A stretch of DNA of 64,000 bases from an uncultured Gammaproteobacteria bacterium (GTDB lineage: Bacteria; Patescibacteriota; Patescibacteriia; Veblenbacterales; UBA10138). The notes beneath the pieces are model-generated. The model saw only the letters and a program-made list of their open reading frames with translations, was not told the origin of the DNA and searched no databases. This document shows, one piece after another, positions 1 through 64,000 of the stretch. Made by a program: the position numbers and the translations under genes. The stretch is taken from contig CAYGDX010000004.1 of assembly GCA_964348825.1 (NCBI GenBank), positions 517-64,516 of the forward strand. The letters are read 5' to 3'. Position 1 is the first letter of the stretch, and every line of letters begins with the position of its first letter.

Positions 1-860
<860 letters not shown>

Positions 861-967
861 GCAAGAACGAGTAAATTGATATTTCAATATTTTGAAATAT
901 TTAAACTCTAGTCATTAAAATTATTTGCATGCTTGATTATAAAAAAGAAGGAGTGCAGTTAGCACTT

Positions 968-1036
968 ATGATTTTAGTAATTACTGGTTTGATTTCTTTA
1001 GTTTTTTATTATACTGAACCAGTTATTGCTAAATAG
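968..1036 (+). CDS. Micro-ORF (22 aa, MILVITGLISLVFYYTEPVIAK) in the 23S-5S spacer with an AAGGAG Shine-Dalgarno 8 nt upstream; hypothetical hydrophobic peptide
   Basis: Seen in sequence: aaggag-N8-ATG, then 22 hydrophobic codons, then TAG. It lies within an rRNA operon spacer, so may be spurious. Confidence 0.2.
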   Translation: MILVITGLISLVFYYTEPVIAK

Positions 1037-1054
1037 AATTTTAACAAATTGGGG

Positions 1055-1186
1055 TTCAAAACCCTCGTGCTCTAAGCGATGTGGCCACACCTCTTCCCAT
1101 CCCGAACAGAGCCGTTAAGCGCATTTGCGCCGATGATACTCGGACATTAGTCCGCGGAAAAGTAGGCTAGCGCGAGGGTTTTGAAT
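1055..1186 (+). rRNA. rrf: 5S rRNA
   Basis: Helix-1 pairing TTCAAAACCCTCG / CGAGGGTTTTGAA. Conserved CCCATCCCGAACAGAGCCGTTAAGCGC...GCGCCGATGATACTCGG loop-E region. Confidence 0.85.
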
Positions 1187-1403
1187 CGCAAATCAAAAAT
1201 CTGTCAAATATTAATTTGACAGATTTTTTGTTTAATATACTATTAAATTAGGGGTGTTGATAAGTTTTGTAGAAAAAGTTCGGACACGTATTCGCTTAGA
1301 TAAAAGTTGTTTGTTAACAACTACTTAAAATAACAGTCAATCAGTATAATCTTAAAATAAATAATGCTACAGCGTGCACAGCACTTAGATTAAGGAAAAT
1401 TTT

Positions 1404-2150
1404 ATGGACAAAGTGTCATCGGTTTTATCAAAATTTGGCCTATCAGATAAAGAAATTGAAGTTTATTTAACACTTCTTTCTTTGGGTCCGGCACCAGTAC
1501 GAAAAATTGCAACTGTTTCAGGTGTGAATCGTGGCACAACTTATGACATTTTAAAAAGTTTACAAAGTGCGGGCTTAGTTAGTTATTATCATAAAGCCAA
1601 GCATCAATATTTTGTGGCTGAAGATCCTAAAAAATTACTTGATGCTTTCCGCGCACGACTAGATAAATTTGAGGCCTTAAAAAAAGAAATTACTGAAGTG
1701 TTGCCCGAGTTAAGGTTGCTACATACTACTGTAGAGGATCGACCAGTAGTAACTTATTATGATGGCGCGGTGGGTGTGCGTTTGATTTTACAAGATGTTT
1801 TAGATCAAGTAGAGTTAGAAGATATTAAAGAGTATTATGTTTATTCTTCGGCGACTATTCGACAATATTTATACGCCGCGTACCCAGATTTTTCGGAAAG
1901 TAGAGTGGCAAAAAAAATAAATGTAAAAGTAATTGCACTAGGTCGTGGTGGTGAATTGGTTGGATTAGATGAGAGAAAATGGTTGTCGGATAAACAAAGC
2001 GCGCCAACTTATACTTTAATTTATGCAGGCCGTGTGGCTATGATTTCTACCAATAAAGAGGGTATGCCAGTGGGTGTAATTATTCAAAATCGTGGGCTTT
2101 ACGAAACGCAGAAAATAATTTTTACCAATTTATGGAAATTAATTGATTAA
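1404..2150 (+). CDS. TrmB-family winged-helix transcriptional regulator
   Basis: N-terminal HTH LGLSDKEIEVYLTLLSLGPAPVRKIATVSGVNRGTTYDILKSLQSAGLV is typical of the TrmB N-terminal domain. Confidence 0.55.
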   Translation: MDKVSSVLSKFGLSDKEIEVYLTLLSLGPAPVRKIATVSGVNRGTTYDILKSLQSAGLVSYYHKAKHQYFVAEDPKKLLDAFRARLDKFEALKKEITEVLPELRLLHTTVEDRPVVTYYDGAVGVRLILQDVLDQVELEDIKEYYVYSSATIRQYLYAAYPDFSESRVAKKINVKVIALGRGGELVGLDERKWLSDKQSAPTYTLIYAGRVAMISTNKEGMPVGVIIQNRGLYETQKIIFTNLWKLID

Positions 2151-2154
2151 TTTT

Positions 2155-3993
2155 ATGTGTGGAATTGTTGGTTACATTGGGAAAAGATCAGCCGCTTCAA
2201 TTTTGTTTGACGGTTTGAAGCGCTTAGAGTATCGCGGTTATGATTCGGCTGGTTTAGCCGTAGGTAGTGCTAATAAAATTCAGCGCGTACGCGTGCAAGG
2301 TAGAGTTGATGGTTTAACTAATGAAATGAATATTAAACCACTCTTAGGTAATTATGGTATTGCGCATACTCGTTGGGCGACACATGGCGTGCCATCGGTT
2401 GCTAATGCTCATCCACAATCCGATCAAACCGAAGATGTGTTTGTAGCGCACAATGGTATATTTGAAAATTATCAATCACTTAAAAATGATTTAATAGCCG
2501 AAGGATATAAATTTACTTCTGAAACCGATACGGAAGTAATTGCACATTTAATAAAAAAATTTTTGAAGCAAGGACTTGGTTTAGAAATGTCGGTTAAACA
2601 ATCTTTGCGTTTAATTAAAGGCGCTTATGCAATTTTAGTAGTGGCCCAGTCGGAACCAAATAAAATTATTGCCGCTAAGTATAGTAGTCCACTTCGCTTA
2701 GGAGTAGGTGAAGATGAATTTATTATTGCTTCTGATGCTTCGGCGATTGTGAATCATACTAAACAAGTAGTGTCATTATCAGATGGTGAGATGGTAGTAG
2801 TAACACCCGATAACTATATTATTTCTGAAATAAATAGTGGTGTGGTTTTGGGACGTGAACCCGAACCATTGCTGTGGGATACAACAGAATCAGATAAGGG
2901 CGAGTATGAGCACTATATGCTTAAGGAAATTTTTGAACAACCCGAAGCAATCAAAAATACTTTGCGTGGCCGTTTATTGGTTGATGAAGGTCGGGCGATT
3001 TTAGGTGGTTTACGTTTAGTGGAAGAGCGTTTGCGCACTATAAAAAAAATACATATTGTAGCTTGTGGCACAGCTTATCATGCGGGCCTGGTTGGCGAGT
3101 ATATGTTGGAAGAGTATGCCGGGTTAGCTTGTGAGGTTTGTGTGGCTTCAGAATTTAGATATCGTAAAGCAGTTTTAGATCCGGCAAATGAGGCAGTTTT
3201 AATACTTAGTCAATCTGGCGAAACAGCTGATAGTTTGGCCGCGATTCGTGAGGCCAAAGAAAAAGGGGTACTTACTTTGGGAATTGTAAATGTGGTGGGT
3301 AGTAGTATAGCCAGCGAAACTGAAGCTGGAGTTTATAATCATGTGGGGCCTGAAACAGCCGTGGCTTCAACCAAAGCTTTTGTATCTCAATTGGTAGTAC
3401 TGGCACTACTCACTTTATTTTTAGGTAGAAAGCGCACAATGTCGCTCGTAATGGGCAAAAGAATTGCCGAAGAGCTTCGCTTACTGCCGTTTAAGTTAGA
3501 GAAAATTTTATCACAAAGTGCCGAGATTAGTAAATTAGCTGAACAATTATTTAAATTTAATAATTTCTATTATTTGGGGCGAAAATATAATTTTCCAATT
3601 GCGCTGGAAGGGGCGCTGAAGCTCAAAGAAATTTCTTACTGCCACGCCGAAGCCACTCCGGCTGGTGAATTAAAACACGGCGCGCTAGCTATAATTGATA
3701 ATAATTTTCCAGTAGTTTATTTAATTCCGCAGGACAGTGTGTATGAGAAAAATTTAAGCAATTTAGCTGAACTTAAGGCAAGAAATGCTCGAGTGGTGGC
3801 AATCGCTACGGAAGGTGATACGCAAGTTGCGGGACTAGTTGATTCGGTTATTTACATTCCTAAAACTTTGGAAATGCTCACGCCAATTTTATCAGTCGCG
3901 CCTTTACAATTACTCGCCTATTTTATAGCTTTAAAATTAGGGCGTGATGTAGATAAGCCGCGCAATTTAGCTAAAAGTGTAACCGTTGAATAA
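2155..3993 (+). CDS. glmS: Glutamine--fructose-6-phosphate aminotransferase (isomerising)
   Basis: N-terminal nucleophile MCGIVGY (Cys2), followed by two SIS domains. The ORF-track start is 2143; the true start is most likely the ATG of MCGIVG at 2155. Confidence 0.9.
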   Translation: MCGIVGYIGKRSAASILFDGLKRLEYRGYDSAGLAVGSANKIQRVRVQGRVDGLTNEMNIKPLLGNYGIAHTRWATHGVPSVANAHPQSDQTEDVFVAHNGIFENYQSLKNDLIAEGYKFTSETDTEVIAHLIKKFLKQGLGLEMSVKQSLRLIKGAYAILVVAQSEPNKIIAAKYSSPLRLGVGEDEFIIASDASAIVNHTKQVVSLSDGEMVVVTPDNYIISEINSGVVLGREPEPLLWDTTESDKGEYEHYMLKEIFEQPEAIKNTLRGRLLVDEGRAILGGLRLVEERLRTIKKIHIVACGTAYHAGLVGEYMLEEYAGLACEVCVASEFRYRKAVLDPANEAVLILSQSGETADSLAAIREAKEKGVLTLGIVNVVGSSIASETEAGVYNHVGPETAVASTKAFVSQLVVLALLTLFLGRKRTMSLVMGKRIAEELRLLPFKLEKILSQSAEISKLAEQLFKFNNFYYLGRKYNFPIALEGALKLKEISYCHAEATPAGELKHGALAIIDNNFPVVYLIPQDSVYEKNLSNLAELKARNARVVAIATEGDTQVAGLVDSVIYIPKTLEMLTPILSVAPLQLLAYFIALKLGRDVDKPRNLAKSVTVE

Positions 3994-3998
3994 ATTAT

Positions 3999-4967
3999 AT
4001 GACTAAATTATATCCCATAACTTTAACTAAGAAACCTTCCGCTATATTTTGTGGTGGAACTACGCTTATTGAAGTTTTAAAAAGTGTATTTCCAAAAACA
4101 ACCAATGTTTTTGAAGAAACATTGGTGCCTAGTTTTAAATACGCTAAGGAATTTTCCAAGAATAAAAATTTTAAATGGCCTAAGTTTGAAAAACTGTCCG
4201 ATGTTATTTATTACAATGAAAAAATTTTGGCGGATAATTTAGATTTTTTAAAAAAAGGCAAAAAACAAATTAAACCACGGGTTTTTGTGGGAAAAAATGT
4301 AAAAATTGAGCCCAATGTTTGGTTTGACACTACGAAAGGTATTGTATTAATAAATGATGATACAACAATAAAATCGGGCGCTATTTTGCGCGGGCCAATT
4401 TATATTGGTAAAAAATGTGTGATCAATAGTTTCTCAGAAATAAAAGAGGAAACTTGTATTGGTGATGTTTGCAAAGTTGGTGGTGAGGTAGAGGCCACAA
4501 TTTTTCAAGGGTTTTCCAACAAACAACATGCTGGATTTTTAGGTCACAGTTATGTTGGTGAATGGGTAAATATTGGTGCTGGTACAAATGTATCAAATTT
4601 AAAAAATACTTATAGTTCAGTTAAAATGTTAGGCGAAGAAAGCGGTAGCATTTTTCTTGGCTCAGTGATTGGCGATTATTCTAAGGTAGCAGTCAATACT
4701 ACAATTTTTTGTGGCAAGGTAGTTGGTGTATGCTCGCATTTATATGGAATAGTTGCAAAAGATGTGCCAAGTTTTGTAAGTCACGTAGATTCTAAAAATT
4801 TATACGAGATGCCAGTAGAAATTGCCATAAAAATTCAGAAAACGATGGGCGCAAGGCGAAATGTAAAATTTACAGATAAAGATAGAAAAAGTTTTGAGGC
4901 ATTGTTTAAAAAGACACAGAAAGACAGAAAAAAAGTTGGTGTTAAAAAAGAAAAATTATCATTCTAA
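3999..4967 (+). CDS. Left-handed beta-helix (hexapeptide-repeat) acyl/acetyltransferase, GlmU C-terminal-like
   Basis: Tandem [LIV]-G-x-x-x-x hexapeptide repeats (GKKCVINSFSEIKEETCIGDVCKVGGEVEATIF...GEWVNIGAGTNVSNL). It sits immediately downstream of glmS. Confidence 0.5.
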   Translation: MTKLYPITLTKKPSAIFCGGTTLIEVLKSVFPKTTNVFEETLVPSFKYAKEFSKNKNFKWPKFEKLSDVIYYNEKILADNLDFLKKGKKQIKPRVFVGKNVKIEPNVWFDTTKGIVLINDDTTIKSGAILRGPIYIGKKCVINSFSEIKEETCIGDVCKVGGEVEATIFQGFSNKQHAGFLGHSYVGEWVNIGAGTNVSNLKNTYSSVKMLGEESGSIFLGSVIGDYSKVAVNTTIFCGKVVGVCSHLYGIVAKDVPSFVSHVDSKNLYEMPVEIAIKIQKTMGARRNVKFTDKDRKSFEALFKKTQKDRKKVGVKKEKLSF

Positions 4968-4981
4968 GTAAAAATATTTAT

Positions 4982-5473
4982 ATGCATTATTTAGCAATAG
5001 CAATTATTGATTCGGAAAATAGTTCCCTTAAAGAAAAGGTTGACCAAATTTTTGATGAAGCAGGATTGGTGATGAAACAAATGAATAAAAAGTGGAAAAA
5101 TGATTCATTTGATCAAATTCTTAACGATTATAAAAATCCACCTCGTGAAATACAATTAAATGGTGCTTTAGCAAAACATTTTGAAGAAAGATTGAAAAAA
5201 ATTTTAGATAAATTAATAGATAAAGAATTTGATAGTTATGTTATAAACGATATATTTTCAGTTGAAAAAATGTTGAAAAATTTTGAAAACAAATATTTTG
5301 ACAGATATCCTGAAGCAATTCTTACTCCAAATTGTGAATGGATTAAAGAAGGTTGGAGTACAAATAATAAAGAAGAAAAAAGATTATCTGAAGAATGGAA
5401 TACAAAATTCTTTGAAATATTAGATAAATATAAAGAAAAGGGAATAGTTATATTAATAAATTGTGATTCTTAA
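4982..5473 (+). CDS. Hypothetical protein (K/E-rich, 163 aa)
   Basis: Intact ORF in an operon-like arrangement; no recognisable motifs. Confidence 0.4.
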   Translation: MHYLAIAIIDSENSSLKEKVDQIFDEAGLVMKQMNKKWKNDSFDQILNDYKNPPREIQLNGALAKHFEERLKKILDKLIDKEFDSYVINDIFSVEKMLKNFENKYFDRYPEAILTPNCEWIKEGWSTNNKEEKRLSEEWNTKFFEILDKYKEKGIVILINCDS

Positions 5474-5476
5474 GAA

Positions 5477-6436
5477 ATGATTAATATTATGCCAAACAAA
5501 ATTTTAGTAATTGGCGCTTGTGGTATGGTTGGGGTAGCTCTAACTTTAGAACTTCGTCAAAAATTTGGTGGGGCCAATGTTTGGGCGTCTGATGTTAGAG
5601 AAGAAAATGAATCATTAAAAAATACTGGTCCTTACGTGAATTTGGATGTGCTTAATATTGATAGTATAAAAATATTAGTGAAAAAGGAAAAAATAAATAC
5701 TATATATTTATTGGCTGGACTAATGTCGGCTGGTGGAGAGAAAAATCCTAAATTATGTTGGGATTTAAATATTGGCGGGTTAAGACAAATTTTAGATTTA
5801 TGTGTTGATGAAAAAATTAAAATATTTTGGCCCAGTTCAATTGCAGTATTCGGTCCAACTACACCAAAGAAAAATACACCCCAAAATACCATTATTGAAC
5901 CAACCACTATGTATGGTATTACTAAATATACAGGCGAGCTTTTGTGTCACTATTACCATAATCGTTATGGCTTAGATGTTAGAAGTTTAAGATACCCAGG
6001 GCTTATTAGTTGGCAAAGCGAACCCGGGCCTGGTACTACTGAATATGCCGTAGATATATTTTATGGTGCCATAAAAGAAGGTAAATACACAGCACCACTT
6101 GAAGCGGGAACTTATTTGCCAATGATGTATATGTCTGACGCAATTCGTGCTACGATTGAAATTATGGCGGCATCGAGTGAAAAAATAAAAAATCGTATGT
6201 CATATAATTTATCGGCGATTAGTTTTTCTCCACAAGATATTGCCGATGAGATTAAAAAACATCTACCAACTTTTGAAATTACTTATCAACCTGATTATCG
6301 TCAAGCAATTGCTGATTCTTGGCCACAAAGTATTGATGACTCTTCGGCTCGAGAGGATTGGGGTTGGCAACATCAGTATGGTTTAGCTGAAATGACAACT
6401 GATATGTTAAAAAATTTAAAGGATAAGTTGAAATAA
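5477..6436 (+). CDS. tdh: NAD-dependent epimerase/dehydratase-fold L-threonine 3-dehydrogenase (UDP-glucose-4-epimerase-like TDH)
   Basis: Rossmann motif ILVIGACGMVG plus the SDR-extended fold. It is immediately followed by kbl. The alternative start is the ATG at 5489 (MPNKILVIG). Confidence 0.65.
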   Translation: MINIMPNKILVIGACGMVGVALTLELRQKFGGANVWASDVREENESLKNTGPYVNLDVLNIDSIKILVKKEKINTIYLLAGLMSAGGEKNPKLCWDLNIGGLRQILDLCVDEKIKIFWPSSIAVFGPTTPKKNTPQNTIIEPTTMYGITKYTGELLCHYYHNRYGLDVRSLRYPGLISWQSEPGPGTTEYAVDIFYGAIKEGKYTAPLEAGTYLPMMYMSDAIRATIEIMAASSEKIKNRMSYNLSAISFSPQDIADEIKKHLPTFEITYQPDYRQAIADSWPQSIDDSSAREDWGWQHQYGLAEMTTDMLKNLKDKLK

Positions 6437-6437
6437 T

Positions 6438-7694
6438 ATGTATTCTGAAAAATTAGAGCAAAATATAACTAAGGAATTATTGGCGCTTCAAGATAGCGGT
6501 AAGTTTAAGGTGGAAAGAGAGCTTGAAGGTGCGCAGGGGCCGGAAGTACAAATTAATGGCCTGCCTTCACATGGTTTCGGCAAGGCAAGCAAAAAAGTTT
6601 TAATGTTTGCTTCTAATAATTATTTGGGGCTAGCTAATAACTCCGAAATTATTGATAGTGTAAAAGTTGCGTTAGATGAATATGGTTTTGGCTTGTCATC
6701 GGTTCGCTTTATTTCCGGTACACAAAAAATACATAAAGAGTTAGAGCAGAAATTAGCTGAATTTTTGGGAGTGGAAGATGCTATTTTGTATTCCACAAAT
6801 TTTATGGCGAATTTGGGTTTTTTTGCCTCTCTTGCCAATGAAGGATTTGGCGAAGAGTCGCACCTGGATGTTATTTATAGTGATGAATTGAATCATGCCA
6901 GCATTATAGATGCTTTTAAATTGTGTAAAAAAGAAAATGTGGTAAAACGTGTTTACCCGCACAATGATTTAGTGGCTTTAGAAAAAATGCTGGAGGAAGA
7001 TGTGAAAAATTCACCAAGTGGCGGATATCGCTTTAAAATAATAGTAACTGATGGTGTTTTCTCAATGGAAGGTTATTTAGCAAATTTGCCGGAGATTTTA
7101 AAATTAGCAGAAAAATACCAAGCTCTACTTTTTGTGGATGATGCGCATGCAGTTGGGGTAATTGGCAAAACTGGTGCAGGTACGCCGGAATATTTTGGTT
7201 TGCATGGAAAAGTAGATATACTCTCGGGTACTTTTGGTAAAGCACTGGGTGGCGCGGTTGGAGGGTATATTGCGGGCAAAAAATATATTATAGAGTATCT
7301 ACGGCAAAAATCTCGCACTTATACTTTTTCAAATTCTTTGCCACCAATGGTTACGGTAGCTGGTATAATGGCATTGGATTTGTTAAAAGCTCAACCGGAG
7401 TTACTCTCTAAAATTTCAGAGAACACAAATTATTTTAGAACTGAAGTAAAAAAATTAGGTTTTAAAATATTAGAAGGTAATCATCCAATAGTGCCAGTGA
7501 TACTAGGCGACGCCAAACTTACCCAAGAAGTTAGTCAAAAATTATTAGATAAGGGAATTTATGTGGTGGGATTATGGTTTCCGGTAGTGCCAGAAGGTGA
7601 GGCGCGACTACGCTTTCAAATTTCCGCGGCGCATACTAAGGAACATTTAGATATGGCGCTAAGTGCTTTGCGTGAGGTGGCTCAGGAAATATAA
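6438..7694 (+). CDS. kbl: 2-amino-3-ketobutyrate CoA ligase (glycine C-acetyltransferase), PLP-dependent
   Basis: Class I/II aminotransferase fold. PLP-lysine region GTFGKALGGAVGGYIAG. Paired with tdh. Confidence 0.8.
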   Translation: MYSEKLEQNITKELLALQDSGKFKVERELEGAQGPEVQINGLPSHGFGKASKKVLMFASNNYLGLANNSEIIDSVKVALDEYGFGLSSVRFISGTQKIHKELEQKLAEFLGVEDAILYSTNFMANLGFFASLANEGFGEESHLDVIYSDELNHASIIDAFKLCKKENVVKRVYPHNDLVALEKMLEEDVKNSPSGGYRFKIIVTDGVFSMEGYLANLPEILKLAEKYQALLFVDDAHAVGVIGKTGAGTPEYFGLHGKVDILSGTFGKALGGAVGGYIAGKKYIIEYLRQKSRTYTFSNSLPPMVTVAGIMALDLLKAQPELLSKISENTNYFRTEVKKLGFKILEGNHPIVPVILGDAKLTQEVSQKLLDKGIYVVGLWFPVVPEGEARLRFQISAAHTKEHLDMALSALREVAQEI

Positions 7695-7699
7695 ATTAT

Positions 7700-9019
7700 A
7701 TGCGTAATTTTGCTGACCTTCATATTCATTCGCGATTTGCGCGGGCTTGTTCACCACAGCTCACTCCAGACAATATTGATCTGTGGTGCCGGATTAAAGG
7801 TTTGCAAATTGTGGCGACTGGTGATTTTACACATCCTAAATGGTTTAGTGAGCTAGAGCAAAAGTTGGAAGCTATTGGTAATGGTTTATATCGATTAAAA
7901 TCTGAATTTAGAATTAATGATCCGCGTTTTACGCCAGTAAGCCAAATCGCACCACAATTTATTTGCGGTACTGAGGTAGCTTGTATTTATAAACATGCGG
8001 GGAAAGTTAGGCGCGTGCATCATTGTATTTACGCGCCAAGTTTGGAAGTTGTGGCTAAAATAAATCAGGAGTTTGAGCGCAGGGGTAAAAATTTAAAAGC
8101 CGATGGTCGGCCGATATTAGGGTTATCATCACAAGAATTACTGCAAATAATTTTGGAGATTGATGAGCGTAATTTTTTAATTCCAGCGCACATTTGGACA
8201 CCGTGGTTTGCAATTTTTGGTTCCAAATCGGGCTACAATTCAGTGGAGGAATGTTTTTGTGATTTATCTAAATATATTTTTGCTTTAGAAACTGGTTTAT
8301 CATCTGATCCCACTATGAACTGGCGCGTGTCGGCTTTGGATAACTATGCCTTAGTTTCTCATTCTGATGCTCATTCTTTGCCTAACCTTGGCCGCGAAGC
8401 CGATATTTTTGAGGGTCAGGAATTATCCTTTGATTTAATTAAGCAGGCCTTGCAAAATGGTAATCCACAGGCTAGGGGTGCAGGTGCTGACAAAAATTTA
8501 TCTCTTAGGCTAGCAGGAACGGTGGAATTTTTTCCAGCCGAAGGAAGGTATCATTTTGATGGGCACCGTGATTGTAAAATTAAAATGTCGCCTAAGGAAT
8601 CAGCTAAGCATAAAAATATTTGCCCTAAGTGTGGCCGCGCTTTAACCATTGGCGTTTTAAATCGAGCAGAGGAATTAGCTGATCGACCAGTAAATTACCA
8701 ACCAAGTGGTGCGTTACCATTTACTAGTTTAATTGAGCTTGATAAATTGATTGCAGAAAGTTTAGGTGTAAAAGGACGTACGAATAAAGCGGTAGTTAAA
8801 GAATACTGGCAATTAGTGTCGCTGGGTGGCAGTGAAATAAATGTTTTAATGAATTTAGATTATGAAAAATTGGCTAATATTAGCCTAGAAAATGTAGTAG
8901 AGAGTATTCGCCGTTTGCGCGAAAGTAAGGTTATAATTGAACCAGGTTATGATGGTGAGTATGGTAAGGTAAAACTTTTTTCAGATGAAGAAAAACTTGA
9001 ACAAAAAAGTTTACTCTAA
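7700..9019 (+). CDS. PHP-domain protein with C4 zinc ribbon, EndoQ-like (TIGR00375-type)
   Basis: N-terminal DLHIHSRFARACS PHP metal-binding motif. C-terminal CPKCGRAL zinc ribbon. Confidence 0.45.
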   Translation: MRNFADLHIHSRFARACSPQLTPDNIDLWCRIKGLQIVATGDFTHPKWFSELEQKLEAIGNGLYRLKSEFRINDPRFTPVSQIAPQFICGTEVACIYKHAGKVRRVHHCIYAPSLEVVAKINQEFERRGKNLKADGRPILGLSSQELLQIILEIDERNFLIPAHIWTPWFAIFGSKSGYNSVEECFCDLSKYIFALETGLSSDPTMNWRVSALDNYALVSHSDAHSLPNLGREADIFEGQELSFDLIKQALQNGNPQARGAGADKNLSLRLAGTVEFFPAEGRYHFDGHRDCKIKMSPKESAKHKNICPKCGRALTIGVLNRAEELADRPVNYQPSGALPFTSLIELDKLIAESLGVKGRTNKAVVKEYWQLVSLGGSEINVLMNLDYEKLANISLENVVESIRRLRESKVIIEPGYDGEYGKVKLFSDEEKLEQKSLL

Positions 9020-9055
9020 TAAATAATTAATGGTAAGTGGTAATTTATTATTACA

Positions 9056-9098
9056 AAAAACACCCTTCGACAAGCTCAGGGTGTTTTTTAAGTAGTAT
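9056..9098. terminator. Bidirectional rho-independent terminator hairpin (AAAAACACCC-loop-GGGTGTTTTTT)
   Basis: Perfect 7-8 bp GC-containing stem flanked by A-run and T-run. Lies between convergent ORFs. Confidence 0.7.
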
Positions 9099-9110
9099 AA
9101 AGACAAAATA

Positions 9111-9179
9111 TTAGATGCGCTTCTTGCCACCTTTTTTTGCCTTCTTGGCTTTCTTTGCCACTTTTTTCTTAGCTGCCAT
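9111..9179 (-). CDS. Micro-ORF encoding a 22-aa lysine-rich peptide (MAAKKKVAKKAKKAKKGGKKRI) with a strong AGGAGG Shine-Dalgarno
   Basis: Seen in sequence: AGGAGGTGAGACAC-ATG on the minus strand, followed by the terminator. Basic r-protein-like composition. Confidence 0.35.
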   Translation of the reverse strand: MAAKKKVAKKAKKAKKGGKKRI

Positions 9180-9399
9180 GTGTCTCACCTCCTATCTATT
9201 ATATAAGACACATTCGTGAACTTAATAAATATTTTATTGTAGTTCACCAATGCACGCGCTAGCGCGTTAGATGTATTTATTATATAACAATTAATTGTAA
9301 ACCACAAGCCTGTGGAAAACTTTTTTGGGAAAAATTAAATTATTTTTTAGTTACAATGTAAAATATAAATTTAATTTATATTTTACATTGAAAAATTTT

Positions 9400-10179
9400 T
9401 TAATCCACAAAGAACATAGCGTTTGGTTTAATATGTACTCCGTGTAAATTATTTTTTTGATTTAAATAGTTGGTATAAGGAAAGTCATCTACCACTAAAG
9501 TTGTAAAATCAGTAATTTGTTGTTTGATATTTTCTAAAGTTCTAACTTTTTCGATCGATCCAATATCCGACATTGTCTGGTAGTCATCTTCTGTAAGTTC
9601 TGACTTTAAAATACCATTTTCTTTGGTGGCCAGTGCTTTAAGTTCTTTCACAGTATTATTATATGATTGGTAATCTTTGGTGGTGTAGAGGTAATTTAGA
9701 TTAAGGTATGTTTTAATTATTGCCAAATCCTTGGGATCGTTAAGTTGTTCGTTTAACACGCCCCTTGAAGTAAGTAGACCAGTTTCAATTTTACCTATAG
9801 CCTTGTATGGTTCGAGTAATTCTAAAATTTTAATAAAAGCAGGCCTGATTATAGTATGGGTTTGTTCAGATCTATCTTCATAGTGTCCGGCAACAGCTTC
9901 ATCAATATCTACCAACATTAGAACCTTGGCATTTTTATCTAAAAGTTCCTTTAATTTTGGTAGTAATAATTTAACAAATTCCTTTTCCGCATTTATTTTT
10001 TTATCTAAATTATCTTGTCGTTTATCTTCTGGATAACTAGCCGCTGAGAATAAATTAAAATAAGGTTGCATTTTAGCAACCAACTCCGCCTTAATAGAGG
10101 GTTCATTGATATTCCAAAAAAATTCCCAGTTGAATGTTTCTGGGTTAGGAGTTCTAGAGTCAAAGTGTTTATTGTCCAT
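9400..10179 (-). CDS. Hypothetical protein (259 aa)
   Basis: Intact ORF; no recognisable motif. Confidence 0.4.
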   Translation of the reverse strand: MDNKHFDSRTPNPETFNWEFFWNINEPSIKAELVAKMQPYFNLFSAASYPEDKRQDNLDKKINAEKEFVKLLLPKLKELLDKNAKVLMLVDIDEAVAGHYEDRSEQTHTIIRPAFIKILELLEPYKAIGKIETGLLTSRGVLNEQLNDPKDLAIIKTYLNLNYLYTTKDYQSYNNTVKELKALATKENGILKSELTEDDYQTMSDIGSIEKVRTLENIKQQITDFTTLVVDDFPYTNYLNQKNNLHGVHIKPNAMFFVD

Positions 10180-10259
10180 AGAATAAGTTTAAGCCTTATA
10201 ATAATAGCTTATTAGTTTGTATTTAACAAAAAACCCTCCTATTGAGGAGAGTCTAATAG

Positions 10260-10335
10260 TGGTGGACCCTACCGGGCTCGAACCGGTCACCTCTGCCTTG
10301 CAAAGGCAGCGCTCTACCAAATGAGCTAAGGGCCC
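10260..10335 (-). tRNA. tRNA-Ala (anticodon UGC), CCA encoded
   Basis: Reverse complement reads GGGCCCTTAGCTCATTTGGTAGAGCGCTGCCTTTGCAAGGCAGAGGTCACCGGTTCGAGCCCGGTAGGGTCCACCA. It has the G3:U70 Ala identity pair and a UGC anticodon. Confidence 0.85.
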
Positions 10336-10404
10336 CTGAAGTACTCACTTTTGTTCGACTTCAGGGCAAGCCCTAAAATCTGAATATTAAGTAATCTATT
10401 TAAA

Positions 10405-10710
10405 TTATCCACCAAAAAATGGTGAAAGTTTGTTAAATAAAAACGGTTGGAGTAAGTTAGTCATTACTGAATAGCCAATTACGATAATTATAATACCTAG
10501 GAGTTTATAAAAAATTCTGGTACCACCCTCAGTGCCTAAATGTTTTTCCGCCCAATAAACAGAACCAAAATTAATCACAATCCATTCAGTTTTCCAGACC
10601 AATAAAAATCCGGCAATAACTATAACTAATCCGAGGATGATGTTGGACATAACATTTAAAATACAAAATTCTAAATCCGAAATCCTAATGTAAATTGTTG
10701 GCTGTGCCAT
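10405..10710 (-). CDS. Small hypothetical membrane protein (2-3 TM)
   Basis: Hydrophobic segments throughout. Confidence 0.35.
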   Translation of the reverse strand: MAQPTIYIRISDLEFCILNVMSNIILGLVIVIAGFLLVWKTEWIVINFGSVYWAEKHLGTEGGTRIFYKLLGIIIIVIGYSVMTNLLQPFLFNKLSPFFGG

Positions 10711-10951
10711 TCGTAGCTCACAATAGTGATCGTTATTTGTTAATAGTCCTTCTTCGCTAAGGCTACGAAGGACATTCTTCGCTAGGTTAGAGCGAAGAAT
10801 GGTGCGCGCTTAGGGATTCCTCCTCCCCCAAAATTTAACAATGCTTTGGCATAAGCTAAATTTTTCCTCCAGAGCCCGGGTCATCTAAAATATGAAGCAG
10901 TTCATATTTTATCTGTACCCTTCGAATCCTTAATTGCCTAATAAATTAGGA

Positions 10952-11028
10952 TGGTGCGCGCTTAGGGATTCGAACCCCAGACCTTCTCGGTGTAAACGAG
11001 ACGCTCTAACCAGCTGAGCTAAGCGCGC
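10952..11028 (-). tRNA. tRNA-Val (anticodon UAC), CCA encoded
   Basis: Reverse complement reads GCGCGCTTAGCTCAGCTGGTTAGAGCGTCTCGTTTACACCGAGAAGGTCTGGGGTTCGAATCCCTAAGCGCGCACCA. Anticodon loop TTTACAC. Confidence 0.8.
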
Positions 11029-11050
11029 GTAATATATATTGAATATTGTG

Positions 11051-11137
11051 TGGTGCGGACGGAGAGATTTGAACTCTCAATCCCTTACGGGCGCTACCAC
11101 CTCAAGGTAGTGCGTATACCAGTTCCGCCACGTCCGC
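11051..11137 (-). tRNA. tRNA-Leu (anticodon GAG), long variable arm, CCA encoded
   Basis: Reverse complement reads GCGGACGTGGCGGAACTGGTATACGCACTACCTTGAGGTGGTAGCGCCCGTAAGGGATTGAGAGTTCAAATCTCTCCGTCCGCACCA. Anticodon loop CTTGAGG. Confidence 0.8.
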
Positions 11138-11230
11138 TAATTCATCTATAAAAGAAAATAAATTTAGGTACTGTGAAGCAAACCTAAATTCATCATAACT
11201 GATTATAATAATCTTACAATCCCTGCGTAA

Positions 11231-11596
11231 TTACTTTTTAGTAGCTACTTCGTGTAATTTTTTATTATAATCACGCAAGTGGAAAAGTTTAGCGCGACGT
11301 ACGCGATAAGTTTTTACCACCTCAATTTGAGCAATCACGGGGGAAGATAATGGGAAAATTCTTTCTACGCCTACACCATGTGATTCTTTGCGTACCGTAA
11401 TAGTACGACTAGCGGCGGTCGCCCCACTTTTATCTAGTACTATGCCTTCAAAAATTTGGATACGCTCTTTTTCTTCACCCTTGGTATTGGTTTCTTTGAT
11501 TTTTAAATGCACACGAATTAATTGGCCAGGTTTAATTTGGCTTAAATCGGTCACGGTTTTTGGAATAGCTTTAGAATTTGATTTACTTTCAGTCAT
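11231..11596 (-). CDS. rplS: 50S ribosomal protein L19
   Basis: ERIQIFEGIVL...TVRK.SHGVGVERIFPLSSP.IAQIEVV...RRAKL.HLR matches the bL19 signature. Confidence 0.9.
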   Translation of the reverse strand: MTESKSNSKAIPKTVTDLSQIKPGQLIRVHLKIKETNTKGEEKERIQIFEGIVLDKSGATAASRTITVRKESHGVGVERIFPLSSPVIAQIEVVKTYRVRRAKLFHLRDYNKKLHEVATKK

Positions 11597-11672
11597 AAAA
11601 TATAGAGAAATAAGAATAATTATTGCTTAATAATAGTAGCGATTTTATAGAAAAAAGTCAAGGCCTTAGTTT

Positions 11673-12254
11673 TTAAGGACTTTTTAATTCAGTTTTTATG
11701 ATTTTAGCCACTTCATTTACAGTTTCCTCTAGTTTATCGCGCCGATTAATTACCTCGTAAGTAAAATGTTTTTTAGCTTGTAATTCCTTTTGCGCGGTTT
11801 GCCAACGTGTTAATTTTTGTGTGACAGTCATTTTAGGTGAAGCATAAATTCGCCTTTTTATTTCTTTGGGTGATTCGGCGTTAATAAAAATTAACACTGC
11901 TTCAGGGATTTTACTTTTTACCTGTCGCGCCCCTTGATATTCGATATTGAGTATAACATTATGGCCTTGCTGTAAGGCTTTTAAAACGGGTTGTTTAGAT
12001 GTGCCATAGCGAAAGCCGCTAAACATGGCCCATTCTAATAGTTTATTAGTAGCAATCAACTTGTCAAATTGTTTATCAGTTAAGAAATTTATATAAATTT
12101 TATGTTTTTCACCTAGTCTTTTTGACCGAGTTGTGTTAGTTATTACATGAATTAAGTTTAGCGAGCGTCGATGGTGTAATTTTCTAACAATAGAATCTTT
12201 ACCTACTTGAGATGGTCCAGAAATAATAAAAATTTTACCCAGTGATTTTTTCAT
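11673..12254 (-). CDS. gmk: Guanylate kinase
   Basis: P-loop ISGPSQVGKDS and a GFRYGT (YGT) motif. Confidence 0.8.
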   Translation of the reverse strand: MKKSLGKIFIISGPSQVGKDSIVRKLHHRRSLNLIHVITNTTRSKRLGEKHKIYINFLTDKQFDKLIATNKLLEWAMFSGFRYGTSKQPVLKALQQGHNVILNIEYQGARQVKSKIPEAVLIFINAESPKEIKRRIYASPKMTVTQKLTRWQTAQKELQAKKHFTYEVINRRDKLEETVNEVAKIIKTELKSP

Positions 12255-12264
12255 AAATTAAATA

Positions 12265-13194
12265 TTAAGCGAGATGTTTAAGAAATAATTTAAGTTCCGC
12301 CGGCAGATCACTTTCAAATTTTACTAGTTCGTTTTCTAAATTAAGAAATGATAATTCACGCGCGTGCAAAAATATACGATCTGGATTATTTTTAAATGCT
12401 AGATCTTTAGGATGGTATAATTTATCCCCGATAATAGGATGATTAATCGCGGCTAGGTGTACTCTGATTTGGTGAGTACGACCAGTTTCTAAATTAATTT
12501 CAAGTAGCGCCACTTGTTGATACTGTTTTAACACAGTGTAATGAGTAACAGCTTCTTTTGTTTTGTCAGAAGCTTTAGAATGCGCTGCCATTTTACCTTG
12601 ATGCTTACGAGATCTCGCTAGTGGAAAATTTATCGTGCCATCGGGTTTGTCCATATGACCAACTACAAGCGCCTCATAAATTTTATGAATCTGCCTATCT
12701 GCAAATTGTTTTTTTAAATGCTCAAACATTTCGTTGGTGCGAGCGATTACCATTACGCCAGAAACATCGCGATCTAAGCGTTGTACAATTCCGGGACGTG
12801 TTTTGTCGGTACCCACTTCTGCAATTTCTGGATATTTGGTAACTACAGCTTCAATTAAAGTCAGCTCATTTACACCCAGCGCCGGATGAACCACTACACC
12901 ATTTGGTTTATCAACAACCAAGTAGTCCTCAGTCTCGGAGATTATTTTTAAAGGTATTTTTAAATCATTTACAACTTTTTTAATTGGTTTGATGGTGGCA
13001 GTGTGATCAATTTCTACTGTTTCGCCCGATTTTAAAAAATGGTGAGGTAGTACAACTTTACCATTTACTTTTATTTTTTTATCCTTAACCATTTTTTGAA
13101 TTTGACTACGCGACAAATCAGATAAAATCGGTATTAGAAATTTATCTAGGCGCGCCTTATGAGCTGATTCCGGCACTATTATACTATTCTCCAT
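12265..13194 (-). CDS. rluD: RluA/RluD-family 23S rRNA pseudouridine synthase with N-terminal S4 domain
   Basis: S4-like N-terminus (RLDKFL...). Catalytic RLDRDVSGVMVIA motif. HQIRVH motif. Confidence 0.8.
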   Translation of the reverse strand: MENSIIVPESAHKARLDKFLIPILSDLSRSQIQKMVKDKKIKVNGKVVLPHHFLKSGETVEIDHTATIKPIKKVVNDLKIPLKIISETEDYLVVDKPNGVVVHPALGVNELTLIEAVVTKYPEIAEVGTDKTRPGIVQRLDRDVSGVMVIARTNEMFEHLKKQFADRQIHKIYEALVVGHMDKPDGTINFPLARSRKHQGKMAAHSKASDKTKEAVTHYTVLKQYQQVALLEINLETGRTHQIRVHLAAINHPIIGDKLYHPKDLAFKNNPDRIFLHARELSFLNLENELVKFESDLPAELKLFLKHLA

Positions 13195-14674
13195 ATTGTT
13201 TGGTAATAAATGTTATAGCTTCTTCGCGAGTGGTAATTTGGGCAGCGAGTTGAGCTTCTTTTAATACTTCAATAATTTCACCAACTCGTGGATTGCTTGG
13301 TATTTTAAGCATAGTCATAATATCATGGCCGGAAAGAAGTGGCACTAATTGACCGTGCTCTAATTTGGCTTCTATGGCCGGTAAGCGTGCTCGTAGTTTT
13401 GCCAATAATGAAGCGTCAGGCATGCCGGAAACAGGATGACTAGCTAAAGAATCAGCTAAAATTATTTGTTGTAAAATTTGTCCGCGTGGTTTATCTTTCA
13501 AAAAATATTTATAAATAGTGTAGGGCTTCATAATATCAGGATTGCCGTAAATTAAAAGTAAGTGATGCTGAATGGCCCACACTAAAATATCTTGTTCAAT
13601 TTGACCGTGTTCTGGGTCAACATAATTCATTAATCTAAGTCGTTCGCAAATATCGCCTGCGAGTTTAGCGCCCACACTGTCGTGTTCGTTGGTGCGAATG
13701 CGATCAGTGCCATCACGTTCCGGTGTTTTTAAAGTTAAAGGTTTGCCAATGTCATGCAGTAGTATGCCAATAATAGCATTTAAATTTGGTTTAGTTGATC
13801 CGAAAAATTCTTGCCAATTTTTGCTTCCAATTTCAGCTAAAGCTAATTTGGTATGATTAAAAACATCACCCTCGCTATGCCACTCAGGCGGTTGCGGGCA
13901 ATTTTTCATAGCTGTTACTTCGGGTAGTAGTTCGTGAAGTAAACCGCTGTCATCAAAAAGTTCCAAAGCTTTAACTGGCGCGGCGATTAATGACTTAAGT
14001 AATTCACGGGCACAAATTTCGCGAGGTACTAGCCACTCGTTATTAATTTTACCACTAGCTACCCGATTGGCTGATTTAATAATTTCTGACCAAGTACTCG
14101 GTTCAATAGTAAAATTAAGTTGGCAGGCGAATCTCACGCCACGAAGTGTTCGTGATAAATCTTCATTAAACCGTTCAATTGCATCACCCACGGTACGTAG
14201 TATTTTATTCTCTAAATCTTTTTGTCCACCATAAGGATCAATTAGTTCGCCGGTAGATAAATTTAAAGCTAGCGCATTGATGGTAAAATCACGACGCGAT
14301 AAATCTTCACCAACAGTAAGATTGGGGTCGCTTTGAATATTAAAATCGCGGTACTGCCCAGTGCCAGCTAGTACATGTTCAGTGCGTGGCAAGGCCACAT
14401 CAATCGCTTCGCCTACCCAAGTCGCGGGCGTCCATTTAAATACGCCAAAACTTTTACCCACTAAATTTACTTCACCTAAAATTTCTAAAGTTTTTTCTAA
14501 ATCAGGTGCCGGTACCCCACGTACCATTAAATCCCAATCTTTGGTGGGGCGGTCAAGCAATAAATCGCGCACCGCGCCACCCACTAAAAAAATTTCAGCA
14601 CTCGGGCAACTTAAAGCCAACTGTTTAACAGCAGTTAATAATTCAGATGGTAGTTTGGGTAAAAGATTAGACAC
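13184..14674 (-). CDS. cca: CCA-adding tRNA nucleotidyltransferase with HD domain
   Basis: Pol-beta head domain GGAVRDLLL...DWDL. HD motif LLHDIGKP. Confidence 0.8.
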   Translation of the reverse strand: MSNLLPKLPSELLTAVKQLALSCPSAEIFLVGGAVRDLLLDRPTKDWDLMVRGVPAPDLEKTLEILGEVNLVGKSFGVFKWTPATWVGEAIDVALPRTEHVLAGTGQYRDFNIQSDPNLTVGEDLSRRDFTINALALNLSTGELIDPYGGQKDLENKILRTVGDAIERFNEDLSRTLRGVRFACQLNFTIEPSTWSEIIKSANRVASGKINNEWLVPREICARELLKSLIAAPVKALELFDDSGLLHELLPEVTAMKNCPQPPEWHSEGDVFNHTKLALAEIGSKNWQEFFGSTKPNLNAIIGILLHDIGKPLTLKTPERDGTDRIRTNEHDSVGAKLAGDICERLRLMNYVDPEHGQIEQDILVWAIQHHLLLIYGNPDIMKPYTIYKYFLKDKPRGQILQQIILADSLASHPVSGMPDASLLAKLRARLPAIEAKLEHGQLVPLLSGHDIMTMLKIPSNPRVGEIIEVLKEAQLAAQITTREEAITFITKQYGE

Positions 14675-14740
14675 AAAAAAGTTGATTAGTTAATGACTAA
14701 GTATAGCAGTTTTGGAGGGAAAGTCAATTGTTTGTTTTCC

Positions 14741-15964
14741 TTAGGGGCCAAATTCAAATTTCTCATTTTTGATATTTAGAATTTTGTGTGTGCAACCACA
14801 ACGAATCAGAAGATAATACCCAATTGTAATTCCGATTAATAAATATAGCCCCCAAAGCAAAAGTGAGGGTTGGGTTCCAAAAATTCCCACTGAAACGCCT
14901 ATCGCCCAAGTGAGGAATATTTGGAAAAATCGTCTGATAAAAGAAATTCCAGATAACACGGTGGCGCGAATGTGGGATTTTGTTCTGGTGTTTATATAAT
15001 CGGAAACAATTGGCGTTTGCAGGCCAAAAATTCCGTTCATTAAGATATAAAGTCCGATTAGAAAAATAGGATGTAAAAGTACGGCCATTAAAATATAGGC
15101 TGAACCAAGTAAAAGATTGAGGTATAACAAAATCTTTTCCAGTGTAAAATATTTTTCGAGCAGGTACACATATCGTGTCGCAATAATATTTAAAATTATA
15201 CCAACCGAAAGCGAAGCGCCAATCCAAAATGGTGAAACATTATTAGTGTGGAAGTATGGCTGGTACACTCCTTGTACAAAGTATTCTCCAGTGATTGTGA
15301 GAACTCCAACAATGGTAAGGGTAAAAATGGTGGTATTTTTTCTAATAAGTGAGAAACTTTGTTTAAGAACTGAAAACATGCCAGAGCCATCTGATTCGTT
15401 TAAAATATCAGTTTTGTAATCGGTAAGAAAAATTGAGAGTAGGCCTGCGCCAAAAAGACATAACCCGGTCAGGACTATGAGAGGGGTAAACGAATCTTGC
15501 CCAAACTTTTGGAATAGAATACCACAAAGAGCTGTGGCTATAACGAAACCAATTTGTTCGTTAGAAATAATACGCCCGTATCGTTTTTGATAATCGTTGG
15601 TTTTTAAATGTTTGACTGTCTCGAAGAGTAAAGCTTCTTTGCTTCCACTCAAAAATGAATCAGCCAAACCCCGAATACTAAATGCCACATAAAGCCCAAG
15701 TGTGGTTGGATAAAAGAGAATAAAAATTATGCCAAATGATTCAAGTATGTAACCAATAATGATGGAAGTTTTTTGACCAAAGTAGTCAGCAAAAATTCCG
15801 GTGGGTACTTCACCGATAAAGGTAAAGAGTGAGTAAAAGGTTTGAGAGATAATTACTGCTGGAAGAGAAATGTCTTTGGATAAAAGAAAAAATGTGAAAA
15901 TGGGAATATAAAAATACAAACCCTTAAGAAAGCTTATGATATTAAAAAGTTTTATATTTTTCAT
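14741..15964 (-). CDS. Multi-pass membrane transporter, MFS-like
   Basis: About 12 hydrophobic helices with a loop-rich centre. Confidence 0.45.
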   Translation of the reverse strand: MKNIKLFNIISFLKGLYFYIPIFTFFLLSKDISLPAVIISQTFYSLFTFIGEVPTGIFADYFGQKTSIIIGYILESFGIIFILFYPTTLGLYVAFSIRGLADSFLSGSKEALLFETVKHLKTNDYQKRYGRIISNEQIGFVIATALCGILFQKFGQDSFTPLIVLTGLCLFGAGLLSIFLTDYKTDILNESDGSGMFSVLKQSFSLIRKNTTIFTLTIVGVLTITGEYFVQGVYQPYFHTNNVSPFWIGASLSVGIILNIIATRYVYLLEKYFTLEKILLYLNLLLGSAYILMAVLLHPIFLIGLYILMNGIFGLQTPIVSDYINTRTKSHIRATVLSGISFIRRFFQIFLTWAIGVSVGIFGTQPSLLLWGLYLLIGITIGYYLLIRCGCTHKILNIKNEKFEFGP

Positions 15965-16354
15965 AATTAATCAATATAAAATCAGTGAGGCACTATCTTT
16001 AAGTGATATTATTATTTTACTAAAAAAACAGCACCTTTGCTAGGCGCTGTAATACGTTTTTAGTGACGAATTATTTTTTATTTGTAATTATTCTACAATG
16101 TCGGGCACGAATTCATGAAATTCGTAGGAGAGTATGATTGGATTTGTTGGTTTTAACCTTTTGCGTACCGTGTATAGATGCCATTCAGTTGGCTCCGGTA
16201 GTTTTTGTGCATTATTTTTTGTATCATTTGGTTTATTTTGCATATTTTTTCCATTATTTTTTGATTTTATAATTTTGGATTTATTTAGGATTTAGTGCTT
16301 TCGGTCTTCGTAGTCGTGACTACTACGACGAAGTAGACTCGGATTTCGGATTTT

Positions 16355-18247
16355 TTACTCCCACTCAATTGTACCAGGTGGTTTGTTGGTTAGGTCGTAA
16401 AAGATGTAGGAAATTTTAGGTAGGCGTTTAAGTTTATTAATTATTTTTTTAATTACTAATTCAGGTAGTAAAAAGGCCTGTCCAGTCATCGCTTCGCGGG
16501 AAACAATCGGGCGGATTACCAAACTATCTGGTTGTTTAGTTGTGCCAAACGGCAATAGTACTACCGGACATTGCCAAATTTTATAATAAAGGTTGGCTGA
16601 TTTTAATTCGTGAATAACAATTGCATCAGCTTGTTGCAGAGTTTTAAGTCGTACCGTGTTAATAAAAGTTTTTTGTAATTTACCTAAGTTTAAATTTGGC
16701 CCGCTTAATTTTAAAATTACTCGGTTGATGATTTTGTGTTGGTTGATGAGTGGTGTGGCGGCTTGGTGTAATACCCTAGCGGCGCGGTAGGGAGCACCAA
16801 TGGCCAAAGGATGAGCGTAACTTCGTTCGTCGCCTTGTACGCCCACACTTTTAATCGGCAGAATTCTAGTTTGGTAATTTTTGACTTTAATGTCTCCGGT
16901 TATGAGTTGCTTGTCCACCGTAGCTTGGCTACTCCGCCGAAGTGGATATGAAGGATGGATAGCGAAGGTGGAATGATTGGTATTTGCATCATTACATAAT
17001 ATTCTCACCCCAAGGCCGGGGCCGGGAAAAGGATGAGTCCATAACAATTCATGAGGCAAGCCCAATTCTTCACCAATGGCGCGTACTTCATCTTTATATA
17101 ATTCTTTAAGTGGTTCAACTAGTTTTCCTTGGCTCGATAGTTTAGCTAAAATATCAATTCTATTGTGGTGAGTTTTAATAATGTCAGAGTGTTTGGTGCC
17201 ACCTGATTCTATAGTATCAGGATAAATGGTGCCTTGACCAAGTAGCCAATCCTTGGTATTTAATTTCAATTTAGTTTGAGCTAAATTTTTTACATCTAAA
17301 AAAGTTTGCCCAATAATTTTACGCTTAGTTTCCGGATCACTAATATTTTTAAGTCGCTTTAGAAAAATTTTAGAATAATTAGCAATATGTAAATTTTTAA
17401 AACCAGCTTGAGCTAAAGCAGATTTTGCATTTTTGGATTCATTTAAGCGCATTAATCCAGTATCAATATGAAGACCATAAACTTGAGTGGTACCTAAAAT
17501 TTTATTAAGTAAGGCAAAGGCCACGGTAGAATCTACTCCACCCGAAACCAGTAAAAATACTTTTTTATTATCAACTTGTTTTTTAATTTGATTGGTAATG
17601 CGTGTGAGGACAGAGTTTTGTTTAGTTGATTCAAGATGGCAAATATTATAAATAAAATTCTTAAGTATTTGTTTACCGTATTCGGTGTGATCTACTTCCG
17701 GATGAAATTGCAAACCAAAAATCGGTTTGGTAGTATGCGCAATTGCGGCCTGAGTTAGTGTTTGGGTTGAAGTTAGGGTAATAAAATTTTTAGGTAGTTT
17801 AATTACACTGTCGCCATGACTCATCCAAACCGTGCTGGTTTTTGGTATGTCGGCAAGCAGTGGGTGATTATTTTTAATTTGTAGTTTAGCGTAACCATAT
17901 TCACGAATCTGACCGGCTTTAAGTTCACCTCCGAAATTGTGAGTTAAAAGTTGTAGGCCATAGCAAATTCCTAAAATAGGTATATTAATTTTAAGTAAGT
18001 TAGGATTAAACACTGCTGGATTTTTTAAAACACTCCTTGGGCCACCAGATAAAATAATACCAGCCGCTTTTTCAAATTTAGCGGTTGAAGCGGTGGGGGA
18101 AAGTAATTTAAAATCAACACCCAATTCTTTTAAATTGCGCGTGATTAAATGGGTATACTGCGAGCCAAAGTCGATTACGACGATGAATGGCTTGGATTGC
18201 TTCATGAGTTGATTATAGCTTAGGTGTTTGGTAGAATCAAAATACAA
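16355..18247 (-). CDS. guaA: GMP synthase (glutamine-hydrolysing), long form with insertions
   Basis: GATase-1 N-terminus (VIDFGSQYTHLI, GICYGLQ). PP-loop SGGVDSTV. C-terminal dimerisation domain. Confidence 0.85.
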   Translation of the reverse strand: MYFDSTKHLSYNQLMKQSKPFIVVIDFGSQYTHLITRNLKELGVDFKLLSPTASTAKFEKAAGIILSGGPRSVLKNPAVFNPNLLKINIPILGICYGLQLLTHNFGGELKAGQIREYGYAKLQIKNNHPLLADIPKTSTVWMSHGDSVIKLPKNFITLTSTQTLTQAAIAHTTKPIFGLQFHPEVDHTEYGKQILKNFIYNICHLESTKQNSVLTRITNQIKKQVDNKKVFLLVSGGVDSTVAFALLNKILGTTQVYGLHIDTGLMRLNESKNAKSALAQAGFKNLHIANYSKIFLKRLKNISDPETKRKIIGQTFLDVKNLAQTKLKLNTKDWLLGQGTIYPDTIESGGTKHSDIIKTHHNRIDILAKLSSQGKLVEPLKELYKDEVRAIGEELGLPHELLWTHPFPGPGLGVRILCNDANTNHSTFAIHPSYPLRRSSQATVDKQLITGDIKVKNYQTRILPIKSVGVQGDERSYAHPLAIGAPYRAARVLHQAATPLINQHKIINRVILKLSGPNLNLGKLQKTFINTVRLKTLQQADAIVIHELKSANLYYKIWQCPVVLLPFGTTKQPDSLVIRPIVSREAMTGQAFLLPELVIKKIINKLKRLPKISYIFYDLTNKPPGTIEWE

Positions 18248-18251
18248 ATTT

Positions 18252-18413
18252 GTTACTTTTTATAAAGTAACACAAAATCGCCGCCTCGGTCTCCGAGTTT
18301 GAACAGTGCTCGTCAGACGAACTGACTCGCCCTATGCAAAGCGACCACAAACACGGGCGAGTCGGACGTTCGTCTGACTTCCGCTCTGTACAAACCCTAC
18401 GACAGGGCGGCAA
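18252..18413 (+). repeat. GC-rich palindromic repeat element, copy 1 (small AT hairpin GTTACTTTTTATAAAGTAAC plus ~135-bp GC-rich imperfect hairpin)
   Basis: Shares termini CGCCGCCTCGGTC...CAGTGCTCGTC...GACTTCCGCTCTGTACAAA..CTACGACAGGGCGGCAA with copies at 53480-53638 (inverted) and 56486-56650. Confidence 0.8.
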
Positions 18414-18444
18414 TCACGGTTTATTAGTTAGATTTATAAACTTT

Positions 18445-19515
18445 ATGTTTAACACTGCTTTAACTTACGACGACGTTTTACTTCTCCCGCAATACTCCGA
18501 TATTCGACGGAGTGAGGTGAGTTTAAAAACAAATTTAACCAAAGGGTTGGGTTTAGAGCTTCCTATTTTATCCGCGCCAATGGATACAGTTACGGAAAGC
18601 GATATGGCAATTGCGCTGGCTCGCGCTGGTGGTTTAGGCGTGATTCACAAAAATATGAGTGTGTCCGAGCAAGCAATGGAAGTAAAGAAGGTGAAACAAA
18701 AAAAATTATTAGTGGGTGCGGCGATTGGGTATGGGGAAGGGGCGTTCGAACGAGCGTTGGCACTCGCTCAAGCCGGCGCTGATGTTTTAATAATTGATAC
18801 CGCACACGGGCATTCTAAGGGTGTGATTGAAATGACCCAGCAATTAAAAAAAGATTTACGTTTTAAAAAAGTGGAAATTATTGCGGGCAATGTGGCAACT
18901 GCCGAAGGAGTGCGAGCGTTAATTAAAGCTGGCGCCGATGCTGTGAAAGTGGGGATTGGTCCGGGCTCTATTTGTACCACGCGCGTGGTGGCCGGTATTG
19001 GTGTGCCACAACTTTCGGCAATATTTGAAGCGGTTCAAGTTGCAAAACAATCAGGCATATCTGTAATTTCCGATGGTGGTATAAATTATTCTGGTGATAT
19101 TGTAAAGGCACTGGCGGCTGGAGCGAGCTCGGTGATGATTGGTCGGCTACTAGCTGGTACCAAAGAATCACCAGGAAAATTAGTAAAAGAAAATGGTAAA
19201 TTATTTAAAACTTATCGGGGTATGGGAAGTTTTGAAGCGATGCAAAAAGGCAGTAAGGATCGGTATGGTCATGCTGATTCAACTAAAAAACAATTAGTGC
19301 CCGAAGGCGTTTCCGCGCGTGTGCCTTATACTGGTTTGGTGGCTGATGTTTTAGAACAAATGGCTGGCGGATTAAAATCAGGTATGGTATATATTGGTGC
19401 TAAAAATTTATTAGAATTAAAAAAGAAAGCGAAATTTATTCAGATTACATCGGCCAGTTTAAAAGAAAGTCACCCGCATGATTTAGCGAGTATGGATAAA
19501 GCAGTGAATTATTAA
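18445..19515 (+). CDS. guaB: IMP dehydrogenase, short form lacking the CBS subdomain
   Basis: [14 protein letters not shown]-terminus. Catalytic loop [11 protein letters not shown]. The ORF-track N-terminal extension (from 18334) is a translated repeat element; ATG at 18445 preferred. Confidence 0.8.
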
Positions 19516-19595
19516 ATTATGATTGTTTGACTGTAAGTAAATATGGGATTATACTAACGGTGTTTATTAAGTTGTTAGATTTTTATAGGTAATTT

Positions 19596-19835
19596 ATGGA
19601 TCCTAAAGATTTAAAAACATTATTTGATTATTTTGATGAACAACATGCCGAGTATAAGCGTGATACTGTTCGTTTAGAAAAAAAAGTGGATGATTTGCTT
19701 ACTTCGGTAGATAATTTAGCTAAAATGGTAAAAGATTTTCGTGACGAGCATATTATTTTACATCGTCGTTTGGAAGTTTTAGAATCCTGGGCTAAGCAAG
19801 TTTCCGCTAAAGTCGGCATTCCAGTGCCATTTTAG
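19596..19835 (+). CDS. Hypothetical small coiled-coil protein (79 aa)
   Basis: Intact ORF only. Confidence 0.3.
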   Translation: MDPKDLKTLFDYFDEQHAEYKRDTVRLEKKVDDLLTSVDNLAKMVKDFRDEHIILHRRLEVLESWAKQVSAKVGIPVPF

Positions 19836-19879
19836 TTGTCATTGCGAGTTTCAACAAAGTAATTTCTCACATTCATCAA

Positions 19880-19935
19880 TAAAACACAAAATCCCCTCCG
19901 ATAGTCCGCCAACTGGCGGAATCGGAGGGGATTTT
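19880..19935. terminator. Long hairpin AAAATCCCCTCCGAT-[AGTCCGCCAACTGGCGGA]-ATCGGAGGGGATTTT between convergent genes
   Basis: 15-bp perfect stem with a palindromic loop, positioned at convergent gene ends. Confidence 0.55.
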
Positions 19936-20028
19936 GTACAAAAGTGGATAGCTTTGGTTAAAACCCTCTTGCTTATCTACTTGGGCTTCGCCCCCAAAAC
20001 TTTTCGGCGGACGGATTTTTCGGCGGAC

Positions 20029-21495
20029 TTATGGATTTTTAATCAATTTCATCAATTCCTCAATTGATGACTTTAGCTCTTGCGGAGTATATCCGCCATT
20101 GCTCGTATTTTCTGGGTGGTGAATCGAATTTCTAACGAAAGTCATCAACGACACATCTTCGGATTGTTGTGCTTTCCCATTTGCTATTTTAACCCATTTT
20201 TTAGATTTTGTAATGCTCTTGGTTGTAAAATATACTTCAACTTGGTCTATGCTGTATTTTTGCTGTGTTTCCTGCAAGTGTCCATAAAGCTCATTATGAA
20301 ATTCAATTGTTGGTAAATCATACGCAGAATAATTTATCTCGCCCCAAGACGGACTCCACGGGAAAATGCCGAACTGCAAACCAGTATTTTCTACCGAAAT
20401 TCCATCGTCAGTATTTTTCGTGATCAATAATTCAATTTGGGGGTTACTTAAACAATTCTTGAAAAAATATGGGGAGTGGGTGGAAATAAAAACTTGATTT
20501 GTTTTTGAAAATTCTATGAGATATTGGACAAACTTTTCTTGCAGGTGTGGGTGTAAATGAAGCTCTGGCTCGTCAATCAGCACAACAATCTTTTCTTTTG
20601 AGAGTGCGGCGAGTGTTTCTAAAAACAAGAGGGAGATTATCATTTCCACCCCTGAACCAAGAGTTGTAACGGGCAAATCAAGTTTTTCTAGTTTTTGTGA
20701 AAGAAAAGCACTATCAAATGGAGCGTTGCTATCAATAAAAGAAAGATCAATCGTATCAACTTCGAAATCCTTTAATTTTTTATTAAGAACCTCAAAACAC
20801 TTTTTCATTGAAGCGTCGTCAATCTTGCTTACTATTTCTTTTTCAAAAGTGTTTTTCTTTGCAAAAAAAGTTTCTTCTCCTTCGGCAACTGTTTCTTCTC
20901 GGACACTTTTCGAAAACCGCCAATTATAATCATCAAAAACAGAAGAAGCGGAGGAATTATAACCTCTTTGCAGTTGCTTCTCTCTATTTTTTCCAAAATA
21001 AAAACTCTTTGTAAACCCCTCTAAATCAACTTGAGATAAAGACAAAAGTCTTTCATCAAATTGATACTTTGTTCCAGTACCTCTTGTTATTTCCCAACCC
21101 TTTTCATTATCTTTTGGTCTGTTCGGAATAACATGATGAGATAAAACCACAATATCCGAAAACGCTTTGCCGTTAGCGGCGCGGTCTCTTTTCTTTATTT
21201 CTAAATAAACACCATTACATTCAACTTTTTGCGTAGTATATCCATCTGGCAACTTGGCGGTAAAAACTGAATCGAACTCAATTTTTATAATAATCGAATC
21301 ATCTGACCCATTGTAAAAATCTGTATGCTTAATTCTTCCAGATAAAAAATAGGGAGAAAGAACAAAATTTATTGCTTCAATAATCGAAGTTTTACCCGTT
21401 CCATTGTTCCCAATAAAAAGCGACAGATCTTTTGCCTCAAAAGAAATCTCTTTGATTGATCTAAAATTTTTAATTGATACTTTTGAGATTCTCAT
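20029..21495 (-). CDS. ABC-type ATPase of the OLD/GajA/PtuA-like (AAA_21/AAA_15) family, no Toprim detected
   Basis: N-terminus MRISKVSIKNFRSIKEISF...FIGNNGTGKTS (Walker A). VLIDEPELHLHPHLQ Walker B/D-loop. STHSP H-loop. Start overlaps the upstream gene by 4 nt (ATGA). Confidence 0.65.
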   Translation of the reverse strand: MRISKVSIKNFRSIKEISFEAKDLSLFIGNNGTGKTSIIEAINFVLSPYFLSGRIKHTDFYNGSDDSIIIKIEFDSVFTAKLPDGYTTQKVECNGVYLEIKKRDRAANGKAFSDIVVLSHHVIPNRPKDNEKGWEITRGTGTKYQFDERLLSLSQVDLEGFTKSFYFGKNREKQLQRGYNSSASSVFDDYNWRFSKSVREETVAEGEETFFAKKNTFEKEIVSKIDDASMKKCFEVLNKKLKDFEVDTIDLSFIDSNAPFDSAFLSQKLEKLDLPVTTLGSGVEMIISLLFLETLAALSKEKIVVLIDEPELHLHPHLQEKFVQYLIEFSKTNQVFISTHSPYFFKNCLSNPQIELLITKNTDDGISVENTGLQFGIFPWSPSWGEINYSAYDLPTIEFHNELYGHLQETQQKYSIDQVEVYFTTKSITKSKKWVKIANGKAQQSEDVSLMTFVRNSIHHPENTSNGGYTPQELKSSIEELMKLIKNP

Positions 21496-23009
21496 AAAGT
21501 TGCTTCATTCAACGTTCTCTTTTCCTCAAGACCGTGGACAAATTTATCAATATCCGAAATTCTTACTTCCAAACCATCCTTTTTGATAAAATCAAAATAG
21601 CGTTCAGTATCAATGAAGGATTTTGGTGAGATAAATACAGAATATGATTTTGTACCTTTCTTTACATACTCCTCAAGATGTCGGTGTACTGAAAATGACT
21701 CTCTAATATGTTGCTGTGTGCCTGTTAGTAAAGTCACTTCTATCAATACGGTGTCCTTATTTTCTAAACATTCAATATCTGGGTTTCCACCAGAAGCAAA
21801 ACTTGTCGGTAAACCCTCATCATCTGAAACAAAATTTGGCTTTACTACAACATTTGGTAATTTTTTGAGAATAGCCAAAGAGGTTAAAAACTCTAAACGC
21901 AAAGGCTGTTCGATCACCCGCAAAATATCGTCTTCGGAAGATTTTTTCTGCGCTAAATTAAGCATTTCGGTTTTAATTGATTTCCACGCATAATGATTTA
22001 CCCATTTTTCCAACTCTGCTTTAGTCGTTCTAATAGGAGTTTCATAGACGGAGAGCGTTGCAATCAAATTGGTGTCCACTTTGCCAATATAATTAAAATA
22101 ATCTTTTTCAGTCGTAAAGGTTGGATAAGAAATATAATTTTCTAAAATATAATTTACAGTCGCAATTTCTTTTGTGTTGATGTCAATGAAACGACCACCA
22201 CCACGCAAAGAAAATAAACCAGTTAAACGCATTTTACGAATAAAATCATCGGGATAATCGCCCAAGATAGAATTATCGTCTCTTTTGGTCTCGTTTAATA
22301 AGTCATAGCAAAGATCTAAAACTATCTCGTTGCTTGGCGAATAGCCATGTTTTTTACGCAACTTTTTTATTTGACGATATAAACTTTCGGCATTATCATT
22401 TTGCCAACAGAGCAATAACGGAATTTCTAACCTTGAAATACCCGTGCCATTATAGGCAGGGTCATTGTCTAGGAGTTTTATTGTTTGTATCAGCAATATC
22501 AATGGTACATTTTTATTTAAAACTCTACGAAACGGATTTTGTCGCTGATATTTTGCGAAAGCATTAGCAAAAACCATCAATTCGTTTTCGGGTTTTACTT
22601 TATCCAATATCATTTTCCCGCTTTCGGAAAATTTTATTTCTTCATTTGGCCAATACCAAATAAAACCAAGTTCTTTGGCAATTTTAAACCAAGTATCAAA
22701 TCTTGATGGCCAACCTTTTTCAAAACCCGCCTCTTTATGGCTTTGCGGATTGTCATTAAATACTTTTTCGGTTTCAGCCTCGCTTAGTTCTATTTCGTTT
22801 TTCCATTTACCTTTTACTACTTGCGTTATTTTCATGGGTTGATATAACCCTTTTTGAATCAAGATTTTAGCTACTTTATCAATAATTTCGTTTGTTAAAA
22901 TTTTGCCATCATATTCAGCAAGCACGGTTAAAAAATCCTTTAGTCGTTCAGGATTTCTCATTGTTGTCGTAAATAATAATGGTTTATATTCAGATTGTCG
23001 TTTTTTCAT
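21492..23009 (-). CDS. Hypothetical 505-aa protein; candidate restriction endonuclease (C-terminal PD-(D/E)xK-like segment GNPDIECL...LIEVTLL)
   Basis: Operonic, overlapping both neighbours. Weak PD...E.T/K-like motif near the C-terminus. Assignment is inference. Confidence 0.35.
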   Translation of the reverse strand: MKKRQSEYKPLLFTTTMRNPERLKDFLTVLAEYDGKILTNEIIDKVAKILIQKGLYQPMKITQVVKGKWKNEIELSEAETEKVFNDNPQSHKEAGFEKGWPSRFDTWFKIAKELGFIWYWPNEEIKFSESGKMILDKVKPENELMVFANAFAKYQRQNPFRRVLNKNVPLILLIQTIKLLDNDPAYNGTGISRLEIPLLLCWQNDNAESLYRQIKKLRKKHGYSPSNEIVLDLCYDLLNETKRDDNSILGDYPDDFIRKMRLTGLFSLRGGGRFIDINTKEIATVNYILENYISYPTFTTEKDYFNYIGKVDTNLIATLSVYETPIRTTKAELEKWVNHYAWKSIKTEMLNLAQKKSSEDDILRVIEQPLRLEFLTSLAILKKLPNVVVKPNFVSDDEGLPTSFASGGNPDIECLENKDTVLIEVTLLTGTQQHIRESFSVHRHLEEYVKKGTKSYSVFISPKSFIDTERYFDFIKKDGLEVRISDIDKFVHGLEEKRTLNEATL

Positions 23010-23013
23010 AATT

Positions 23014-23919
23014 TTAATAGTTAGTGATCAAGACTTCTTTGATTATCTTTTTCCCATTATTGTGGTAACTAATATAGTTGCTTTCAATTTTGTGTACTTT
23101 GTATTGTTCCATCCACTCTATCAAAAGGTCATTTTTGCTTCCATTGTAATGTGTAACATTTGATAAAGCAAATTTAACGCCTCTTTTGTCTAAATTATCG
23201 ATTAAGTCTAACAAGTCAGATTCTGATTTTGAATCCCAAAACTTATTATATTCGCTTGCGGTTATTAAGTAGGGCGGATCTAAATAAACAAAATCATTTT
23301 TAAAATATTGTTTCTCTGAAAAAAACTTTTTAAAATCATTCGATGTAATTGTGATTTTCTTATTATTTACAAAATCAAAATAGCCATTTAGGGCATTGAC
23401 TACATTTTTGTTAAAATCAACATTCCCGACAGGTAGATTAAATTTGCCACCACCATTAAATCTCAACATTCTGTTAAACCCATATATAAGTAAAACATAC
23501 AAAATCAGAGGGTCATTTTTTTTGTTATTATTTACACATACTCTCAATTTTTCGTATCCCTCTTTGTTAAATCGGGCGAAATAAGTTTTTTTCCATTCTT
23601 TTTTTAGTGAATCGGGAATTATATCTTCTTTGTAAGATTTGGATAATTTATATTCGGATATTACTTTTTCAACGCTTTTAAAAAACGGGCTTGGATTGTC
23701 TGCATTTTTCATTAAAAACTTATGTATGTTGATGAGATGTTTGTTTATATCATTTAAAAAATACTTCTTCGCTTCAATGTTCAAAAATACAGTGCCTCCG
23801 CCAACAAAAGGTTCGTAAAAATTATTCACTTCTTTGGGAAATAAATTTATCAGTTGCTTCATTAATTTGTATTTATCCCCAACATAAAATAACGGGGATC
23901 TTTTGATTTTGTTATTCAT
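23014..23919 (-). CDS. D12-class (Dam-like) N6-adenine DNA methyltransferase
   Basis: Motif I FYEPFVGGGTVFLN. Motif IV YLDPPY. N-terminal YVGDKYKL. Alpha-group motif order. Confidence 0.8.
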   Translation of the reverse strand: MNNKIKRSPLFYVGDKYKLMKQLINLFPKEVNNFYEPFVGGGTVFLNIEAKKYFLNDINKHLINIHKFLMKNADNPSPFFKSVEKVISEYKLSKSYKEDIIPDSLKKEWKKTYFARFNKEGYEKLRVCVNNNKKNDPLILYVLLIYGFNRMLRFNGGGKFNLPVGNVDFNKNVVNALNGYFDFVNNKKITITSNDFKKFFSEKQYFKNDFVYLDPPYLITASEYNKFWDSKSESDLLDLIDNLDKRGVKFALSNVTHYNGSKNDLLIEWMEQYKVHKIESNYISYHNNGKKIIKEVLITNY

Positions 23920-25723
23920 GTTGGTTTTTAGTTACGAACAAATACTCTTTGTGATTATTGAAATTTGTATTTCCGGCATTAAAATGTCTATAATTTTTTT
24001 CAAAAACTTTTGTTTTACCTTTTGCTTGTAAGATTTTCTCAATTTCTTGAAGTGTGATTTTATTTTTTGATGAGTTACTTTTTGAATCGTATGTATTATT
24101 GTACGAAACAACCAAAAATCGAGCATCAATATCTCTCACAAGCTCTGCAAATTTTTCTTTGGCATTAGCTCGGCAGTAATCGCTCATATTTTCTGGATCT
24201 GGTTTTAGCGCAACTCCATAAAGTTTTGGCTTATCCCATTTGGTCAATGTTTCAAGTACATGATAAAAACGACTGTATTGTCTGGAATTATAGGGCGGAT
24301 CAATATAAACCACATCTGCTTTTATCTTTTTTGCCAGAACATTTGTGTCTTCTTGAAAAATAGATATTTCTTGAGTATTAATCGGATCAATCGGTTTCAT
24401 GAAAAAACTATCATTTACAAAATCTTTTTTAAAATAAGCATCAAAATGTCCAACGGTATTAGCGATTTTGTCAGCCGTATAAAGCAATGATGCAATCAGT
24501 ATAAAATATTCTCTTTCTGTTAAATTGTTTTTGTTTTCTTCAATGTTTTCCCTGATAAAGCCGATAATTTTAGCTGAATTATTGCTGAAAAATTTACCGC
24601 CAAAGTTTTTGGAAAAATAATTATCTTCTAAATCTCCACCATAAATATTATTGTAGTTCTTAATAATGCCGTCTATCTTATTTTTGTCCCACGCTTCTTT
24701 TCCAAAAAAGGCACGATATATTATGTAATTGGAATGTAAAAAATCATTTAATAATACTTTTTTAAAGTGTTTTGTCGCTACAGCAGATACAACCCCCGTC
24801 CCAGCAAAAACATCTGCAAAAGAATTTCCGCTACATTCTTTGTTTATAATCGAAAAAATCCATTCAATTAGTTTGTGCTTATTCCCTATATATCTGCGAT
24901 TATGTAATTGGATATGATTTTCTTTTACTTGTGGGATGTAGAAATAATTTTCTTGAATTTTTTCAGCAGTTATTTCATAAGTTGGTTTTTCAATTTCAAG
25001 TAAGGCGAAAAGAGTGCCCTGTATTCCGTCTGCAACATAATCAAAACCACCCTTTTGTTTTTTTAGTTTTTCGTGAAAACTGTAATGATCGTTTTCGGAG
25101 ATAATAATGAAATCAATAACAGGTATTCCCATTATTTCTCCTGCTTGAACTATTTTTTCGACAATTTGATTATCTTTTTCACTTGGTGAAGAATCGCCCG
25201 ATGGATGGTTGTGAATTAAGATAACGCTAGCGGCGTTTAATTCTGTTGCCGGATAAAAGATTTCTCTTGGATGTAGCAATGTTTTATCTAGTAATCCTAC
25301 ACTAACAATTTCCTTTTTGAGGAGAAAATTTCTTGCGTTAAGATATAAACAAACTAGGTGTTCTTTTTTCTTATCTCTTAAATCGTAGGTGAGTTGTAGA
25401 ACATCTTGAGAATTTTTAATAATAGTCTCGTTTGATTTTTCATCCGCATAGAATCTTTTGACCAATGAAATTGCGGAAGCAATTTGTAGTGCCTTGGCTT
25501 GGCCAATCCCTGAAATTTCCAAAAGATCATCAACGGTTATATTTAAAAAGTTTTTACCAAACTTTTTGATAATACTCTCTGAAAGTTCCCTGACATTTTT
25601 ACCCTTTATGCCACTACCTAAAAGAATTGCCAAAAGATCACTTTTTGAAAGAGCATCAGCTCCTTTTTGGAGGAATCGTTCGCGTGGTCTATCAATTTTT
25701 GGAATGTCTTTAAGCTTTCCCAT
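23912..25723 (-). CDS. Fusion protein: N-terminal RadC-like JAB/MPN domain plus C-terminal D12-class (Dam-like) N6-adenine DNA methyltransferase
   Basis: RadC segment PRERFL...LLAILLGSG...HNHPSGDSSPSEKD (JAMM motif). MTase segment RYIGNKHKL...FADVFAGTGVV (FxGxG), VVYIDPPYN, FLVVSYNNT. Confidence 0.75.
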   Translation of the reverse strand: MGKLKDIPKIDRPRERFLQKGADALSKSDLLAILLGSGIKGKNVRELSESIIKKFGKNFLNITVDDLLEISGIGQAKALQIASAISLVKRFYADEKSNETIIKNSQDVLQLTYDLRDKKKEHLVCLYLNARNFLLKKEIVSVGLLDKTLLHPREIFYPATELNAASVILIHNHPSGDSSPSEKDNQIVEKIVQAGEIMGIPVIDFIIISENDHYSFHEKLKKQKGGFDYVADGIQGTLFALLEIEKPTYEITAEKIQENYFYIPQVKENHIQLHNRRYIGNKHKLIEWIFSIINKECSGNSFADVFAGTGVVSAVATKHFKKVLLNDFLHSNYIIYRAFFGKEAWDKNKIDGIIKNYNNIYGGDLEDNYFSKNFGGKFFSNNSAKIIGFIRENIEENKNNLTEREYFILIASLLYTADKIANTVGHFDAYFKKDFVNDSFFMKPIDPINTQEISIFQEDTNVLAKKIKADVVYIDPPYNSRQYSRFYHVLETLTKWDKPKLYGVALKPDPENMSDYCRANAKEKFAELVRDIDARFLVVSYNNTYDSKSNSSKNKITLQEIEKILQAKGKTKVFEKNYRHFNAGNTNFNNHKEYLFVTKNQHE

Positions 25724-25725
25724 AT

Positions 25726-26574
25726 TTATTTCCTATAAACTTCTTCTAATGTCTTACCACTTTCCGTTTTCCATTTTTTCCAACCGCTAGTTGAATTTCC
25801 CAAAACGATGTCTGATGCGGCGCTTGGACTATTAAAAACATAATCCTTAACAAAAACATATAAGTCATCGCCTCTTTTTTCGAGATAATTGTTTTTCAAT
25901 AACTTTTCTATAATTTTCTGATTACGATCAATAACTGCCTTCGAAATATCGGTTGTTGCGGTTGAATCTTTATAAACAACAAAGCCATCGTTTGTCATAC
26001 GACCAGTTGCTAAAGCGTCTTTACCCCTACAAGTAAAAAGAGGGTCTGATATATTTTTTTGTTCTTTAGAAATAACTTCTTGCAAAATTGGGTAGCCAAG
26101 GGCAGAAAACAAAAGTTTCAGGTTTTCCAAAAATTCTTCCATCTCGGCAATATCTGCTTCAGATAAAGAAGGTAAAGATGATTCTGTGCCATTTTCTAAA
26201 TTAAACCTTTTTGCCTTAGTTGCTAAAGTTAAGCATCTACTCTCGAGATATCTAACATGAGCTTTTGTTAAATTATTATCTTTACTCACAAATGCTACTG
26301 CGATTTGCCAAAAATCTTTCGAGCCATCATGAGTTGATAATCTATTCCATAAATTTTCTGCCTCTCCCACATATGCAGTGGGTAATAGTGCTTCTTCACT
26401 CTCTTTACCTATCAGAAAATAAACTGCTGGCTTGTTACATTCAGGGCGTTGTTTTATTTCTTTAAGTTTATTTCTAGGGATAACAATTGCTTGACCAACC
26501 CAATTACTTAATTCAGCGGTTTTTAGGCCGTTAGGTTCGCCGTCAATCAAAAATATTTTTATAGTTTTTGCCAT
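25726..26574 (-). CDS. GIY-YIG-like nuclease domain protein with DUF4357-like C-terminal domain
   Basis: N-terminal PAVYFLIGK...AYVGEAENLWNRLSTH resembles the GIY-YIG core. C-terminal FTCRGKDALATGRMTNDGFVVYKDS resembles DUF4357. First gene of the operon. Confidence 0.5.
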   Translation of the reverse strand: MAKTIKIFLIDGEPNGLKTAELSNWVGQAIVIPRNKLKEIKQRPECNKPAVYFLIGKESEEALLPTAYVGEAENLWNRLSTHDGSKDFWQIAVAFVSKDNNLTKAHVRYLESRCLTLATKAKRFNLENGTESSLPSLSEADIAEMEEFLENLKLLFSALGYPILQEVISKEQKNISDPLFTCRGKDALATGRMTNDGFVVYKDSTATTDISKAVIDRNQKIIEKLLKNNYLEKRGDDLYVFVKDYVFNSPSAASDIVLGNSTSGWKKWKTESGKTLEEVYRK

Positions 26575-26578
26575 AGGA

Positions 26579-26731
26579 TTATTTGATTAAATCATCAACG
26601 CCAACTTCCAACGCCTTTGCGATCTTGGTTAGCGTTTCAATGGTCGGGTTCGTATTTACATCATTTTCAACCTTAACAATGGTATTAAGCGATAAATCGG
26701 CAAGGCGGGCTATCTTTTCGAGAGAGTATTA
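26579..26731 (-). pseudogene. 5'-truncated XRE-family HTH regulator remnant (C-terminal ~50 aa only)
   Basis: Translation ...SLEKIARLADLSLNTIVKVENDVNTNPTIETLTKIAKALEVGVDDLIK* matches the second half of an HTH_3 domain. There is no start codon and an in-frame stop lies immediately upstream. Confidence 0.6.
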
Positions 26732-26912
26732 TTTTATTTCTTAATACTACAATGATACGTAATTTAAACAATTTTGTAAACGGATTTTTTAAGTGGTCGT
26801 GAAACAAAAATCAATAAAAGTTGGTTAATATTAGGCGATTTTTATCAAAAACAAAAACACCCTAAAATTCTCTGGGCGAGGAATAGAGGGTGTTTTTTAT
26901 CTATCTATATTA

Positions 26913-27608
26913 TTAATCTCTCCTTGAAACTTCTTTTTCAATCGTATCAAGCCATTTGGAGGCCTTTTCTTTGCCACCCAAACCAAAAGCCAAACCACCA
27001 GCAATCGCGAGCATCGCGACTAGGCCGGTGAAAAGGATTTGGATTAAAGCAGTTGCTACGCCAAGTTGTACCAAAGCGGCGAGGAGCGCAAAAATAATAA
27101 TCGCCCACTTTGAAAGGGCTGCCAGTGGTTTATAAGCTGGAGTAGGTGCACCTGAAACTTTAATGGATTTCTCCACTACATTGTGCACAAATTGCCCCAT
27201 TACCAAACCAACTGTTAAGATTACTACCGCGATTATTACATTCGGAATATAAAGCGCTACTTCACTTAAGAAGTCGGTGACTTGCGTCCAACCCAAGAAA
27301 TCAGTGACGGCAATCAAAATTACGACAATGAAAAACCATTTTACAATCCAGCCCACTAAATTGGATAAAGCAAAACGAAGTCCTAACGCTTCGCATTTTT
27401 CCATTAAACCAGTGCTTTTTATTAAATCATCAAGGCGTACCCAGTAAATAACTTTGGCCGCTACTTTTCCTAAAGCTACCGCTACAATTAAGCCCAAAAC
27501 AAAAACGATTAAGGCCACTAAAAATTCCGGCAAAAAACCAAGCAGGTTGCCCCACATGGTTTGAAAAGATAAAGCTAACATATCTAACCAAGTTGTCATT
27601 CTATACAC
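26913..27608 (-). CDS. Membrane protein with repeated conserved-TM-helix segments (MscS-N-terminal-like)
   Basis: Four hydrophobic helices in an internally repeated pattern. Confidence 0.4.
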   Translation of the reverse strand: MYRMTTWLDMLALSFQTMWGNLLGFLPEFLVALIVFVLGLIVAVALGKVAAKVIYWVRLDDLIKSTGLMEKCEALGLRFALSNLVGWIVKWFFIVVILIAVTDFLGWTQVTDFLSEVALYIPNVIIAVVILTVGLVMGQFVHNVVEKSIKVSGAPTPAYKPLAALSKWAIIIFALLAALVQLGVATALIQILFTGLVAMLAIAGGLAFGLGGKEKASKWLDTIEKEVSRRD

Positions 27609-27847
27609 CCCCTTTCTGTGTAAGAGATTAGTTCGCTTTTATTATAGCAGGGAAGGAATAGAAGGGGTAGAGGGGTGGATTAATTGTCATTGCGAGTATC
27701 CCGAGCCGAGTCGAGGGGGACGAAGCAATCTTTTAAAAATCCTAAATCATAATATCTAAATACTAAACAAATCCAAAATTCAAATTTTCAAAATAAAAAA
27801 TGGCTAACGTGTTTTTAGTTAGCCATTGTGATTGATGATTTTTTGAA

Positions 27848-29332
27848 TTATTTTTTTTCAGCTAATTTTTGAAACAAGTGTTTGGCAACTAATACATCAG
27901 TTATCAAGTACGTGCCAGTATCAATAGCTAATTGACGTATCGCTTCGCCATCGGTTTCAGTTTGTCCTTGGGCTGGACTTGGGATATTAATTACATTGGT
28001 TAGTACTTTATGCTGCAATAAATCAGCCAAGTTAGGTTTACCTGTCTCACTTATTTTATGCACGAGTGTGGTTGATATTCCATGTTCGTGTAAAAATTGG
28101 TGAGTACCTGAAGTTGTATAAAGTACGATTCCGTTGTTGGCGATCATTTGAATGCTCGGCAGTAGTTCAGCTTTGGATCCATCAGCAATACTTAAAAGTA
28201 TAGTGCGTGGAGCCGGTGATAATATAGAATCAATGCCTTGACGTCGGGAATCAAAATCTCCTGTGAATCTGCCATATAAATTAGCAGGCGCACAATCACG
28301 AATATCAGGGAATCCGAGTATTGATTGAATTACTCGTTCAAAACCCATTCCATATCCAGCGTGAGGTTTTATAAATCCGCTTCCAACTACATCTTCAATA
28401 TACCATTTAAAATCATCATATGTTCCTCCGTTTTCTGTGAGTATTCGGAACATATCAGATGCCAATAGTCTATTTTTGAGTAGTATTGGATCAGGTTCAC
28501 GTACTGCCGAACCGACACTTTCACCGGAACCATATAATATTAAATCAGCGCTGAATACTTGTAGGGGATTTTTGGGATTTGGCATCATATTAAAGAACTT
28601 TATTGCTGTTGGATAATGGGTAATAAATACCGGACATTTACCAAAGCGTTTTGCTATTTTGTTCATTTCTATTACCACAACTTGTTCATGCTTATCCTTT
28701 AAATCATCACCCCATTTTAACTCCGGGTAACCATTTTGTTGTAATAGAATAATTGCTTCGTCATAAGTGATTCGTAAAAATGGATATTTTATTATTTCCA
28801 GGAGCTCTTTTGTATTTTGACCATAAAATTCCAAAGTATCCGGATGATTTACGATTATTGTATTAACAAAATGCCTAACCGCCGACTCAATTCGTTGTAA
28901 CAAGTGTTCAAACATTCGTTCAGGGTTGAATTGGCTTTCGCCTTCTACTGATGGCCAACTAAATTCTTCTTCACCTAAGGAGAATTCAAATAAATGACGA
29001 CAATCTTCTACACCTTCGTCACGGAAGCTGCGCATAATAGTGAATACACCAGGATAAAACATTTGAAAAAGTTCTAGAGCTAGTTGCCCAGTTTGAGGTG
29101 CATAAAGTGGCAGGTTTAATTTGTTGAGTATTCGGTATAGTGTCTTTATTTGTTCGCAAGCACCCGTTACTCCGACCATTTGTGGTACCAATACATATTT
29201 TAAGCCAGTAGTTGGGTAATAGCTTAAAGCTGTTAAATGTAGAGTGGTGTGTAACTCCATAATTCGTTGAACATGCTCGTAGTAGTTAACATTAATAGGT
29301 CCTTTTAAAGTTTGGATAGTTAGATTTTGCAT
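27848..29332 (-). CDS. Class IIb aminoacyl-tRNA-synthetase-like catalytic core (AsnA/EpmA/AspRS-like, no anticodon-binding domain) fused to a C-terminal MGS-like domain
   Basis: Motif 2 region FTIMRSFRDEGVEDCRHLFEFSLGE (compare AspRS CFRDED..RQPEFTQ). Upstream GA..F and QSPQL-like segments. C-terminus VINIPS...GEAIRQLAIDTG..LITD resembles an MGS-like fold. Confidence 0.5.
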   Translation of the reverse strand: MQNLTIQTLKGPINVNYYEHVQRIMELHTTLHLTALSYYPTTGLKYVLVPQMVGVTGACEQIKTLYRILNKLNLPLYAPQTGQLALELFQMFYPGVFTIMRSFRDEGVEDCRHLFEFSLGEEEFSWPSVEGESQFNPERMFEHLLQRIESAVRHFVNTIIVNHPDTLEFYGQNTKELLEIIKYPFLRITYDEAIILLQQNGYPELKWGDDLKDKHEQVVVIEMNKIAKRFGKCPVFITHYPTAIKFFNMMPNPKNPLQVFSADLILYGSGESVGSAVREPDPILLKNRLLASDMFRILTENGGTYDDFKWYIEDVVGSGFIKPHAGYGMGFERVIQSILGFPDIRDCAPANLYGRFTGDFDSRRQGIDSILSPAPRTILLSIADGSKAELLPSIQMIANNGIVLYTTSGTHQFLHEHGISTTLVHKISETGKPNLADLLQHKVLTNVINIPSPAQGQTETDGEAIRQLAIDTGTYLITDVLVAKHLFQKLAEKK

Positions 29333-29598
29333 GGTAATCCCTTTGTTTGTTTTATTGATTTGGTTATTTAATTGTTAAAGATCGGTGTTTACAAAAAATC
29401 CCTCACCTGAAGTGAAGGATTAATTGCTAATAGAAATATCGCCCCCTTGATTGTTCATTGATTTGAGTCGGTCGTAGTATTTCATAGGGGAAGTTATTAA
29501 TACACTGTTCCTAATGATAAACTACCGTTTACGCTTGTGCAATGTGGATAACTAAAAACCGCCTTTCCTAAGTAAATAGAGGCGGATTAAATAAAATA

Positions 29599-30369
29599 CT
29601 ATAGTAATTCTGTTAGTTGCTTCTGTAGAGCCTCAATTTTATAACTGCCGTTCTCCTCAATTATATTTTGCGCCTCTGAGTATTGTTTATTAAGTTCAAT
29701 AATTTCTGGATCAGTATTTTTTTCATTTAGAATATTATTTTTTTCTTGCAGTAATTTTGAATGATGTCCATCTATACTACCCGCTTCAGGAAAAAGATTG
29801 CTAAACTCCTTTTCAGAAATCATAAATTTAAAATCATGTAGGGATTTAATTTTTTGATTGAAGGCATCAATACCATCCTGAGATTTATCAATAAAAGAAA
29901 GCCCTTCGATTAAGCTATTTAATAGTTCTTTGTTTTTTTGTTTAGCAGGAGTATTTTCTTGTTTATTAACTACTTCCATTATTTTAGTTAAATTGGCCAA
30001 ACCAGTTTCTTTGTTTGGTATAAGTGTTTTTGCAAAAACATCTTCGGTATTTAAAATTTTTTCTTCTACATCCGAAATTTTTTTATTATACCCCTTTTGT
30101 TCTATGATTTTATTTATTTTATTAGAAATTTGCTCTCTTATTTTTTGGGCTTCAAGATTTTTATGTGATAATTCATTAATTTGTTTTTCTAATTCCTCTT
30201 TTAATATTAATTGCTTGGATTTTTCTTTGTCAATCGCTGTGTCTTGGTCGGTAGTATTGGCACCAGTATCATTTTTAGCGTTTTCATTAGCACACAGCGC
30301 ACACGGTAAAAAATTACCATGTATTTCACACATGCCAGAGAATTCCCCTTTTTGATTTTCAGGATCCAT
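29599..30369 (-). CDS. Hypothetical coiled-coil protein with N-terminal Cys-rich zinc-ribbon-like segment
   Basis: CEIHGNFLPCALC, then long heptad-like K/E/Q-rich region. Confidence 0.35.
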   Translation of the reverse strand: MDPENQKGEFSGMCEIHGNFLPCALCANENAKNDTGANTTDQDTAIDKEKSKQLILKEELEKQINELSHKNLEAQKIREQISNKINKIIEQKGYNKKISDVEEKILNTEDVFAKTLIPNKETGLANLTKIMEVVNKQENTPAKQKNKELLNSLIEGLSFIDKSQDGIDAFNQKIKSLHDFKFMISEKEFSNLFPEAGSIDGHHSKLLQEKNNILNEKNTDPEIIELNKQYSEAQNIIEENGSYKIEALQKQLTELL

Positions 30370-30453
30370 ATTATGACGATACTATATGTTGAAATATTGT
30401 GTCAAGCTGAGCGATGCGAGAATGTTATCAATGTGAGAAATTATCTTAATAAG

Positions 30454-30870
30454 TTATTTATTATAATTAATTATCCCTTTATCAATCAACTCTTTAACAT
30501 ATTTATCTAAATGGTCGGTCGCGCGGAGTTCGTCAAAAGTTACCCATTTATATTCGTCGTTTTCTTCAGTATCTAAAATTGGTTCACCTTGGGTTTTACC
30601 AACATAAGTAAGGCGGACAATATGTCGTTCAGGAAGGTGAAGAATATCTTGGGCGCCAACTAATTTTGGTTCGCCAATAATTTCTAAAGCCGTTTCTTCT
30701 TTTACTTCGCGCTTTAAATTTTCTAAAAGCGGTGTGCCGGGGTGAATGCGCCCGCCCACAATATCCCAAGGGTTATTTACCTCGGGATATTTTTTGGCGG
30801 AGCGATGAATCAGCAAGTATTTACCTTGCTCGTTTTGTAGTAAAATTTTTACACCAACTTGAAGTTCCAT
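30454..30870 (-). CDS. NUDIX hydrolase
   Basis: Nudix box GGRIHPGTPLLENLKREVKEETAL (GX5EX7REUXEEXGU). Confidence 0.8.
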   Translation of the reverse strand: MELQVGVKILLQNEQGKYLLIHRSAKKYPEVNNPWDIVGGRIHPGTPLLENLKREVKEETALEIIGEPKLVGAQDILHLPERHIVRLTYVGKTQGEPILDTEENDEYKWVTFDELRATDHLDKYVKELIDKGIINYNK

Positions 30871-30908
30871 GATTTAGAATTTAAGATAAAAAATTATTAT
30901 TTCATTAA

Positions 30909-31655
30909 TTAAAGACTAAAACCACCATAGCGATTAAAAATTATTCCTCCACCCCCACAGCAAGTATTATTTTTCATTTTACCAGTGCCATTAATTTTTA
31001 TGCCGTCACTATTAGCTTCTATATAGGAACCGCCAAGGTAAAGTTTCCCAGTTAAATATAAATAGGGATCATTATGAGTAATGTTTAAAGATATTTTTTT
31101 ATCGTTTGATTGAAGACTAATATCGCCGGCGTTATCAATTTTTAAATCCCATAGTTTTTCTCCATGTGCTTTAAATTTATTTTTTTCTATTTCTAACAAA
31201 ATATTATCTGTTTCGTCGTAAAAGATACCGCCAATTATCAATTTATTGTTTTCAAAATTAATAGAGAATAAATTTATACCATCATCGGTTGTAAATATAT
31301 TGGTGCATGATTTAAATGTTATACCTTCACCTATTTTTACGATAGTCTGAGAATAATTAGAAAAAAATAAAAAATCATTTTCAACCAAGCCTCGTTGTTT
31401 TAACCCCTTATCACGTATGGCATTCATTGCTCTGATGGCTGAATTTACTTCTGGTGACCCTTTTCTAAATATATTTACATCAAATTTTCTGTGGCAGTCG
31501 TTACATAAAAAGAGAAGATTTTGAAAATCGTAGGATCCACCCCAAGCATCGGGAACAATATGAGCATACTGACCCATTGTAGATTTTTGACAATTTTCGC
31601 ATTTAAATCCAGCCCTTTGTCTGACTTCTTGTTCGGTTAATTCTTTTTTGTTCAT
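30909..31655 (-). CDS. HNH endonuclease domain protein with beta-rich C-terminal domain
   Basis: CENCQ...YAHIVPDAWGGSYDFQNLLFLCNDCHRKFD is an HNH motif with two CxxC pairs. Confidence 0.55.
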   Translation of the reverse strand: MNKKELTEQEVRQRAGFKCENCQKSTMGQYAHIVPDAWGGSYDFQNLLFLCNDCHRKFDVNIFRKGSPEVNSAIRAMNAIRDKGLKQRGLVENDFLFFSNYSQTIVKIGEGITFKSCTNIFTTDDGINLFSINFENNKLIIGGIFYDETDNILLEIEKNKFKAHGEKLWDLKIDNAGDISLQSNDKKISLNITHNDPYLYLTGKLYLGGSYIEANSDGIKINGTGKMKNNTCCGGGGIIFNRYGGFSL

Positions 31656-31686
31656 GAGAGTATTAAACTCATAAATAAATTCATAA

Positions 31687-31755
31687 TGGTGCGCGCACCA
31701 GGGATTGAACCTGGGGCCTGTCCGATGGCCATCGGACCGCTCTCGTCATTAATAA
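31687..31755 (-). pseudogene. tRNA gene 3' fragment (end of D-arm, anticodon-stem region, T-arm, acceptor 3' strand GCGCGC-A-CCA)
   Basis: Reverse complement reads ...GAGAGCGGTCCGATGGCCATCGGACAGGCCCCAGGTTCAATCCCTGGTGCGCGCACCA. It lacks a 5' acceptor/D-arm. It shares a 29-nt repeat with the 5' fragment at 32131-32178. Confidence 0.55.
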
Positions 31756-31761
31756 CCTCAG

Positions 31762-31835
31762 TGGGCGGCACAGGAATCGAACCTGTTACCTCAACAATGT
31801 CAATGTTGCGCTCTAACCAAGTGAGCTAGCCGCCC
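31762..31835 (-). tRNA. tRNA-Val (anticodon GAC), no encoded CCA
   Basis: Reverse complement reads GGGCGGCTAGCTCACTTGGTTAGAGCGCAACATTGACATTGTTGAGGTAACAGGTTCGATTCCTGTGCCGCCCA. Anticodon loop TTGACAT. Confidence 0.75.
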
Positions 31836-31845
31836 ACTGAAATTA

Positions 31846-32118
31846 TTAGGTGTGATTGTTAAATTTTATGTAACCTTCTTGAATAATACGTTCAATAATT
31901 ATTTTACTCTTTTTAGATTTAAGTTGATACTCTAATTTTCGTGCCTCAGTTAATGATGCGCATGGTTGAAAATATTTTAAGATTACCGGTAATAAATATT
32001 GAGTGGCCTTAACGTGTCCGTTTTGATGTTCATTAAAACGGCGTTCTAAATTATCTGTACTGCCAATATAATATCTACCATTGGCGCAATGTAAGATGTA
32101 AACACCTAATTGAGTCAT
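31846..32118 (-). CDS. Small GIY-YIG nuclease-domain protein (90 aa)
   Basis: GVYILHCANGRYYIGSTDNLERRFNEH is a canonical GIY-YIG core (GIY...YIG...R..EH). Confidence 0.7.
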   Translation of the reverse strand: MTQLGVYILHCANGRYYIGSTDNLERRFNEHQNGHVKATQYLLPVILKYFQPCASLTEARKLEYQLKSKKSKIIIERIIQEGYIKFNNHT

Positions 32119-32130
32119 AGATTAATATGG

Positions 32131-32178
32131 ACCTGTCCGATGTCCATCGGACCGCTCTACCACTGAGCTATGCGCGCG
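32131..32178 (-). pseudogene. tRNA gene 5' fragment (acceptor 5' strand GCGCGCA, D-arm, anticodon-stem region)
   Basis: Reverse complement reads GCGCGCATAGCTCAGTGGTAGAGCGGTCCGATGGACATCGGACAGGT, and no T-arm follows. It is complementary in content to the 3' fragment at 31687-31755. Confidence 0.55.
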
Positions 32179-32337
32179 TAAATTATTATTTAGTTACGTT
32201 ATAGTGGGTTATGATAAAAATTATAATGGCTGTGCCACGTGAATCGAGCGATTATTTAGAGGTAGCCCCGTAAAGCACTCACTTTGGTTCGTGCCACGGG
32301 GCACATAAAAATCTCGCTTGGAAGCTCGATTTTTATG

Positions 32338-32414
32338 TGGTGCGCACTCCTGGATTCGAACCAGGGACCGGACGTGTATAAGACGTCTGCTCTGACCAGC
32401 TGAGCTAAGTGCGC
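32338..32414 (-). tRNA. tRNA with anticodon UAU (tRNA-Ile2-like, AUA-reading), CCA encoded
   Basis: Reverse complement reads GCGCACTTAGCTCAGCTGGTCAGAGCAGACGTCTTATACACGTCCGGTCCCTGGTTCGAATCCAGGAGTGCGCACCA. Anticodon loop CTTATAC. Confidence 0.7.
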
Positions 32415-32573
32415 TCGTTTTGGCAGGTGGCTCGTAGTATCATTTTATGTCTGGATTCCCTCCGCCGGCTGGCGGATCCGCGGGAATGACAGTTATTTAT
32501 TATATGCTATTAGCTATTTGCCACGTGCTATTTGCTAAATGCTCGCCTTGCCAGTGTAACTTTTTCATTGCGA

Positions 32574-33719
32574 TTATTCAAGAGGCAATTTAATCACCGA
32601 CTTTATATATTCAATCACTTTCTTCTCCGCTTCAATGATGCTAGTGTTTGGTAGTATTGCTTGGGCGCGGGCACGATCACCAGTAGCTTCAAATGGCTTA
32701 AGTAAATCAATGGCTCTTTCGCCCGCGCCGGCATGAGTAAATATTTTTATATTATTTGGCGTAGTTTCGCAAATCAAAACCACCGTACCTGCTTCAGGGG
32801 CGGAAGTTATAAGTTCGTCAATTACACCCGAGAGGGCATCTTCAGTGGCCCCAGCTTTAATAAAATCGTCAGCTGTTAAAATTGACCACACTAATTTTTT
32901 ACCTGAATCGCTTTTTAGTCGCGCGAGTACTCTACCCCACAGTTTTAAAGTGGAGAGTTGTTTGGTGCGATACAAATGCGCTACTACTTCGTCGCGCCGC
33001 GCACCAAGTTGCACCAGTTTGGAAGCGAGCTGCAAAGTAGTGGGGCTAACTTGATTGGTGGAAAAACTTTTAGTAGCTGAAGTAAGTGAAGTGAATAAGC
33101 AGGTAGCAATATCAGCGTCACATTTAGTCGGATCAATTTCTTTAAGCAGTGAATAAACAATTTCGGCGCTTCCCGCAGTATTAAAATCTACCAAATTAAT
33201 TTGACCGAAATGTTCGTTGCTTGAAGCATTATCAATATTGATAATAGTAGTATTGTAAAAAAATTCTGAGTTGTTGTGAAAAATATCACCCAAAGAATCT
33301 AAATCTGGTGCATCTAAAGTAATAATTAAATCATAAGCAAAATCAGAAGCGCGGGTAGTAATATCAGAGGCTGAAAGGGATCCAGTTTTAGGGGTAAGAA
33401 AAATATTTAATTTTTTATCTATCACTTCGTAACTTAAATCTTGCAAAGTAGTTTGTTCTAAATTAAGCGTAATAATGAATTTTCGAAGTGGTGGTAATTC
33501 AGCTTTAATATTTTGACTATGAGGCAGAAAACGAAGCACTCCAGGCAAGGTAAATCCTGAGGCTACGATTTCAACTTTTTTATCTAATTTTTGCAAAAAC
33601 AAAGCTGTAGCCAGAGCCGAACCCATGCAAGATAGGGCCTTATTGGCAGGAAAAGTAAGCAAAATCCGGCGACTTTCGCGGATTAAGTTAACAGCTTGTT
33701 GTTGAGGAGTGAACGCCAT
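32574..33719 (-). CDS. DHH-family-like protein with degenerate motifs (NrnA paralog-like)
   Basis: Overall NrnA-like length and layout, but DHH/GGGH positions are replaced (IDNAS, HAGAGER). A canonical NrnA lies at 36402-37370. Confidence 0.35.
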   Translation of the reverse strand: MAFTPQQQAVNLIRESRRILLTFPANKALSCMGSALATALFLQKLDKKVEIVASGFTLPGVLRFLPHSQNIKAELPPLRKFIITLNLEQTTLQDLSYEVIDKKLNIFLTPKTGSLSASDITTRASDFAYDLIITLDAPDLDSLGDIFHNNSEFFYNTTIINIDNASSNEHFGQINLVDFNTAGSAEIVYSLLKEIDPTKCDADIATCLFTSLTSATKSFSTNQVSPTTLQLASKLVQLGARRDEVVAHLYRTKQLSTLKLWGRVLARLKSDSGKKLVWSILTADDFIKAGATEDALSGVIDELITSAPEAGTVVLICETTPNNIKIFTHAGAGERAIDLLKPFEATGDRARAQAILPNTSIIEAEKKVIEYIKSVIKLPLE

Positions 33720-33905
33720 AATAGCCCGTTACCTTAGCAAATTTAAAAATTATGTCAAGGCCTATTAAATTTAGCAGGTTGATACTCCATTACACCAGTG
33801 GTTGACTAATCTGTCAAGTAGGCGTAGAATTGGACAGTAATAGGCACTTAAACACTAGAACATTAGAGCATTTAATCATCCGGTCAGTTTTTATTTTAAT
33901 TATTT

Positions 33906-33937
33906 TAATGTTCTTACTGTTCTAGTGTTCTAATGAT
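33906..33937 (+). promoter_or_regulatory. Recurrent AATGTTCT..GTTCTAGTGTTCTAATGATC motif immediately upstream of the infB start
   Basis: The same motif family is found upstream of ymdB (43285-43318) and overlapping the gyrA start (56933-56969). An inverted partner AACACTAGAAC is at 33853 and 56893. Confidence 0.4.
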
Positions 33938-33940
33938 CTT

Positions 33941-35938
33941 ATGAATATAACCGAACTCGCTCGCAAATTAAAGATTACCACTGAACAGCTGAAGGATGAA
34001 TTACCTAAGCTTGGTTTTGATATTGGTCGACGCGCGATTAAAATTGATGATGCGGCGGCGGAAAAAGTAATAAAATTATGGTCTGAAAAGAAAAGTAGCG
34101 TACCCGATACTCGTTATTTTGTAACTGAGAAAAAATTAAACGAAGTAGTTCCTCAAGCCGATAAAAAAAGCGTGGCCTTACCAGTTACTTGTACAGTGCG
34201 TGAACTTGCTGAGTTGTTGCACTTACCGGTAACTAATGTAATTGCGGAATTATTTAAAAATGGAATTATGGCGGCGATGAATGAGCGAATTGATTTTGAT
34301 ACAGCAACTATTATTGCGCAGGATTTGGGTTTTGCAACTAGTTCGGCCAAAGAGTCAGGCGTTGAAATTAAAGATGAAGTAAAAATAAATTTTAATGAAG
34401 CTGATAGTGAATCGAGTGCTAATTTGGTATCTCGTCCGCCAGTGGTGGTGGTAATGGGTCACGTGGATCATGGCAAAACAACTTTGCTTGATGCGATTCG
34501 TTCCACTAATATTGCAGCTGGGGAATCAGGTGCAATTACTCAACATATTGGTGCTTATCAAACTGAAGAAAAAGGACGCAAGATTACTTTCTTAGATACA
34601 CCAGGCCACGAGGCCTTTGCCGCTATGCGCGCACGTGGTGGCAGGATTGCCGATGTGGCAATTATTGTGGTTGCGGCCGATGACGGAATGCAGCCACAAA
34701 CTTTAGAAGCTATTGAAATTGCCCAACGTGAGCAATTACCGTTTTTATTTGCGATTAATAAAATTGACAAAGAAAATGCTGATATTGAAAGAGTAAAAAA
34801 GGCATTGGCTGATTTAAATTTACTACCTGAAGATTGGGGTGGTAAAACAATTTGTGTGCCGATTGCTGCTAAAAAGAAACAAGGTATTCCTGAACTTTTG
34901 GATATGGTATTACTACTTTCAGACCTTGCGCATTTGGTAGCTAATCCAAATAAATTAGCCGGCGGCACAGTAATTGAATCACGGCTTGATAAGGGTGAAG
35001 GGCCAGTGGCTACCGTACTTGTGCAAACTGGCACGCTACATTTAGGGGATATGATTATTTTAGGGGAGGCCACTGGTAAAATTAAAGCGATGCGAGATTA
35101 TTTGGGTCAAGCTTTAAAACAGGCTACACCATCTACCCCAGTTCGTATTTTAGGTTTAAAACAAGTACCAAAATCAGGTGAAATATTCCGCGTTACTCGC
35201 GATGAAGCAGAGGTAAAAGAAGTGGCGCGCAGTGCTCCACGTTATCAAAAAACAAGCCCAGCTTCACCTAACATCGTAAGTAGTTTAGTTGATAAAAATA
35301 ATAATGAAGCCGAAGCTAAAGAATTACCAACGCTTAAATTAATTTTAAAAACTGATGTGTTAGGCAGTCGCGAAGCAATTGTTTCGTCGTTGGCTCAATT
35401 TAATTCTAGCGAAGTGAAAGCAAAATTAGTACGAATGGGTTTAGGTAGTATTAATGAGCACGATGTGGTGGAAGCCGAGGCCTCGGGCGCTTTACTCTTA
35501 GGATTCAATGTGCCAATTATGCCAATGGCAGAAATAGTGGCGCGTCGAAAAAATGTTTTTGTCCAAAATTATAAAGTAATTTATGATTTACTGGATGAAG
35601 TAAAAAAACGTTTGCAAGCCCTACTAAAACCAGAACTTGTGCGCACCCAACTCGGTGAGGCCGAAGTGGTACAAATTTTTAAGCGCGGTAAGCGTGATAT
35701 GATTGTGGGATGTCGTGTGAAGCAAGGGTTGGTGCGACCAAAAACCAAAGCTCAAGTAATACGTGGTGATTCAGTGGTAGCAGTGTTGGAACTAACTGAA
35801 ATTAGAATTGGTAAAGAAATTGTGGGTGAAGTGGCTGAAGGTAGTGAATGTGGTTTTGGTTTGAAGGGTGATCCTATAGTTCAAGAAAAAGATATTTTAG
35901 AAATATATCATGAAGAAATTAGACAGCGCACCATTTAG
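33941..35938 (+). CDS. infB: Translation initiation factor IF-2
   Basis: G-domain VVVMGHVDHGKTTLLD, DTPGHEAF, NKID. IF2 N-terminal domain. Confidence 0.9.
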   Translation: MNITELARKLKITTEQLKDELPKLGFDIGRRAIKIDDAAAEKVIKLWSEKKSSVPDTRYFVTEKKLNEVVPQADKKSVALPVTCTVRELAELLHLPVTNVIAELFKNGIMAAMNERIDFDTATIIAQDLGFATSSAKESGVEIKDEVKINFNEADSESSANLVSRPPVVVVMGHVDHGKTTLLDAIRSTNIAAGESGAITQHIGAYQTEEKGRKITFLDTPGHEAFAAMRARGGRIADVAIIVVAADDGMQPQTLEAIEIAQREQLPFLFAINKIDKENADIERVKKALADLNLLPEDWGGKTICVPIAAKKKQGIPELLDMVLLLSDLAHLVANPNKLAGGTVIESRLDKGEGPVATVLVQTGTLHLGDMIILGEATGKIKAMRDYLGQALKQATPSTPVRILGLKQVPKSGEIFRVTRDEAEVKEVARSAPRYQKTSPASPNIVSSLVDKNNNEAEAKELPTLKLILKTDVLGSREAIVSSLAQFNSSEVKAKLVRMGLGSINEHDVVEAEASGALLLGFNVPIMPMAEIVARRKNVFVQNYKVIYDLLDEVKKRLQALLKPELVRTQLGEAEVVQIFKRGKRDMIVGCRVKQGLVRPKTKAQVIRGDSVVAVLELTEIRIGKEIVGEVAEGSECGFGLKGDPIVQEKDILEIYHEEIRQRTI

Positions 35939-36296
35939 TACGAAAGCTCCTTCATCCGCGATCAGAAGGTTGCCGCGGCTTGAAAGCGTGCTCAGGCTGG
36001 AGCTTGGGCAAATTATGACACGAGAAATGGAATGGCCACTCGGTACTTTAGTTACGCTTAGTCAAGTGGAAGTATTAGCTGATTTAAGCGCGGTGCGAGT
36101 GGGGCTTAGTGTGTTGCCTTTTAATATGAGCGAGAAAGTACTAAGTGTGGCAATTCGTACCAAGAGTAATTTACAAAGAATAATTAATAAAAAATTAAAA
36201 GTTTATCGGGTACCGAAAATTGAATTTTTTATTGATGAGGCGGCGGAAAGGGGTGACCACATTGAAAGGTTGCTTGACAGTATTAGGGAAGAATAG
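35910..36296 (+). CDS. rbfA: Ribosome-binding factor A
   Basis: KH-like RbfA pattern RRLPRLESVLRLELGQIM...TLVTLSQVEVLADLSAVRVGLSV. Conserved infB-rbfA synteny. Confidence 0.7.
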   Translation: MKKLDSAPFSTKAPSSAIRRLPRLESVLRLELGQIMTREMEWPLGTLVTLSQVEVLADLSAVRVGLSVLPFNMSEKVLSVAIRTKSNLQRIINKKLKVYRVPKIEFFIDEAAERGDHIERLLDSIREE

Positions 36297-36401
36297 TAAT
36301 ATACTGGGCTACTTAGGTAGCCCTTTTAAAATCCGAATATCGAATATCGAAATCCGAAAATTTCGAATTTCGAATTTAGTGCTTCGGATTTAATTTAATT
36401 T

Positions 36402-37370
36402 ATGTTTTCTCCCGAACTATTCAACCAACTCACTAAAAAAGTTCTATCAGCCGATAGTATTCTACTGGTTAGTCATGCCAATTGTGGTGATGCAACTGGT
36501 TCGGTTACAGCAATTTATTTAGCACTCACTCGTTTGGGAAAAAAGGTCACAATTTTTTTACCAGCGCCAGTTGCTAAATCTTTACGGTTTTTACCTAAGA
36601 GTGAAATTGTTATAAGTGAGGCCGATAAAATTGATTGGCTTGATTACGATTTATTATTTTGTGTGGATTTGGGTGAGCCAAAATTAAGCGGCGTTTTGTT
36701 TGACAAATGGTTGAGCCGTCCCGCTACTTTATTTACAATAGATTTTGATCATCATTTTACTAATTCAGGTTTCGGCGATTTAAATATTTTAGATAAAACC
36801 GCTGCGGCCACATGTGTAATGATTTATCAGTGGTTTAAACAAGCTGAATTTTTAATCGACAAATCAATTGCCACTTGCTTGTTAACTGGAATTTTAACTG
36901 ACACCGATTCTTTTTCTAATGCCGCAACCAATGAAGTATCTCTTAAAATTGCAGCTGAACTACTACTCAAAGGCGCCGCTATTTCGCGTGCCACCCAAGA
37001 AATTAATCAAAATAAAAATATTAGCGAACTTAAATTGTGGGGCCGGGCTTTAGAAAGATTACAATCACACAATGATTTAGGATTAGTAACCACAGTTATT
37101 ACATTAAACGATTTAAAAGAGTTTGATGCTTCGGTGCAGGCGCTAGAAGGTGTGGCTAATTTTTTAAGTAATTTAGGAGAATATCGTGCAGTGCTAGTAC
37201 TACGGGAAAATGACGATGGCACAGTAAAAGGTAGTTTACGCACGACTCATGACGATGTTGATGTAGCAGCACTGGCTAAACTATTTGGCGGTGGCGGGCA
37301 TAAAAAAGCCGCTGGGTTTACGATAACAGGTAAATTAGTGGAAACAACTAGTGGTTGGAAAATTGAATAA
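36402..37370 (+). CDS. nrnA: NrnA-like DHH/DHHA1 bifunctional oligoribonuclease / pAp phosphatase
   Basis: DHH motif TIDFDHHFTN. DHHA1 GGGGHKKAAGF. Confidence 0.75.
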   Translation: MFSPELFNQLTKKVLSADSILLVSHANCGDATGSVTAIYLALTRLGKKVTIFLPAPVAKSLRFLPKSEIVISEADKIDWLDYDLLFCVDLGEPKLSGVLFDKWLSRPATLFTIDFDHHFTNSGFGDLNILDKTAAATCVMIYQWFKQAEFLIDKSIATCLLTGILTDTDSFSNAATNEVSLKIAAELLLKGAAISRATQEINQNKNISELKLWGRALERLQSHNDLGLVTTVITLNDLKEFDASVQALEGVANFLSNLGEYRAVLVLRENDDGTVKGSLRTTHDDVDVAALAKLFGGGGHKKAAGFTITGKLVETTSGWKIE

Positions 37371-37412
37371 TAATCTGGACAAATTTTATTTAACGATGTA
37401 TATTTTTACCGT

Positions 37413-38009
37413 ATGACTAAAAATATGAACTTAATACCAATGGTAGTAGAAAAGTCGCAAATGGGCGAACGGGCGTATGATATTTATTCGCGGCTTTTAA
37501 AAGAGCGAATAGTTTTTATTAGCGATCCAATTAATGATGATTTGGCTAGTTCAGTAATTGCCCAACTCTTATTTTTAGAAAGTCAGGATCCAAAAAAAGA
37601 AATTAAGCTTTATATAAATACACCAGGGGGGCTCGTAACTTCAGGGATGGCAATTTATGATACAATGCAATACGTAAAATGTGATGTGGCCACAATTTGT
37701 GTCGGCATTGCCGCTTCGATGGGTGCAGTGCTCCTCGCCGCGGGATCCCCAGGTAAGCGTTTTATTTTACCCAATGCCGAAGTAATGATTCACCAAATTA
37801 TGGGTGGCGCCGAAGGTCAAGCCACTGATATTAAAATTCGGGCTGAGCATATTTTACGACTCCGCGATCGTTTAAATAAAATTTTAAGTAAACACACTGG
37901 GCAGGATTTTGCTAAAATTGAGAAAGATACTGATCGCGATAATTTTATGACCGCCGAAGAAGCTGTGAAGTATGGGTTGGTAGATAAAATTATTAAATCA
38001 GTGAAGTAG
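37413..38009 (+). CDS. clpP: ATP-dependent Clp protease proteolytic subunit
   Basis: Active-site region [14 protein letters not shown] (Ser), IHQ (His). Typical ClpP length. Confidence 0.9.
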
Positions 38010-38031
38010 TTTATTATTAATTTTAAATTAT

Positions 38032-38283
38032 ATGGCTAAAGAAATAGAATCCGATCCAACTCTTGGTAGTTTAAAAGATATTGAGATTTTAAATCTTAAA
38101 CATCAAGAGGTGCTAGATGGTACTAAGTCTCCAACTTTAGAAGAGTTAGAGCACAAAAAGGAGCAGCTTGAATATCAAAAAGATAAAGTGTCTGAAGATG
38201 ATTTGCCAGTACTTGATCAGCGCATTGAAGAAATAGATTTACAAATAAAAGAAATTATAGAAAAACTTAAAATAGCGGCTTAA
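38032..38283 (+). CDS. Hypothetical small acidic coiled-coil protein (83 aa)
   Basis: Intact ORF only. Confidence 0.3.
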   Translation: MAKEIESDPTLGSLKDIEILNLKHQEVLDGTKSPTLEELEHKKEQLEYQKDKVSEDDLPVLDQRIEEIDLQIKEIIEKLKIAA

Positions 38284-38430
38284 AATTTGTAACTTTGTAA
38301 TTAATAAATAATAAAACCTCGCATTAAGAGGGGTTTTATTATTGACAATTTAGACGTAGGCGAGTAAGGTATGGGTGTAAATAAAATAATAATTCAAAAT
38401 AGTTTCATTAACAATTTAAGGAGATCTATC

Positions 38431-39411
38431 ATGTCAATCACATCATATAATTTTGCTGATCATGTAATTAATTGTCAGCGTAAACAAGGATCAATTCTTA
38501 TCTGCGGATTAGATCCACAATTAGAGTTAATGCCGCCCTTCCTCTATGAAATGTTTGCTCATATTAAAGATCCATTAGAGCGTGCGGGTTTAGTAATAAC
38601 AGAGTTTAACCGTCAGATTATAGAAGCCGTTACTCCATTTGTTTGTGGTTTTAAACCGCAAGCGGCTTTTTATGAAGGATTTCCAGATAGTTGGTCAGCA
38701 TTACTTAAAACAAGAAAATTTGTTGAGAATACTGGTTTATTTTGTTTGTTAGATTCTAAGCGTGGTGATGGTGGTCCAACTGCTACTGCTTATGCTGGGT
38801 TACTCACAGATGTGCAAGTACCTATGAATGACGAAGGGCGGTTAACTTTTGTTCCTCAACCGGTCTTTAATTTTGACTGTATGACTGTACAGCCAGGAAT
38901 TGATCAAGCTTGGGCCGGGCCATTATTGGAAAAAATTAAACCAGCGGGTAAGGGATTACAATGGGTAGTTAAAACTTCTTTCGATCCTGAGTCGCGGGTT
39001 GAACAATTTATTACTGAAAATGGTTTAACTGTGTGGGAACGACAAGCACAATTTGTGGCAGAATGGTCGCAAGGTACGGAAGGAAAAAATGGTTACCGAA
39101 CTATTGGAGTAGTGCTTGGCGCTACGCGACCAAAAGATGCTGATCGTATGCGAGAAATTTTGCCTAAGAATTTATTCTTGATTCCGGGTTATGGTGCCCA
39201 AGGCGGCGGAGCTGATGATGCTGTACGCTCTTTTAATGCAGATAGATTAGGCGGCATGGTCAATAGCGCACGCGGTATTTTGTACGCGTATCGCAAAGGG
39301 CCATTTGCCTGTGATGAAAAGGACTTTGCAAAAGCCGCTGCCCGTGCTGCTGAAGCCGCTAGAAATGAATTGAATGAGGCGCTTGAAAAACGTATTAAAT
39401 CAATGAATTAG
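38431..39411 (+). CDS. pyrF: Orotidine 5'-phosphate decarboxylase (type 2-like)
   Basis: ICGLDP and DSKRGDGGPTATAYA motifs. AAGGAG RBS 7 nt upstream of the ATG at 38431 (the ORF track starts at 38371). Confidence 0.6.
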   Translation: MSITSYNFADHVINCQRKQGSILICGLDPQLELMPPFLYEMFAHIKDPLERAGLVITEFNRQIIEAVTPFVCGFKPQAAFYEGFPDSWSALLKTRKFVENTGLFCLLDSKRGDGGPTATAYAGLLTDVQVPMNDEGRLTFVPQPVFNFDCMTVQPGIDQAWAGPLLEKIKPAGKGLQWVVKTSFDPESRVEQFITENGLTVWERQAQFVAEWSQGTEGKNGYRTIGVVLGATRPKDADRMREILPKNLFLIPGYGAQGGGADDAVRSFNADRLGGMVNSARGILYAYRKGPFACDEKDFAKAAARAAEAARNELNEALEKRIKSMN

Positions 39412-39426
39412 AAAGAGAGAATAAAA

Positions 39427-40173
39427 ATGAATATGTCAAAAGAAGAATTATTAGAACTTTCGGTCGAAAACGTCCGCAAGCTTTTGAATAATGGTGAATT
39501 AATATCAATAGCCAAAACTTTGGGTGCATTTTGGACTTATGACTACAAAGCACTTGAAGATGGTCGTCCCGGTTTACATGCTCTATTAAAATCAGGTCTC
39601 CATAGTGATGGATTTTTTGTCTCAAAAATTTTACTTGAGCCTACAAATATTAGAGTGGCAATTGCTGAGTTGATGGCTGATAAATTAATAAAATCCGGAC
39701 AATTTGGAAACTATGTTCCCAATTATGTAGTCGGCATACCAGATGGTGCTACCGCACTTGGTTCTATAATAGCTACCGCCTTTAATGCGCAGTTAGTTAA
39801 AATGGAAAAAAGTGAAGGAAAAATAAAAGTGGTTTCATATATTCCGCCCCACGCTAATTTGCTTTTAGTAGAAGATTTTTGTACTCGTGGTACAGGTTTT
39901 CAGGAAGCAGTCTTGGCGGTACTTAATCAACAACCGGAAGTGAAGTTTGTAATGTGTAATCCAGTCATTATCAATCGCGGTGGATTAAGTAGCATCTTCG
40001 TTAATCAAGTTTTTGATAAAGGAGGATCCTTCCAGGTTTTACCTTTAGTTGAAAATAGGATTCAAGATTGGTCAGCCAGTGAATGTCCGCTTTGTCAAAA
40101 ATGGTCAGGGGTTATTAAACCAAAAGCCACTGACCACAACTGGCGATTGATTACAGGATCGCAATCAGTTTAG
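39427..40173 (+). CDS. pyrE: Phosphoribosyltransferase-family protein, probable orotate phosphoribosyltransferase
   Basis: PRPP-binding motif LLLVEDFCTRGTG. Positioned between pyrF and pyrD. Confidence 0.5.
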   Translation: MNMSKEELLELSVENVRKLLNNGELISIAKTLGAFWTYDYKALEDGRPGLHALLKSGLHSDGFFVSKILLEPTNIRVAIAELMADKLIKSGQFGNYVPNYVVGIPDGATALGSIIATAFNAQLVKMEKSEGKIKVVSYIPPHANLLLVEDFCTRGTGFQEAVLAVLNQQPEVKFVMCNPVIINRGGLSSIFVNQVFDKGGSFQVLPLVENRIQDWSASECPLCQKWSGVIKPKATDHNWRLITGSQSV

Positions 40174-40332
40174 TGTTTGGTTAATTATAAAAATATATTC
40201 ACAAAGGGTTTATCGTAACGGTAAGCTCTTTTTTATTTTTATCACTTGCTTTTTTGGGCAATTATGATAAGTTAGTTAAGAATTAAAAAGTAAAAATAAT
40301 TAAAATAGTAATTTTAATAATTAGGAGTATTT

Positions 40333-41247
40333 GTGAGTTTAATAGATTTAACAGTAAATTTGGCTGGAATGGAATTGGAACACCCACTAATGAATGCCGC
40401 CGGTACTTGTAAGGTACTTTTTGGTGACGAAGGTTTGCGTAAGTTAGTTAAAACTCCTTCGGCCGCTGTAATGATTGGATCAGCGACAGTTAAGCAGATT
40501 GCCGGTAATAGTGGTGATGTGTTTTGGACCAGTAAAGATTATTCATTGAATTCTTTAGGGTTACCTAATCCGGGTTTTGATTATTATGCCTCCAATCTAC
40601 CGGAAATGGTAAAATTGGCGCACGGTGCTGGAAAAAAATTATTTTTCAGCATTGCTGGTTTTACACCCAATGAATTTGCAAAACTTGCGATTCTAGCTGT
40701 GCAGTGTAAGGTTGATTTGTTGGAGCTTAATTTAGGTTGCCCCAATTTATGGGAGGGTGCTACTCAGAAACGTATTATTTGTTTTGATCCGCAGCTCGTC
40801 AGTGATGTACTTGATGTAGTTTCGGTTATGACAGATCAATTTCCGGTTACAGTTAAAGTGTCGCCTTACTCTGATCCATTTCTTTTAAAACAAATAGCAG
40901 AAGTGTTAGTTGGTTTTAAAATGGTGCGGGCTGTTACCACAACCAATACCTTTCCCAATAGTTTAGCGCTTGGTGAAGCTGGCAAACCTCGTATTACTCC
41001 GGCCGGTGGATTATCTGGGTTAGGCGGTGCGGCGTTAAAACCGATTGGGTTAGGGCAAGTTAGGCAGTGGCGAGAAGCTTTACCAAAAGAAGTTTCTATT
41101 ATAGGTGTGGGCGGTATAACTTGCGGACGGGATATTTTGGATTACTTGCGGGCTGGTGCAACGGCTGTGCAAGTAGCAACGTCATATTTAGTTGAAGGGC
41201 CAAGAGTTTTTGACCGTCTTTTGACTGAGTATGCAGAACTTGTTTAG
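40333..41247 (+). CDS. pyrD: Dihydroorotate dehydrogenase, class 1
   Basis: NAAGTCK, NLGCPN, GVGGI motifs. GTG start preceded by an AGGAG RBS. Confidence 0.8.
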   Translation: MSLIDLTVNLAGMELEHPLMNAAGTCKVLFGDEGLRKLVKTPSAAVMIGSATVKQIAGNSGDVFWTSKDYSLNSLGLPNPGFDYYASNLPEMVKLAHGAGKKLFFSIAGFTPNEFAKLAILAVQCKVDLLELNLGCPNLWEGATQKRIICFDPQLVSDVLDVVSVMTDQFPVTVKVSPYSDPFLLKQIAEVLVGFKMVRAVTTTNTFPNSLALGEAGKPRITPAGGLSGLGGAALKPIGLGQVRQWREALPKEVSIIGVGGITCGRDILDYLRAGATAVQVATSYLVEGPRVFDRLLTEYAELV

Positions 41248-41280
41248 GTATTTTGCAAAAATAAAAATAATTAACAGTAT

Positions 41281-41325
41281 GGGTCTTGTGTTTTACTATC
41301 AAGACCCATTTTTTATTACTCTTGA
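41281..41325 (+). terminator. Rho-independent terminator (ATGGGTCTTG-loop-CAAGACCCAT-TTTTTATT)
   Basis: 10-bp perfect stem followed by a T-run, downstream of pyrD. Confidence 0.7.
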
Positions 41326-41554
41326 TTTTTTATTCTACTTAGAGTATAATTAATATGTTAACATTTAATTCTGGCTGAAGTAGAGTTGTTTGGTTAAAAG
41401 GCCTTAATTTCCTGGTATTTTCTATCATTCTTGTGTTATTTTTTAAGGAACAAGAAGAAGATTAATTAAATTGCCGCGTTTTGCGGTGTTTTTAAGTTAA
41501 AGGAATAAGCTGGCAACCAAACCGTCTCTTTAGTCGTTAGGGAACGGTTTTTTT

Positions 41555-43078
41555 ATGTCATTTATTGCTTTATTGTTATTAGTTTTAGGATTAGGTTTTG
41601 GTGTGGCCTTAGGGTATTTTTTACGGAAAATGCTGGCGGTGAAGTCGCGTGATGCGGCCGAAGCCGAGGCGGAAAAAATAATGGCCACGGCCAAAAATCA
41701 AGAAAAGGATATTTTAATTCAGGCCAAGGAAAAGGGTTTAAAAATTATTGAAGAGGCCAAACAAGAGGAACAAGAACGCCGTAAAGAAGTACAGCACTTG
41801 CAAGAGCGTTTGGAAAAACGCGAATCAGCCTTTGATCAAAAGATTTTGGAGCTGGAAGGTGTGAAGCAAAAAGCTGAAGAAGAAAAGCTGAAATTTGAAA
41901 CAGCGCGTGAAGAAGTGAAAAAAATTCGCGAAGAGCAAATGCAAAAGCTTGAAAAAATTGCGGGGCTCACGGAAGAAGAAGCCAAGCAAGTGATGTTTAA
42001 TAATTTGGAAGAGCGAATGAAGCAGGAGTTGTTGGTTCGCATTAAAAAATTAGAAGAATCTTCACGTGAAGAAATTGAACGTCGCGCCCGCACGATGATT
42101 GCCTCAGCCATGGAGCGGGTAGCATCTTCTCATGCCACTGAAACTACTACCACCGTTCTAAATTTACCAAGCGACGATATGAAGGGGCGCATTATTGGTA
42201 AAGAGGGGCGCAATATTAAAGCCATTGAACAATTAACTGGGGTGGAAATTATTGTAGATGACACTCCGGGTGTAATTGTTATTTCTGGTTTTAATCCAAT
42301 TCGCCGGCATATTGCTAAAACTGCTTTGGAAAGTTTGTTGGTAGATGGGCGCATTCATCCGGGCCGTATTGAAGAAGCAATTGAAAAAGCTAAACGTGAA
42401 ATCAGTGAAGATATTAGAAAAGCTGGTGAAACTGCAGCTTATGATGTTGGTGTGGCGGCGCTTGATCCACGACTAATTCAAATTTTAGGACGACTTAAAT
42501 TCCGCACCAGTTATGGGCAGAATGTTTTACAGCATTCCAAAGAAGTGGCCATACTTTCTAAAATGTTAGCGGAAGAGCTGGGCGCCAATGTAACGGTTGC
42601 CACCAAGGGTGGGTTACTCCACGATATTGGTAAAGCGGTGGATCATGAAATTCAGGGCTCACACACGGAAATTGGTTATGATATTATGAAGAAATTTGGG
42701 CTACCTGAAGAAGTGGCCTATATTGCCATTGCTCATCATGAAGATGCACCAAAAAGTTTGGAAGGTGTGATAGTAAAAATAGCCGATGCTATTTCGGGGG
42801 CCAGGCCAGGGGCGCGCAAAGATACATTTGAAAATTATTTACAGCGCTTACAAGAATTAGAAAATGTGGCCACTAGTTTTGAAGGTATTGATAAGGCCTA
42901 CGCCATACAAGCTGGTCGCGAAGTAAGAGTATTTGTGACACCTGAAAAATTAGATGATTATGCATCTACTAAACTGGCACGAGATATTGCCGATAAAATT
43001 GAGCAAGAACTTAAGTATCCGGGTGAAATTAAAGTGTGTGTGATTAGAGAGCGAAGGGTGATTGAGTACGCACGTTAG
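41555..43078 (+). CDS. rny: Ribonuclease Y
   Basis: N-terminal TM helix, coiled coil, KH domain (GRIIGKEGRNIKAIE), HD domain (LLHDIGKA). Confidence 0.9.
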   Translation: MSFIALLLLVLGLGFGVALGYFLRKMLAVKSRDAAEAEAEKIMATAKNQEKDILIQAKEKGLKIIEEAKQEEQERRKEVQHLQERLEKRESAFDQKILELEGVKQKAEEEKLKFETAREEVKKIREEQMQKLEKIAGLTEEEAKQVMFNNLEERMKQELLVRIKKLEESSREEIERRARTMIASAMERVASSHATETTTTVLNLPSDDMKGRIIGKEGRNIKAIEQLTGVEIIVDDTPGVIVISGFNPIRRHIAKTALESLLVDGRIHPGRIEEAIEKAKREISEDIRKAGETAAYDVGVAALDPRLIQILGRLKFRTSYGQNVLQHSKEVAILSKMLAEELGANVTVATKGGLLHDIGKAVDHEIQGSHTEIGYDIMKKFGLPEEVAYIAIAHHEDAPKSLEGVIVKIADAISGARPGARKDTFENYLQRLQELENVATSFEGIDKAYAIQAGREVRVFVTPEKLDDYASTKLARDIADKIEQELKYPGEIKVCVIRERRVIEYAR

Positions 43079-43324
43079 TAGTGGGAAGTGTGTATGATGT
43101 AGTCAATCATCACTCCCGTATTAGTGGAAATGCATAGAAATTAAATGTCTAATATCTAATCACTAATTTCTAAAAATGACTAATATCTAATACTTAAATT
43201 TAGTTATTAGAGATTTGAATTTTTTAGAAATTAGAAATTAGTCATTAGTTATTTTTACCTTTTACTTTTGTTAATTATTTTTTTAATGTTCTGATGCTTA
43301 AATGTTCTAGTGTTTGAATAATTT

Positions 43325-44128
43325 ATGAAGTTAATGTTCTTCGGTGACATTATCGGCCGCGCGGGGCGCCGGGCCATAGCGCAAGTATTACCTGATTGGC
43401 AAAAAACTTATCAGCCAGATTTTATAATTGGCAATACTGATAATTTAGCGCACGGTAAAGGTGTTACTAAAAAAGTTTTAGAAGAAATGATGAGCATGGG
43501 CTTTAATGGTTTTACGGCCGGTGACCATGCTTTTGATAATGGGGTAGCCAGCGAAGTTTTTGCCGATGATAAATATCCAATTGCTCGGCCCGCTAATTTT
43601 GAAGCCAGTGCAATGGGGCGCGGCTTCTTTCGATTACCAGGCGGCAGTAGGGGCGATTTATTAATTATTAATTTAATGGGACAAGTTTTTTTGAAAGAAC
43701 CATACACTTCACCCTTCACAGCAATCGATGAAATTTTAGCTACTGAAAAAACCAAAGGTAATTTAGTGGGAGTGTTGGTCGATTTGCATGCCGAAGCGAC
43801 TAGTGAAAAAATTGCTTTTGGTTGGTATGTTGATGGTAGGGTAACTGCCGTAATTGGTACTCATACTCACGTACCAACAGCTGATGAATGGATTATGCCA
43901 CAAGGCACTGCTTATTTAACCGATGCGGGTATGATTGGGGTACGTGAGAGTGTAATTGGTGTTAAAAAAGAACAAAGTTTACAAAGATTTTTAACTAGTG
44001 AGCAAGTGCGTCTTGAACCAGTGGAAGAGGGTGAAGTTTTGGTTTGTGCCGTACTCATAGAATTTGATCCGGCTACCATGAAGGCACAAAAAATTGAGCG
44101 CTTGGTTCAAGCCGTGACAATTATTTAG
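43325..44128 (+). CDS. ymdB: YmdB-family metallophosphoesterase (2',3'-cyclic nucleotide phosphodiesterase-like)
   Basis: MKLMFFGDIIGRAGR...GDHAFDNG. Conserved rny-ymdB synteny. Confidence 0.8.
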   Translation: MKLMFFGDIIGRAGRRAIAQVLPDWQKTYQPDFIIGNTDNLAHGKGVTKKVLEEMMSMGFNGFTAGDHAFDNGVASEVFADDKYPIARPANFEASAMGRGFFRLPGGSRGDLLIINLMGQVFLKEPYTSPFTAIDEILATEKTKGNLVGVLVDLHAEATSEKIAFGWYVDGRVTAVIGTHTHVPTADEWIMPQGTAYLTDAGMIGVRESVIGVKKEQSLQRFLTSEQVRLEPVEEGEVLVCAVLIEFDPATMKAQKIERLVQAVTII

Positions 44129-44201
44129 TAGTTTGCTATCATGCTTTTGAAGGTTATTTAATCATCTTCACCTCTAAACATTAAGACCAGAGGACAATTT
44201 T

Positions 44202-44501
44202 ATGAATAAAGCCGAATTAATTGAAAATTTATCAACTAGCGCTTCATTATCCAAAAAGCAAGTGGAAGATTTGCTTGATAGTTTTGTGAATTTGGTGCAA
44301 ACCACACTAAAAGCTGGTAATGAGGTAACGATTGCTGGTTTTGGTACATTTTTAGCTCGTCATCGTAGTGCGCGGATGGGTGTGAATCCACAAAATCCAA
44401 CTGAGAAAATTCAGATTCCAGAAGTAATCGTGCCGAAGTTTAAAGCTGGTAAGGGGCTGAAGGACGCGTTGAAGGGGCAAGGTAATAATGTGGCGCAGTA
44501 G
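44202..44501 (+). CDS. hup: HU-family DNA-binding protein
   Basis: MNKAELIE...GFGTF..R.R.ARMGVNPQNPTEKIQIPE matches the HU/IHF signature. Confidence 0.9.
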   Translation: MNKAELIENLSTSASLSKKQVEDLLDSFVNLVQTTLKAGNEVTIAGFGTFLARHRSARMGVNPQNPTEKIQIPEVIVPKFKAGKGLKDALKGQGNNVAQ

Positions 44502-44676
44502 TTGTCATTGCGAGGAGCGAGTGAGGCGAGCGACGTGGTAATCTCTTAAAAATCCCAAGATCCAAATCCCAATAAAATCCAAATTTCTAAAATCCAAAAT
44601 TATGAAACTCATTGGATTTTAATATTTGGATTTTTGTATATTTAGGTTGGAAATGTTTTAATGTTATAATGTTATT

Positions 44677-47649
44677 ATGAAAGAATTACCCAAGGCCTAT
44701 GAAGCCAAACAATACGAGAATTCAATTTACAAGATTTGGGAAGAATCCGGCTTTTTTAATCCTGACAATTTACCGGGAAATGGTGAGTCGTTTACTATTA
44801 GCATGCCACCCGCTAACGTGACTGGTGTCTTACACATAGGGCATGCCACTTTTGTTACTCTGCAAGATTTAATGGTTAGATTTGCTAGAATGCAGGGTAA
44901 AAAGGCGTTGTGGTTGCCTGGCACAGACCATGCCTCCATTGCTACTCAGAATATTGTGGAGAAAAAAATATGGGAGGAAGATAAAAAAACTCGTTTTGAT
45001 TTTAGTCGCGAAAAATTTATCGAAATTGTATCTAATTTCGCTGAAAAATCACAAGTCGTTATAAAAAGTCAAATACGGTCTTTAGGTGCTTCATGTGATT
45101 GGTCACGCGAGCGTTACACTTTGGATACTGGTTTGACCAAATCAGTGAATGAGGCCTTTATTAGGTTGTATAATAATGGTTTGATTTATCGTGGAAAGAG
45201 AATGGTAAATTGGTGCACGCGATGTGGTACTACTTTGGCAGATGATGAGGTTGAATACAAAGAATCAATTAATAAATTTTATTATTTAAAATACGGCCCG
45301 CTTATAATTGGTACGGCCCGTCCAGAAACTAAGGTGCTTGATAAAGTGGCAATTGTGCATCCAGATGATGAGCGTTATAAACAGTATGTCGGTCGTGAAT
45401 TTACGATTCCTTGGATTTTGGGTGACATAAAAATAAAGGTGGTGGCAGATAAGATGGCAGAAATAGAAACTGGCACAGGTGCAATGAGTATTACCCCAGC
45501 CCATAGTTTTGTGGATTTTGAATTGGCTCAAAAGTACGACTTTGAAATAGTAGATATTATTGGTCCAGATGGTAAGTTAACTGGTAATACTGGTAGATTT
45601 TCTGGGTTAAAAGCAAAAGAAGCACGGGTGGCAATTATAGAGGAGTTGCAAGCTAAGGGCTTAGTAGATCGTATTGATGAAAATTATAAGCACAATTTGT
45701 CAATTTGTTATCGTTGCGGTATGCCAATTGAGCCAATGCCACTAGAACAGTGGTTTGTGGCGGTAGATAAGCCTTTTAAAATGGGTTGGTTTAAAAAAAC
45801 CACATTAAAAAAGTTAGCACTTGAAGCTGTGCGCAGTGGGCAGATAAAAATTATTCCGGAAAAGTTTGAGAAAGTTTATTATAATTGGATGGAAAATTTG
45901 CATGATTGGTGTATTTCGCGCCAGATTTGGTTTGGACATAGAATTCCGGTGTGGTACCGAGAAAAAGTCAGGAAGTCAGGAAGTCAGGAAGTTAAAGATG
46001 ATTTAAATAATAAAGAAGTTTTTGTTGGCGCTGAAAAACCAGAGGAGAAAACGAACTTTGTTTTCTTGCATGGCTTTTACGCAACTTTAGAAGTGAAAGA
46101 TCCACTTAAATGGTTATACGAACAGTTACCAGGGGCAAATAATTTTTGGTCTTTGCTTCCCGGTTATGATAAATCTGGTTCGAAGGAGGTCCAAATAAAA
46201 TACGTGCTTGATCATGCCACAATAGATGAGAATACAGTAATTGTTACGCACTCACGTGGCGGTAAACTGGCTATGAAGCTTCTAGAAGAAACAGGTAGGC
46301 AGGTAAAGGGATTAGTTTTAATCGTAGCTGGTATTGGCGGTAGAAAAATAGAAGTTCCTGATTCTGGTGAATATGATAGCTTTGATTTTAAAAAAATAAA
46401 GTCATTAGTAAAAACACAGATAGTTTTATTTGAAGCCACTGAGGATCATGTGCGTGCACCCGAGGCATATCAAACTTTAGCGCGTGAGCTTAATGCAAAA
46501 CATATTAAAGCTGAGAAATCCGCCTCTCATTATAATCAAGCAGAAGCCTCAGAAGTATTAGAAGAATTAAAAAAATTTATTTGGGTTCAGGATCCAGATA
46601 CTTTAGATACTTGGTTTTCTTCTTCACTTTGGACATTTTCCACTCTAGGTTGGCCTGATCAAACTATTGATTTAAAAACTTTTCACCCCACGGAAGTTTT
46701 GGAAACTAGCTATGATATTTTGTTTTTTTGGGTGGCAAGAATGATATTAATGTCTAAATACTTATTGCGACAAGTTCCCTTTAAGACAGTTTATTTACAT
46801 GGTTTAGTGCGCGATAAGCAGGGGCGCAAGATGTCTAAATCGCTTGGCAATGGAATTGATCCTTTGTTGATGATTGGTAAATATGGAGCTGATGCAACTA
46901 GATTAGCTTTAATGATAGGAACCACACCGGGAAATGATGTTCGAATGTATGAAGAAAAAATTGCCGGTTATCGCAATTTTATAAATAAGCTTTGGAATAT
47001 CTCACGCTTTATTTTAATGAATGTAACCGAGGTAAAGCTTTCGGAGGTAGCACCTACACCAGTAACCACAGCTGATCGTTGGATTTTGTCACGCTTATCA
47101 AAAATTACAAAGGAGGTCACTGAGCATATTGAAAAATTTGAATTTTCTCCAGCAGGTGAAAAGCTCTATGATTTCACTTGGCACGAACTCGCGGATTGGT
47201 ATGTGGAAATTGCAAAAATTGAAGGCGGTAAAGACGCGATGCTTAGTTGGTGCTTACAAACGATACTTAAATTATGGCATCCTTTTACGCCATTTGTAAC
47301 CGAGGTATTGTGGGGTGAGATATTTAATACAGGAAAGATGTTAATGGTAGAATTTTGGCCAAAAATTGTTGGACAAATAGATGAAAAAGCGGAAGCGGAA
47401 ATAAAAATGGTTCAAGAAATTGTGACTGTGATTAGGAATTTTAGATCGGAGAATAAAGTTTTACCAGATAGTATACTCAACTGTACTGTATCCGTTAAAA
47501 ATAAGGACGGATTGTCAGATACGGAAATAATGTTGATTGAAGGTTTACGTACAAAAGTGAAGGTTTTACATAATATTACTGAATCAAGTATTGAAATTAA
47601 AGTAGGTGATTACATTATTAATTTTAGCGAGGCATTGACAGATTTATAG
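44677..47649 (+). CDS. valS: Valyl-tRNA synthetase carrying an in-frame ~210-aa inserted YdeN/RBBP9-type alpha/beta serine hydrolase domain (approx. nt 45958-46590)
   Basis: HIGH (LHIGHA), editing domain, KMSKS. Between GHRIPVWY and DPDTLDTWFSS lies FVFLHGFYATL...LKWLYEQL...VIVTHSRGGKLAMKLL...VKGLVLIVAG...IVLFEATEDHVRAPE...SASHYN, which matches the YdeN/RBBP9 hydrolase family. Confidence 0.85.
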   Translation: MKELPKAYEAKQYENSIYKIWEESGFFNPDNLPGNGESFTISMPPANVTGVLHIGHATFVTLQDLMVRFARMQGKKALWLPGTDHASIATQNIVEKKIWEEDKKTRFDFSREKFIEIVSNFAEKSQVVIKSQIRSLGASCDWSRERYTLDTGLTKSVNEAFIRLYNNGLIYRGKRMVNWCTRCGTTLADDEVEYKESINKFYYLKYGPLIIGTARPETKVLDKVAIVHPDDERYKQYVGREFTIPWILGDIKIKVVADKMAEIETGTGAMSITPAHSFVDFELAQKYDFEIVDIIGPDGKLTGNTGRFSGLKAKEARVAIIEELQAKGLVDRIDENYKHNLSICYRCGMPIEPMPLEQWFVAVDKPFKMGWFKKTTLKKLALEAVRSGQIKIIPEKFEKVYYNWMENLHDWCISRQIWFGHRIPVWYREKVRKSGSQEVKDDLNNKEVFVGAEKPEEKTNFVFLHGFYATLEVKDPLKWLYEQLPGANNFWSLLPGYDKSGSKEVQIKYVLDHATIDENTVIVTHSRGGKLAMKLLEETGRQVKGLVLIVAGIGGRKIEVPDSGEYDSFDFKKIKSLVKTQIVLFEATEDHVRAPEAYQTLARELNAKHIKAEKSASHYNQAEASEVLEELKKFIWVQDPDTLDTWFSSSLWTFSTLGWPDQTIDLKTFHPTEVLETSYDILFFWVARMILMSKYLLRQVPFKTVYLHGLVRDKQGRKMSKSLGNGIDPLLMIGKYGADATRLALMIGTTPGNDVRMYEEKIAGYRNFINKLWNISRFILMNVTEVKLSEVAPTPVTTADRWILSRLSKITKEVTEHIEKFEFSPAGEKLYDFTWHELADWYVEIAKIEGGKDAMLSWCLQTILKLWHPFTPFVTEVLWGEIFNTGKMLMVEFWPKIVGQIDEKAEAEIKMVQEIVTVIRNFRSENKVLPDSILNCTVSVKNKDGLSDTEIMLIEGLRTKVKVLHNITESSIEIKVGDYIINFSEALTDL

Positions 47650-47715
47650 GTTTATGCTAAACTATTTATCCAAATAAACCTCTACAAAATAAAACTATAA
47701 CTTGAGGAGTTAAAT

Positions 47716-47940
47716 TTGAAACAAAAAACTGCGGAAACTATCTTAAAAGAAAATATACACGCATGGGGAGAAGAGAAGAAAGTTTTTTTTGCCTCTCAAG
47801 AAGAGATAATAATCTTATTTTCTGAGGGCGCAACTGTGATTCTTTTGAACCATGATAATGGTGATGGTACTTATAATCACGAACTTTCGTACAATGGTTA
47901 CATGTTTAAATGTTCAACCTCAATATTAATTGAAAAATGA
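47716..47940 (+). CDS. Hypothetical small protein (74 aa)
   Basis: Intact ORF followed by a terminator. Confidence 0.3.
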   Translation: MKQKTAETILKENIHAWGEEKKVFFASQEEIIILFSEGATVILLNHDNGDGTYNHELSYNGYMFKCSTSILIEK

Positions 47941-47985
47941 AGACCAGTTAAGAATAACAAGTCTTCATTTATTTTTTTATATAGT
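47937..47985 (+). terminator. Rho-independent terminator (ATGAAGAC-loop-GTCTTCAT-TTATTTTTTT)
   Basis: 8-bp stem plus a T-run. Confidence 0.65.
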
Positions 47986-47991
47986 AATAAA

Positions 47992-48399
47992 TTAATCTTC
48001 AGAAGAGATATCGCCAACAAATTCATGGGCGAATCTGTTAATTTTCATTGCTAATTCCTCTTTCATACTACTCCGACTTTGGCCGAATATCATAATAGCA
48101 ATTTGGTTATGTAATTCACGTTGTTCATGATCAGAAATTTCATCTTGTTTTATAGGTAGAGTTTTATTAGTGTCTAATGAGTGATAATTTTCAGGGTCTC
48201 TTTCCTCGGGAAGAATATCTCTTTTTGATTGACGCGTTTTAATCATTACGACATATCGTTTGCAAGTATCATATAATCTTTGATTTGCTATCGTGCCGGC
48301 GGTTGGTGGTTTGTCTGGGAATCGATAACGCTTCCACAACGATGCAAGAAGTAGATTTTGGATTTCCTCTGGGTTAATAGATTGTTCAGATTTGTGCAT
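47992..48399 (-). CDS. Hypothetical protein (135 aa)
   Basis: Intact ORF only. Confidence 0.3.
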   Translation of the reverse strand: MHKSEQSINPEEIQNLLLASLWKRYRFPDKPPTAGTIANQRLYDTCKRYVVMIKTRQSKRDILPEERDPENYHSLDTNKTLPIKQDEISDHEQRELHNQIAIMIFGQSRSSMKEELAMKINRFAHEFVGDISSED

Positions 48400-48428
48400 A
48401 AGTTAAAATTTAATTATTTTTTTAATAA

Positions 48429-50213
48429 TTATTCCGCTACGGTGAAAACTTCGGCAACTGAAGTTGTACCATCTAGAGCTTTAAGTAATCCATCTTGAAC
48501 CATTGTAATCATACCATCAGTTACGGCTACTTTTTCAATATCTATTTCATCGGCTGTGCCGGTTAAAATCATTTTTTCAATCTCCACCGTAACTTCCATT
48601 ATTTCATAAATGCCAATTCTACCTTTGTAACCTAAATTGTGGCAAGCAGCACAACCCGTACCTTGGTAGAATTTTAAATTGTTTAAATCAATTTTATTCT
48701 CCTTCGCCGAATCCTTAGTGTTTGACAATAGAGATGATGGCGAGGAGAACCCTGAGCGAACCGAGTGAGTCGAGGGGTTGGCTTCGGCAGAATTCCGTGA
48801 AACTCCATAACCACTATTTTTTGGTAAAGCTGATAAAATATTTTTTACGCGATTTAAAGTATCAATTTCTAATTTAATTTCGGCTTTGCAATTGGTGCAA
48901 ATTTTTCTAACCAAACGTTGCCCAATTACACAGTTAAGTGCCGGTGCAAGAAGGAACGGTTTAACCGCCATCGCTAAAAAGCGGGGAATGGCGCCGGCCG
49001 CGGAATTAGTATGGATAGTTGAAATTACTAAGTGACCAGTGAGTGCCGCATTTACCGCAATGTCGGCTGTTTCAATATCACGAATTTCGCCCACCATTAC
49101 AATATCTGGGTCTTGACGTAAAATAGCGCGGAGCCCTTTGGCAAAATCATAACCAGTGGAATGATCAATTTGACTTTGGTTAATACCTTGAAGTTTGTAT
49201 TCAACTGGATCTTCTAAAGTAATAATTTTTGTTTCTTCGTCGTTCAATTTATTTAAAACCGCGTAAAGGGTGGTAGTTTTACCTGAACCGGTTGGGCCTG
49301 TCGCAATAATCATACCGTGTGGGCGTTCGGTTTGTTTTTTTAATACTTCGTAAGCCTTACCCCGCAAGCCCAAATCTTCAAATTTTAGTCCAGCGGCCGA
49401 AGAGCGAAGTAAACGCATTACCACTGATTCACCCCAAGCGGTTGGAATGGTAGAAACACGCACATCAACTTTATCGTTTTCTAAATTAATGGTAAAACGT
49501 CCATCTTGTGGCTCAGAATTGATATTTAATTTTAAGCGGGCAATTAATTTTAAACGGGAAATTAACTGCTTCCAGTGTTCGGGTGCAATAGTTGAAACAT
49601 CATGTAGTACACCGTCTAGTCGATAGCGAATAATAATATTTTTTTCAGTGGCTTCCACATGAATATCGGAAGCAGAAAGCTCTAGTGCGCCAGCTATTAA
49701 GATATTTATAATATCGGTGAGGTTAGCAGTTTTTAAAACTTCGGCTAGTTTTTTAAAATCAGTGGCTACATTATCATAGTGAGCCAGTTCCTCATGGGTA
49801 ATATTTACACCAGTAGAAATTGGTTTTACTTTAGGTAGCCCAGCATAACCTTTTATTACGTGCTCAAAACTAGCCGAGGAAACAAGATAAAGTGATATTT
49901 TACACATTTTATCGGCCTTTAATTTATCTAGAAATTCATTTAGTCCAACTGCATCAGGATTAATTACGCCGATTTGTAAAATATTTTTGTCTAAAACAAT
50001 TGGTACAAGTTTAAGATTTTGAGCCGTATCTTCCGGAACCATTTGGAGTACTTCTTGGGCCACGTGAAATTTACGTAAATCTAGGTACGACAAATTAAGT
50101 GTAGAGGCCTGAGCCGCTACTTCTTTTTCCACGGCATCGCTAGCCAAGCCAGACATTTTGGCAGATAGTTTTTGAGCTACGTCGGGAGTGTTGATGGAAG
50201 GTTGAGAAGACAT
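48429..50213 (-). CDS. pilB: Type IV pilus / type II secretion assembly ATPase (GspE/PilB family) with an in-frame repeat-element insertion (approx. 48725-48800) within the tetracysteine region
   Basis: GSPII_E N-terminal domain. Walker A ATGPTGSGKTTT. CTNC...GCAACHNLGYKGRIGIYE Zn motif. Cys-pair spacing is ~80 aa rather than the usual ~35; the extra segment is encoded by a copy of the intergenic GC-rich repeat. Confidence 0.85.
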   Translation of the reverse strand: MSSQPSINTPDVAQKLSAKMSGLASDAVEKEVAAQASTLNLSYLDLRKFHVAQEVLQMVPEDTAQNLKLVPIVLDKNILQIGVINPDAVGLNEFLDKLKADKMCKISLYLVSSASFEHVIKGYAGLPKVKPISTGVNITHEELAHYDNVATDFKKLAEVLKTANLTDIINILIAGALELSASDIHVEATEKNIIIRYRLDGVLHDVSTIAPEHWKQLISRLKLIARLKLNINSEPQDGRFTINLENDKVDVRVSTIPTAWGESVVMRLLRSSAAGLKFEDLGLRGKAYEVLKKQTERPHGMIIATGPTGSGKTTTLYAVLNKLNDEETKIITLEDPVEYKLQGINQSQIDHSTGYDFAKGLRAILRQDPDIVMVGEIRDIETADIAVNAALTGHLVISTIHTNSAAGAIPRFLAMAVKPFLLAPALNCVIGQRLVRKICTNCKAEIKLEIDTLNRVKNILSALPKNSGYGVSRNSAEANPSTHSVRSGFSSPSSLLSNTKDSAKENKIDLNNLKFYQGTGCAACHNLGYKGRIGIYEIMEVTVEIEKMILTGTADEIDIEKVAVTDGMITMVQDGLLKALDGTTSVAEVFTVAE

Positions 50214-50337
50214 GATTGGTTTAAAAATTCGAAATTCGAGTCTACTTCGTCGTAGTAGTCACGACTACGAAGACCGAAAGCACTAAATTCGAAAATTTCG
50301 TATTTCGATATTCGGATTTCGAATTTAAATTAAATTA

Positions 50338-51360
50338 TTATTTTCCATTCCGCTTAGTTTTAGTAGGCGGTGTAGGTTTCCTTTTGCCAATCGATTGAAT
50401 ATATTCCGGAATCTCACTTGTTAATCGTACCAACTTTGGTACTACTGAACCAGTTTGTAGTTTCAAGAATAATAAAGTCCAAGCGGTATATGTAAAAACC
50501 GCTAACCAAATATTTACCGCTAACACTAACAATATTATTGGTAGCGAGGTTATTAGTGTTGATAAATTAAAATCAACTAGTAGTGAAACAATTCGTAGTT
50601 GAATGCCGCTTGGAATAAAAGCAAAGATTATATTTACTAAAATATTAATTCCAAATAAAATGCCAGCCATTTCCAAACTTACTAACCAGTTGCGACCAAA
50701 TAAATTTAGAGCGCGGATTAAAGATCTAAACCAATTTTCGCCGTAAATTACAATGTAACCGCTAGCGTATTTAGCCACAAAGGAAACAATAAAGCTAAGT
50801 GGTATAAAAATTAGGAAAGCCACAATTATTAAACCAGTTATACCAGTGGCGCCAAAAGGCGAGGTAAAAGTTACCAGTATAAAAGGCAAAATTGCCATCA
50901 TTAAAATAATCAAAACAGCAAAACGGGTAATTAAGCGCAAGGCAAAAAGCGGCCAAGCGTGAGTTGCCCCTTCAACTAACGCCGTCCATAAATTAATTGA
51001 TTTACCTTGATTAATTTTAGCTACCACGTGAATCAAAGCGGCTTGGCAAATTAAAATCAGCCAAACTATAAGTAGGGCTAAAATAATTATTAAAACTAAC
51101 CCCCAAATTATAGCAGCCGAATTTCCGGCCAAATTATTTTTTATAATTTGCCAAATGGCTAGAAAATCTTGTCCGCCTACTGTACCTAAGGTAGCATTCA
51201 AAAAACCATTTTGAGTGTCAATTTGATTAGCGGTTTTAAGTAGGGCATTGTATTCATTACCGTAACCCGTAAAAGCTAAAATAAGCCCGAGTGGCCAAAG
51301 CCAAACGTAGCGCCATAAAATGTGCCAAGCTTGTTTTAAAATATCACGATAAATACGCAT
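50338..51360 (-). CDS. Hypothetical polytopic membrane protein
   Basis: Multiple hydrophobic helices. Confidence 0.35.
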   Translation of the reverse strand: MRIYRDILKQAWHILWRYVWLWPLGLILAFTGYGNEYNALLKTANQIDTQNGFLNATLGTVGGQDFLAIWQIIKNNLAGNSAAIIWGLVLIIILALLIVWLILICQAALIHVVAKINQGKSINLWTALVEGATHAWPLFALRLITRFAVLIILMMAILPFILVTFTSPFGATGITGLIIVAFLIFIPLSFIVSFVAKYASGYIVIYGENWFRSLIRALNLFGRNWLVSLEMAGILFGINILVNIIFAFIPSGIQLRIVSLLVDFNLSTLITSLPIILLVLAVNIWLAVFTYTAWTLLFLKLQTGSVVPKLVRLTSEIPEYIQSIGKRKPTPPTKTKRNGK

Positions 51361-51521
51361 AGTTTATTTTCCTCCATATTTATTGTACCGTTTATGACTT
51401 GTATTTGGCAACCCCTACGTCAGCTGTTTAATAAATATTTTTTGAATATAGAATAAAGAATCTAGAATATAGTGATAACACAAAATTCTAGATTCTAAAT
51501 TCTAACTTCTAAATTCGAGTT

Positions 51522-53336
51522 TTAACTCATCAAAGTATCAAATTCTTCTCGTTCTAGCACTTCTTTTTCCACTAAGGTTTTGGCAATTAATTCTAATTTA
51601 TCGCTTTTGTCGCGAATAAGTTTTTGTGCCACTTTGTAAGCCGAGTTTAAGAAATGAGAAACTTCTTCGTCAATCGTTTGGGCCACTTTTTCACTATAAT
51701 CGCGTTGTTCGCTGATTTCACGGCCTAAGAAAATTAATTCTTCTTTTAGTCCGAAAGTGCGAGGGCCTAATTTTTCCGACATACCAAACTCAGTTACGAG
51801 TTTGCGGGCGAGCTTAGTAGCGCGTCGTAAATCACTTTGTGCGCCAGTTGTTACTTCACCAAAAATTTCTTTTTCGGCGGCGTGACCAGCGAGCATTACG
51901 GCTAAATCATCTACAAATTCTGATTTAGGATGCATATATTTATCCTCCAGTGGAAGTTTAAGTGTGTAACCCGCGGCCTGCCCTCGCGAAATAATAGAAA
52001 CTTTGTGTACTGGATCAGCGTTGGGTAAAAAGTGGGCGACCAGCGCGTGACCACCTTCGTGATAAGCCGTAATCTTTTTTTCTTTGTCACTTAAGATGTG
52101 ACTTTTTCGCTCTGGCCCAAGCATTACTTTTTCAATTGCTTCTAAACATTCTGACATAGTGACTTGTTTTTTATTACGACGCGCAGTAAGAATAGCGGCT
52201 TCATTTAAAACATTCGCGAGATCCGCACCCGAAAAGCCAGGTGTGCGTTGGGCAATAGTGCGTAAGTTAACGTCTGAGCTCAGCGGTTTAGTTTTAGAAT
52301 GAGTAACTAAAATTGCTTCGCGGTCATTAATATCTGGCTCGTCTAAAACTACTCGGCGGTCAAAGCGACCAGGGCGAAGTAGTGCCGGATCCAAAACATC
52401 TGGTCGATTAGTAGCCGCCATTACAATGACATTCACATTAGTTTCAAAACCATCCATCTCCACTAAAATTTGGTTTAAGGTTTGTTCACGTTCGTCGTGT
52501 GAACCTCCCATACCAGTACCGCGTTGCCTGCCTACCGCATCTATTTCATCAATAAAAATAATACAAGGTGAACTTTTTTTAGCCCGGGCAAATAAATCAC
52601 GCACCCGTGAAGCTCCAACACCCACAAACATTTCCACAAATTCTGAACCGGAAATATGAAAAAAGGGAACACTCGCTTCACCGGCCACCGCGCGAGCGAG
52701 AAGTGTTTTACCAGTACCTGGTGGGCCAACTAGTAATACGCCTTTTGGAATTTTGGCGCCAAGGTCTAAGAATTTTTTAGCGTTTTTTAAAAAGTCCACC
52801 ACTTCGGTTAATTCTTGTTTGGCTTCTTTAGCACCGGCCACATCTTTAAAGGTAGTAGTGCTTTTTTTATTAGTTTTGTCATTTTCACGGGCGCGCGATT
52901 GACCAAAAGACATGGCCTTGGAATTGGCGCCCTGAATTTGCCGCGACATAAAAAATATAAATAGGCCGAGGAGTAGTATAGGAATAATAAAAGGCGCGAG
53001 TGTACCAAACCAATAACCGGCACCAGAAGCTTGTTCAACCTCTTGTTCAATAGTTAATAATTTTTTAGGATCAAGGTTATAATTACGAGCTAATTCTGAT
53101 AATGATTCACCCGGTTCTTTTGAGGCCTGTAAAATTTTACCGTCTTTAAGTTTGGCTTGTAGCTTATCAGGCATCACTGTAATTTTAACTACGTTTTCTT
53201 CGGCGATTGTTTGAATAATTTTATTTAAGCTAACTTTTTCTACTTTAGGACTTTCACCCATAAATAAAGAAGCTAGTGAAGCTAGCACCAAAAAGGCCAC
53301 AAAAAATACTAAGAAATTTTTGACTAAACTACGCAT
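51522..53336 (-). CDS. ftsH: ATP-dependent zinc metalloprotease FtsH
   Basis: AAA Walker [18 protein letters not shown] (HExxH). Confidence 0.9.
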
Positions 53337-53479
53337 GGGATTTATTATAAAATATTAAAGTTTAACTGCTAGGATATTGTAGGGTAAAATGGGTTAGAAA
53401 TCAAGAGAGGATTATTTAAATCCTAAATTCGAATATCGAAATCCGAAATAATTACCAAATCCCAATTCTCAACAGTTTT

Positions 53480-53638
53480 GCCGCCCTGTCGTAGGGTTTG
53501 TACAGAGCGGAAGTCAAACGAGCGTCCGGTTCGGGCGTGCTGTGGTAGTTGTGCATAGCCCGAACCAGCTCGTTTGACGAGCACTGCTCAAACCCAGAGA
53601 CCGAGGCGGCGATTTTGTGTTACTTTATAAAAAGTAAC
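53480..53638 (-). repeat. GC-rich palindromic repeat element, copy 2 (inverted orientation)
   Basis: Reverse complement aligns end-to-end with copy 1 (18252-18413), including the flanking GTTACTTTATAAAAAGTAAC hairpin. Confidence 0.8.
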
Positions 53639-53714
53639 AAAACAAAATAACAAGTTGATTATGTTAAATAAAACTTAAACACCGCTTTTTATGCGGTGTT
53701 TAAGTTTAAGTAAT

Positions 53715-54959
53715 TTATTCTTTTACTTCTTCCATTTTTTCTTCAACTTTAGTTTCAACTGTTTCAACCGTTTCAGTTTTTTTCTCTTCAGCTTTATCTT
53801 TCTTCTTTTTCTTGCTTGCCCCGTGATCGTCATCAGACGATTTTACGGGGTCAGATTTTTTGCTTGGTTCTTTAAGTGAAAGGCCTAAGCGGTGTTCACC
53901 TGGATCCATAGAAATAATTCTAAATTCTCTTACTTCACCCACTTTAACAATTTCTGAAGCATCTTGCACTGATTTGTCGGCTAATTCAGAAACGTGGGCT
54001 AGTCCATGAATTTCATTATCTAATTCCACAAAAGCACCAAAGGGATTAACTTTGATAACTTTACCAGTTAATTTATCGCCGATCTTGTATTTCTCACCCA
54101 CTATTTTCCAAGGGTCATCTTGCAAACGGCGGAGTGATAAGGAAATTTTAGAGCCATCAATATTAATAATTTTGGCTTTTACATTATCGCCAGTTTTTAC
54201 CACGTCGCGTGGATTTTCAATTCTTTGCCAAGCGAGCTCAGAAATGTGGACTAATCCTTCTAACCCTTCTCCAAATTCTACAAAGCAACCAAAATCTACT
54301 ACACCAGAAATTTTACCGGTGACAGTATCTCCAACATGATACAAATCAAGCTTACCCTTTTGTTGTTCTTCCCAAGCGGCGCGTTCAGAAACAATTAATT
54401 TTTCATTTTCTTCATCAACTGTCATTACTTTGGCCTCCATAGTTTGGCCAGCAAAGCGTTTTAAAATTTCTAAGATGCGTGATTTGTCGCCACCCTCTAC
54501 TCTTGGATAATGTTCCACAGTGAGTTGTGATACTGGCAAGAAGCCCGGAATTTCACCAAGTTTTACCATTAATCCACCTTTGTTGGCATCGACCACCTTA
54601 ACGCTTATAATTTCGCCACTCTTTTTAAGAGCGTTTAATTTATCCCAGGCCTTTTGATGTCCGGCTTCACGGAAAGAAAGTTCTAGTTCACCATTTTCAT
54701 TTTCTAATTCTAAAACTGTGGCGGTAACCTTATTCCCAACTTTAAGTGAATTAAATTCACCTGATTCGTCAGACAATTCTCGGCCACGTACTACACCCGA
54801 AGTAAAACCTGGCACATCCAGGCGCACTTCGCGTTTGCCAATGGAAATAACCACGGCCTCTACTAAGCCACCAACTTGAGGCACTTTAGCACCTTCACTT
54901 GATTCAATTATTTCATCCATTGCATGCGGGGTGGTGGTTTGTAATTTAGCTTTTGACAT
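53715..54959 (-). CDS. rpsA: 30S ribosomal protein S1 (short, four S1 domains) with K/E-rich C-terminal tail
   Basis: Repeated S1-domain signatures (GxV.G.V..I..FGAFVEL). Confidence 0.75.
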   Translation of the reverse strand: MSKAKLQTTTPHAMDEIIESSEGAKVPQVGGLVEAVVISIGKREVRLDVPGFTSGVVRGRELSDESGEFNSLKVGNKVTATVLELENENGELELSFREAGHQKAWDKLNALKKSGEIISVKVVDANKGGLMVKLGEIPGFLPVSQLTVEHYPRVEGGDKSRILEILKRFAGQTMEAKVMTVDEENEKLIVSERAAWEEQQKGKLDLYHVGDTVTGKISGVVDFGCFVEFGEGLEGLVHISELAWQRIENPRDVVKTGDNVKAKIINIDGSKISLSLRRLQDDPWKIVGEKYKIGDKLTGKVIKVNPFGAFVELDNEIHGLAHVSELADKSVQDASEIVKVGEVREFRIISMDPGEHRLGLSLKEPSKKSDPVKSSDDDHGASKKKKKDKAEEKKTETVETVETKVEEKMEEVKE

Positions 54960-55224
54960 ATAAATATAAATTTTCGTTTTAAATACGAAAAAAAATCCTA
55001 ACCTAATCTGGTATATTTAACCACACTAGGCCTTGGGGAAGGTTACCAAATAAATGGTTTTCGCCAAGACAAATAAAATAGCTTTTAAGCCAAGTTAGCT
55101 TATTACCTATTGACAAATTTGTCAAGTGGATGTATAATAAATTATTACAAAATAAATAATAGTACATTAATAAACACCCTTGAAATATAGGGCAATCTAT
55201 AACAAATATTATTAAAGAAAGGAC

Positions 55225-55680
55225 ATGGTAGTCATGTCACAAACAGATCAAAAAGTTCAAAATTTTAGGGATAGATTAAATCGTATTGGATTTGATGGAG
55301 ATTCAAATAGAGATTGGTTTAGCCTTAAATTGTTTGAACTAAAATACAAAACTAGTCGGAGGCTAAATGTTGTAATTGAAAATTTCGATGAAAAGAAAAT
55401 TCAACTTTCGGTAGGCATTGAGGCCGACTCTTTTTTGGAAGGAATACTGAGTGGTGTTTTGTATAGCATCTTTGGTATTAAAACACCACCAAAAAGTTTT
55501 GTTGCTAACTCTAATGCAAAAGTTTTTATCTTCTCTAATAAAAAAGGAGAAAGCGTTGATAATTTTTTGCAAAGATTTGGTGATGGAATTGAAAAATGGA
55601 GTAAAATAATCACAGCTCCAAGTTTTGAGAAAAAAGTCGCCGAAGAAAAGAAAAAACTTGTTGAAGTTTTTTCAAAATAG
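55225..55680 (+). CDS. Hypothetical protein (151 aa)
   Basis: Intact ORF followed by a terminator-like hairpin at 55700-55735. Confidence 0.3.
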   Translation: MVVMSQTDQKVQNFRDRLNRIGFDGDSNRDWFSLKLFELKYKTSRRLNVVIENFDEKKIQLSVGIEADSFLEGILSGVLYSIFGIKTPPKSFVANSNAKVFIFSNKKGESVDNFLQRFGDGIEKWSKIITAPSFEKKVAEEKKKLVEVFSK

Positions 55681-55820
55681 AGCAGGTAAAGTATTGTTTA
55701 GTAGTCGTTCAATTTAGTTTGGACGACTTTTTTATTATTTTTTCTAAGTCCAATGGATAGTTTATAAGATTATTTTCCGCTTTACACCTGTCATTTTTTC
55801 TGTTATCTTTTAAGTATCTT

Positions 55821-56474
55821 ATGATAATAGAATGGTTCGGGCAATCTTGCCTTAAAATTCAAACTAAACCGACTTCAAATGGTGAAGTCGTAGTTGTTTT
55901 TGATCCTTACGATTCAGCTAAAATTGGTTTGAAGTTACCAAAACTTTCAGCTGATATTTTAGCCATTACGCACGACCACCACGATCATAATTACGCTCAA
56001 GGTGTCAGTGGCAACCCCTTTACAATTTCCAGTGCCGGTGAATATGAAGTAAAAGGCGTTTTTATTTATGGTATACCAAGTTTTCATGATGATAAGCAAG
56101 GTGCGGAGCGCGGGTCTAATACTATTTATTTAATGGAAAGTGAAGGTTTAACTGTGGCACACCTCGGGGATTTTGGTCAGGCCAGTTTAACGACTGAACA
56201 AATGTCGTATTTAGAAGGAGTAGATATTTTAATTTTGCCGGTGGGTGGAGTTTATACGATTGGCGCTAAGGTAGCGGCCGAACTCGTCGGCGAGATTGAG
56301 CCAAGAATTGTAATTCCGATTCATTATAAATTACCAGGGTTAAAAGTTGATTTAGAGGCGGTGGATAAATTTGTAAAGGAAGTGGGCTTGAAACCCCAAC
56401 TGGAGGAAAAATTAAAAGTGGCTAAGAAAGATTTACCAGTTGAGGAAACTAAGTTGGTGATTTTGAGTAATTAG
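55821..56474 (+). CDS. Metallo-beta-lactamase-fold metal-dependent hydrolase (UPF0173-like)
   Basis: ITHDHHDHN (HxHxDH) motif. Confidence 0.65.
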   Translation: MIIEWFGQSCLKIQTKPTSNGEVVVVFDPYDSAKIGLKLPKLSADILAITHDHHDHNYAQGVSGNPFTISSAGEYEVKGVFIYGIPSFHDDKQGAERGSNTIYLMESEGLTVAHLGDFGQASLTTEQMSYLEGVDILILPVGGVYTIGAKVAAELVGEIEPRIVIPIHYKLPGLKVDLEAVDKFVKEVGLKPQLEEKLKVAKKDLPVEETKLVILSN

Positions 56475-56485
56475 TTTATTTTTTT

Positions 56486-56650
56486 ACCACTTCTCTAGAG
56501 AAGTGGTGCAAGAGTCGCCGCCTCGGTCTTCGTATTTGAACAGTGCTCGTCGGACTCGTTGGCTCGGGCTATGCACAGCGGCCACAAACACGCCCTCGCC
56601 GGACACTCGTCCGACTTCCGCTCTGTACAAATACTACGACAGGGCGGCAA
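56486..56650 (+). repeat. GC-rich palindromic repeat element, copy 3 (small hairpin CCACTTCTCTAGAGAAGTGG plus GC-rich hairpin)
   Basis: Termini AGTCGCCGCCTCGGTC...CAGTGCTCGTC...GACTTCCGCTCTGTACAAA.ACTACGACAGGGCGGCAA are shared with copies 1 and 2. Confidence 0.8.
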
Positions 56651-56664
56651 TAAATAAATTGCTT

Positions 56665-56880
56665 ATGTCTTTAAGGGTTAAACAACATAGACGATTAACA
56701 AACGAGCATTTGTCCATTAAATTAACTGGTGCGCAGATTTTATTTTTTTTAGCTGTAATTTTAGTAGTTGTTTTGGGAATTTTTAGCATTGTTTATAGTT
56801 TTAAAAAAGCTGATACAGTAGAGAGTTTTAGCATTTACGGTTATATAAAGGAGAAGTTGAGTAGTGTGGAAGTTAAGTGA
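56665..56880 (+). CDS. Possible small single-TM membrane protein (start uncertain)
   Basis: The ORF-track N-terminus (from 56503) is a translated repeat element. The hydrophobic segment ILFFLAVILVVVLGIFSIVY lies after it. Confidence 0.25.
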   Translation: MSLRVKQHRRLTNEHLSIKLTGAQILFFLAVILVVVLGIFSIVYSFKKADTVESFSIYGYIKEKLSSVEVK

Positions 56881-56966
56881 ATATTTTCATTAGAACACTA
56901 GATCACTAGAACATAAAAACAAAAAATTGATAAAATGTTCTAATGATCTAGTGTTCAAGTGTTCTG

Positions 56967-59471
56967 ATGACTAATCTAAACATCATTATGAAGAAAAAAG
57001 AGGAATCAAATTTAATAACTCCCGAGACAATTCCTGTCGCTCACCGTGTGGAGGCGCGGCCAATTGTTACCGAAATGCAAGAATCGTACCTTGATTACGC
57101 GATGAGCGTAATCGTTTCACGTGCTCTGCCCGATGTGCGTGATGGTTTAAAGCCAGTGCACCGCCGTATTCTTTATGCGATGTGGGATATTGGTTTAAAA
57201 TCCACGGCTAAATTCCGAAAATCTGCCACTGTGGTCGGTGAAGTGTTAGGTAAATATCATCCGCATGGCGATGTGGCAGTTTATGATTCTATGGTGCGCT
57301 TGGCGCAAGATTTTGCCATGCGTGAGCAACTAGTGTGGGGCCAAGGTAACTTTGGTTCAGTGGATGGAGATAGTGCGGCCGCCATGCGTTATACCGAAGC
57401 TAAGTTAAAACCAATTGCTGAAGAATTATTATTTGATATTGAAAAGAATACGGTAGAATTCCGACCTAATTACGACGGCTCGCATCAAGAGCCAACTGTT
57501 ATGCCAGCGCGACTGCCAAATTTATTACTCAACGGTACAATGGGCATTGCAGTTGGTATGGCGACATCTATTCCACCGCATAATTTAGGCGAGTTGATTG
57601 ACGCTATAGTACATTTAATTGAGAATCCTGATTGCGATGTTGATGATTTAATGCAATTTGTTAAAGGTCCTGATTTTCCAACAGCTGGACAAATTTTTAA
57701 TAAAGAAGATATTAAACTTGCTTATGCTACCGGTAAGGGTTCTATTGTAATGCGGGCGAAGGCCGAGATTGTAGAAAATAAAAATGGTTTTGCAATTGTG
57801 GCCACTGAACTACCATACCAAGTGAATAAAGCCGAAATGATTCAACATATCGCGGAGCTGGTGAAAGATAAAAAAATTGAAGGCATTCGCGATTTGCGCG
57901 ATGAATCCGATAAAGATGGTATTCGCGTGGTAGTAGAGCTTAAAAAAGATGCGTATCCCAGAAAAATTTTAAATCAACTTTATAAATTAACTGCTCTCCA
58001 AACTAGTTTTCATGTGAATTGTTTGGCGCTAGTTGATGGTATTCAACCGCGCGTGCTCACACTTAAAGCGGTGCTAGAATATTATATTAAGCATCGTCAA
58101 GAAGTGGTGCGTCGCCGCACTGAATTTGAATTACAAAAAGCAAAAGACCGCGCCCATATTTTAGAAGGTTTGGTAATGGCGCTGGAGGATATTGATCGCA
58201 TAATCGCTATTATTAAAAAATCAAGCGACCGCGAAGATGCTAAAATTAATTTAATTCAGAAATTTAAACTTTCCGAACGTCAGGCCGTAGCGATTTTGGA
58301 AATGAAGCTCCAACAATTAGCCAACCTAGAACGCTTGAAGGTGGAAGAAGAGTTGAAAGAAAAAAAGAAATTAATTAAAGAGCTTGAAGAACTCTTAGGT
58401 AGTGCCAAGAGAATTTTAGGCGTTATTAAACAAGAAATTTTAGATATAAAAAATAAATTTGCCAGCCCGCGTAAAACTCAAGTATTTGCCGGCGCGGTGG
58501 ATAAATTTACACAAGAAGATTTAATTCCTAACGAAGCCACAGTAGTAATTATTACTCATGACGGTTATATTAAGCGCTTACCGCCCGATACCTTTAAACT
58601 ACAAGGCCGTGGTGGTAAGGGTGTAATAGGTTTATCCGCCAAAGAAGAAGATGCAGTCGAGAATTTATTTACCACCAACACCCACGCTGATTTATTATTC
58701 TTTACCACTCGTGGCAGGGTATTTCAACTCAAGGCCTATGAAGTGCCAGTGGCTTCACGTACTTCCAAGGGGCAAGCGGTGGTTAATTTCTTGCAACTCG
58801 CGCCCGAAGAAAAAGTTTCAGAAGTAATGTCGCTGGAATCTGGTGGTGATTATAAATTTTTAATAATGGTTACTCGGCACGGTGTAATTAAAAAAGTTGA
58901 TATTAATGCTTTCTCCAATGTTCGTCGCTCGGGTCTCATTGCGATTAATTTGAAAGATGGTGATTCACTACTCTGGGTAAAAATGTCAACCGGTACCGAT
59001 GATGTAATGCTAGTTACTGCTAAAGGTCAATCAATTCGTTTTAAAGAAGCAAAAGTGCGACCCATGGGGCGTACCGCTTCCGGTGTACGCGGGCTTAAAA
59101 TAAAAGGCGGCGATGAAATGGCTGGTGTAGATTTGATTGCCGAAGGTAGGCCTTCGGTGGATGAACAGTTGTTGGTGGTAATGGGCAATGGTTATGGTAA
59201 ACGCACTAAACTTCGTGAGTACAAAGTGCAGGGTCGGGGAGGTTCTGGAATTAAGACCGCCAACATTACACCAAAAACTGGTCAAATTGTTTCAGCGTTT
59301 GTAGTGAATGCTAAACGCGAGCAAGAGGATTTGGTAGTGATTTCTGAAAAAGGCCAAGTAATTCGTTTGGGGCTCAAGAGTGTCTCCGTGCTCGGCCGCG
59401 CTACCCAAGGTGTAAGGATTATGAGGTTTAAGGAAGAAAAAGATCAAGTAGCAAATGTGACGTTTGTTTAG
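56967..59471 (+). CDS. gyrA: DNA gyrase subunit A
   Basis: Active-site AAMRYTEAK (Tyr). GyrA box-like C-terminal beta-pinwheel repeats. Confidence 0.9.
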
Positions 59472-59572
59472 GTAGTTAAGGAGTTTGACAATGTATTAAA
59501 AATCGTTATAATAAGTTAGCTAAACCTTTTTAGGTTTAGGGTTTATAATTTAGGATTTAGGATTTTAATTTT

Positions 59573-59821
59573 ATGGGTTTACCTGGTCATCGTAGAACTA
59601 GTTCACATAAGCGTCGTCGCGCCGCACATTTTGCGCTGAAGCCATCGGCACTCACAGTGTGCTCGCACTGCAAACAACCAATCTTACCGCATTATGCTTG
59701 TAAGAATTGTGGTTATTATCGTGGTCGCGTGGCCATGAAAGTAAAATCGAAGTTAACTCGGAAAATGGCAAGCCGTGCGAGTAAGGTAGAGAAAGCAAGC
59801 AAGAAAGAAGAGAAAGAATAG
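59573..59821 (+). CDS. rpmF: 50S ribosomal protein L32 with extended K-rich C-terminus
   Basis: N-terminus HRRTSSHKRRRAAH. Zinc ribbon CSHC...CKNCGYYRGR. Confidence 0.7.
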   Translation: MGLPGHRRTSSHKRRRAAHFALKPSALTVCSHCKQPILPHYACKNCGYYRGRVAMKVKSKLTRKMASRASKVEKASKKEEKE

Positions 59822-59825
59822 TTTT

Positions 59826-59950
59826 TGAATGTCAAATTACAAATGACAAATATCAAATCAAATCCCAATCCGCCAGCTGGCGGATCAAAAATTTGTCATT
59901 TAAACATTTAGTCATTTAAAATTGATTTGAAATTTGGATTTTGAAATTTG
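59826..59950 (+). repeat. ~120-bp internally palindromic AT-rich repeat, copy 1 (upstream of nusB)
   Basis: AATGTCAAATTACAAATGACAAATATCAAATCAAATCC...AAAAATTTGTCATTTAAACATTTAGTCATTTAA...TTGATTTG.AATTTGGATTTTGAAATTT is repeated at 60485-60600. Copy 1 carries an extra CCGCCAGCTGGCGG hairpin. Confidence 0.8.
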
Positions 59951-59963
59951 AAATTTTAAACCT

Positions 59964-60482
59964 ATGTCCACTCGCCATCTTTCCCGAACTGTCGTAATGC
60001 AAACCCTGTTTCAGTGGGATTTTTTAAATCAGCAAGGTGATTTGTGGGAGTTGTCGGCTATAAACTTAGGTGAACTAGCGCCAGGGTTAGTAGACGATGG
60101 ATTTGCTAAGCGTTTGGCCGAAGGACTGCAAAAACATCACACGGAAATTGATCAAATTATAAAACGGTTGGCACCGGAGTGGCCACTGGATCAAATTACC
60201 GGTATTGATCGCAATATTTTACGGCTTGGTGTTTATGAGCTTAAATTTGGTCGTGAAATTCCGCCTAAAGTAGCGATTAACGAATCGATTGAACTTGCTA
60301 AAACCTTTGGTTCTGACACCTCGGGTAAATTTATCAATGGTGTGCTTGGGTCTTTGTATAAAGAGATGGAAACTGCCGGCGAAGTACCGATTGAAGATTT
60401 TAAGCAGATTTTTGAAGATAAGACAGTTAAGAGTGAAAATTTAGAGTTAAACTCTAATGATTCGTCTCCAACTGGAGATTAG
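59964..60482 (+). CDS. nusB: Transcription antitermination factor NusB
   Basis: [17 protein letters not shown]...[12 protein letters not shown]. Confidence 0.85.
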
Positions 60483-60484
60483 TG

Positions 60485-60600
60485 AATTTAATGTCAAATT
60501 ACAAATGACAAATATCAAATCAAATCCAAAATTCAAAAATTTGTCATTTAAACATTTAGTCATTTAATTATTGATTTGTAATTTGGATTTTGAAATTTAG
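60485..60600 (+). repeat. ~120-bp internally palindromic AT-rich repeat, copy 2 (downstream of nusB)
   Basis: Direct repeat of 59826-59950. Confidence 0.8.
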
Positions 60601-61300
60601 ATTTATGGTAAAGGATTTCTCTCAACTCGCCGCGGATTTAGGTGTAAAGTTTAATGACCTAGAACTTTTGAAGCAGTCATTGGTGCATCGCTCATATTTA
60701 AATGAAAATCCAGGTTTCCCATTGGCCCACAACGAGCGGTTGGAATTTTTAGGTGATGCCGTGCTTGAATTGGTTGTTACCGAATATTTATATGAACATT
60801 ATCCTAATCCCGAAGGTGATCTGACTAATTGGCGGGCGGCGCTGGTGAATGCGGTAATGCTTGGCAGTATTGCGGCCGAGATGGGGCTGGAGGATTATTT
60901 GTATTTATCGCGTGGTGAAACTAAAGATGTGGGAAGTAAAGCCCGTCAATTTATTTTAGCCAATGCGATTGAAGCGGTAATTGGCGCGGTGTATTTGGAT
61001 CAAGGAGTAGAGGTTACACGCAAATTTATTCATCAATATATTTTATCAAAATTACCAGAAGTGCTGGCTAATAAATTATATCAAGATCCGAAAAGCCGTT
61101 TTCAAGAAATTGCCCAAGATAAATTTGGCACTACGCCACATTATATTGTTTTAGACGAGCATGGGCCTGATCACGCTAAAGTGTTCAAGGTTGGTTTGTA
61201 TTTGGCTGAAGAGTTGGTGGCGGAAGGCGAGGGTTCTTCCAAACAAGAAGCCCAAGTGGCCGCGGCCGAAGCGGGATTAAAGGTTAAAGAGTGGAGTTAG
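60590..61300 (+). CDS. rnc: Ribonuclease III
   Basis: RNase III signature ERLEFLGDAVLELVV plus a C-terminal dsRBD. Confidence 0.9.
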   Translation: MKFRFMVKDFSQLAADLGVKFNDLELLKQSLVHRSYLNENPGFPLAHNERLEFLGDAVLELVVTEYLYEHYPNPEGDLTNWRAALVNAVMLGSIAAEMGLEDYLYLSRGETKDVGSKARQFILANAIEAVIGAVYLDQGVEVTRKFIHQYILSKLPEVLANKLYQDPKSRFQEIAQDKFGTTPHYIVLDEHGPDHAKVFKVGLYLAEELVAEGEGSSKQEAQVAAAEAGLKVKEWS

Positions 61301-61354
61301 AATTTAAAATTCGAATATCGAAATTCGAATATCGAAATTTTCGGATTTTTCATT

Positions 61355-63919
61355 ATGTATCTACAAAAGTTGGAGATCCAAGGTTTTAAATCATTTGCCC
61401 AAAAAACTGTTTTGGAATTTAATCGTGAGTTAACAGCGGTCGTGGGGCCGAATGGTTCAGGTAAATCAAATATCGCTGATGCAATTCGCTGGGTACTCGG
61501 CGAGCAATCAGTCAAACTTTTGCGTGGGAAACGGGCCGAAGATGTAATTTTTGCGGGTAGCACCACAAAAAGTCGTTTGGGTATGGCAGAAGTGTCACTT
61601 CATTTAAATAATAATGATGGTGGGTCACTGGCTGATTATTCAGAAATAATAGTTACCCGTCGCGTGTATCGCGATGGGCAAAGTGAATATTTATTAAATG
61701 GCGAATCAGTTCGTTTGCAAGATATTTTAATACTTTTAGCCCGCGCTAATTTTGGACAAAAAACTTACAGCGTTATTGGCCAAGGTATGGTGGATTCTAT
61801 ACTCCTCGCCACACCAACTGAGCGCAAAGAATTTTTTGAAGAAGCGACTGGTGTAAAGCAATATCAATTAAAGCGTGAGCAAGCGGTACAAAAATTATTA
61901 ACGACTTATACAAATTTAGAACAAGGTCAAGCGTTGCTCACCGAACTCGAGCCAAATTTACGTACTCTTACACGTCAGGTGAAGCGTTTAGAACAAAGGC
62001 AGGAGTTAGAGCAGGAATTAAGCGGCAAACAAAAATTATATTACCGCTTCCGTTTTCATACTTTGGAAAATGAACGGCAAGTAGTTGTTAAACAAAATGG
62101 AGATATTACTTCTAAATTACAAAGCGCGCGCGAATTATCAGCTGATTTACAAGAACGGCTTAAAATTTTAAGCCAAACAGCACTGACCCAAGGTATTTTT
62201 GATTCACAAAAAAAGATCGATAATTTACGAAGTGATTTGAATCAGGCCTTACGTGAACAAGCGCATCTTCAAGCTGAAGCCAAAATTAAATTAATTGAAC
62301 GAGGTGAAGGCGAAGTAGCTTGGCTTAAAGAAAGAGAAGTTGAGCTTAGTCAAAAAGTAAAAGAATTAAAGCAAGCCGGTGAAAATTTACAGGTTGAAAA
62401 AACAAATACTGAAAAATTACTAGCCGAAGCCATCGCTCGAGAGAGTAGTTTGGTTTTGCCCGAAGAATTAAGTAGTGGCAATGATTGGTTGGTACGGGCT
62501 TTGCAGAAAATAGTTAATGATTATGGAGTAGTACGTAATAATTTAATTAAAGCTCAAAATTTAAATGATATAAAAATTTTAACCAATAGCTTGAATGATT
62601 TAGAATCAGATCTTAAAACTATTTTACGTAAACTTTCAACTAGTAGTGAGCTTAGTGCGGAGGTCGTGGCTAATTTTCAAAAACAGCGAGAAGAAATTTT
62701 ACAACAAATTGGACGCCACGAGGGTGGACTTAAATTTATTAATCAACAAATTGAAGATAATAGTCGTGAACAAAAAATTATTGTTGAATCGCATGATAAT
62801 ATTAAAAGAACTTTATCAACCAGCAAAAGTGCGGATGATTTTGAAACCAATGACAAATTAACAGCCAAGTTAGCTACTAAAATTGGTGAGTTAGAAAATA
62901 ATTTACATACTGCCGAAGTTGAACTTAAAAAAGTCCAAAGCGCTTTGGGTGCGCGGCAAACTGAATTAGTTAATTTACAACAAGAGTCCACTCAGGCTTT
63001 GGCAAAAATTTCTGCGCTTTCCGAGTCGAGCCGTGAGGCTGAAATGGTTTTGGTTCGTTTGGAAACCAAACTTGAAGATTTAGAGCGAGAAATGGCTGAG
63101 GATTTATCGCCGGAATTTTGTCGGGAAATAAAGTTAGTTGGGGTGGTTGCAGAAATTGACGAAGGCCGAGTAGCACTAGAATTACAAAAATTAAAAGCTC
63201 AACTTGAACTTACTGGTGGCATTGAGCCCGAGGTAGCGCAAGAATTTCAACAAGTAAAAACTCGGCATGATTTTTTAACCAAACAAATTGCCGATTTAAC
63301 TTTAGCCGCCGCTTCACTTGAATCAGTAATTCGCGATTTAGATACTACCATCCATAAACAATTTATGGTTAATTTTAACGCCATTAATGATAAATTTGCT
63401 AAATATTTTAAGGTAGTTTTTGGCGGAGGCAAGGCCCAACTGGTTTTACAAGAGGTTGGAAGCGAAAAAGAAGTAGTAGCAAATGAATCAGATGGTGGCG
63501 AAGAAAGAGCACCAACTTTAAGTGAAAAGTTTTTAGCCCAAGAAAAAAAGCGATCACAAATTTTTGCTGGTGTAGAAATTACCGCTACGCCACCCAGTAA
63601 AAGATTATCGGCCATTGCCGCACTTTCGGGTGGCGAAAAAGCCCTTACCGCCATCGCTTTGCTGTGCGCGATTATTTCTAATCACCCTTCACCTTTTGTA
63701 GTGCTCGATGAAGTGGATGCCGCACTCGACGAAGCTAATTCCGAAAGATACGCCGCGATTTTGGAATCACTAATGTCGGATACACAATTTATTACTATTA
63801 CTCACAACCGCGCCACTATGCGCCGCGCCTCAATTCTTTATGGCGTAACAATGGGGGAAGATGGGGTGTCTAAGTTATTGTCTGTTAAATTAGATCAAGC
63901 AGATGAGATGGTTAAATAA
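61355..63919 (+). CDS. smc: SMC-family chromosome segregation ATPase (short, 854 aa)
   Basis: N-terminal Walker A VVGPNGSGKSN. Long coiled coils. C-terminal LSGGEKALTAIALL signature and Walker B VVLDEVDAALD. Confidence 0.8.
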   Translation: MYLQKLEIQGFKSFAQKTVLEFNRELTAVVGPNGSGKSNIADAIRWVLGEQSVKLLRGKRAEDVIFAGSTTKSRLGMAEVSLHLNNNDGGSLADYSEIIVTRRVYRDGQSEYLLNGESVRLQDILILLARANFGQKTYSVIGQGMVDSILLATPTERKEFFEEATGVKQYQLKREQAVQKLLTTYTNLEQGQALLTELEPNLRTLTRQVKRLEQRQELEQELSGKQKLYYRFRFHTLENERQVVVKQNGDITSKLQSARELSADLQERLKILSQTALTQGIFDSQKKIDNLRSDLNQALREQAHLQAEAKIKLIERGEGEVAWLKEREVELSQKVKELKQAGENLQVEKTNTEKLLAEAIARESSLVLPEELSSGNDWLVRALQKIVNDYGVVRNNLIKAQNLNDIKILTNSLNDLESDLKTILRKLSTSSELSAEVVANFQKQREEILQQIGRHEGGLKFINQQIEDNSREQKIIVESHDNIKRTLSTSKSADDFETNDKLTAKLATKIGELENNLHTAEVELKKVQSALGARQTELVNLQQESTQALAKISALSESSREAEMVLVRLETKLEDLEREMAEDLSPEFCREIKLVGVVAEIDEGRVALELQKLKAQLELTGGIEPEVAQEFQQVKTRHDFLTKQIADLTLAAASLESVIRDLDTTIHKQFMVNFNAINDKFAKYFKVVFGGGKAQLVLQEVGSEKEVVANESDGGEERAPTLSEKFLAQEKKRSQIFAGVEITATPPSKRLSAIAALSGGEKALTAIALLCAIISNHPSPFVVLDEVDAALDEANSERYAAILESLMSDTQFITITHNRATMRRASILYGVTMGEDGVSKLLSVKLDQADEMVK

Positions 63920-64000
63920 AAATTCGAAATTCGAATATCGAAATCCGAAAAAATCCCCAAGGCCCAAATCCTAAGCCCCAAGATTGAATTTTAAATTTAT

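Follow-up and report, generated by a model that had tools for sequence, protein, structure and literature searches.

Genomic context and architecture of the element

The window, that is, the whole 64-kb stretch of DNA that was analyzed, comes from the AT-rich genome of a member of the groundwater Patescibacteria and carries three copies of a GC-rich interspersed structured repeat beside guaA and guaB, ftsH and a gene for an S1-domain protein, and an MBL-fold protein gene and gyrA. The repeat is real and previously undescribed, and its function is unproven. In agreement with the original prediction, the copies lie at 18252-18413 (forward strand), 53478-53638 (reverse strand) and 56487-56650 (forward strand) and have one common architecture. 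Genes and features of the three regions are the following:

16355-18205, reverse strand: guaA (gene call checked)
18209..18237, forward strand: TG-extended, promoter-like TTGATT-17-TAGAAT site immediately upstream of copy 1 (consensus match only)
18252..18271, forward strand: copy 1, small hairpin GTTACTTT-TTAT-AAAGTAAC; a T-run comes before it and the linker ACAAAATC (18272-18279) after it
18278..18413, forward strand: copy 1, long GC-rich hairpin of four helices and 44 pairs (158.5 bits with a covariance model of 136 positions and 44 pairs)
18333..18354, forward strand: copy 1, apical loop TATGCAAAGCGACCACAAACAC, A/C-rich and conserved in sequence throughout the family
start at 18445, forward strand: guaB, an IMPDH of 356 aa, divergent from guaA (gene call checked)
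51522-53336, reverse strand: FtsH (gene call checked)
53478..53612, reverse strand: copy 2, long hairpin with apical loop at 53537-53557 (covariance-model match, 158 bits)
53619..53638, reverse strand: copy 2, small hairpin, with the same sequence as in copy 1
53715-54959, reverse strand: S1-domain protein (gene call checked)
55821-56474, forward strand: MBL-fold protein (gene call checked)
56487..56506, forward strand: copy 3, small hairpin CCACTTCTC-TA-GAGAAGTGG, followed by the linker TGCAAGAG
56515..56650, forward strand: copy 3, long hairpin containing two 2x2 internal mismatches, apical loop at 56570-56591 (covariance-model match, 153.9 bits)
56665-56880: 71-aa ORF between copy 3 and gyrA
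56967-59471: gyrA, following the 71-aa ORF downstream of copy 3
60605-61300: RNase III

Copy 1 occupies the spacer of the divergently oriented guaA and guaB, its end being 32 nt ahead of the guaB ATG; an ATG in its loop is in frame with guaB, which accounts for the 393-aa guaB call made by the gene caller. Copy 2 has the terminator of the S1-domain gene on one side and a promoter-like ftsH site (53404-53376, reverse strand) on the other, and the small hairpin of copy 3 begins 13 nt past the stop codon of the MBL-fold gene. The claim that all copies lie at gene boundaries is true, but what it describes is a general intergenic location with no link to guaB, ftsH or gyrA. In a relative whose guaB is 90% identical (L010), the guaA/guaB spacer holds a different AT-rich repeat instead of the element, and in a second relative (L011; guaB 76% identical) this spacer lacks the element and is only 87 bp long.

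The repeated unit of ~165 nt comprises an AT-rich small hairpin of 8-10 bp, a CAARARTC linker and a GC-rich hairpin of ~135 nt, which is closed by a conserved, A/C-rich apical loop of 22 nt. The internal stems read as originally quoted: GTCAGACGAAC/GTTCGTCTGAC (stem a) and GACTCGCCC/GGGCGAGTC (stem b) in copy 1, GTCAAACGAGC/GCTCGTTTGAC and GGTTCGGGC/GCCCGAACC in copy 2, and GTCGGAC/GTCCGAC together with GGCTCGGGC/GCCCTCGCC in copy 3, where stem b has two central mismatches. The AT-rich hairpin said to precede each copy is likewise present in all three. A central loop block is indeed shared, but its sequence in copy 2 is CCACAGCAC, with a 1-nt deletion, and not CCACAAACAC. On one strand the tails of the long hairpin are AAUCAC, AAAACUG or AAUAAA, and on the other GAUUUUGU or GACUCUUG.

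GC content was also predicted to be far above background, and we found 0.59-0.60 in the hairpin core versus 0.30-0.41 in 2-kb windows (background ~37%). RNA folding gave energies of -66 kcal/mol for copy 1 (z -6.6), -74.8 for copy 2 (z -8.3) and -56.4 for copy 3 (z -4.6). Chance is excluded as an explanation of the repeats: shuffles are expected to give fewer than 0.4 matches to the 20-mer hairpin, and likewise to a 15-mer of the element end. The element sequence of the window is also found in independent assemblies (ENA ERZ27247837, contig k141_1759568, 100% identical; ERZ27247817; Logan ERR3094292) and is therefore no assembly artefact.

Copies in other genomes

Beyond the three copies, neither the window nor ~19 kb of additional flank from the same 176.8-kb contig contained a further full or partial copy (a modest density of 3 copies in ~83 kb). 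Searches of other genomes raised the total to 14: of the eleven additional copies, seven come from the MAG GCA_038061115.1 and four from other groundwater assemblies, two of these four being longer composite forms. Five of them were reached through spurious ORFs, by plus-frame translation of the element and protein search, whereas the same search with the minus frames gave no match. In the MAG, copies occupy glycosyltransferase/T4SS-pilin, Na/Ca exchanger, MFS/ksgA, metK, pth/dprA, tgt/queA and NUDIX/hypothetical boundaries. The MAG sequence and the window-genome sequence that were compared have no gene in common. Exact-pattern scans of JGI metagenomes and IMG/VR returned a single match, which arose by chance in a helicase gene of a high-GC contig; other conserved blocks had no match in exact-pattern scans of IMG/VR, nor did blastn find any in phage and plasmid collections.

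Copies within one genome are 78-91% identical and not near-identical, so a recent burst is not indicated. Across genomes, copy 3 and the MAG copy L005 are 96-97% identical, with unrelated flanks and in different gene contexts, and other lineages retain the same architecture at 60-70% identity. Small hairpins of the copy 1 type are found in copy 2, L001, L006, L019 and L020, and those of the copy 3 type in L005 and L021. Element GC is 59-70% across copies in AT-rich genomes. L014 and L015, the most divergent copies, still retain the apical loop; their flanks have 48% and 56% GC, respectively. These two are long forms of ~350 nt (L014) and ~450 nt (L015), in which an inverted partial copy lies 16 nt from the full copy and a second hairpin bears the exact complement of the apical loop, so that a loop-loop pairing of ~20 bp is possible. 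The long forms were also considered as tRNA- or tmRNA-like molecules, for which ARAGORN was negative.

The location of the element is dispersed and non-orthologous. Between co-directional genes it stands in sense orientation three times (copy 2, copy 3 and L006) and antisense twice (L003 and L005), and relative to local GC skew seven copies are positive and seven negative, without the bias that replication-coupled mobility of a single strand might produce. Three gene-related explanations were rejected. A riboswitch or gene-specific leader does not fit unrelated neighbors, mixed orientation and the lack of a copy upstream of guaB in relatives. A coding element is incompatible with the 1-nt loop indel that shifts the reading frame in copy 2, L002 and L006; translated frames matched only spurious ORFs that had been called over other copies of the element. 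Finally, a conserved internal promoter (TTGTTA/TTTACC with a CAARAAT-like -10) was dismissed, as its spacing varies from 17 to 20 nt and its hexamers covary as parts of a hairpin.

Compensatory change preserves the stems

The original prediction held that covariation of the stems implies selection on the fold, and this became stronger with more copies. In an unfitted MAFFT alignment of nine copies, 95.4% of 395 cells are paired and both sides change in 14 of 44 pairs, while slid-register controls gave 29-42% paired. With 13 sequences, 93% of cells are paired and both sides change in 23 of the 44 base pairs; slid controls reached 31-41%, and none of 500 shuffles attained the observed values. 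In the larger set, substitutions are thus compensatory rather than random, and since compensatory change keeps the stems, it is the single-stranded fold that is under selection. The small hairpin covaries as well (GTTAC/GTAAC versus CCAC/GTGG versus CCCAC/GTGGG; ACTTT/AAAGT versus ACTTC/GAAGT). The loops are under sequence constraint, with 29 of 49 unpaired columns invariant as against 32 of 88 paired ones, and no gene is encoded.

Snap-back structure repair can homogenize palindromes, and module shuffling shows that copies do recombine with one another. The arms might then be alike through intra-element gene conversion or hairpin repair, without selection, the copies being relics of duplication. 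Such conversion, however, would erase the 3-nt bulge, the 2/4 and 3/3 internal loops, the A-A and U-U mismatches and the U:G pair, and these asymmetries are the best-conserved parts of the element. GC held at 59-70% in AT-rich genomes and the maintenance of one architecture at 60-70% identity in other lineages also speak against this explanation, which is already disfavored and which we consider highly improbable.

A second alternative is that the element acts as double-stranded DNA, either as a protein site (nucleoid-associated, gyrase/IHF-type or recombinase), with the 22-bp core and the small palindrome as the bound parts, or as a cruciform insulator. Roles of this kind, as nucleoid-associated, gyrase/IHF-type or recombinase sites, have been proposed for BIMEs. 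The 22-bp core stands side by side in both orientations in L014 and L015, copy 3 has a small hairpin that forms a perfect palindrome of 20 bp, and copies lie at transcription-unit boundaries, where they adjoin AT-rich periodic modules. Duplex binding, however, gives no reason for 23 compensatory pairs along a 44-bp stem, and the loops of the small hairpin (TTAT, TTAAT, TTAGT) are non-palindromic, which indicates that a hairpin and not a dyad operator is conserved. We regard a role as duplex DNA as very unlikely.

Does the element act as RNA?

The original prediction offered an expressed structured RNA as one of two options. Under this reading the copies would be a family of functional structured RNAs, either multicopy small RNA genes or a cis module (a stabilizer, a processing site or a protein platform). 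Recognition would then fall to the 22-nt apical loop and to those internal loops that are conserved, with the helices serving only as a scaffold. We see this as the main, though less probable, rival of the reading that we favor. It is favored by stems that covary while unpaired nucleotides keep their sequence, by a GC content (~0.6) like that of the tRNAs and 5S rRNA of the same AT-rich genome, and by homologues kept in lineages of differing base composition, such as those of L014 and L015. On the strand beginning with the small hairpin, unpaired positions are A/C-rich, and 12 of 13 sequences retain a U:G pair at columns 46:88. In the window, each of the three copies has the orientation of the gene downstream of it, and the promoter-like site at 18209..18237, if used, would make copy 1 part of a guaB leader; this stretch is conserved in the element-free relative L010. 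The complementary loops of L014 and L015 would permit pairing between hairpins.

Several observations point the other way. Upstream flanks are unrelated save for the T-run, and a conserved promoter is absent; a terminator is not consistent either, with a T-run after the hairpin only in L019. Copy 2 is bounded by a terminator on one side and by the promoter-like site of the following gene on the other, L003 and L005 run antisense to the genes on either side of them, the element is not tied to any gene family, and the orthologous spacer of close relatives is devoid of it. Among sporadic one-sided transitions, read on the strand starting with the small hairpin, A:C (12) exceeds G:U (3), which weakly indicates the opposite strand and contradicts the conserved U:G pair.

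No Rfam family corresponds to the element, as the original prediction required: Rfam 15 applied to the whole window at the gathering threshold detected only rRNA, 5S and tRNAs, a permissive scan of 18200-18460 gave only noise (E ~7-9) outside the long hairpin, and the long forms L014 and L017 had no relevant match. Somewhat speculatively, the element could represent an unrecognized class of structured RNA, or an RNA/ssDNA selfish element with its own partner protein, conserved in several lineages of groundwater Patescibacteria. The 22-nt loop would then be a specific recognition or base-pairing sequence, L014 and L015 would be a larger ncRNA with paired hairpin loops, and the 165-nt copies of the window a miniature derivative that has proliferated.

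An unusually long terminator or insulator hairpin, which would prevent read-through between transcription units, was also considered. Every copy is intergenic, the GC-rich stem is followed on the opposite strand by GAUUUUGU or GAUUCUUGG, and TTTTTT comes directly after the L019 hairpin on the first strand. A terminator scan, however, identified no site at any of the three window copies, and ordinary short terminators are present in the same spacers (after the S1-domain gene, and at L001 and L019). In subfamily C the trailing sequence is GACUCUUGCACC, without a U-tract; moreover, orientation relative to genes is mixed, and a 135-nt hairpin with conserved asymmetric loops far exceeds what termination needs. 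We consider this function very unlikely.

Comparison with known repeat families

REPINs are mobile hairpins that commonly show compensatory changes, with 101 GI REPINs in P. fluorescens SBW25 (PMC3116915), and TnpA-REP is strand-specific and acts on single-stranded REP hairpins with bulges (PMC8266576, where BIMEs are also mentioned). Like REPIN/REP sequences, the element is extragenic, dispersed and present in both orientations, and it forms a non-coding hairpin of ~100 nt with compensatory changes. In REPs a conserved GTAG directly precedes the short imperfect palindrome; in the element GTAG (CTAC at columns 121-124) stands just before helix 2 on the opposite strand in 11 of 13 copies. The other arm, however, has UCC/UUC at the mirror position instead of GTAG, so the doublet symmetry is lacking: a REPIN consists of two inverted short REPs whose ends are mirror images, while the arms of the element are not mirrored at conserved unpaired positions. 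The palindrome of ~100 nt also exceeds the 20-40 nt of REPs. In addition, REPINs differ from the element in its long, asymmetric, conserved apical loop, its extra 5' small hairpin, its apparently far lower copy number and the lack of any visible RAYT gene in ~83 kb.

ERIC/IRU elements of enterobacteria and Correia elements of Neisseria are imperfect intergenic palindromes of 100-160 bp that are often transcribed, and Correia elements are further marked by defined terminal inverted repeats and a duplicated TA. With both families the element shares insertion in either orientation, presence or absence among relatives and a stable RNA hairpin if co-transcribed. It differs from them in having no sequence similarity, in being GC-rich within an AT-rich genome, and in its strongly conserved unpaired nucleotides and separate small hairpin; neither the defined terminal inverted repeats nor the TA duplication of Correia elements was found in it. 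BIMEs of E. coli and NIMEs of Neisseria are intergenic mosaic elements. Similarly, the element forms mosaics with periodic, AT-rich GGATTT/TTCGAAAT blocks (copy 2, L004, L005, L020 and L021), with a ATTCCCGC..GCGGGAAT hairpin (L001 and L006) and with inverted partial copies (L014 and L015), but its modules are unrelated to REP or dRS3.

The GC clusters of yeast mitochondria are tens of bp long and belong to a eukaryotic organelle. They too are GC-rich, apparently mobile palindromes in AT-rich intergenic spacers (PMC4478555); the element is much longer and unrelated in sequence, and has bipartite hairpins and a long conserved loop. Three further families were rejected. An IS200/IS605-derived PATE does not fit, with one small hairpin only, the other being a 135-nt hairpin of different sequence, and no fixed motif in the right flank. 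An integron attC site would have the core sites RYYYAAC ... GTTRRRY and lie in arrays of co-oriented cassettes, but the ends of the element are GCCGCC/GGCGGC, the copies are solitary among housekeeping genes in both orientations, and no integrase was seen. As for a retron msr-msd, the sole reverse transcriptase seen (L005:873-1925) is 2.5 kb away, past an oppositely oriented pth, and the other copies have none.

A proposed non-autonomous element recognized as a folded single strand

The reading that we favor, and to which we would give about an even chance, is a non-autonomous, REPIN/ERIC-like interspersed element that is recognized as a folded single strand. According to this model, the non-coding unit of ~165 nt (small hairpin, linker and long asymmetric hairpin) would persist and spread in a group of groundwater Patescibacteria through recognition of its single-stranded fold; this form of recognition is suggested because stems change only pairwise, sequence is retained in the bulges and loops, and the small hairpin retains its structure. 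An enzyme acting in trans, with its gene elsewhere in the genome, would copy or move the unit into AT-rich intergenic DNA, candidates being a strand-specific HUH/RAYT-like single-strand DNA transposase or another hairpin-recognizing recombinase. A copy that landed in a transcription unit would be co-transcribed as a very stable RNA hairpin. That the element moves at all, that it does so through a single-stranded intermediate and that such an enzyme exists is inferred.

The copies also behave as repeats typically do. Modules have been shuffled among them, L006 combining a small hairpin of the copy 1 type with stems of the copy 3 type. L021 has a 20-nt palindrome nested within a stem. A Logan contig ends inside the small hairpin of copy 3, at window position 56509, as would be expected if assembly broke at a repeat. 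The conservation of unpaired nucleotides, which includes lineages of 56% GC (L015), is equally expected of a functional RNA.

A MITE was the other option of the original prediction. Presence or absence at guaA/guaB, unrelated contexts, both orientations and shuffling are good evidence of a dispersed, mobile-like repeat, and the basal helix GCCGCC/GGCGGC could pass as the inverted repeats of a classical MITE, although the small hairpin lies outside it; target-site duplications and a cognate transposase, on the other hand, were not found. No direct repeat of fixed length was present in the flanks of nine of the 14 copies, or of the other five where these were read, and the right flanks have no fixed short motif in common. 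Neither an HUH nor any other transposase was found in ~83 kb of the genome (the window plus ~19 kb) or beside the MAG copies. We found no clean pair of empty and filled sites; at guaA/guaB the insertion ends are undefined because the whole spacer is replaced in the relative L010.

Implications for Patescibacteria

The genomes of Patescibacteria (the candidate phyla radiation) are tiny and streamlined, and to our knowledge almost nothing is known about their non-coding content and mobile DNA. Full-text literature searches yielded no description of palindromic interspersed repeats or MITEs in Patescibacteria. A family this rich in covariation provides a structural model for discovering RNA or single-strand-DNA elements in these bacteria, a marker for strain-level rearrangement and assembly breaks in their genomes, and a handle on the enzyme or RNA-binding protein that recognizes it. 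If the element is a functional RNA, it would be among the few lineage-specific structured RNAs known in this uncultured bacterial branch; if it is REPIN-like, hairpin-based single-strand mobility would extend to reduced, symbiont-like genomes.

Architecture of the GC-rich element

All three copies of the GC-rich hairpin repeat were found where the original prediction had placed them, and the stem sequences quoted for them were all correct, the sole slip being the copy 2 loop, which actually reads CCACAGCAC. Read on the strand that has the small hairpin first, the parts of every copy follow the same order: a T-run, an AT-rich hairpin of 8-10 bp (GTTACTTT-TTAT-AAAGTAAC in copies 1 and 2, CCACTTCTC-TA-GAGAAGTGG in copy 3), a linker (ACAAAATC or TGCAAGAG), and a long hairpin of ~135 nt that starts with TCGCCGCC and ends with GGCGGCAA. 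This long hairpin comprises 44 pairs over four helices, with internal loops (2/1, 3/3, and 2/4), one A-A and one U-U mismatch, a 3-nt GGA bulge, and a 22-nt A/C-rich apical loop (UAUGCAnAGCGACCACAAACAC). The core coordinates were set by a covariance model built on the element family:

18278-18413, + strand, element core of copy 1
53478-53612, - strand, element core of copy 2
56515-56650, + strand, element core of copy 3

The GC content of the core is 0.59-0.60, compared with 0.30-0.41 for the window, and the folding energies of the three copies lie 4.6-8.3 standard deviations under those of shuffled sequence.

Further copies and source genome

When one genome for each GTDB species was scanned for an exact pattern, six copies were identified, all of them in the Hainich well H52 MAG GCA_038061115.1 (Patescibacteria group bacterium); the same type of scan of JGI metagenomes and IMG/VR returned only a chance match within a helicase gene. 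The element has no coding capacity. Since gene callers sometimes predict spurious ORFs across it, we searched its translation against protein libraries and recovered five more loci: a seventh MAG copy (L021), one locus from Hainich H52 (L020), one from the sample that also yielded the window (L019), and two long forms, both divergent, in other metagenomes of groundwater (L014 and L015-L018). No fourth copy was present in the window plus ~19 kb of extra flank from the same contig, giving a density of ~3 copies per 83 kb.

The window matches a stretch of a 176,828-nt contig (ENA assembly ERZ27247837) at 100% identity. Several lines of evidence point to a genome belonging to Patescibacteria: the named guaB homologues are from this group, the 16S gene (L024:15975-17482, ~18 kb past the window's right end on the same contig) is unlinked to the 23S gene, and the 23S rRNA gene (window 1-862) carries a ~407-nt insertion near model position 2500. 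A strain variant (L009, ERZ27247817) shows 5 differences over 6.8 kb, one of which disrupts a copy 1 base pair.

Selection on the folded structure

We first aligned the nine closest copies with MAFFT, without fitting to a model. Standard pairs filled 95.4% of 395 pair cells, and 14 of 44 pairs had changed on both sides; pairing fell to 29-42% when the 3' partner was shifted by 1-3 columns. We then aligned 13 sequences to the covariance model and compared five measures with 500 shuffles. Here, 93% of cells were paired and both-sided changes affected 23 of 44 pairs (57 cells), and none of the 500 shuffles attained any of the five measures, which upholds the proposal that covariation reflects selection on secondary structure. 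The helices vary as follows:

Basal helix: GCCGCC/GGCGGC, GCGGCC/GGCCGC
Helix 2: GGGUUUG/CAAACCC, GUAUUUG/CAAAUAC, AAGUUUG/CAAACUU, GGACCAG/CUGGUCC
Helix 4: GACUCGCCC/GGGCGAGUC, GGUUCGGGC/GCCCGAACC, GGUCAGGCC/GGCCUGACC

Covariation is present in the small hairpin as well. Unpaired columns are more often invariant (29/49) than paired ones (32/88), and therefore the stems are held to pairing, while the loops and bulges are held in sequence. A neutral palindrome is an unlikely explanation, and its neutral homogenization was rejected because this would remove exactly the loop and bulge asymmetries that are seen conserved. A binding site for a protein recognizing duplex DNA is likewise unlikely.

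Gene contexts and dispersal

The gene contexts of the element are unrelated and its orientation is mixed; it is independent of any particular gene. The MAG copies lie at glycosyltransferase/T4SS pilin, MFS/ksgA, pth/dprA, tgt/queA, and NUDIX/hypothetical boundaries or adjoin a Na/Ca exchanger gene or metK. Within co-directional gene pairs, copies 2 and 3 and L006 run in the sense orientation, whereas L003 and L005 run antisense (L-numbers from L001 to L006 denoting MAG loci). Orientation is also unrelated to local GC skew.

Dispersal is non-orthologous. In a relative whose guaB is 90% identical (L010), the guaA|guaB spacer retains the promoter stretch GTTGATTATAGC...GGTAGAATCAAA and has a different AT-rich palindromic repeat (L010:2625-2760) exactly where the window has the GC element; this ~130-nt family also occurs in the window upstream of nusB and rnc (59825-59956, 60487-60604). 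In a second relative (L011, guaB 76% identical), the spacer measures merely 87 bp. Copy 3 and L005 share 96-97% identity in otherwise dissimilar surroundings, and modules of the element recombine or nest: in L006 the small hairpin is of the copy 1 type and the stems are of the copy 3 type. One Logan contig ends within the copy 3 small hairpin, and a perfect 20-nt palindrome (CCTGCCTGCCGGCAGGCAGG, L021:3176-3195) is nested in the 5' strand of the L021 basal helix.

An extra upstream hairpin module common to L001 (~1000-945) and L006 (GTCATTCCCRC..GCGGGAATCTAGAAATTAAAATTA, hairpin ATTCCCGC/GCGGGAAT) shows the spacers to be mosaics built from several repeat families. An AT-rich periodic GGATTT/TTCGAAAT module directly follows the element in copy 2, L004, L005, L020, and L021; such modules, often with TTTAGTGCTTCGG, are common in spacers of the window genome (27736-27793, 36326-36391, 50285-50334, 53414-53468, 61301-61355, and 63912-63970).

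In both long forms (L014 and L015), 16 nt beyond the element, there is a partial copy in inverted orientation (model positions 32-106), whose loop is reverse-complementary to the first loop; further GC-rich hairpins follow, ending in GGAGGTAGGGGGC...GCCCCCTACCTCC. Most of the extension (second and closing hairpins) is highly conserved between them, whereas the first-hairpin stems differ widely. Searches of the long forms with Rfam and ARAGORN gave no match. With two sequences available, either of two readings may hold: a cluster of repeats comparable to those formed by REPINs or BIMEs, or a larger RNA whose loops pair with each other.

Transcription signals and strand

A promoter-like site (TTGATT-17-TAGAAT, 18209-18237, + strand) precedes copy 1, and this predicted promoter would place the copy within the guaB leader. 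Copy 2 has the terminator of an S1-domain gene on one side and an ftsH promoter-like site on the other, and copy 3 follows the MBL-fold stop codon by 13 nt. Comparison of flanks revealed no conserved promoter upstream of the element, and scans of the three window copies found no terminator-like site after it; a role as terminator is unlikely.

The strand signals conflict. U:G pairs at columns 46:88 (12 of 13 sequences) and 9:129 (7 of 13), together with the A/C-rich unpaired bases, favor the small-hairpin-first strand. The sporadic one-sided transitions (on the first strand, A:C 12 times and G:U 3 times) favor the opposite strand, on which these changes are mostly wobble pairs, as do three such positions in a row in L020. 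In 11 of 13 copies, the opposite strand also has a GTAG immediately preceding helix 2, reminiscent of the GTAG ahead of the hairpin in REP sequences (PMC8266576).

Other repeats and islands in the window

The public gene call P0001 (393 aa, window 18334-19515) has guaB beginning at an ATG within the apical loop of copy 1; the gene most likely begins at 18445 instead (356 aa), as it does in all relatives. We also observed the following features:

16284-16355 and 50223-50294, inverted: 72-nt repeat, 94% identical, with a nested GC hairpin (GTCTTCGTAGTCGTGACTACTACGACGAAGTAGAC) and then a T-run, at the guaA 3' end and immediately upstream of a T2SSE-type ATPase gene
20029-26574: low-GC island adjoining guaB, probably a restriction-modification or defense island, encoding an AAA/SMC-like ATPase, an AlwI-type restriction enzyme, a DUF4357 protein, and two D12 adenine methyltransferases, one fused to RadC
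31714-31743 and 32129-32158: 30-nt repeat (GGGCCTGTCCGATGGCCATCGGACCGCTCT), 93% identical, downstream of the tRNA-Val and tRNA-Ile(UAU) genes
32152-32177: adjoins the 30-nt repeat, similar to a tRNA 5' part, and may be a tRNA gene remnant
56880-56984 and 33852-33955: GAACA/TGTTC-rich inverted-repeat block (TAGAACACTAGATCACTAGAACAT ... ATGTTCTAATGATCTAGTGTTC) directly upstream of gyrA and the IF-2 gene, also in the MAG (L001:153-227, L002:4013-4115, L004:1463-1574), which may be an operator-like or mobile module

In the MAG, a reverse transcriptase gene (RVT_1, L005:873-1925) lies beside a masked-base run, 2.5 kb from an element copy; it probably represents a retroelement with no relation to the GC-rich repeat.

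Nature of the element

The best-supported reading is a non-autonomous, structure-constrained interspersed repeat. We give an even chance to a REPIN/ERIC-like selfish element, which an enzyme encoded elsewhere would recognize as a folded single strand, allowing mobility through a single-strand intermediate, and which would be passively co-transcribed where inserted. The original prediction had offered a MITE or an expressed RNA: a MITE of the TIR type finds no support, as the flanks showed no target duplication, while a family of functional RNAs stays the main rival. Functional RNAs would account equally well for the conserved loops, high GC, and deep conservation, but the element comes without promoters, terminators, or any gene association, and we regard them as a possible but weaker candidate.

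The interspersed repeat behaves most like a REPIN or ERIC element, and membership in neither is established; unlike REP/REPIN sequences, it lacks mirror symmetry, and no RAYT was seen in the ~83 kb covered. The defining features of IS200/IS605 PATEs, attC sites, retrons, and riboswitches are absent from it, and full-text literature searches turned up no account of repeats like these in Patescibacteria. A tentative option is a structured RNA not described before, or an element whose partner is of a new kind. Not assigned to any of the families considered, the element adds to the structured interspersed repeats of intergenic regions.

What the first reader, a model, noticed from the sequence alone, without database searches (positions are those of the whole stretch)
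23912..25723. RadC-like JAB/MPN domain fused in one polypeptide to a Dam-family adenine methyltransferase
Residues ~1-215 form a complete RadC/UPF0758 domain with an intact JAMM metal site (HNHPSGDSSPSEKD). Residues ~260-603 carry FxGxG (FADVFAGTGVV), DPPY (VVYIDPPYN) and the Dam-like C-terminal block (FLVVSYNNT). RadC-like proteins usually occur as standalone genes in mobile elements and anti-restriction/DNA-processing contexts. I am not aware of a characterised fusion to an MTase. The gene overlaps the next (standalone) Dam-like MTase by 8 nt. Two D12 MTases in tandem recall DpnM/DpnA or the paired MTases of Type IIS systems, but here one is tethered to a putative metalloprotease/nuclease-like JAB domain.
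Basis: partly seen in the sequence, partly recalled or inferred. Interest (0 to 1): 0.72.

Follow-up and report, generated by a model that had tools for sequence, protein, structure and literature searches.

The report
RadC-headed methyltransferase of a restriction system
A DNA-methylating enzyme of a restriction-modification system carries a complete copy of RadC, a widespread protein of unknown function, and the same RadC "head" is joined to three unrelated kinds of DNA methylase in many ultra-small bacteria, which gives a testable lead on what RadC does.

Summary
Window 23912..25723 (minus strand) is one uninterrupted 603-aa ORF. It holds a full-length RadC (HhH-type N-domain plus JAB domain with an intact JAMM metal site), a flexible ~55-aa linker and a D12-class N6-adenine methyltransferase.

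It is not an assembly artefact. More than 120 protein clusters from many metagenomes, and about 45 species-representative genomes, carry the same fusion. Both halves are under strong purifying selection (head dN/dS about 0.03-0.07).

The gene is M1 of a tightly coupled five-gene defence operon: DUF4357/PDC-S14, RadC-M1, Dam-like M2, AlwI-family Type IIS endonuclease, AriA-like ATPase.

The main new result is that the same RadC head is fused to D12, C5-cytosine and N6_N4 methyltransferases of different Type II systems, mostly in Patescibacteria MAGs. An invariant linker peptide, DYVxDGxQx[T/S]LF, travels with the head. It lies in a low-confidence AlphaFold segment and matches the bacterial sliding-clamp-binding consensus QxxLF.

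My favoured reading, which is inferred and not shown, is that the head tethers the protective methylase to the replisome. No paper describing this architecture was found. Novelty: new variant of a known kind. Interest: moderately high.

The parts
23912..25723 (-). RadC-M1 fusion gene, 603 aa plus stop codon
   Evidence: ORF. Pfam and NCBIfam domains. More than 120 full-length homologous clusters.
25490..25711 (-). UPF0758_N (helix-hairpin-helix type) N-terminal domain of RadC, residues 5-78
   Evidence: Pfam PF20582, E 4.7e-22. Helical in the AF2 model. Many invariant residues across 70 sequences.
25067..25420 (-). RadC JAB/MPN domain, residues 102-219. JAMM residues: E154 (HPRE, 25262-25273) and H171, H173, S181, D184 (25172-25213).
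   Evidence: Pfam PF04002, E 1.6e-37. PDB 2qlc: E 2.8e-26 by sequence; Foldseek TM 0.87, rmsd 1.9 A. JAMM residues invariant in 41 fusions.
24881..25057 (-). Flexible interdomain linker, residues 223-281
   Evidence: AF2 pLDDT 38-59 here, against 70-92 in both domains.
25007..25042 (-). Conserved short linear motif D228-Y-V-A-D-G-I-Q235-G-T-L-F239. The QGTLF part (25007-25021) is a candidate beta-clamp-binding motif.
   Evidence: Y229, Q235 and F239 are invariant and L238 is at least 90% conserved in 41 and in 70 sequences. The motif is present in D12, C5 and N6_N4 fusions. 222 of 243 held proteins with a tail have Y..Qxx[LMIF][FL]. Consensus QL[S/D]LF / QxxLF: PMC12309361 and PMC9690074.
23915..24892 (-). 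D12-class (alpha-type order) N6-adenine DNA methyltransferase domain M1, residues 278-603. FxGxG at 24788-24820; DPPY at 24290-24301.
   Evidence: Pfam PF02086, E 1.9e-36. PADLOC MTase_II, E 1.4e-125. Foldseek hit to E. coli Dam 4rtj. Motif coordinates.
23014..23919 (-). M2, a standalone Dam-family methyltransferase (301 aa). It overlaps M1 by 8 nt.
   Evidence: TIGR00571 scores 152 bits against a cutoff of 114.85. Pfam PF02086. Co-conserved with M1 in group A loci.
21492..23009 (-). AlwI-family Type IIS restriction endonuclease (505 aa)
   Evidence: Pfam PF09491, E 7.6e-41. PADLOC REase_II, E 2.7e-131. C-terminal domain matches R.BspD6I small subunit 2p14, E 1.7e-10.
20029..21495 (-). AAA_15/AAA_21 ATPase (488 aa), AriA-like. 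It overlaps the REase stop codon by 4 nt and is a variable accessory gene.
   Evidence: Pfam. PADLOC AriA, E 1.4e-40. Conserved at 75% identity only in L073; weaker ATPases sit at the same position in L005 and L010.
25726..26574 (-). DUF4357/RAMA-domain protein (282 aa), candidate defence gene PDC-S14. Its stop codon lies 2 nt before the fusion start.
   Evidence: Pfam PF14267, E 7.9e-21. PADLOC PDC-S14, E 3.6e-107. Directly upstream of the fusion in about 10 other loci, and downstream of the REase in L055/L056.
26752..26780 (-). Promoter-like site upstream of the operon (consensus match only)
   Evidence: 10 of 12 hexamer matches. The count of such sites in the region is not above the shuffled expectation.
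19886..19937 (.). Perfect 17-bp inverted repeat after the ATPase stop codon, a likely operon terminator
   Evidence: inverted repeat I13: 100% complementary arms with an 18-nt loop.

Best explanation
SHOWN. The gene encodes one polypeptide with four parts:
- a full-length RadC (HhH-type N-domain plus JAB domain with an intact JAMM metal site);
- a roughly 55-residue flexible linker;
- an invariant peptide in that linker, D-Y-V-x-D-G-x-Q-x-[T/S]-L-F;
- an alpha-type D12 N6-adenine DNA methyltransferase.

It is the first methyltransferase (M1) of a translationally coupled Type IIS restriction-modification operon. The other genes are a Dam-like M2 and an AlwI-family endonuclease, flanked by a PDC-S14/DUF4357 gene and an AriA-like ATPase.

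It belongs to a large family, apparently not yet described in the literature. In this family one conserved RadC head, together with its linker peptide, is joined N-terminally to D12, C5-cytosine or N6_N4 methyltransferases. These belong to different Type II systems (AlwI-type IIS with two kinds of M2, and HinP1I-type IIP with Vsr). The family occurs mainly in Patescibacteria MAGs, and heads and tails have recombined.

INFERRED.
- M1 and M2 each methylate one strand of an asymmetric site and so protect the host from the endonuclease.
- The head takes no part in methyl transfer, because it serves three unrelated methyltransferase chemistries.
- Instead it is a delivery or coupling module. Its QxxLF peptide binds the beta sliding clamp and its HhH domain binds DNA non-specifically. 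The protective methylase therefore rides with the replisome and modifies nascent DNA before the endonuclease can cut. This would be a bacterial analogue of DNMT1-PCNA.
- The strictly conserved JAMM site implies that the JAB domain also carries out a catalytic step there. Its substrate is unknown; nucleic-acid or protein processing at the fork are both possible.

Sub-confidences:
- real functional fusion: about 0.97
- M1 of a Type IIS R-M system: about 0.85
- head is a generic, chemistry-independent accessory module: about 0.8
- clamp or replisome tethering: about 0.35
For: Fusion and domains.

Not an artefact:
- More than 120 full-length clusters.
- 72 loci in species-representative genomes, about 45 of them with the full fusion.
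- The exact protein occurs on two assemblies.

Selection:
- Head dN/dS is 0.03-0.07 with dS of about 1 or more.
- All four segments are constrained, and the family is mosaic. In L006 the MTase is 96% identical and RadC 80-85%. In L036 RadC is 92% and the MTase 43%. In L032/L034/L048 the JAB domain is 55% and the MTase 80%.

Modularity:
- RadC-C5 fusions: L063/L064, P0136, P0138, P0212.
- RadC-N6_N4 fusion: P0194.
- RadC-C5-D12 fusion: L065.
- A divergent RadC-D12 fusion: P0122 (all).
- L075: RadC, then a frameshift, then C5 plus an Eco57I-like N6 MTase.
- Partner systems: AlwI REase + N6_N4 M2 + GmrSD, and R.HinP1I + Vsr.
- The core M1+M2+AlwI cassette without RadC exists on Lactococcus and Helicobacter plasmids and in non-CPR MAGs. 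There M1 carries an unrelated roughly 80-aa N-terminal extension (HTH-like by my reading, untested).

Active site: E154, H171, H173 and D184 are invariant; position 181 is S or T.

Linker motif:
- Invariant Y229, Q235 and F239 in a segment with pLDDT below 50.
- Shared by all three MTase classes.
- 222 of 243 proteins with a tail have it, including canonical QLSLF and QMGLF variants.
- Absent from standalone RadCs, which end at SFxExGLL.
- The CBM consensus is QL[S/D]LF or QxxLF, with positions 1, 4 and 5 critical (PMC12309361; PMC9690074).

Background on RadC: it has been genetically linked to replication-fork-associated recombination (Saveson & Lovett 1999, as cited in PMC1635313).

Analogy: DNMT1 binds PCNA (PMC9690074).
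Against: - No binding, methylation or cleavage data exist for any member.
- QxxLF is short and degenerate. In the window it occurs once in 45 ORFs, where about one occurrence is expected by chance (my rough estimate; motif count). Only its conservation and its position in a disordered segment argue for function.
- The conserved peptide is longer than a normal clamp-binding motif (the DYVxDG part is unexplained). A minority of relatives replace LF with LSDL-type sequences or lack Q (P0259, P0269, P0138, P0194).
- Some carrier bins are labelled archaeal (L023, L030). A beta-clamp motif would be meaningless there, unless the bins are mislabelled.
- A clamp tether alone would not need a catalytically intact JAB domain, so the model leaves the head's main enzyme unexplained.
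- The recognition sequence could not be inferred: GGATC and GAGTC are not depleted in the window.
- The AF2 alignment was shallow (70 sequences, mostly above 75% identity; pTM 0.51). Low confidence in the linker is therefore suggestive, not proof of disorder.
Confidence: 0.5

Rival explanations
1. Competence-linked or ssDNA-directed methylase, like DpnA. The RadC head, which belongs to competence regulons in several bacteria, brings the methyltransferase to incoming or recombining single-stranded DNA. Acquired DNA is then methylated and survives the cell's own endonuclease. Patescibacteria are thought to depend on DNA uptake.
For: RadC is part of the H. influenzae / gamma-proteobacterial competence regulon (PMC1635313). 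The head is attached only to the methyltransferase, never to the endonuclease, and works with any methylation chemistry. The HhH DNA-binding domain is strongly conserved. The two-methylase layout recalls DpnM/DpnA (from my own knowledge).
Against: No competence genes lie near the operon (gene list). RadC has been questioned as a repair or transformation factor ("RadC, a misleading name?", cited). This model gives no role to the invariant QxxLF peptide. Nothing here tests activity on ssDNA.
Confidence: 0.15
2. Self-processing polyprotein or proteolytic regulator. The JAB domain is an active metalloprotease that cuts at or near the conserved linker peptide. This releases or inactivates the methyltransferase, or removes another protein, and so sets the methylase-to-endonuclease ratio.
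For: The JAB fold is best known from isopeptidases (PMC11981726). The JAMM site is invariant. A strictly conserved peptide sits in a disordered linker directly after the protease-like domain. Protease domains process polyvalent proteins of mobile elements (PMC5512222).
Against: RadC-type JAB domains are predicted to lack the ubiquitin-tail groove (PMC5512222). The Gly-Gly before the motif in the window is not conserved in relatives. No protease activity has ever been shown for a RadC. The peptide looks like a binding motif rather than a known JAMM cleavage site.
Confidence: 0.12
3. Functionally uncoupled fusion. An R-M cassette landed next to a radC gene, the stop codon was lost, and the composite gene then spread. 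RadC does its normal (unknown) housekeeping job and the methyltransferase does its own, with no mechanistic link.
For: Truncated derivatives keep an intact RadC head plus linker after the methyltransferase has been destroyed (L051, L057, L077). This suggests the head has value on its own. There is no second radC in the window. The R-M core works without RadC elsewhere.
Against: The same head has been joined to at least three unrelated methyltransferase families, and always to the methyltransferase. That is hard to explain by chance adjacency. Heads are 80-92% identical across MAGs labelled as different candidate phyla, and flanking genes differ in every locus. The head therefore travels with the cassettes and is not a resident housekeeping gene. 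The fusion-specific linker peptide is absent from standalone RadCs.
Confidence: 0.08
4. Assembly or sequencing artefact: a frameshift or chimeric join has merged two genes.
For: One relative from a single-cell genome (L075) is split by a frameshift at a T-run.
Against: There are hundreds of independent full-length copies with conserved length. Purifying selection acts across the junction. The exact protein occurs in two assemblies.
Confidence: 0.01

Closest known systems
RadC / YicR family (Pfam PF04002 + PF20582; NCBIfam NF000642; structure 2QLC)
   Same: Full two-domain RadC architecture, intact JAMM motif, 39% identity and TM 0.87 to 2QLC. It passes the equivalog cutoff.
   Different: It is not a standalone protein of about 220 aa. 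It carries a C-terminal DYVxDGxQxxLF extension and a methyltransferase. The closest standalone RadC representatives are only about 40-50% identical.
AlwI-family Type IIS R-M cassettes with two D12 methyltransferases (for example Lactococcus lactis plasmid NZ_CP065734 and Helicobacter suis pHS_1)
   Same: Same three-gene core: 'DNA adenine methylase' M1, Dam-family M2 and an AlwI-family REase. The M1 domain is 51-55% identical.
   Different: In those systems M1 has no RadC. The Lactococcus M1 has an unrelated roughly 80-aa N-terminal extension and no QxxLF. I judged that extension HTH-like by eye and did not test it.
Previously described RadC fusions: RadC-DinG/Rad3 helicase, RadC-ArdC, RadC-DnaG primase, and RadC in polyvalent proteins (Iyer et al. 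2011, PMC3239186; Iyer et al. 2017, PMC5512222; PMC11981726)
   Same: A RadC JAB domain is joined to a DNA-acting enzyme, which supports a nucleic-acid-related role for RadC.
   Different: The partner here is a restriction-modification methyltransferase. None of these papers mentions that pairing in the text I could search. Here the whole HhH+JAB protein is the head, not the JAB domain alone.
DNMT1-PCNA coupling in eukaryotes
   Same: Proposed logic: a maintenance methyltransferase is tethered to the sliding clamp by a short linear motif, so nascent DNA is methylated promptly (PMC9690074).
   Different: This is an analogy only. The clamp is unrelated (beta versus PCNA), the motif differs and so does the methyltransferase. 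Binding is untested here.
DpnII system (DpnM/DpnA) of Streptococcus pneumoniae
   Same: Two adenine methyltransferases sit in one R-M operon, and one is specialised for a particular DNA state (from my own knowledge).
   Different: The endonuclease family is different (DpnII, not AlwI), neither methylase has a RadC domain, and the target site is palindromic GATC.
ParB-methylase fusions (for example B. cereus Bce_0392)
   Same: An N-terminal DNA-binding or nuclease-like domain is fused to an adenine methyltransferase (mentioned in PMC5512222).
   Different: The N-terminal fold is unrelated and no JAMM site is present.

Membership tests
RadC family (PF04002 / NF000642) | JAB/MPN fold with the JAMM motif E...HxH...S..D | tested here: met
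   PF04002, E 1.6e-37. E154, H171, H173, S181 and D184 are present and conserved. Foldseek TM 0.87 to 2QLC.
RadC family (PF04002 / NF000642) | N-terminal UPF0758_N / helix-hairpin-helix domain, and a full-length score above the NCBIfam equivalog cutoff | tested here: met
   PF20582, E 4.7e-22. NF000642 scores 217.9 bits against 180; TIGR00608 scores 206 against 133.85.
RadC family (PF04002 / NF000642) | Standalone protein of about 220 aa | tested here: not met
   The protein is 603 aa with a methyltransferase fused C-terminally. There is no internal start codon in the linker.
D12-class (alpha-type) N6-adenine DNA methyltransferases | Pfam PF02086 match, with AdoMet motif FxGxG N-terminal to catalytic DPPY | tested here: met
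   PF02086, E 1.9e-36. FAGTG at residues 306-310 and DPPY at 475-478. Fold similar to E. coli Dam.
Dam subfamily proper (TIGR00571) | Score above the subfamily cutoff | tested here: not met
   M1 scores 27.3 bits against a cutoff of 114.85. The neighbouring M2 scores 152 bits and passes.
Type IIS restriction-modification system, AlwI family | AlwI-family endonuclease adjacent to two methyltransferases, one per strand | tested here: met
   PF09491, E 7.6e-41. PADLOC REase_II, E 2.7e-131. BspD6I-like catalytic domain. M1 and M2 are adjacent and co-conserved.
Type IIS restriction-modification system, AlwI family | Asymmetric recognition site, cleavage outside the site, strand-specific methylation | not testable with these tools
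   k-mer depletion in the 64-kb window gave no signal for GGATC or GAGTC. Methylome or enzyme assays are needed.
Beta-sliding-clamp-binding proteins | QL[S/D]LF / QxxLF peptide with conserved positions 1, 4 and 5 | tested here: met
   QGTLF at residues 235-239. Q and F are invariant and L is at least 90% conserved. 222 of 243 relatives have the motif. Consensus from PMC12309361.
Beta-sliding-clamp-binding proteins | Motif lies in an exposed, flexible segment | tested here: inconclusive
   AF2 pLDDT is below 50 for residues 231-250. However, the alignment is shallow and pTM is 0.51.
Beta-sliding-clamp-binding proteins | Physical binding to DnaN | not testable with these tools
   No complex prediction or binding assay is available here.
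Polyvalent proteins of phages and conjugative elements (Iyer et al. 2017) | Large multi-effector protein encoded by a phage, plasmid or conjugative element | tested here: not met
   No full-length match in the phage, plasmid or IMG/VR collections. The protein has only two enzymatic domains and sits in a chromosomal R-M operon.

The most novel reading that the evidence does not exclude
RadC is a replisome- or clamp-associated enzyme. In ultra-small bacteria a RadC-plus-clamp-binding-peptide module has been recruited repeatedly as the N-terminal head of restriction-modification methyltransferases of three chemistries. This would make a bacterial counterpart of DNMT1-PCNA, in which protective methylation is physically coupled to DNA synthesis. 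The fusions would then act as a "Rosetta stone" for the long-unknown cellular function of RadC, namely a JAMM-dependent processing step on nascent or clamp-marked DNA.
Probability: 0.3. Interest if true: 0.8.

Novelty: new variant of a known kind. Interest (0 to 1): 0.62.

Why it matters
RadC is one of the most widespread bacterial proteins that still has no known biochemical function. Its original DNA-repair assignment has been disputed ("RadC, a misleading name?").

A large, selected and modular family now links RadC to DNA methylation in restriction-modification systems. In it a full RadC is always fused to a DNA methyltransferase, whatever the chemistry, and always through a conserved clamp-binding-like peptide. 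This yields direct experiments:
- binding of the peptide to DnaN;
- JAMM-site mutants;
- head-deletion methylomes.

If clamp tethering holds, it would be the first bacterial example I know of in which a restriction-modification methylase is coupled to the replisome. It would also show how streamlined Patescibacteria avoid self-restriction. Practically, these genes are currently auto-annotated as "DNA repair protein RadC", which hides active R-M systems in candidate-phyla genomes.

Tried and rejected
1. Recognition site from k-mer avoidance. GGATC (74 observed, 51 expected) and GAGTC (27 observed, 32 expected) are not depleted in the window. GATC is only mildly low, at a ratio of 0.73. No conclusion was possible.

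2. Programmed -1 frameshift. The window has an in-frame A AAA AAA heptamer at residues 220-222, which would give a RadC-only product ending TKGWF*. The heptamer is absent from the closest relatives L003 and L004. Rejected.

3. JAMM-type cleavage after a Gly-Gly. The GG at residues 225-226 is not conserved. This weakens the idea, and I kept it only as a minor rival.

4. Phage or plasmid carriage. There is no full-length match in 50,697 phage records, in 72,556 plasmids or in IMG/VR. Only the separate domains match.

5. Mobile-element boundaries. No convincing flanking direct repeats or adjacent tRNA or integrase were found. Mobility is inferred only from the non-conserved flanks and the lower GC content (0.31-0.35 against about 0.38).

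6. An apparent roughly 680-nt insertion in the gene in L003, L004 and others (match lengths). This was only tblastn joining a weak hit in M2. The ORFs there are 603 aa.

7. P0311 as a true standalone close relative of the head. It is a frameshifted fusion from a single-cell genome.

8. Literature. Seven searches combining RadC, JAB or sliding-clamp terms with methyltransferase, anti-phage, Patescibacteria, CPR, competence or clamp-motif terms found no description of the architecture.


Full report
**1. The observation**

The window holds a single ATG-initiated ORF of 603 codons at 23912..25723 on the minus strand.

- Pfam finds UPF0758_N (residues 5-78), the RadC JAB domain (102-219) and MethyltransfD12 (278-531), each with an E-value of 1e-22 or better.
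- NCBIfam's RadC equivalog model is passed: 217.9 bits against a cutoff of 180.
- The 8-nt overlap ATGAATAA with the next methyltransferase gene is real.
- The linker contains no Met and no in-frame alternative start, so the methyltransferase cannot be made separately.

**2. It is not an artefact**

- The exact protein is called on a 176.8-kb ENA contig and on an independent Logan assembly.
- A search of 5.8 billion proteins returns more than 120 clusters of 601-606 aa, 78-100% identical, all with the same three Pfam domains and from many samples.
- A scan of one genome per GTDB species gives 72 loci, about 45 of them with a full-length fusion down to 55% identity.
- Codon-level comparison shows purifying selection on all four segments: HhH, JAB, linker and methyltransferase.
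- For the head, dN/dS is 0.03-0.07 while synonymous sites are near saturation.
- The high amino-acid identity of the head therefore reflects constraint and not recent copying.

**3. Context**

The gene sits in a tightly packed minus-strand operon with gaps or overlaps of 2-8 nt. In order, the genes are:

- a DUF4357/RAMA protein that matches the candidate defence family PDC-S14 (E 4e-107);
- RadC-M1;
- a Dam-family M2 (TIGR00571, 152 bits);
- an AlwI-family endonuclease whose C-terminal domain matches R.BspD6I / N.BspD6I;
- an AriA-like AAA ATPase.

A promoter-like site lies upstream and a perfect 17-bp hairpin follows the last gene.

The same M1+M2+AlwI core, without RadC, is annotated on Lactococcus and Helicobacter plasmids. 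It also occurs in MAGs labelled Bdellovibrionales, Margulisiibacteriota and Endomicrobium. The restriction system itself is therefore ordinary. The RadC head is the unusual part.

The flanking genes of the window (AsnRS-like, MscS-like) appear in no other locus. The island is also lower in GC than its surroundings. Both observations are consistent with horizontal mobility. No element boundaries were found.

**4. The head is a module shared by unrelated methyltransferases**

Comparing window proteins with the 72 loci separates four groups.

- **Group A** has the window's architecture. Its endonucleases fall into three divergence classes.
- **Group B** keeps a head that is 78-92% identical, but its D12 domain is only 43-46% identical. 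It is followed by a different AlwI-family endonuclease, an N6_N4 M2 and a GmrSD protein.
- **Group C** (L063, L064) joins a head that is 92% identical to a C5-cytosine methyltransferase. This is followed by an R.HinP1I-family endonuclease and Vsr.
- **Group D** holds the standalone M1+M2+endonuclease cassettes without RadC noted in section 3.

Further architectures:

- L065 is a triple RadC-C5-D12 protein.
- P0194 is RadC-N6_N4.
- P0136, P0138 and P0212 are further RadC-C5 fusions, and P0122 is a divergent RadC-D12.
- L075 is a frameshifted RadC / C5 / Eco57I-like N6 protein.

Mosaic identity profiles show recombination at the domain boundary. Examples are L006 (methyltransferase 96%, RadC 80-85%) and L032/L034/L048 (JAB 55%, methyltransferase 80%).

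The head is always N-terminal. It is always on a methyltransferase and never on an endonuclease. In two-methylase systems it is always on M1. One MAG (JAHILZ01) carries three such loci.

**5. Anatomy of the head**

- The JAMM residues E154, H171, H173 and D184 are invariant in 41 fusions, including the divergent JAB variants; position 181 is S or T.
- The JAB model superposes on Chlorobium RadC 2QLC (TM 0.87, 1.9 A) and the C-terminal domain on E. coli Dam.
- In the AlphaFold2 model, residues 223-281 are the only long low-confidence stretch (pLDDT 38-59) between two confident domains.
- Within this stretch lies a strikingly conserved peptide, D228-Y-V-A-D-G-x-Q235-x-T-L-F239. Y229, Q235 and F239 are invariant and L238 is at least 90% conserved.
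- The peptide is present in the D12, C5 and N6_N4 fusions alike, so it belongs to the head and not to any methyltransferase.
- Standalone RadCs end about ten residues earlier, at SFxExGLL, and lack it.
- The Lactococcus M1 has an unrelated N-terminal extension instead, which looks HTH-like by eye.
- Of 243 held proteins with a JAMM motif and enough tail, 222 have Y...Q-x-x-[LMIF]-[FL] at this position. Position 3 is mostly T or S, and variants include the canonical QLSLF and QMGLF.

**6. Interpretation**

The bacterial clamp-binding motif is QL[S/D]LF, or more generally QxxLF. Positions 1, 4 and 5 are critical, and the motif usually lies in a flexible region (PMC12309361; PMC9690074). The head's peptide fits this description.

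Three further points bear on the model:

- the HhH domain is conserved;
- older genetic work links RadC to replication-fork-associated recombination (cited in PMC1635313);
- the head is indifferent to methylation chemistry.

Taken together, the best-supported model is that the head tethers the protective methyltransferase to the clamp or replisome. This would be analogous to DNMT1-PCNA. It remains an inference, and I give it about 0.35. It does not explain why the JAMM site is so strictly kept, or what the DYVxDG part of the peptide does.

The rivals are:

- a DpnA-like role on incoming ssDNA (RadC is a competence-regulon gene);
- a self-processing or regulatory protease acting at the conserved linker;
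- a functionally uncoupled fusion.

The uncoupled-fusion rival gains some support from truncated derivatives that keep the head after the methyltransferase is destroyed (L051, L057, L077). It is disfavoured by the repeated joining to three methyltransferase families.

**7. What is known**

- Published RadC fusions are to HhH, ArdC, DnaG-type primase and DinG/Rad3 helicases, and RadC also occurs within polyvalent proteins (PMC3239186, PMC5512222, PMC11981726).
- None of the searchable text mentions a RadC-restriction-methyltransferase architecture.
- The proteins are in public databases, auto-named "DNA repair protein RadC" or "D12 class N6 adenine-specific DNA methyltransferase".
- No fusion occurs in the phage, plasmid or IMG/VR collections.

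I therefore rate this as a new variant of a known kind. It is a Type II modification methyltransferase with a previously undescribed, conserved accessory head.

**8. Limits**

- Taxon labels of MAGs are as deposited. About half name Patescibacteria lineages; the rest (Gammaproteobacteria, Planctomycetia, Nanoarchaeota and others) are unverified.
- The recognition sequence is unknown.
- Whether carrier genomes have another radC could not be tested. None is present in the window.
- The AlphaFold alignment was shallow.
- No biochemical data exist for any member of the family.

Noticed in passing
L022, L050, L051, L057, L072, L077 (e.g. L077:6001-10275; L057:669-3411): A decayed derivative of the cassette recurs in many genomes. 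The RadC head, linker and first ~40 residues of M1 end just after the FxGxG motif. They are followed by a Bro-N protein, a PLD/NgoFVII-like nuclease, a small ORF and a truncated AlwI endonuclease. The shared breakpoint suggests one replacement event that later spread. In L051, L057 and L077 the RadC head stays intact; in L050 it is frameshifted.
   Followed up: partly
L067:7974-10612: In an Elusimicrobia-labelled MAG, M1 starts with MPKIKDMPK (the RadC start). It keeps only a remnant of the last JAB strand plus the linker motif (QGRLF), so it looks like an internal deletion of the RadC head. The gene is also split by an inserted transposase-like ORF.
   Followed up: partly
window 25726-26574 (-): A DUF4357/RAMA protein with a GIY-YIG-like N-terminal region matches the uncharacterised candidate defence family PDC-S14 (E 4e-107). 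It is translationally coupled to the fusion. In about 10 loci it is upstream of RadC-M1, and in L055/L056 it is downstream of the endonuclease.
   Followed up: partly
window 20029-21495 (-): An AriA-like AAA_15/AAA_21 ATPase (488 aa) overlaps the endonuclease stop codon by 4 nt, with no AriB/Toprim partner nearby. It is 75% conserved only in L073. Weakly related ATPases occupy the same position in L005 and L010.
   Followed up: partly
window 27848-29332 (-): A class II aminoacyl-tRNA-synthetase-like protein (tRNA-synt_2; AsnRS/AspRS type) carries a C-terminal MGS-like domain, according to the precomputed Pfam hits.
   Followed up: no
window 32338-32414 (-): ARAGORN predicts a tRNA-Ile with a UAU anticodon.
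   Followed up: no
window 25054-25060 (-), residues 220-222: An in-frame A AAA AAA heptamer lies at the RadC/linker boundary. A -1 slip there would give a RadC-only product. It is not conserved in the closest relatives, so it is probably incidental. It could still be a hotspot for homopolymer errors or phase variation.
   Followed up: yes
L041, L050, L064 (all MAG JAHILZ01, KR13_N2.mb.46): One Patescibacteria MAG carries three RadC-head loci with different tails: a group B D12 system, a decayed group A cassette and a C5/HinP1I/Vsr system.
   Followed up: partly
P0250, P0259, P0269 (standalone RadC-like proteins, 269-275 aa): A few standalone RadC relatives have the same IDF-type last strand. 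They end in acidic tails with a related Y-x-G/A-D/E-G...L-S/x-D-L motif at the very C-terminus. This suggests the tail peptide predates the methyltransferase fusions.
   Followed up: no

Follow-up and report, generated by a model that had tools for sequence, protein, structure and literature searches.

How a tRNA gene came to lie in two pieces around a nuclease gene and a second, complete tRNA gene is the question raised by a short locus in the window, the 64,000-nucleotide stretch of DNA analysed here. On the minus strand, a single tRNA gene is divided between positions 32177-32153 and 31719-31687, and each half adjoins one copy of a palindrome, M, of the form GTCCGATG-NN-CATCGGAC. Between the halves lie a 90-aa GIY-YIG open reading frame (ORF) and an intact tRNA-Val(GAC). 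A preliminary description had reported such a gene in two minus-strand halves around an insertion, and all the elements are present, with the 5′ half beginning at 32177 and not one base earlier at 32178.

The 5′ fragment (32153-32177, minus strand) comprises the acceptor 5′ strand GCGCGCA (32177-32171), U8A9, the D-arm and G26. It is followed, where the anticodon arm was, by the left boundary (32132-32152, minus strand), composed of the palindrome GTCCGATGGACATCGGAC (GTCCGATG-GA-CATCGGAC, 32152-32135) and AGG. The ATG of the ORF (31846-32118, minus strand) lies 16 nt 3′ of this palindrome. The complete tRNA-Val(GAC) that had been noted between the halves is found by both ARAGORN and Rfam (31835-31761, minus strand, 65 bits) and has an acceptor of the GGGCGGC type. 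The right boundary (31720-31743, minus strand), as read from the letters, holds a D-stem remnant AGAGCG (31743-31738) and the palindrome GTCCGATGGCCATCGGAC (GTCCGATG-GC-CATCGGAC, 31737-31720). The 3′ fragment (31687-31719, minus strand) then supplies the variable loop AGGCC, the T-arm CCAGG/TTCAATC/CCTGG, the acceptor strand TGCGCGC, A73 and CCA. A 26-nt core, GAGCGG...CAGG, is present twice with one mismatch between copies (32157-32132 and 31742-31717), and 100 dinucleotide-preserving shuffles gave 0 matches. The full repeat, AGAGCGGTCCGATGG(A/C)CATCGGACAGG(T/C)CC, is 30 nt long; its copies differ at 2 positions and recur at an interval of 415 nt, leaving about 385 nt between them, and the figures of 29 nt and 376 bp given earlier were slightly off. 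The arrangement is identical, with 0 mismatches over 6.4 kb, in the Logan assembly of run ERR3094302, a second assembly possibly made from the same reads.

The former state of the gene can be read from a relative. At the orthologous site, L086, whose flanks are about 87% identical to the window (the genomes are about 13% diverged), there is an intact tRNA-Val(GAC) and no cassette, a presence/absence polymorphism between the two. After a tRNA-Ile(UAU) and the same upstream sequence come GCGCGCATAGCTCAGTGGTAGAGCG, TTTCGTTGACATCGAAA and AGGCCCCAGGTTCAATCCCTGGTGCGCGCACCA in direct succession, called by ARAGORN as tRNA-Val(GAC). The 5′ 25 nt and the 3′ 33 nt of this gene are identical to the halves in the window, and the alignment is exact up to the arm boundaries at both junctions. 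L086 has a normal 17-nt GAC anticodon arm; the window has 433 nt in its place and no trace of that arm. In this one genome pair, the filled and empty sites show that the anticodon arm was replaced, and the simple insertion proposed at first does not hold. Nor is the repeat at the junctions a target duplication, as had been suggested: the 18-nt palindrome is absent from the empty site and belongs to the element, and the target has in common only about 6 nt flanking it on the left and 3 nt flanking it on the right.

The tRNA inside the cassette is not a copy of the gene that was lost. It matches the host halves at only 13 of 27 and 14 of 36 positions. The host halves are closest to tRNA-Val(GAC) genes of other Patescibacteria, and their acceptor type, GCGCGCA, is that of L086; the carried tRNA has the GGGCGGC type known in other lineages (L005, L008, L012). 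Sequence type thus shows the carried tRNA-Val(GAC) to be foreign to this lineage, which amounts to co-transfer of a flanking donor marker with the nuclease gene. The preliminary description had envisaged a GIY-YIG cassette, mobile and aimed at a tRNA gene, that either brought or kept a replacement tRNA. The mobile cassette is borne out by the intact site in L086; the tRNA was brought and, since its type differs from that of the host gene, was not kept.

These observations bear on the view that nothing here is mobile and that a tRNA cluster has merely duplicated and decayed beside a UPF0213 nuclease gene with a housekeeping role. The UPF0213/YhbQ family is found widely in bacteria as a single-copy gene whose role is unknown (PMC7017083), and slippage could yield tandem tRNA fragments. 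However, the empty site, where the relative has an intact gene instead of a shared decayed one, largely refutes this view. The fragments show no decay, matching L086 at 25/25 and 33/33 positions, the tRNA between them is foreign in type, and the same invariant palindrome occurs on many tRNA types in many lineages, all of which makes local decay a highly improbable account.

The neighbouring HNH-domain gene (ORF 31655-30909) was correctly recognised as such (Pfam E 5e-8). It was considered as part of the cassette and rejected, as no homologue occurs near M at any other locus. It falls within a separate variable segment between the window and L086 and, on that alignment, is a separate difference between the two genomes.

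Could the two halves still be joined as RNA into a working tRNA, by a degenerate group I intron or by splicing of the archaeal type? Joined in silico they give a perfect cloverleaf with 7/7 acceptor pairs, long-range pairing of the halves is predicted, and tRNA genes of Patescibacteria commonly hold group I introns (PMC13011429). The joined anticodon loop has 8 nt, however, with no readable anticodon, and the same arm is found on at least 11 tRNA scaffolds. Neither ARAGORN nor Rfam finds a conventional tRNA spanning either fragment, in keeping with the earlier reading. At E up to 10, Rfam has no match to a group I intron or to a ribozyme of any other kind in positions 30500-33000; apart from the two tRNAs, the scan yielded chance matches alone. 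The intervening sequence is almost wholly ORF and tRNA, with hardly any non-coding room. Most loci of this kind hold only one tRNA fragment, and the normal GAC arm of the intact gene in L086 is wholly gone from the window. The degenerate intron-like element considered in the preliminary description is accordingly abandoned, and splicing of any sort seems to us barely credible.

The palindrome was found at 7 genome loci and 64 metagenome loci, and it takes the place of exactly tRNA positions 27-43 in 85 distinct contexts on about 70 Patescibacteria contigs. The M-bearing scaffolds include Val(gac/tac), Ala(ggc/tgc), Asp, Arg(gcg/ccg), Ile, Thr and Pro. In 82 of the 85 contexts M is followed by AGG. 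On these scaffolds the sequence on either side of M agrees fully with the intact tRNA nearby as far as the boundary. The full layout, [5′ fragment-M]-GIY-YIG-[intact tRNA]-[M-3′ fragment], is seen in the window and at L002, L005, L011, L042, L050, L053/L069 and L070, and tandem arrays of fragments occur at L005, L017/L069, L036 and L061. The 5′ fragments retain 2-17 nt 3′ of M and the 3′ fragments 5-22 nt 5′ of it. Together these sequences show that the cassette in the window belongs to a widespread Patescibacteria family. The design recurs beside many different tRNA genes and appears to be previously undescribed; full-text searches of the literature found no description of the tRNA-arm/palindrome/GIY-YIG arrangement. 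No M was found in viral contigs, and a phage vector was rejected on that ground. At two loci, L049 and L060, M lies outside any tRNA context. No Rfam family covers these sites, and the idea that M also enters other structured RNA genes was dropped.

The nuclease ORF matches Pfam PF01541 (GIY-YIG, E 3e-14), which confirms the original identification of the 90-aa protein. By phmmer it matches PDB entries 1ZG2 (E 5.6e-5) and 1YWL (E 2.2e-4). The AlphaFold model (pLDDT 90) confidently predicts a GIY-YIG fold, and the best Foldseek matches are UPF0213 proteins (1ZG2 and 1YWL being the top two), UvrC-N, the I-TevI catalytic domain and Slx1. Residues Y7, Y16/Y17, I18, G19, H31 and E63 do not vary among 14 homologues, at least 90% of which also have R27. 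Pfam, NCBIfam and AlphaFold reveal no separate DNA-binding domain, the 90 aa amounting to the catalytic domain and one C-terminal helix. By likeness of sequence and fold across the whole protein it belongs to the UPF0213/YhbQ type. The 20 distinct nucleases adjoining M are 37-85% identical, and their pN of 0.10-0.27 against a pS of 0.49-0.91 shows, from codon comparison, that the nuclease is under purifying selection.

The two 8-nt arms of M are identical throughout, and its centre varies (GC, GA, GT, GG, AC, TC, TA or TAA). Most copies were retrieved by searching for M itself, so the invariance of the arms in that set is partly ascertainment; among the loci retrieved by protein homology alone, which number 7, M arms adjoin the ORF in 6. 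AGG and G26 accompany M even where the natural tRNA differs (L019, L041, L070). With the GA centre, M is nearest to tRNA-Val(GAC) arms of the NNNCG-TTGACAT-CGNNN type (12 of 17 positions). Two other readings of the palindrome were rejected: the centre bases do not encode the anticodon of the host tRNA (a GNC family), being uncorrelated with tRNA identity, and a Y-RNA or Ro-binding mimic was suggested by a text search in which GGUCCGAUGG matched the 5′ end of human Y4 RNA, a likeness taken as chance because the Rfam scan gave no Y-RNA family match.

One alternative gives M its main role in RNA, as a hairpin in the nuclease mRNA serving as stabiliser, processing signal or translational operator, with the tRNA fragments as by-products of breakage and amplification of the SegB type. 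In most loci the start codon follows M by 12-25 nt, and in L016, L081 and L082 M stands directly 3′ of the stop codon. The whole 492-nt transcript of the window is predicted to fold as a giant tRNA in which the acceptor strands pair with each other and the first M with the second (z-score -5.6). In the same predicted fold (RNAfold, MFE and centroid), the downstream arm of an inverted repeat, ACTGAGGTTATT (31751-31762, minus strand), pairs with AATAATTTCAGT (31847-31836) and lengthens the acceptor stem of the inner tRNA; a comparable repeat surrounds the inner tRNA in L002 and is absent from L005. Tandem amplification of tRNA segments driven by SegB has been shown experimentally (PMC13096335). 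On the other hand, pairing of the two M copies follows trivially from their self-complementarity, and the right-hand and solo copies adjoin no ORF. The arms never covary across nucleases as divergent as those described above, which argues for sequence-specific recognition and not for structure alone. A mainly RNA-level role is thus unlikely.

Alternatively, the element may move by cut-and-paste or site-specific exchange between M copies, catalysed by the nuclease or by a recombinase, with an M-bearing tRNA-like gene as the target. The M copies at the two ends form a direct repeat and, because each is a palindrome, an inverted repeat as well. The free centre of 2-3 nt, set between 8-bp arms that never vary, is reminiscent of the spacer in a dimer site. 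L024 contains a complete M-bearing tRNA (161-236, 42 bits against Rfam tRNA) that could be an excision product or a landing pad, and L072 resembles L070 without the ORF and one repeat. L047, from another sample, equals L043 and L019 joined at M through a 23-nt shared stretch, but it may be an assembly chimera and is too ambiguous to serve as proof of recombination. Against such movement, the sole empty site found is a natural tRNA-Val(GAC) without M, excision would remove the only intact tRNA copy, and no recombinase or transposase gene lies in or beside the cassette. GIY-YIG enzymes, moreover, cut DNA by hydrolysis, and no ability to rejoin it is known among them. We consider exchange at M quite unlikely.

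It is instead probable that the 433-nt cassette which replaced the anticodon arm of tRNA-Val(GAC) is selfish and spreads in the manner of homing by means of tRNA-derived homology, with M as the probable site of its nuclease. The chromosomal tRNA-Val(GAC) gene of this Patescibacteria-group bacterium now has M, the 90-aa GIY-YIG gene, a foreign tRNA-Val(GAC) and a second M between its two halves; these halves, probably both dead, are all that persists of the host gene, and the carried tRNA would supply the function. The cassette may spread as free-standing homing endonuclease genes do: when a tRNA gene suffers a double-strand break, repair would copy a cassette-bearing donor, whose tRNA-derived flanks would act as portable homology arms usable in any genome. 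Host 3′ ends would be cut back until they match the donor, to G26 on one side and a base at position 44-47 on the other, and would then prime copying. Such trimming would place the junctions exactly at the arm boundaries, and the travelling of AGG and G26 with M is the outcome expected from priming off trimmed host ends. The homology available for invading a natural tRNA gene is short, about 25-33 nt, and imperfect. Once in place, the ORF may use the tRNA promoter.

The weakest step concerns M, which looks like the anticodon arm of tRNA-Val(GAC) or tRNA-Ala(GGC) with the loop enlarged by one base. Most probably the nuclease recognises its sequence, as a binding, immunity or operator site or possibly as the cut site. 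If natural tRNA genes are cut, the intact tRNA inside the cassette is also a target, and its immunity is left unexplained. A cis-acting role is assumed because simple immunity would not account for the invariance of the M arms. One possible model is offered by I-TevI, which binds an operator resembling its own homing site. More specifically, M might be the cis site cognate to a minimal UPF0213-type nuclease with a single domain, the two forming a new class of mobile element that swaps tRNA anticodon arms for itself, a proposal we regard as doubtful but worth stating. If it is true, the nuclease might work on folded DNA, a hairpin or a cloverleaf, at the boundaries of the arm instead of homing to a sequence in the ordinary way. 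The element would then keep the sole working tRNA copy as a hostage against its own loss, and part of the large uncharacterised UPF0213/YhbQ family would gain its first biological role.

Among known systems, the best reading by analogy is a homing-type cassette related in kind to SegB of phages T4 and T6, a GIY-YIG endonuclease encoded in a tRNA cluster. SegB recognises a conserved tRNA-gene motif (the T-loop), cuts within tRNA genes and homes together with neighbouring tRNA genes (PMC2330249; PMC13096335); it also triggers recombination-dependent tandem amplification of tRNA segments (PMC13096335). As with SegB, the GIY-YIG gene sits among tRNA genes, a tRNA travels with it and tandem tRNA fragments surround many copies. 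The phage protein, however, combines a DNA-binding region with its catalytic domain, whereas here a catalytic domain of the UPF0213 type stands alone in a bacterial chromosome, and tRNA halves with a palindrome in place of the anticodon arm have not been reported at SegB loci. Every characterised GIY-YIG homing endonuclease known to us has a DNA-binding domain, unlike the 90-aa protein. The closest relatives in sequence and fold, with the same size and a single domain, are the Slx1-related stand-alone proteins UPF0213/YhbQ/YazA; these are treated as housekeeping or of unknown function, and no tie to tRNA genes or mobility was found in the literature searched.

With I-TevI-type nucleases and group I introns in tRNA anticodon loops (PMC13011429) the locus shares a nuclease ORF that breaks an RNA gene at the anticodon region and a presence that varies among relatives. 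Unlike in those introns, the anticodon arm is deleted, not split, a whole spare tRNA keeps the function and the interrupted gene is not restorable by splicing, because there is no ribozyme. Archaeal split tRNA genes, such as those of Nanoarchaeum, also have two halves with mutually pairing sequences, here M with M. In the present case, however, the halves lie in cis around a selfish ORF, a relative has the intact ancestral gene, and no sign of trans- or cis-splicing was seen in the sequence evidence for the halves, which when joined lack an anticodon and do not make a decoding tRNA. Integrase islands and prophages likewise target tRNA genes, have repeats at both junctions and bring tRNA sequence that keeps the function. 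Here, by contrast, the element has only 433 nt, the junction repeat is not host sequence, neither junction rebuilds the tRNA and a separate complete tRNA is carried. No integrase or other recombinase gene was found in or next to the cassette, which is therefore not an integrase island. The M copies could count as the terminal repeats of a TIR transposon or MITE, but there is no transposase and, with 17 nt replaced relative to L086, no target duplication.

In general, these data suggest how a selfish nuclease gene can enter an RNA gene that is essential and present only once in a very small genome, namely by carrying a spare copy. The cassette apparently exploits tRNA arms, the most conserved sequences in biology, as homology for any host, and it suggests that tRNA genes are replaced horizontally across lineages. 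It accounts for one class of tRNA pseudogene fragments in Patescibacteria genomes and for odd tRNA calls with a "4-base anticodon", which can mislead tRNA counts and completeness estimates. The palindrome, together with tRNA genes, provides a testable substrate for the UPF0213/YhbQ nucleases.

The split tRNA gene of the window lies on the minus strand. Its 5' fragment (32177-32153) comprises the acceptor 5' strand GCGCGCA, U8A9, the D-arm and G26, and is followed by a palindrome, GTCCGATGGACATCGGAC (32152-32135), and by AGGTCC, where the tRNA likeness stops. A GIY-YIG ORF of 90 codons (32118-31846; Pfam E 3e-14) starts 16 bases past this left palindrome and is followed by an intact tRNA-Val(GAC) at 31835-31761 (ARAGORN; Rfam 65 bits). 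Then come AGAGCG, the right palindrome GTCCGATGGCCATCGGAC (31737-31720) and the host 3' fragment, which consists of AGGCC, a perfect T-arm, TGCGCGC, A and CCA and ends at 31687; fragments and palindromes were read from the sequence. No tRNA spanning either fragment was called by ARAGORN or Rfam. The direct repeat measures 30 nt with 2 mismatches and a period of 415 nt, and its 26-nt core had 0 matches in 100 shuffles. When one repeat unit is deleted in silico, the result is a perfect cloverleaf whose 'anticodon' loop has 8 nt. The preliminary description of a tRNA gene split by a GIY-YIG cassette is confirmed, with small corrections of coordinates and lengths. The identical sequence is present in a separate Logan assembly of run ERR3094302, a second assembly, possibly of the same reads.

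A related contig, L086, was found via the neighbouring DHH-like protein, whose 90%-identity cluster includes proteins of 'Patescibacteria group bacterium' contigs. It is collinear with the window at ~87% nucleotide identity. In it, tRNA-Ile(UAU) and the same upstream sequence are followed by an intact tRNA-Val(GAC) composed of GCGCGCATAGCTCAGTGGTAGAGCG, TTTCGTTGACATCGAAA and AGGCCCCAGGTTCAATCCCTGGTGCGCGCACCA in this order. The first 25 nt and the last 33 nt of this gene are identical to the two window fragments, which means that the 'split tRNA' is the same gene, in which 433 nt (32152 to 31720) now stand in place of the 17-nt anticodon arm. Since the palindrome is missing from the empty site, it is a sequence of the element and not a duplicated target. 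The carried tRNA-Val, having a GGGCGGC acceptor stem, has little in common with the host halves (13/27 and 14/36 positions matching), and Val(GAC) of this type is resident in other cassette-bearing lineages (L005, L008, L012), so the spare tRNA must have been imported with the cassette. Compared at the sequence level, these loci show the conversion of a tRNA gene from the natural to the cassette form, and show that the cassette brings a functional copy of the same tRNA from a foreign source. Decay without mobility is contradicted by both the empty site and the foreign carried tRNA.

Homologues of the nuclease, 45-69% identical, were placed in their own contigs, and in six of these seven protein-retrieved loci the arms GTCCGATG...CATCGGAC lie within a tRNA fragment directly adjoining the ORF. 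The seventh, L083, has other hairpins within its tRNA 5' fragment: at 1420-1500, a fragment with two other hairpins in the D-stem and without the palindrome (hereafter M) precedes a GIY-YIG gene ~45% identical. The combination of a tRNA fragment with hairpins may extend beyond the M family. A palindrome scan of public collections yielded 7 genome loci and 64 metagenome loci, the former from Patescibacteria, Uhrbacteria or unclassified MAGs plus one short gammaproteobacterium-binned contig, and no match in the viral contigs scanned. All loci together provide 85 distinct contexts of M. The eight-base arms do not change in any of them, AGG comes next in 82, and the centre is free (GC 39, GA 29, GT 7, GG 3, AC 3, TC 2, TA 1, TAA 1). 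In L080, one copy (1465-1482) is centred on TC, which is the common GA read in reverse complement, and the next copy there has GA itself; hence the centre can occur in either orientation.

The layout of tRNA 5' fragment with M, GIY-YIG gene, intact tRNA, and M with tRNA 3' fragment recurs in the window, L002, L005, L011, L042, L050, L053/L069 and L070, alongside one-sided versions, ORF-less remnants and tandem fragment arrays. M occupies exactly tRNA positions 27-43 on scaffolds of Val(gac), Val(tac), Ala(ggc), Ala(tgc), Asp(gtc), Arg(gcg), Arg(ccg), Ile(gat), Thr(ggt), Pro(tgg) and Pro(cgg). As far as the boundary, its flanks do not differ from the neighbouring intact tRNA. The tRNA remnant extends only 2-17 nt past M in 5' fragments and 5-22 nt before it in 3' fragments. 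The ORF stop codon is often the tRNA's own TAG. The 20 distinct M-adjoining nucleases are 37-85% identical, with a pN of 0.10-0.27 against a pS of 0.49-0.91 (high to near saturation), which indicates purifying selection; over the same divergence the arms of M are invariant, unlike neutral pseudogene sequence. The cassette design is shown to be conserved and selected. An intron or split tRNA was rejected, as there is no ribozyme, the joined product lacks an anticodon and the same arm occurs on many tRNA types.

Several related structures were encountered. In a complete tRNA-like gene of L024 (161-237), M forms the anticodon arm (ARAGORN 4-base anticodon 'gggc'; Rfam tRNA 42 bits), and such 4-base-anticodon calls in Patescibacteria are probably cassette scars and not frameshift-suppressor tRNAs. 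In L047, which equals L043 up to M and L019 from M on, the 5' fragment of a Val gene is linked to an Asp locus. Either two M copies recombined naturally, or the assembly is chimeric across a 23-nt repeat. Other short hairpins, such as CCTGCCTGCCGGTAGGCAGG, the CCCTGCCCGCC...GGCGGGG unit and the TGCGCCCAAGGCGCA unit, are inserted in the D-loop of dead tRNA fragments or after GGTTC in the T-loop (L002 ~2920-2945, L008 ~2930-2952, L026 ~3760-3790, L074 ~4475-4495; T-loop in L035, L081, L044, L063 and L065). It seems that small palindromic inserts of several families accumulate in such dead fragments.

The arms nearest to M with the centre GA are Val(GAC) arms of the type NNNCG-TTGACAT-CGNNN, among them the one replaced in the window (12/17 positions, one extra loop base); Ala(GGC) arms are next. 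These are the two commonest host tRNAs, so M looks like a derivative of the natural target arm. The invariant arms of M, its free 2-3 nt centre and the lack of covariation suggest that a protein recognises it in a sequence-specific way. Action at the RNA level, which may coexist with a DNA model, would fit the predicted folding of the whole transcript as a giant tRNA with the left M paired to the right one (z -5.6), but would leave solo and right-hand copies unexplained. As the nuclease is the only protein always linked to M, we take M to be its putative cis site. M could be an uncleavable target mimic (conferring immunity, or serving as an operator, for which I-TevI is a precedent) or a cut/exchange site.

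The nuclease is predicted to consist of a single GIY-YIG domain and one C-terminal helix (pLDDT 90), with conserved catalytic positions. By sequence and fold it is nearest to the UPF0213 proteins BH0048 and EF2693, followed in fold by UvrC-N, the I-TevI catalytic domain and Slx1. A separate DNA-binding domain is lacking, in contrast to all characterised GIY-YIG homing enzymes. We infer that the cassette spreads in the manner of free-standing homing endonuclease genes: a broken tRNA gene would be repaired by copying from a cassette-bearing donor. Homology on either side of the ORF and tRNA would be provided by two tRNA-derived fragments of the donor, one being the D-arm region and the other the variable loop with T-arm, and the cassette therefore would need no synteny with the recipient. 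In synthesis-dependent repair, host 3' ends would be trimmed to the last donor-matching base and then extended, giving junctions exactly at 26/27 and 43/44 with host sequence outside. These are the junctions of the window relative to L086. The same trimming would make G26 and the first variable-loop bases (AGG) donor-derived where the host differs, and L019, L041 and L070 do have AGG and G26 of donor type despite a differing host. Exchange between two M copies would also account for symmetric ends, the complete M-bearing tRNA of L024 and ORF-less derivatives such as L072; however, the empty site of L086 has no M and no recombinase is present.

For homing, SegB of phages T4 and T6 offers a parallel that has been studied by experiment. 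This GIY-YIG enzyme, encoded in a tRNA cluster, cleaves tRNA genes internally at a T-loop motif, is passed on along with the tRNA genes next to it, and promotes tandem amplification that depends on recombination (PMC2330249; PMC13096335). The tandem fragment arrays in L005, L017/L069, L036 and L061 fit SegB-type activity; one L005 junction lies at a 4-nt AGTT microhomology, as read from the sequence. Placed behind an intact tRNA promoter region and the 5' fragment, the ORF is probably transcribed together with the tRNAs. A difficulty for homing is that the carried natural tRNA should be sensitive if the nuclease cuts tRNA genes generally.

An HNH-domain ORF of 248 aa (30909-31655, minus strand; Pfam HNH_5; phrog_6544 E 5e-18) starts 32 nt past the split tRNA, outside the host 3' fragment. 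It is absent from L086, which has other ORFs there, and no homologue was found near the palindrome at other loci; the site downstream of tRNA-Val is, by comparison of the two genomes, a second variable spot. Just upstream of tRNA-Val is tRNA-Ile with the anticodon UAU (32338-32414, minus strand), which is kept in relatives (L008 2045-2121, L035 111-187, L086 5589-5665). Most bacteria decode AUA by a lysidine-modified CAU tRNA, so AUA decoding may differ in this lineage. At 27848-29332 (minus strand), the core of a class II aminoacyl-tRNA synthetase (tRNA-synt_2, D/K/N type) has an MGS-like domain fused to its C-terminus, an unusual domain combination. A small inverted-repeat element unrelated to M, GTCATTCC...GGAATC(CAGA), at 32454-32490 (minus strand; 0 expected by chance in the window), also occurs in Patescibacteria contigs L019 (222-258), L043 and L048 (3 copies each), L017, L037 and L053.

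Full-text literature searches turned up no description of the arrangement of tRNA halves, palindrome, GIY-YIG gene and spare tRNA. The tRNA introns reported from Patescibacteria are of group I at position 35/36, with no mention of GIY-YIG genes or fragments (PMC13011429). In general, free-standing GIY-YIG nuclease genes that accompany tRNA genes are already known. What appears to be new is the chromosomal spread in Patescibacteria, a minimal UPF0213-type enzyme, a conserved palindrome that at both borders takes the exact place of the anticodon arm, and the replacement tRNA that the cassette carries. There is a real chance that the mechanism is more unusual than the known kind.

Follow-up and report, generated by a model that had tools for sequence, protein, structure and literature searches.

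The pilB gene of an AT-rich, Patescibacteria-like bacterium carries a 111-nt in-frame insertion that is absent from all aligned homologues of its product. It occupies positions 48,696 to 48,806 (minus strand) of the 64-kb stretch of DNA that we analysed (the window, 64,000 nt) and spans 37 codons, i.e. residues 470–506 of the protein (GVSRNSAEANPSTHSVRSGFSSPSSLLSNTKDSAKEN). The segment was delimited by the alignment gap, the spacing of the cysteine pairs, pLDDT and GC3. It is a lineage-specific in-frame insertion and not an ancestral feature of the ATPase. Regarding its source, the reading that we favour, although as no more than an even call, is that the insert is a relic or fragment of a GC-rich hairpin element of the same genome, which the gene has tolerated and which would now be translated as a disordered loop.

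The host gene (48,429 to 50,213, minus strand; 594 codons plus stop) encodes a PilB/GspE-type ATPase. Pfam returned the T2SSE domain (PF00437) over residues 162–590 with E = 8.7e-122, solved PilB and GspE structures in the PDB matched the product by sequence with E of about 1e-102, and the Walker A motif GPTGSGKT is readable in the translation. The structural model resembled 5TSH, 5IT5 and 1P9W (Geobacter and Thermus PilB and Vibrio GspE) with TM values of 0.79–0.80 in Foldseek, such that both the T2SSE domain (Pfam) and the C-terminal ATPase fold (AlphaFold2 and Foldseek) of PilB/GspE were found. The zinc motif is also complete. Its first cysteine pair, CTNC (residues 439–442; 48,888 to 48,899, minus strand), contains the invariant C442, and the second pair, CAAC (residues 521–524; 48,642 to 48,653, minus strand), contains the invariant C521 and C524 and is followed by GYKGR, giving the tetracysteine arrangement CxxC...CxxC before GYxGR. 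Every invariant column of the family was retained in this PilB (alignment A2). Among database proteins, the closest ones carry the annotation Patescibacteria (Uhrbacteria, Magasanikbacteria and Buchananbacteria), and the GC content of the window is 37%. The host is described here as an AT-rich, Patescibacteria-like or candidate-phyla bacterium.

The original prediction had pointed to an unusually long spacer between the two cysteine pairs, about 80 residues instead of the usual 35 or so. We counted 78 residues in this PilB versus 37–45 in 311 other instances of the motif from 239 homologues, which makes this protein the sole outlier of the comparison. A long loop inherited from an ancestor, which had been named in advance as the observation that would overturn the claim of an insertion, is excluded by these counts. 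The alignment with 69 homologues, which are 62–72% identical to PilB over the shared columns, led to the same result: none of them carries the insert. Across all 69 sequences the 35 columns of residues 470–504 are occupied in this PilB alone, while the full extent of the gap (470–506) was taken from the alignment rows inspected. Both junctions fall between the conserved stretches ...LPxNSGY and KIDxxNLKFY..., the length of the insert is a multiple of three, and there are no stops in its 37 codons.

The insert is compositionally foreign. For codons 470–505 GC3 is 0.556 and GC2 is 0.61, compared with 0.281 and 0.35 in the remaining gene. A GC-island scan located a GC-rich core (GC of at least 0.62) at 48,736 to 48,791 on the plus strand, over which the composition profile peaked at 0.60, while the ends of the insert are AT-richer. 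The interval originally proposed for the element, 48,725 to 48,800, thus enclosed the GC-rich core and fell short of the whole insert at 48,696 to 48,806.

Contigs from a second sample carry the same protein, and 4701 nt of them are identical to the window. An assembly artefact was rejected because the identical sequence was recovered from two samples. A polymorphic empty site was sought in the same material and none was seen, the contig from the other sample being 100% identical. An intein or intron was likewise rejected, since the insert is too short, in frame and without an Rfam match. More generally, one might suppose that the segment is missing from the mature protein because it is an assembly artefact, is cut out of the RNA as an intervening sequence or acts as a translational bypass element. 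AT-rich organelle genomes are known to contain mobile GC-rich clusters that are either bypassed or tolerated, and by analogy this general precedent could speak for such a reading. The identical 4701 nt, the length divisible by three with 37 stop-free codons, and the lack of both an Rfam match and a stable structure stand against it, and we regard it as extremely improbable. The segment is in all likelihood translated as part of PilB.

For the position of the insert in the protein fold we ran AlphaFold2 on residues 280–594 with a 70-sequence alignment. The model had a mean pLDDT of 91, with the domain apart from the insert above 90. In contrast, the ten-residue block means over model residues 191–230 (protein residues 470–509) were 67, 50, 39 and 69, and this stretch was modelled as coil. 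The coil is flanked by two short strands at residues 469–472 and 506–509, i.e. it lies between confident elements where the PilB fold is undisturbed. Given the coil between strands together with the Foldseek fold match, the insert is modelled as a protrusion at the tip of the loop connecting the cysteine pairs, with the remaining domain unaffected. The insert thus sits in a predicted disordered surface loop, a low-confidence coil in AlphaFold2, which supports the original interpretation in this respect. A length divisible by three, the lack of stops and the peripheral loop would explain why the ATPase stayed intact, and the insert may have survived because it is in frame, stop-free and on the surface. 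Its presence is probably neutral.

The candidate donor is a family of small hairpins of the form TTGTCATTGCGAG...GCAATC. Two intact intergenic copies lie on the plus strand of the window: E1 at 27,684 to 27,731, which scored 41.3 bits (E = 1.3e-10) with our covariance model R1, and E2 at 44,502 to 44,544, which scored 37.7 bits (E = 1.8e-9) and begins immediately after the stop codon of an HU-like gene. TTGTCATTGCGAG has three exact matches in the window; in E1 and E2 it is followed by a GC-rich core and then by (G/T)(C/T)AATC. The third match belongs to a remnant at 19,836 to 19,865 (plus strand, 11.9 bits) that retains the exact 13-mer and has lost the upper stem. A further remnant (TTTTCATTGCGA...GAGGCAATTT) lies at 32,562 to 32,591 (plus strand, 12.8 bits), and a degenerate fifth copy was found in the flanking contig (L128:3232-3264). 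Copies and remnants taken together, five were thus seen in this genome (four within the window, one in the flanking contig), and every one of them is intergenic.

Outside this genome the family is very widespread and structurally constrained. Scanning IMG/VR for TTGTCATTGCGAG N10-40 GCAATC yielded at least 120 loci with at least 146 elements, from which 98 distinct copies were aligned to build R1. These copies share invariant ends, an ATTGC/GCAAT lower stem and a GA / G-W-R internal loop, followed by an upper stem of 6–7 bp with free sequence and strong covariation: 185 upper-stem cells were changed on both sides versus 65 in shuffles, and 90% of the cells were paired versus 27–56% when the partners were slid. 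The family extends over the Patescibacteria-like genome, proteobacterial megaplasmids and many phage contigs, and a typical member was closely matched on plasmids of Halomonas, Methylosinus and Methylocystis. It is not in Rfam, a literature search by the hairpin sequence returned unrelated PCR primers only, and we know of no published name for it. A looser hairpin pattern, CCCTGAGCGAASCGAR...GGGGTT, was also tried and hit nothing but a hairpin of terminator type, present in two contigs that are related to each other.

Among the IMG/VR matches listed, the hairpins are depleted from long open frames: those of at least 200 codons spanned 35% of them versus 72% of random positions. A substantial minority of the hairpins listed nevertheless lies in frame within real genes. 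The Pfam-confirmed cases are a phage terminase large subunit, in which the hairpin sits between the N- and C-terminal domains, the linker of two portal-MuF proteins and the region near the N-terminus of a Mu-type transposase. As the host genes are confirmed by Pfam, residence in coding sequence in frame is a real habit of the family. The original prediction that the repeat family also resides inside a coding sequence therefore holds for phage and Mu genes elsewhere, while the pilB insert, on which it had been based, is no copy of the family as judged by the features that define it.

By the defining features of the family the insert is not an intact hairpin. Applied to the insert alone, R1 gave −0.9 bits, far from the scores of E1 and E2, and a scan of the window with R1 returned zero matches at the insert at E ≤ 10. 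The 5′ end of the family, TTGTCATTGCGAG, is not found at the insert even when 2 mismatches are allowed; just ATgGCGAGGAG matches there. The 3′ end CG-W-R-GCAATC and the ATTGC/GCAAT lower stem are absent from the insert, the alignment of the right flank giving GCA only. Folding was no better than chance, with z-scores of −1.5, −1.2 and +0.2 against shuffles (RNA and DNA; either strand tested). AACCC and GGGTT could be paired by eye across a loop of about 22 nt; the predicted folds of the insert had z-scores of −1.2 and +0.2. The sole inverted repeat, 9 nt with 8/9 matches, lies inside the insert, and no target-site duplication was found at the junctions. Aligned over its full length to a typical family member the insert scored an unremarkable 16, compared with a window mean of 10.5. 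What it does contain is the apex motif of the low-GC subfamily, CGAG-Y-GAG-K-CGAG.

This motif is the centre of the resemblance to E1 and E2. The sequences quoted in the original prediction are all present where they had been placed, and the proposed DNA match to the elements at 27,684 and 44,502 is real over a short stretch, although it does not reach family membership in the model. CCGAG-TGAGTCGAGGGG of the insert matches 27,701 to 27,718 in E1, and CGAGTGAGtCGAG matches 44,518 to 44,530 in E2. Expressed as identities, CCGAGTGAGTCGAGGGG of the insert agrees with E1 at 17/18 positions and CGAGTGAGTCGAG, the motif common to the apex of both elements (48,762 to 48,774, plus strand; pattern scan of the window), agrees with E2 at 12/13, the homologous apex being hit in both cases. 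Local alignment revealed in addition that ATGGCGAGGAG (48,737 to 48,747, plus strand) matches the left stem and internal loop of E2 (ATTGCGAGGAG) at 10/11 positions. With cheaper gaps the alignment to E2 reads ATgGCGAGGAG-[14 nt]-CGAGTGAGtCGAG.

We assessed the significance of this similarity in several ways. Dinucleotide shuffles gave p = 0.0015 for the match to E1, 0.016 for that to E2 and 0.001 for the sum. The pattern CGAG-N(1-2)-GAG-N-CGAG, which was defined after the match had been seen, has just three matches in the window (27,702, 44,518 and 48,762), all of them plus-strand, where 0.01 would be expected. In a scan of every 114-nt window on both strands of the 64-kb stretch, the insert was the top non-self locus against the cores of E1 and E2 with a score of 45 (next 38, mean 22, s.d. 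3.9); taken as a search over all windows, a rough extreme-value estimate is about 0.2–0.3, such that the rank alone is not significant. With cheaper gaps the insert still came first among the loci without the family 13-mer. The flanks outside the 13-nt motif were not significantly similar when summed (p of 0.1–0.2), with the left flank of E2 alone reaching p of about 0.01–0.03 in the same flank test. The chance of spurious similarity is inflated because the shared sequence is of low complexity and built of (N)GAG units. Judged from these comparisons, the insert shares with E1 and E2 only the 13-nt apex motif and the left flank ATgGCGAGGAG, a similarity that is real but short (p of about 0.001–0.01).

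The insertion may also have arisen independently of the hairpins. Replication slippage of (N)GAG / CTC(R) units, or their duplication within the locus, could have lengthened the loop, or a stray piece of GC-rich DNA could have been taken up when a break was repaired. The likeness to E1 and E2 would then be due to chance, the sequences being GC-rich and of low complexity. Such an origin would fit the rejection of the insert by the family model, the dissimilar flanks and the lack of a hairpin, of convincing inverted ends and of a target duplication. It would also fit the core itself, which is visibly made of short GAG-containing units and is bracketed by an imperfect direct repeat, GGAATTCTGCCGAA / GGATTCGGCGAA (peptides RNSAE / KDSAK), as well as the frequent occurrence of the motif in GC-rich DNA: about 35/46 metagenome matches are non-canonical, nearly all of these in GC-rich contigs. 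However, a chance likeness has to account for a motif expected 0.01 times in the window and yet found exactly in E1, E2 and the insert in one orientation, for a p of about 0.001 against shuffles that keep the dinucleotide composition of the insert, and for the extra 10/11 match to the left flank of E2 on the expected side and in the expected order. Slippage of the native AT-rich pilB would, moreover, not yield a GC3 of 0.56. We consider an unrelated origin quite possible, though short of probable.

Returning to descent from a hairpin, the evenly balanced reading put forward above, the following course of events is conceivable. A GC-rich DNA of 111 nt would have entered pilB where the ...NSGY codons meet those of KID..., which places it at the tip of the loop joining the cysteine pairs of the zinc subdomain. 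The donor would most likely have been a GC-rich hairpin of the TTGTCATTGCGAG...GCAATC family from the same genome, or a fragment of one. From the local subfamily the insert would have kept ATgGCGAGGAG, the left internal-loop sequence, and CGAGTGAGtCGAG, the apex motif, whereas the 3′ half and the hairpin would have been lost or never been present. Today the segment would be translated as a 37-residue, Ser/Pro/Asn-rich disordered loop. The apex motif CGAG-Y-GAG-K-CGAG is not confined to this genome and recurs in canonical hairpins of low-GC metagenome contigs, one of which (L148) is nearly E1 while others (L133, L147 and L174) are E2-like. In IMG/VR no canonical elements carrying the apex motif were found.

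A bolder version of descent holds that the TTGTCATTGCGAG...GCAATC hairpin is a cross-phylum mobile element that colonises coding sequences in frame and that the pilB insert is an old, eroded copy, the ends of which would have been removed by selection and AT-biased mutation. Translated in the frame of the insert, the end of an intact family member would give TCG CAA TGA and hence a stop, where the insert has TCG CCA TCA. The gene would then have survived only through erosion of that end. We regard this version as rather doubtful.

The prediction had likened the insert to Rickettsia palindromic elements (RPEs). RPEs are short, non-autonomous elements found in frame in unrelated housekeeping genes and absent from orthologues, translated and tolerated by the fold; they are about 150 bp long, palindromic and multi-copy, and fall into defined families with a conserved peptide (PMC10969869). 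The likeness holds insofar as the insert is in frame, absent from homologues and located in a loop where the fold tolerates it. It fails in that the insert is 111 nt long, not palindromic beyond chance and single-copy in 83 kb, with an unmatched peptide and in a Patescibacteria-like host rather than in Rickettsia.

Searches for further copies were carried out at several levels. BLAST and motif searches found no second copy in the 83 kb examined (the 64-kb window and 18.6 kb of flanking contig). The 137-nt and 72-nt repeats of the window gave no match to the insert in BLAST against the window; the extensions of guaB and of the ORF at 56,503, which the original prediction had named as further translated repeats, belong to the separate 137-nt hairpin repeat family. 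A 25-mer from the core of the insert was absent from the JGI metagenomes, and the insert peptide (residues 467–507) had zero matches among 1.84 billion representative proteins. Against Rfam, the window as a whole had zero matches at gathering thresholds, and 48,600 to 48,900 had no meaningful one at permissive thresholds. A GTDB scan for the canonical left end joined to the insert core (CATTGCGAG N0-30 GAGTGAGTCGAGG) gave a single match, which was taken as chance, as it lies in unrelated GC-rich Gemmatimonadaceae sequence with the 3′ end of the family missing.

These results bear on the proposal that the insert is an intact, mobile, multi-copy, RPE-like palindromic element with many in-frame copies in the genome. 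An in-frame, stop-free segment in a surface loop that is absent from homologues is what such an element would look like, and members of a related hairpin family do lie in frame within genes elsewhere. The insert is nevertheless present once in 83 kb, is not palindromic beyond chance and fails the family model, and five of the five hairpin copies or remnants in this genome are intergenic, which renders the proposal very unlikely.

The insert can also be compared with other small repeats. Against the hairpin family itself, it has the apex CGAG-Y-GAG-K-CGAG, the left internal-loop sequence GCGAGGAG and a GC-rich character in an AT-rich genome, and differs in lacking the invariant ends and the lower stem. 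Bacterial elements of the MITE/REP type (ERIC, Correia, BOX and REP/BIME) can give in-frame fusions upon landing in genes (PMC10969869). As a small GC-rich sequence fused in frame within a gene the insert is similar to these. MITEs are characterised by terminal inverted repeats together with target-site duplications, neither of which is seen at the insert, and REPs are extragenic. The mobile GC clusters of yeast mitochondria are short, palindromic and multi-copy, reside in an AT-rich genome and in some cases lie in frame in a coding gene. The insert shares with them the short GC-rich sequence in an AT-rich genome and the in-frame position in a coding gene, although they belong to another domain of life and have other sequences. 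By analogy, the behaviour of the insert can be likened to that of RPEs or of MITEs inserted in frame, although it is a member of neither family.

If the insert descends from a hairpin, the RPE-style remodelling of proteins by small repeats would also operate in candidate-phyla bacteria, and in this case it would have struck the zinc-binding loop of a motor for type IV pili. Of broader use is the hairpin family, which is abundant, strongly covarying and unnamed and has members in frame within phage genes for terminase and portal proteins. Surveying these hairpins systematically could reveal by what routes they spread and how proteins accommodate them. For genome annotation, odd GC-rich loops in proteins of AT-rich genomes may be the debris of repeats rather than functional domains.

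The hairpin family defined by TTGTCATTGCGAG...GCAATC is very widespread. In addition to the window copies at 27684-27731 and 44502-44544, we found it at no fewer than 120 IMG/VR loci (L004-L123) and at metagenomic loci that include L133, L148, L155 and L161, and it is also carried by plasmids of Halomonas, Methylosinus and Methylocystis. The build follows one scheme: the ends are invariant, the internal loop reads GA / G-W-R, and the upper stem covaries strongly. Around a match at oriented position 1528, the DNA locus L153 carries a sister hairpin, GTCATTCCGAGCGAGTCGAGGAATC, which has the same apex and a different lower stem. Rfam holds no entry for the TTGTCATTGCGAG...GCAATC family, and we know of no name for it.

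Within the window the 13-mer TTGTCATTGCGAG is found next to stop codons. At 44502 its first base directly follows the TAG stop of an HU-like gene, and at 19836, in a remnant of the element, it directly follows the TAG stop of a 79-residue ORF. The copy at 27684 is preceded by TAA, at which no ORF of at least 40 residues ends.

Canonical hairpin elements are also contained in frame in phage genes confirmed by Pfam, mostly at domain linkers. Such elements occupy residues 339-353 of a terminase ORF and residues 542-556 of a portal-MuF ORF in L016, residues 507-525 of a portal-MuF protein in L068, and residues 75-88 of a Mu transposase in L093. The encoded peptides include EIAS...LAMTK and RLPRR...PRNDN. 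In the phage ORFs of L016 further small repeats are apparently translated as well; PPMNTDEHR, one such peptide, is present in triplicate.

For the pilB/gspE-type ATPase PilB, the best full-length database matches (P0002-P0120) are about 1000 residues long; P0002 contains a tandem pair of T2SSE ATPase domains. The valyl-tRNA synthetase gene (44677-47649, plus strand, 990 residues) encodes a catalytic domain that is split by an extra segment at residues about 450-640, which weakly resembles serine hydrolases: its residues 514-629 align with PF06821 at E=5.7e-4, a hit that falls short of the cut-off.

Other repeats are present in the window. A 72-nt repeat occurs in two copies of 94% identity, one at 16284-16355 (minus strand) and one at 50223-50294 (plus strand), the latter lying directly upstream of the pilB start codon (50213). 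A further repeat type, periodic and AT-rich (AAATTCGAAAT / TCGAATATCGAAATCCGAAA), is found in either orientation across many intergenic regions (36325-36408, 50285-50343, 53414-53468, 61301-61348 and 63912-63970).

A GC-rich element of 137 nt is found three times, each copy lying upstream of the next gene or ORF and sharing its orientation: at 18278-18414 (plus strand) before guaB, at 53478-53641 (minus strand) before ftsH, and at 56515-56651 (plus strand) before a 71-residue ORF that precedes gyrA. It is predicted to fold into a single long hairpin of 44 pairs, 10 of which carry compensatory changes across the three copies. Since the listed start of the guaB ORF (18334) lies within the copy at 18278-18414, the long guaB ORF first translates the 137-nt element.
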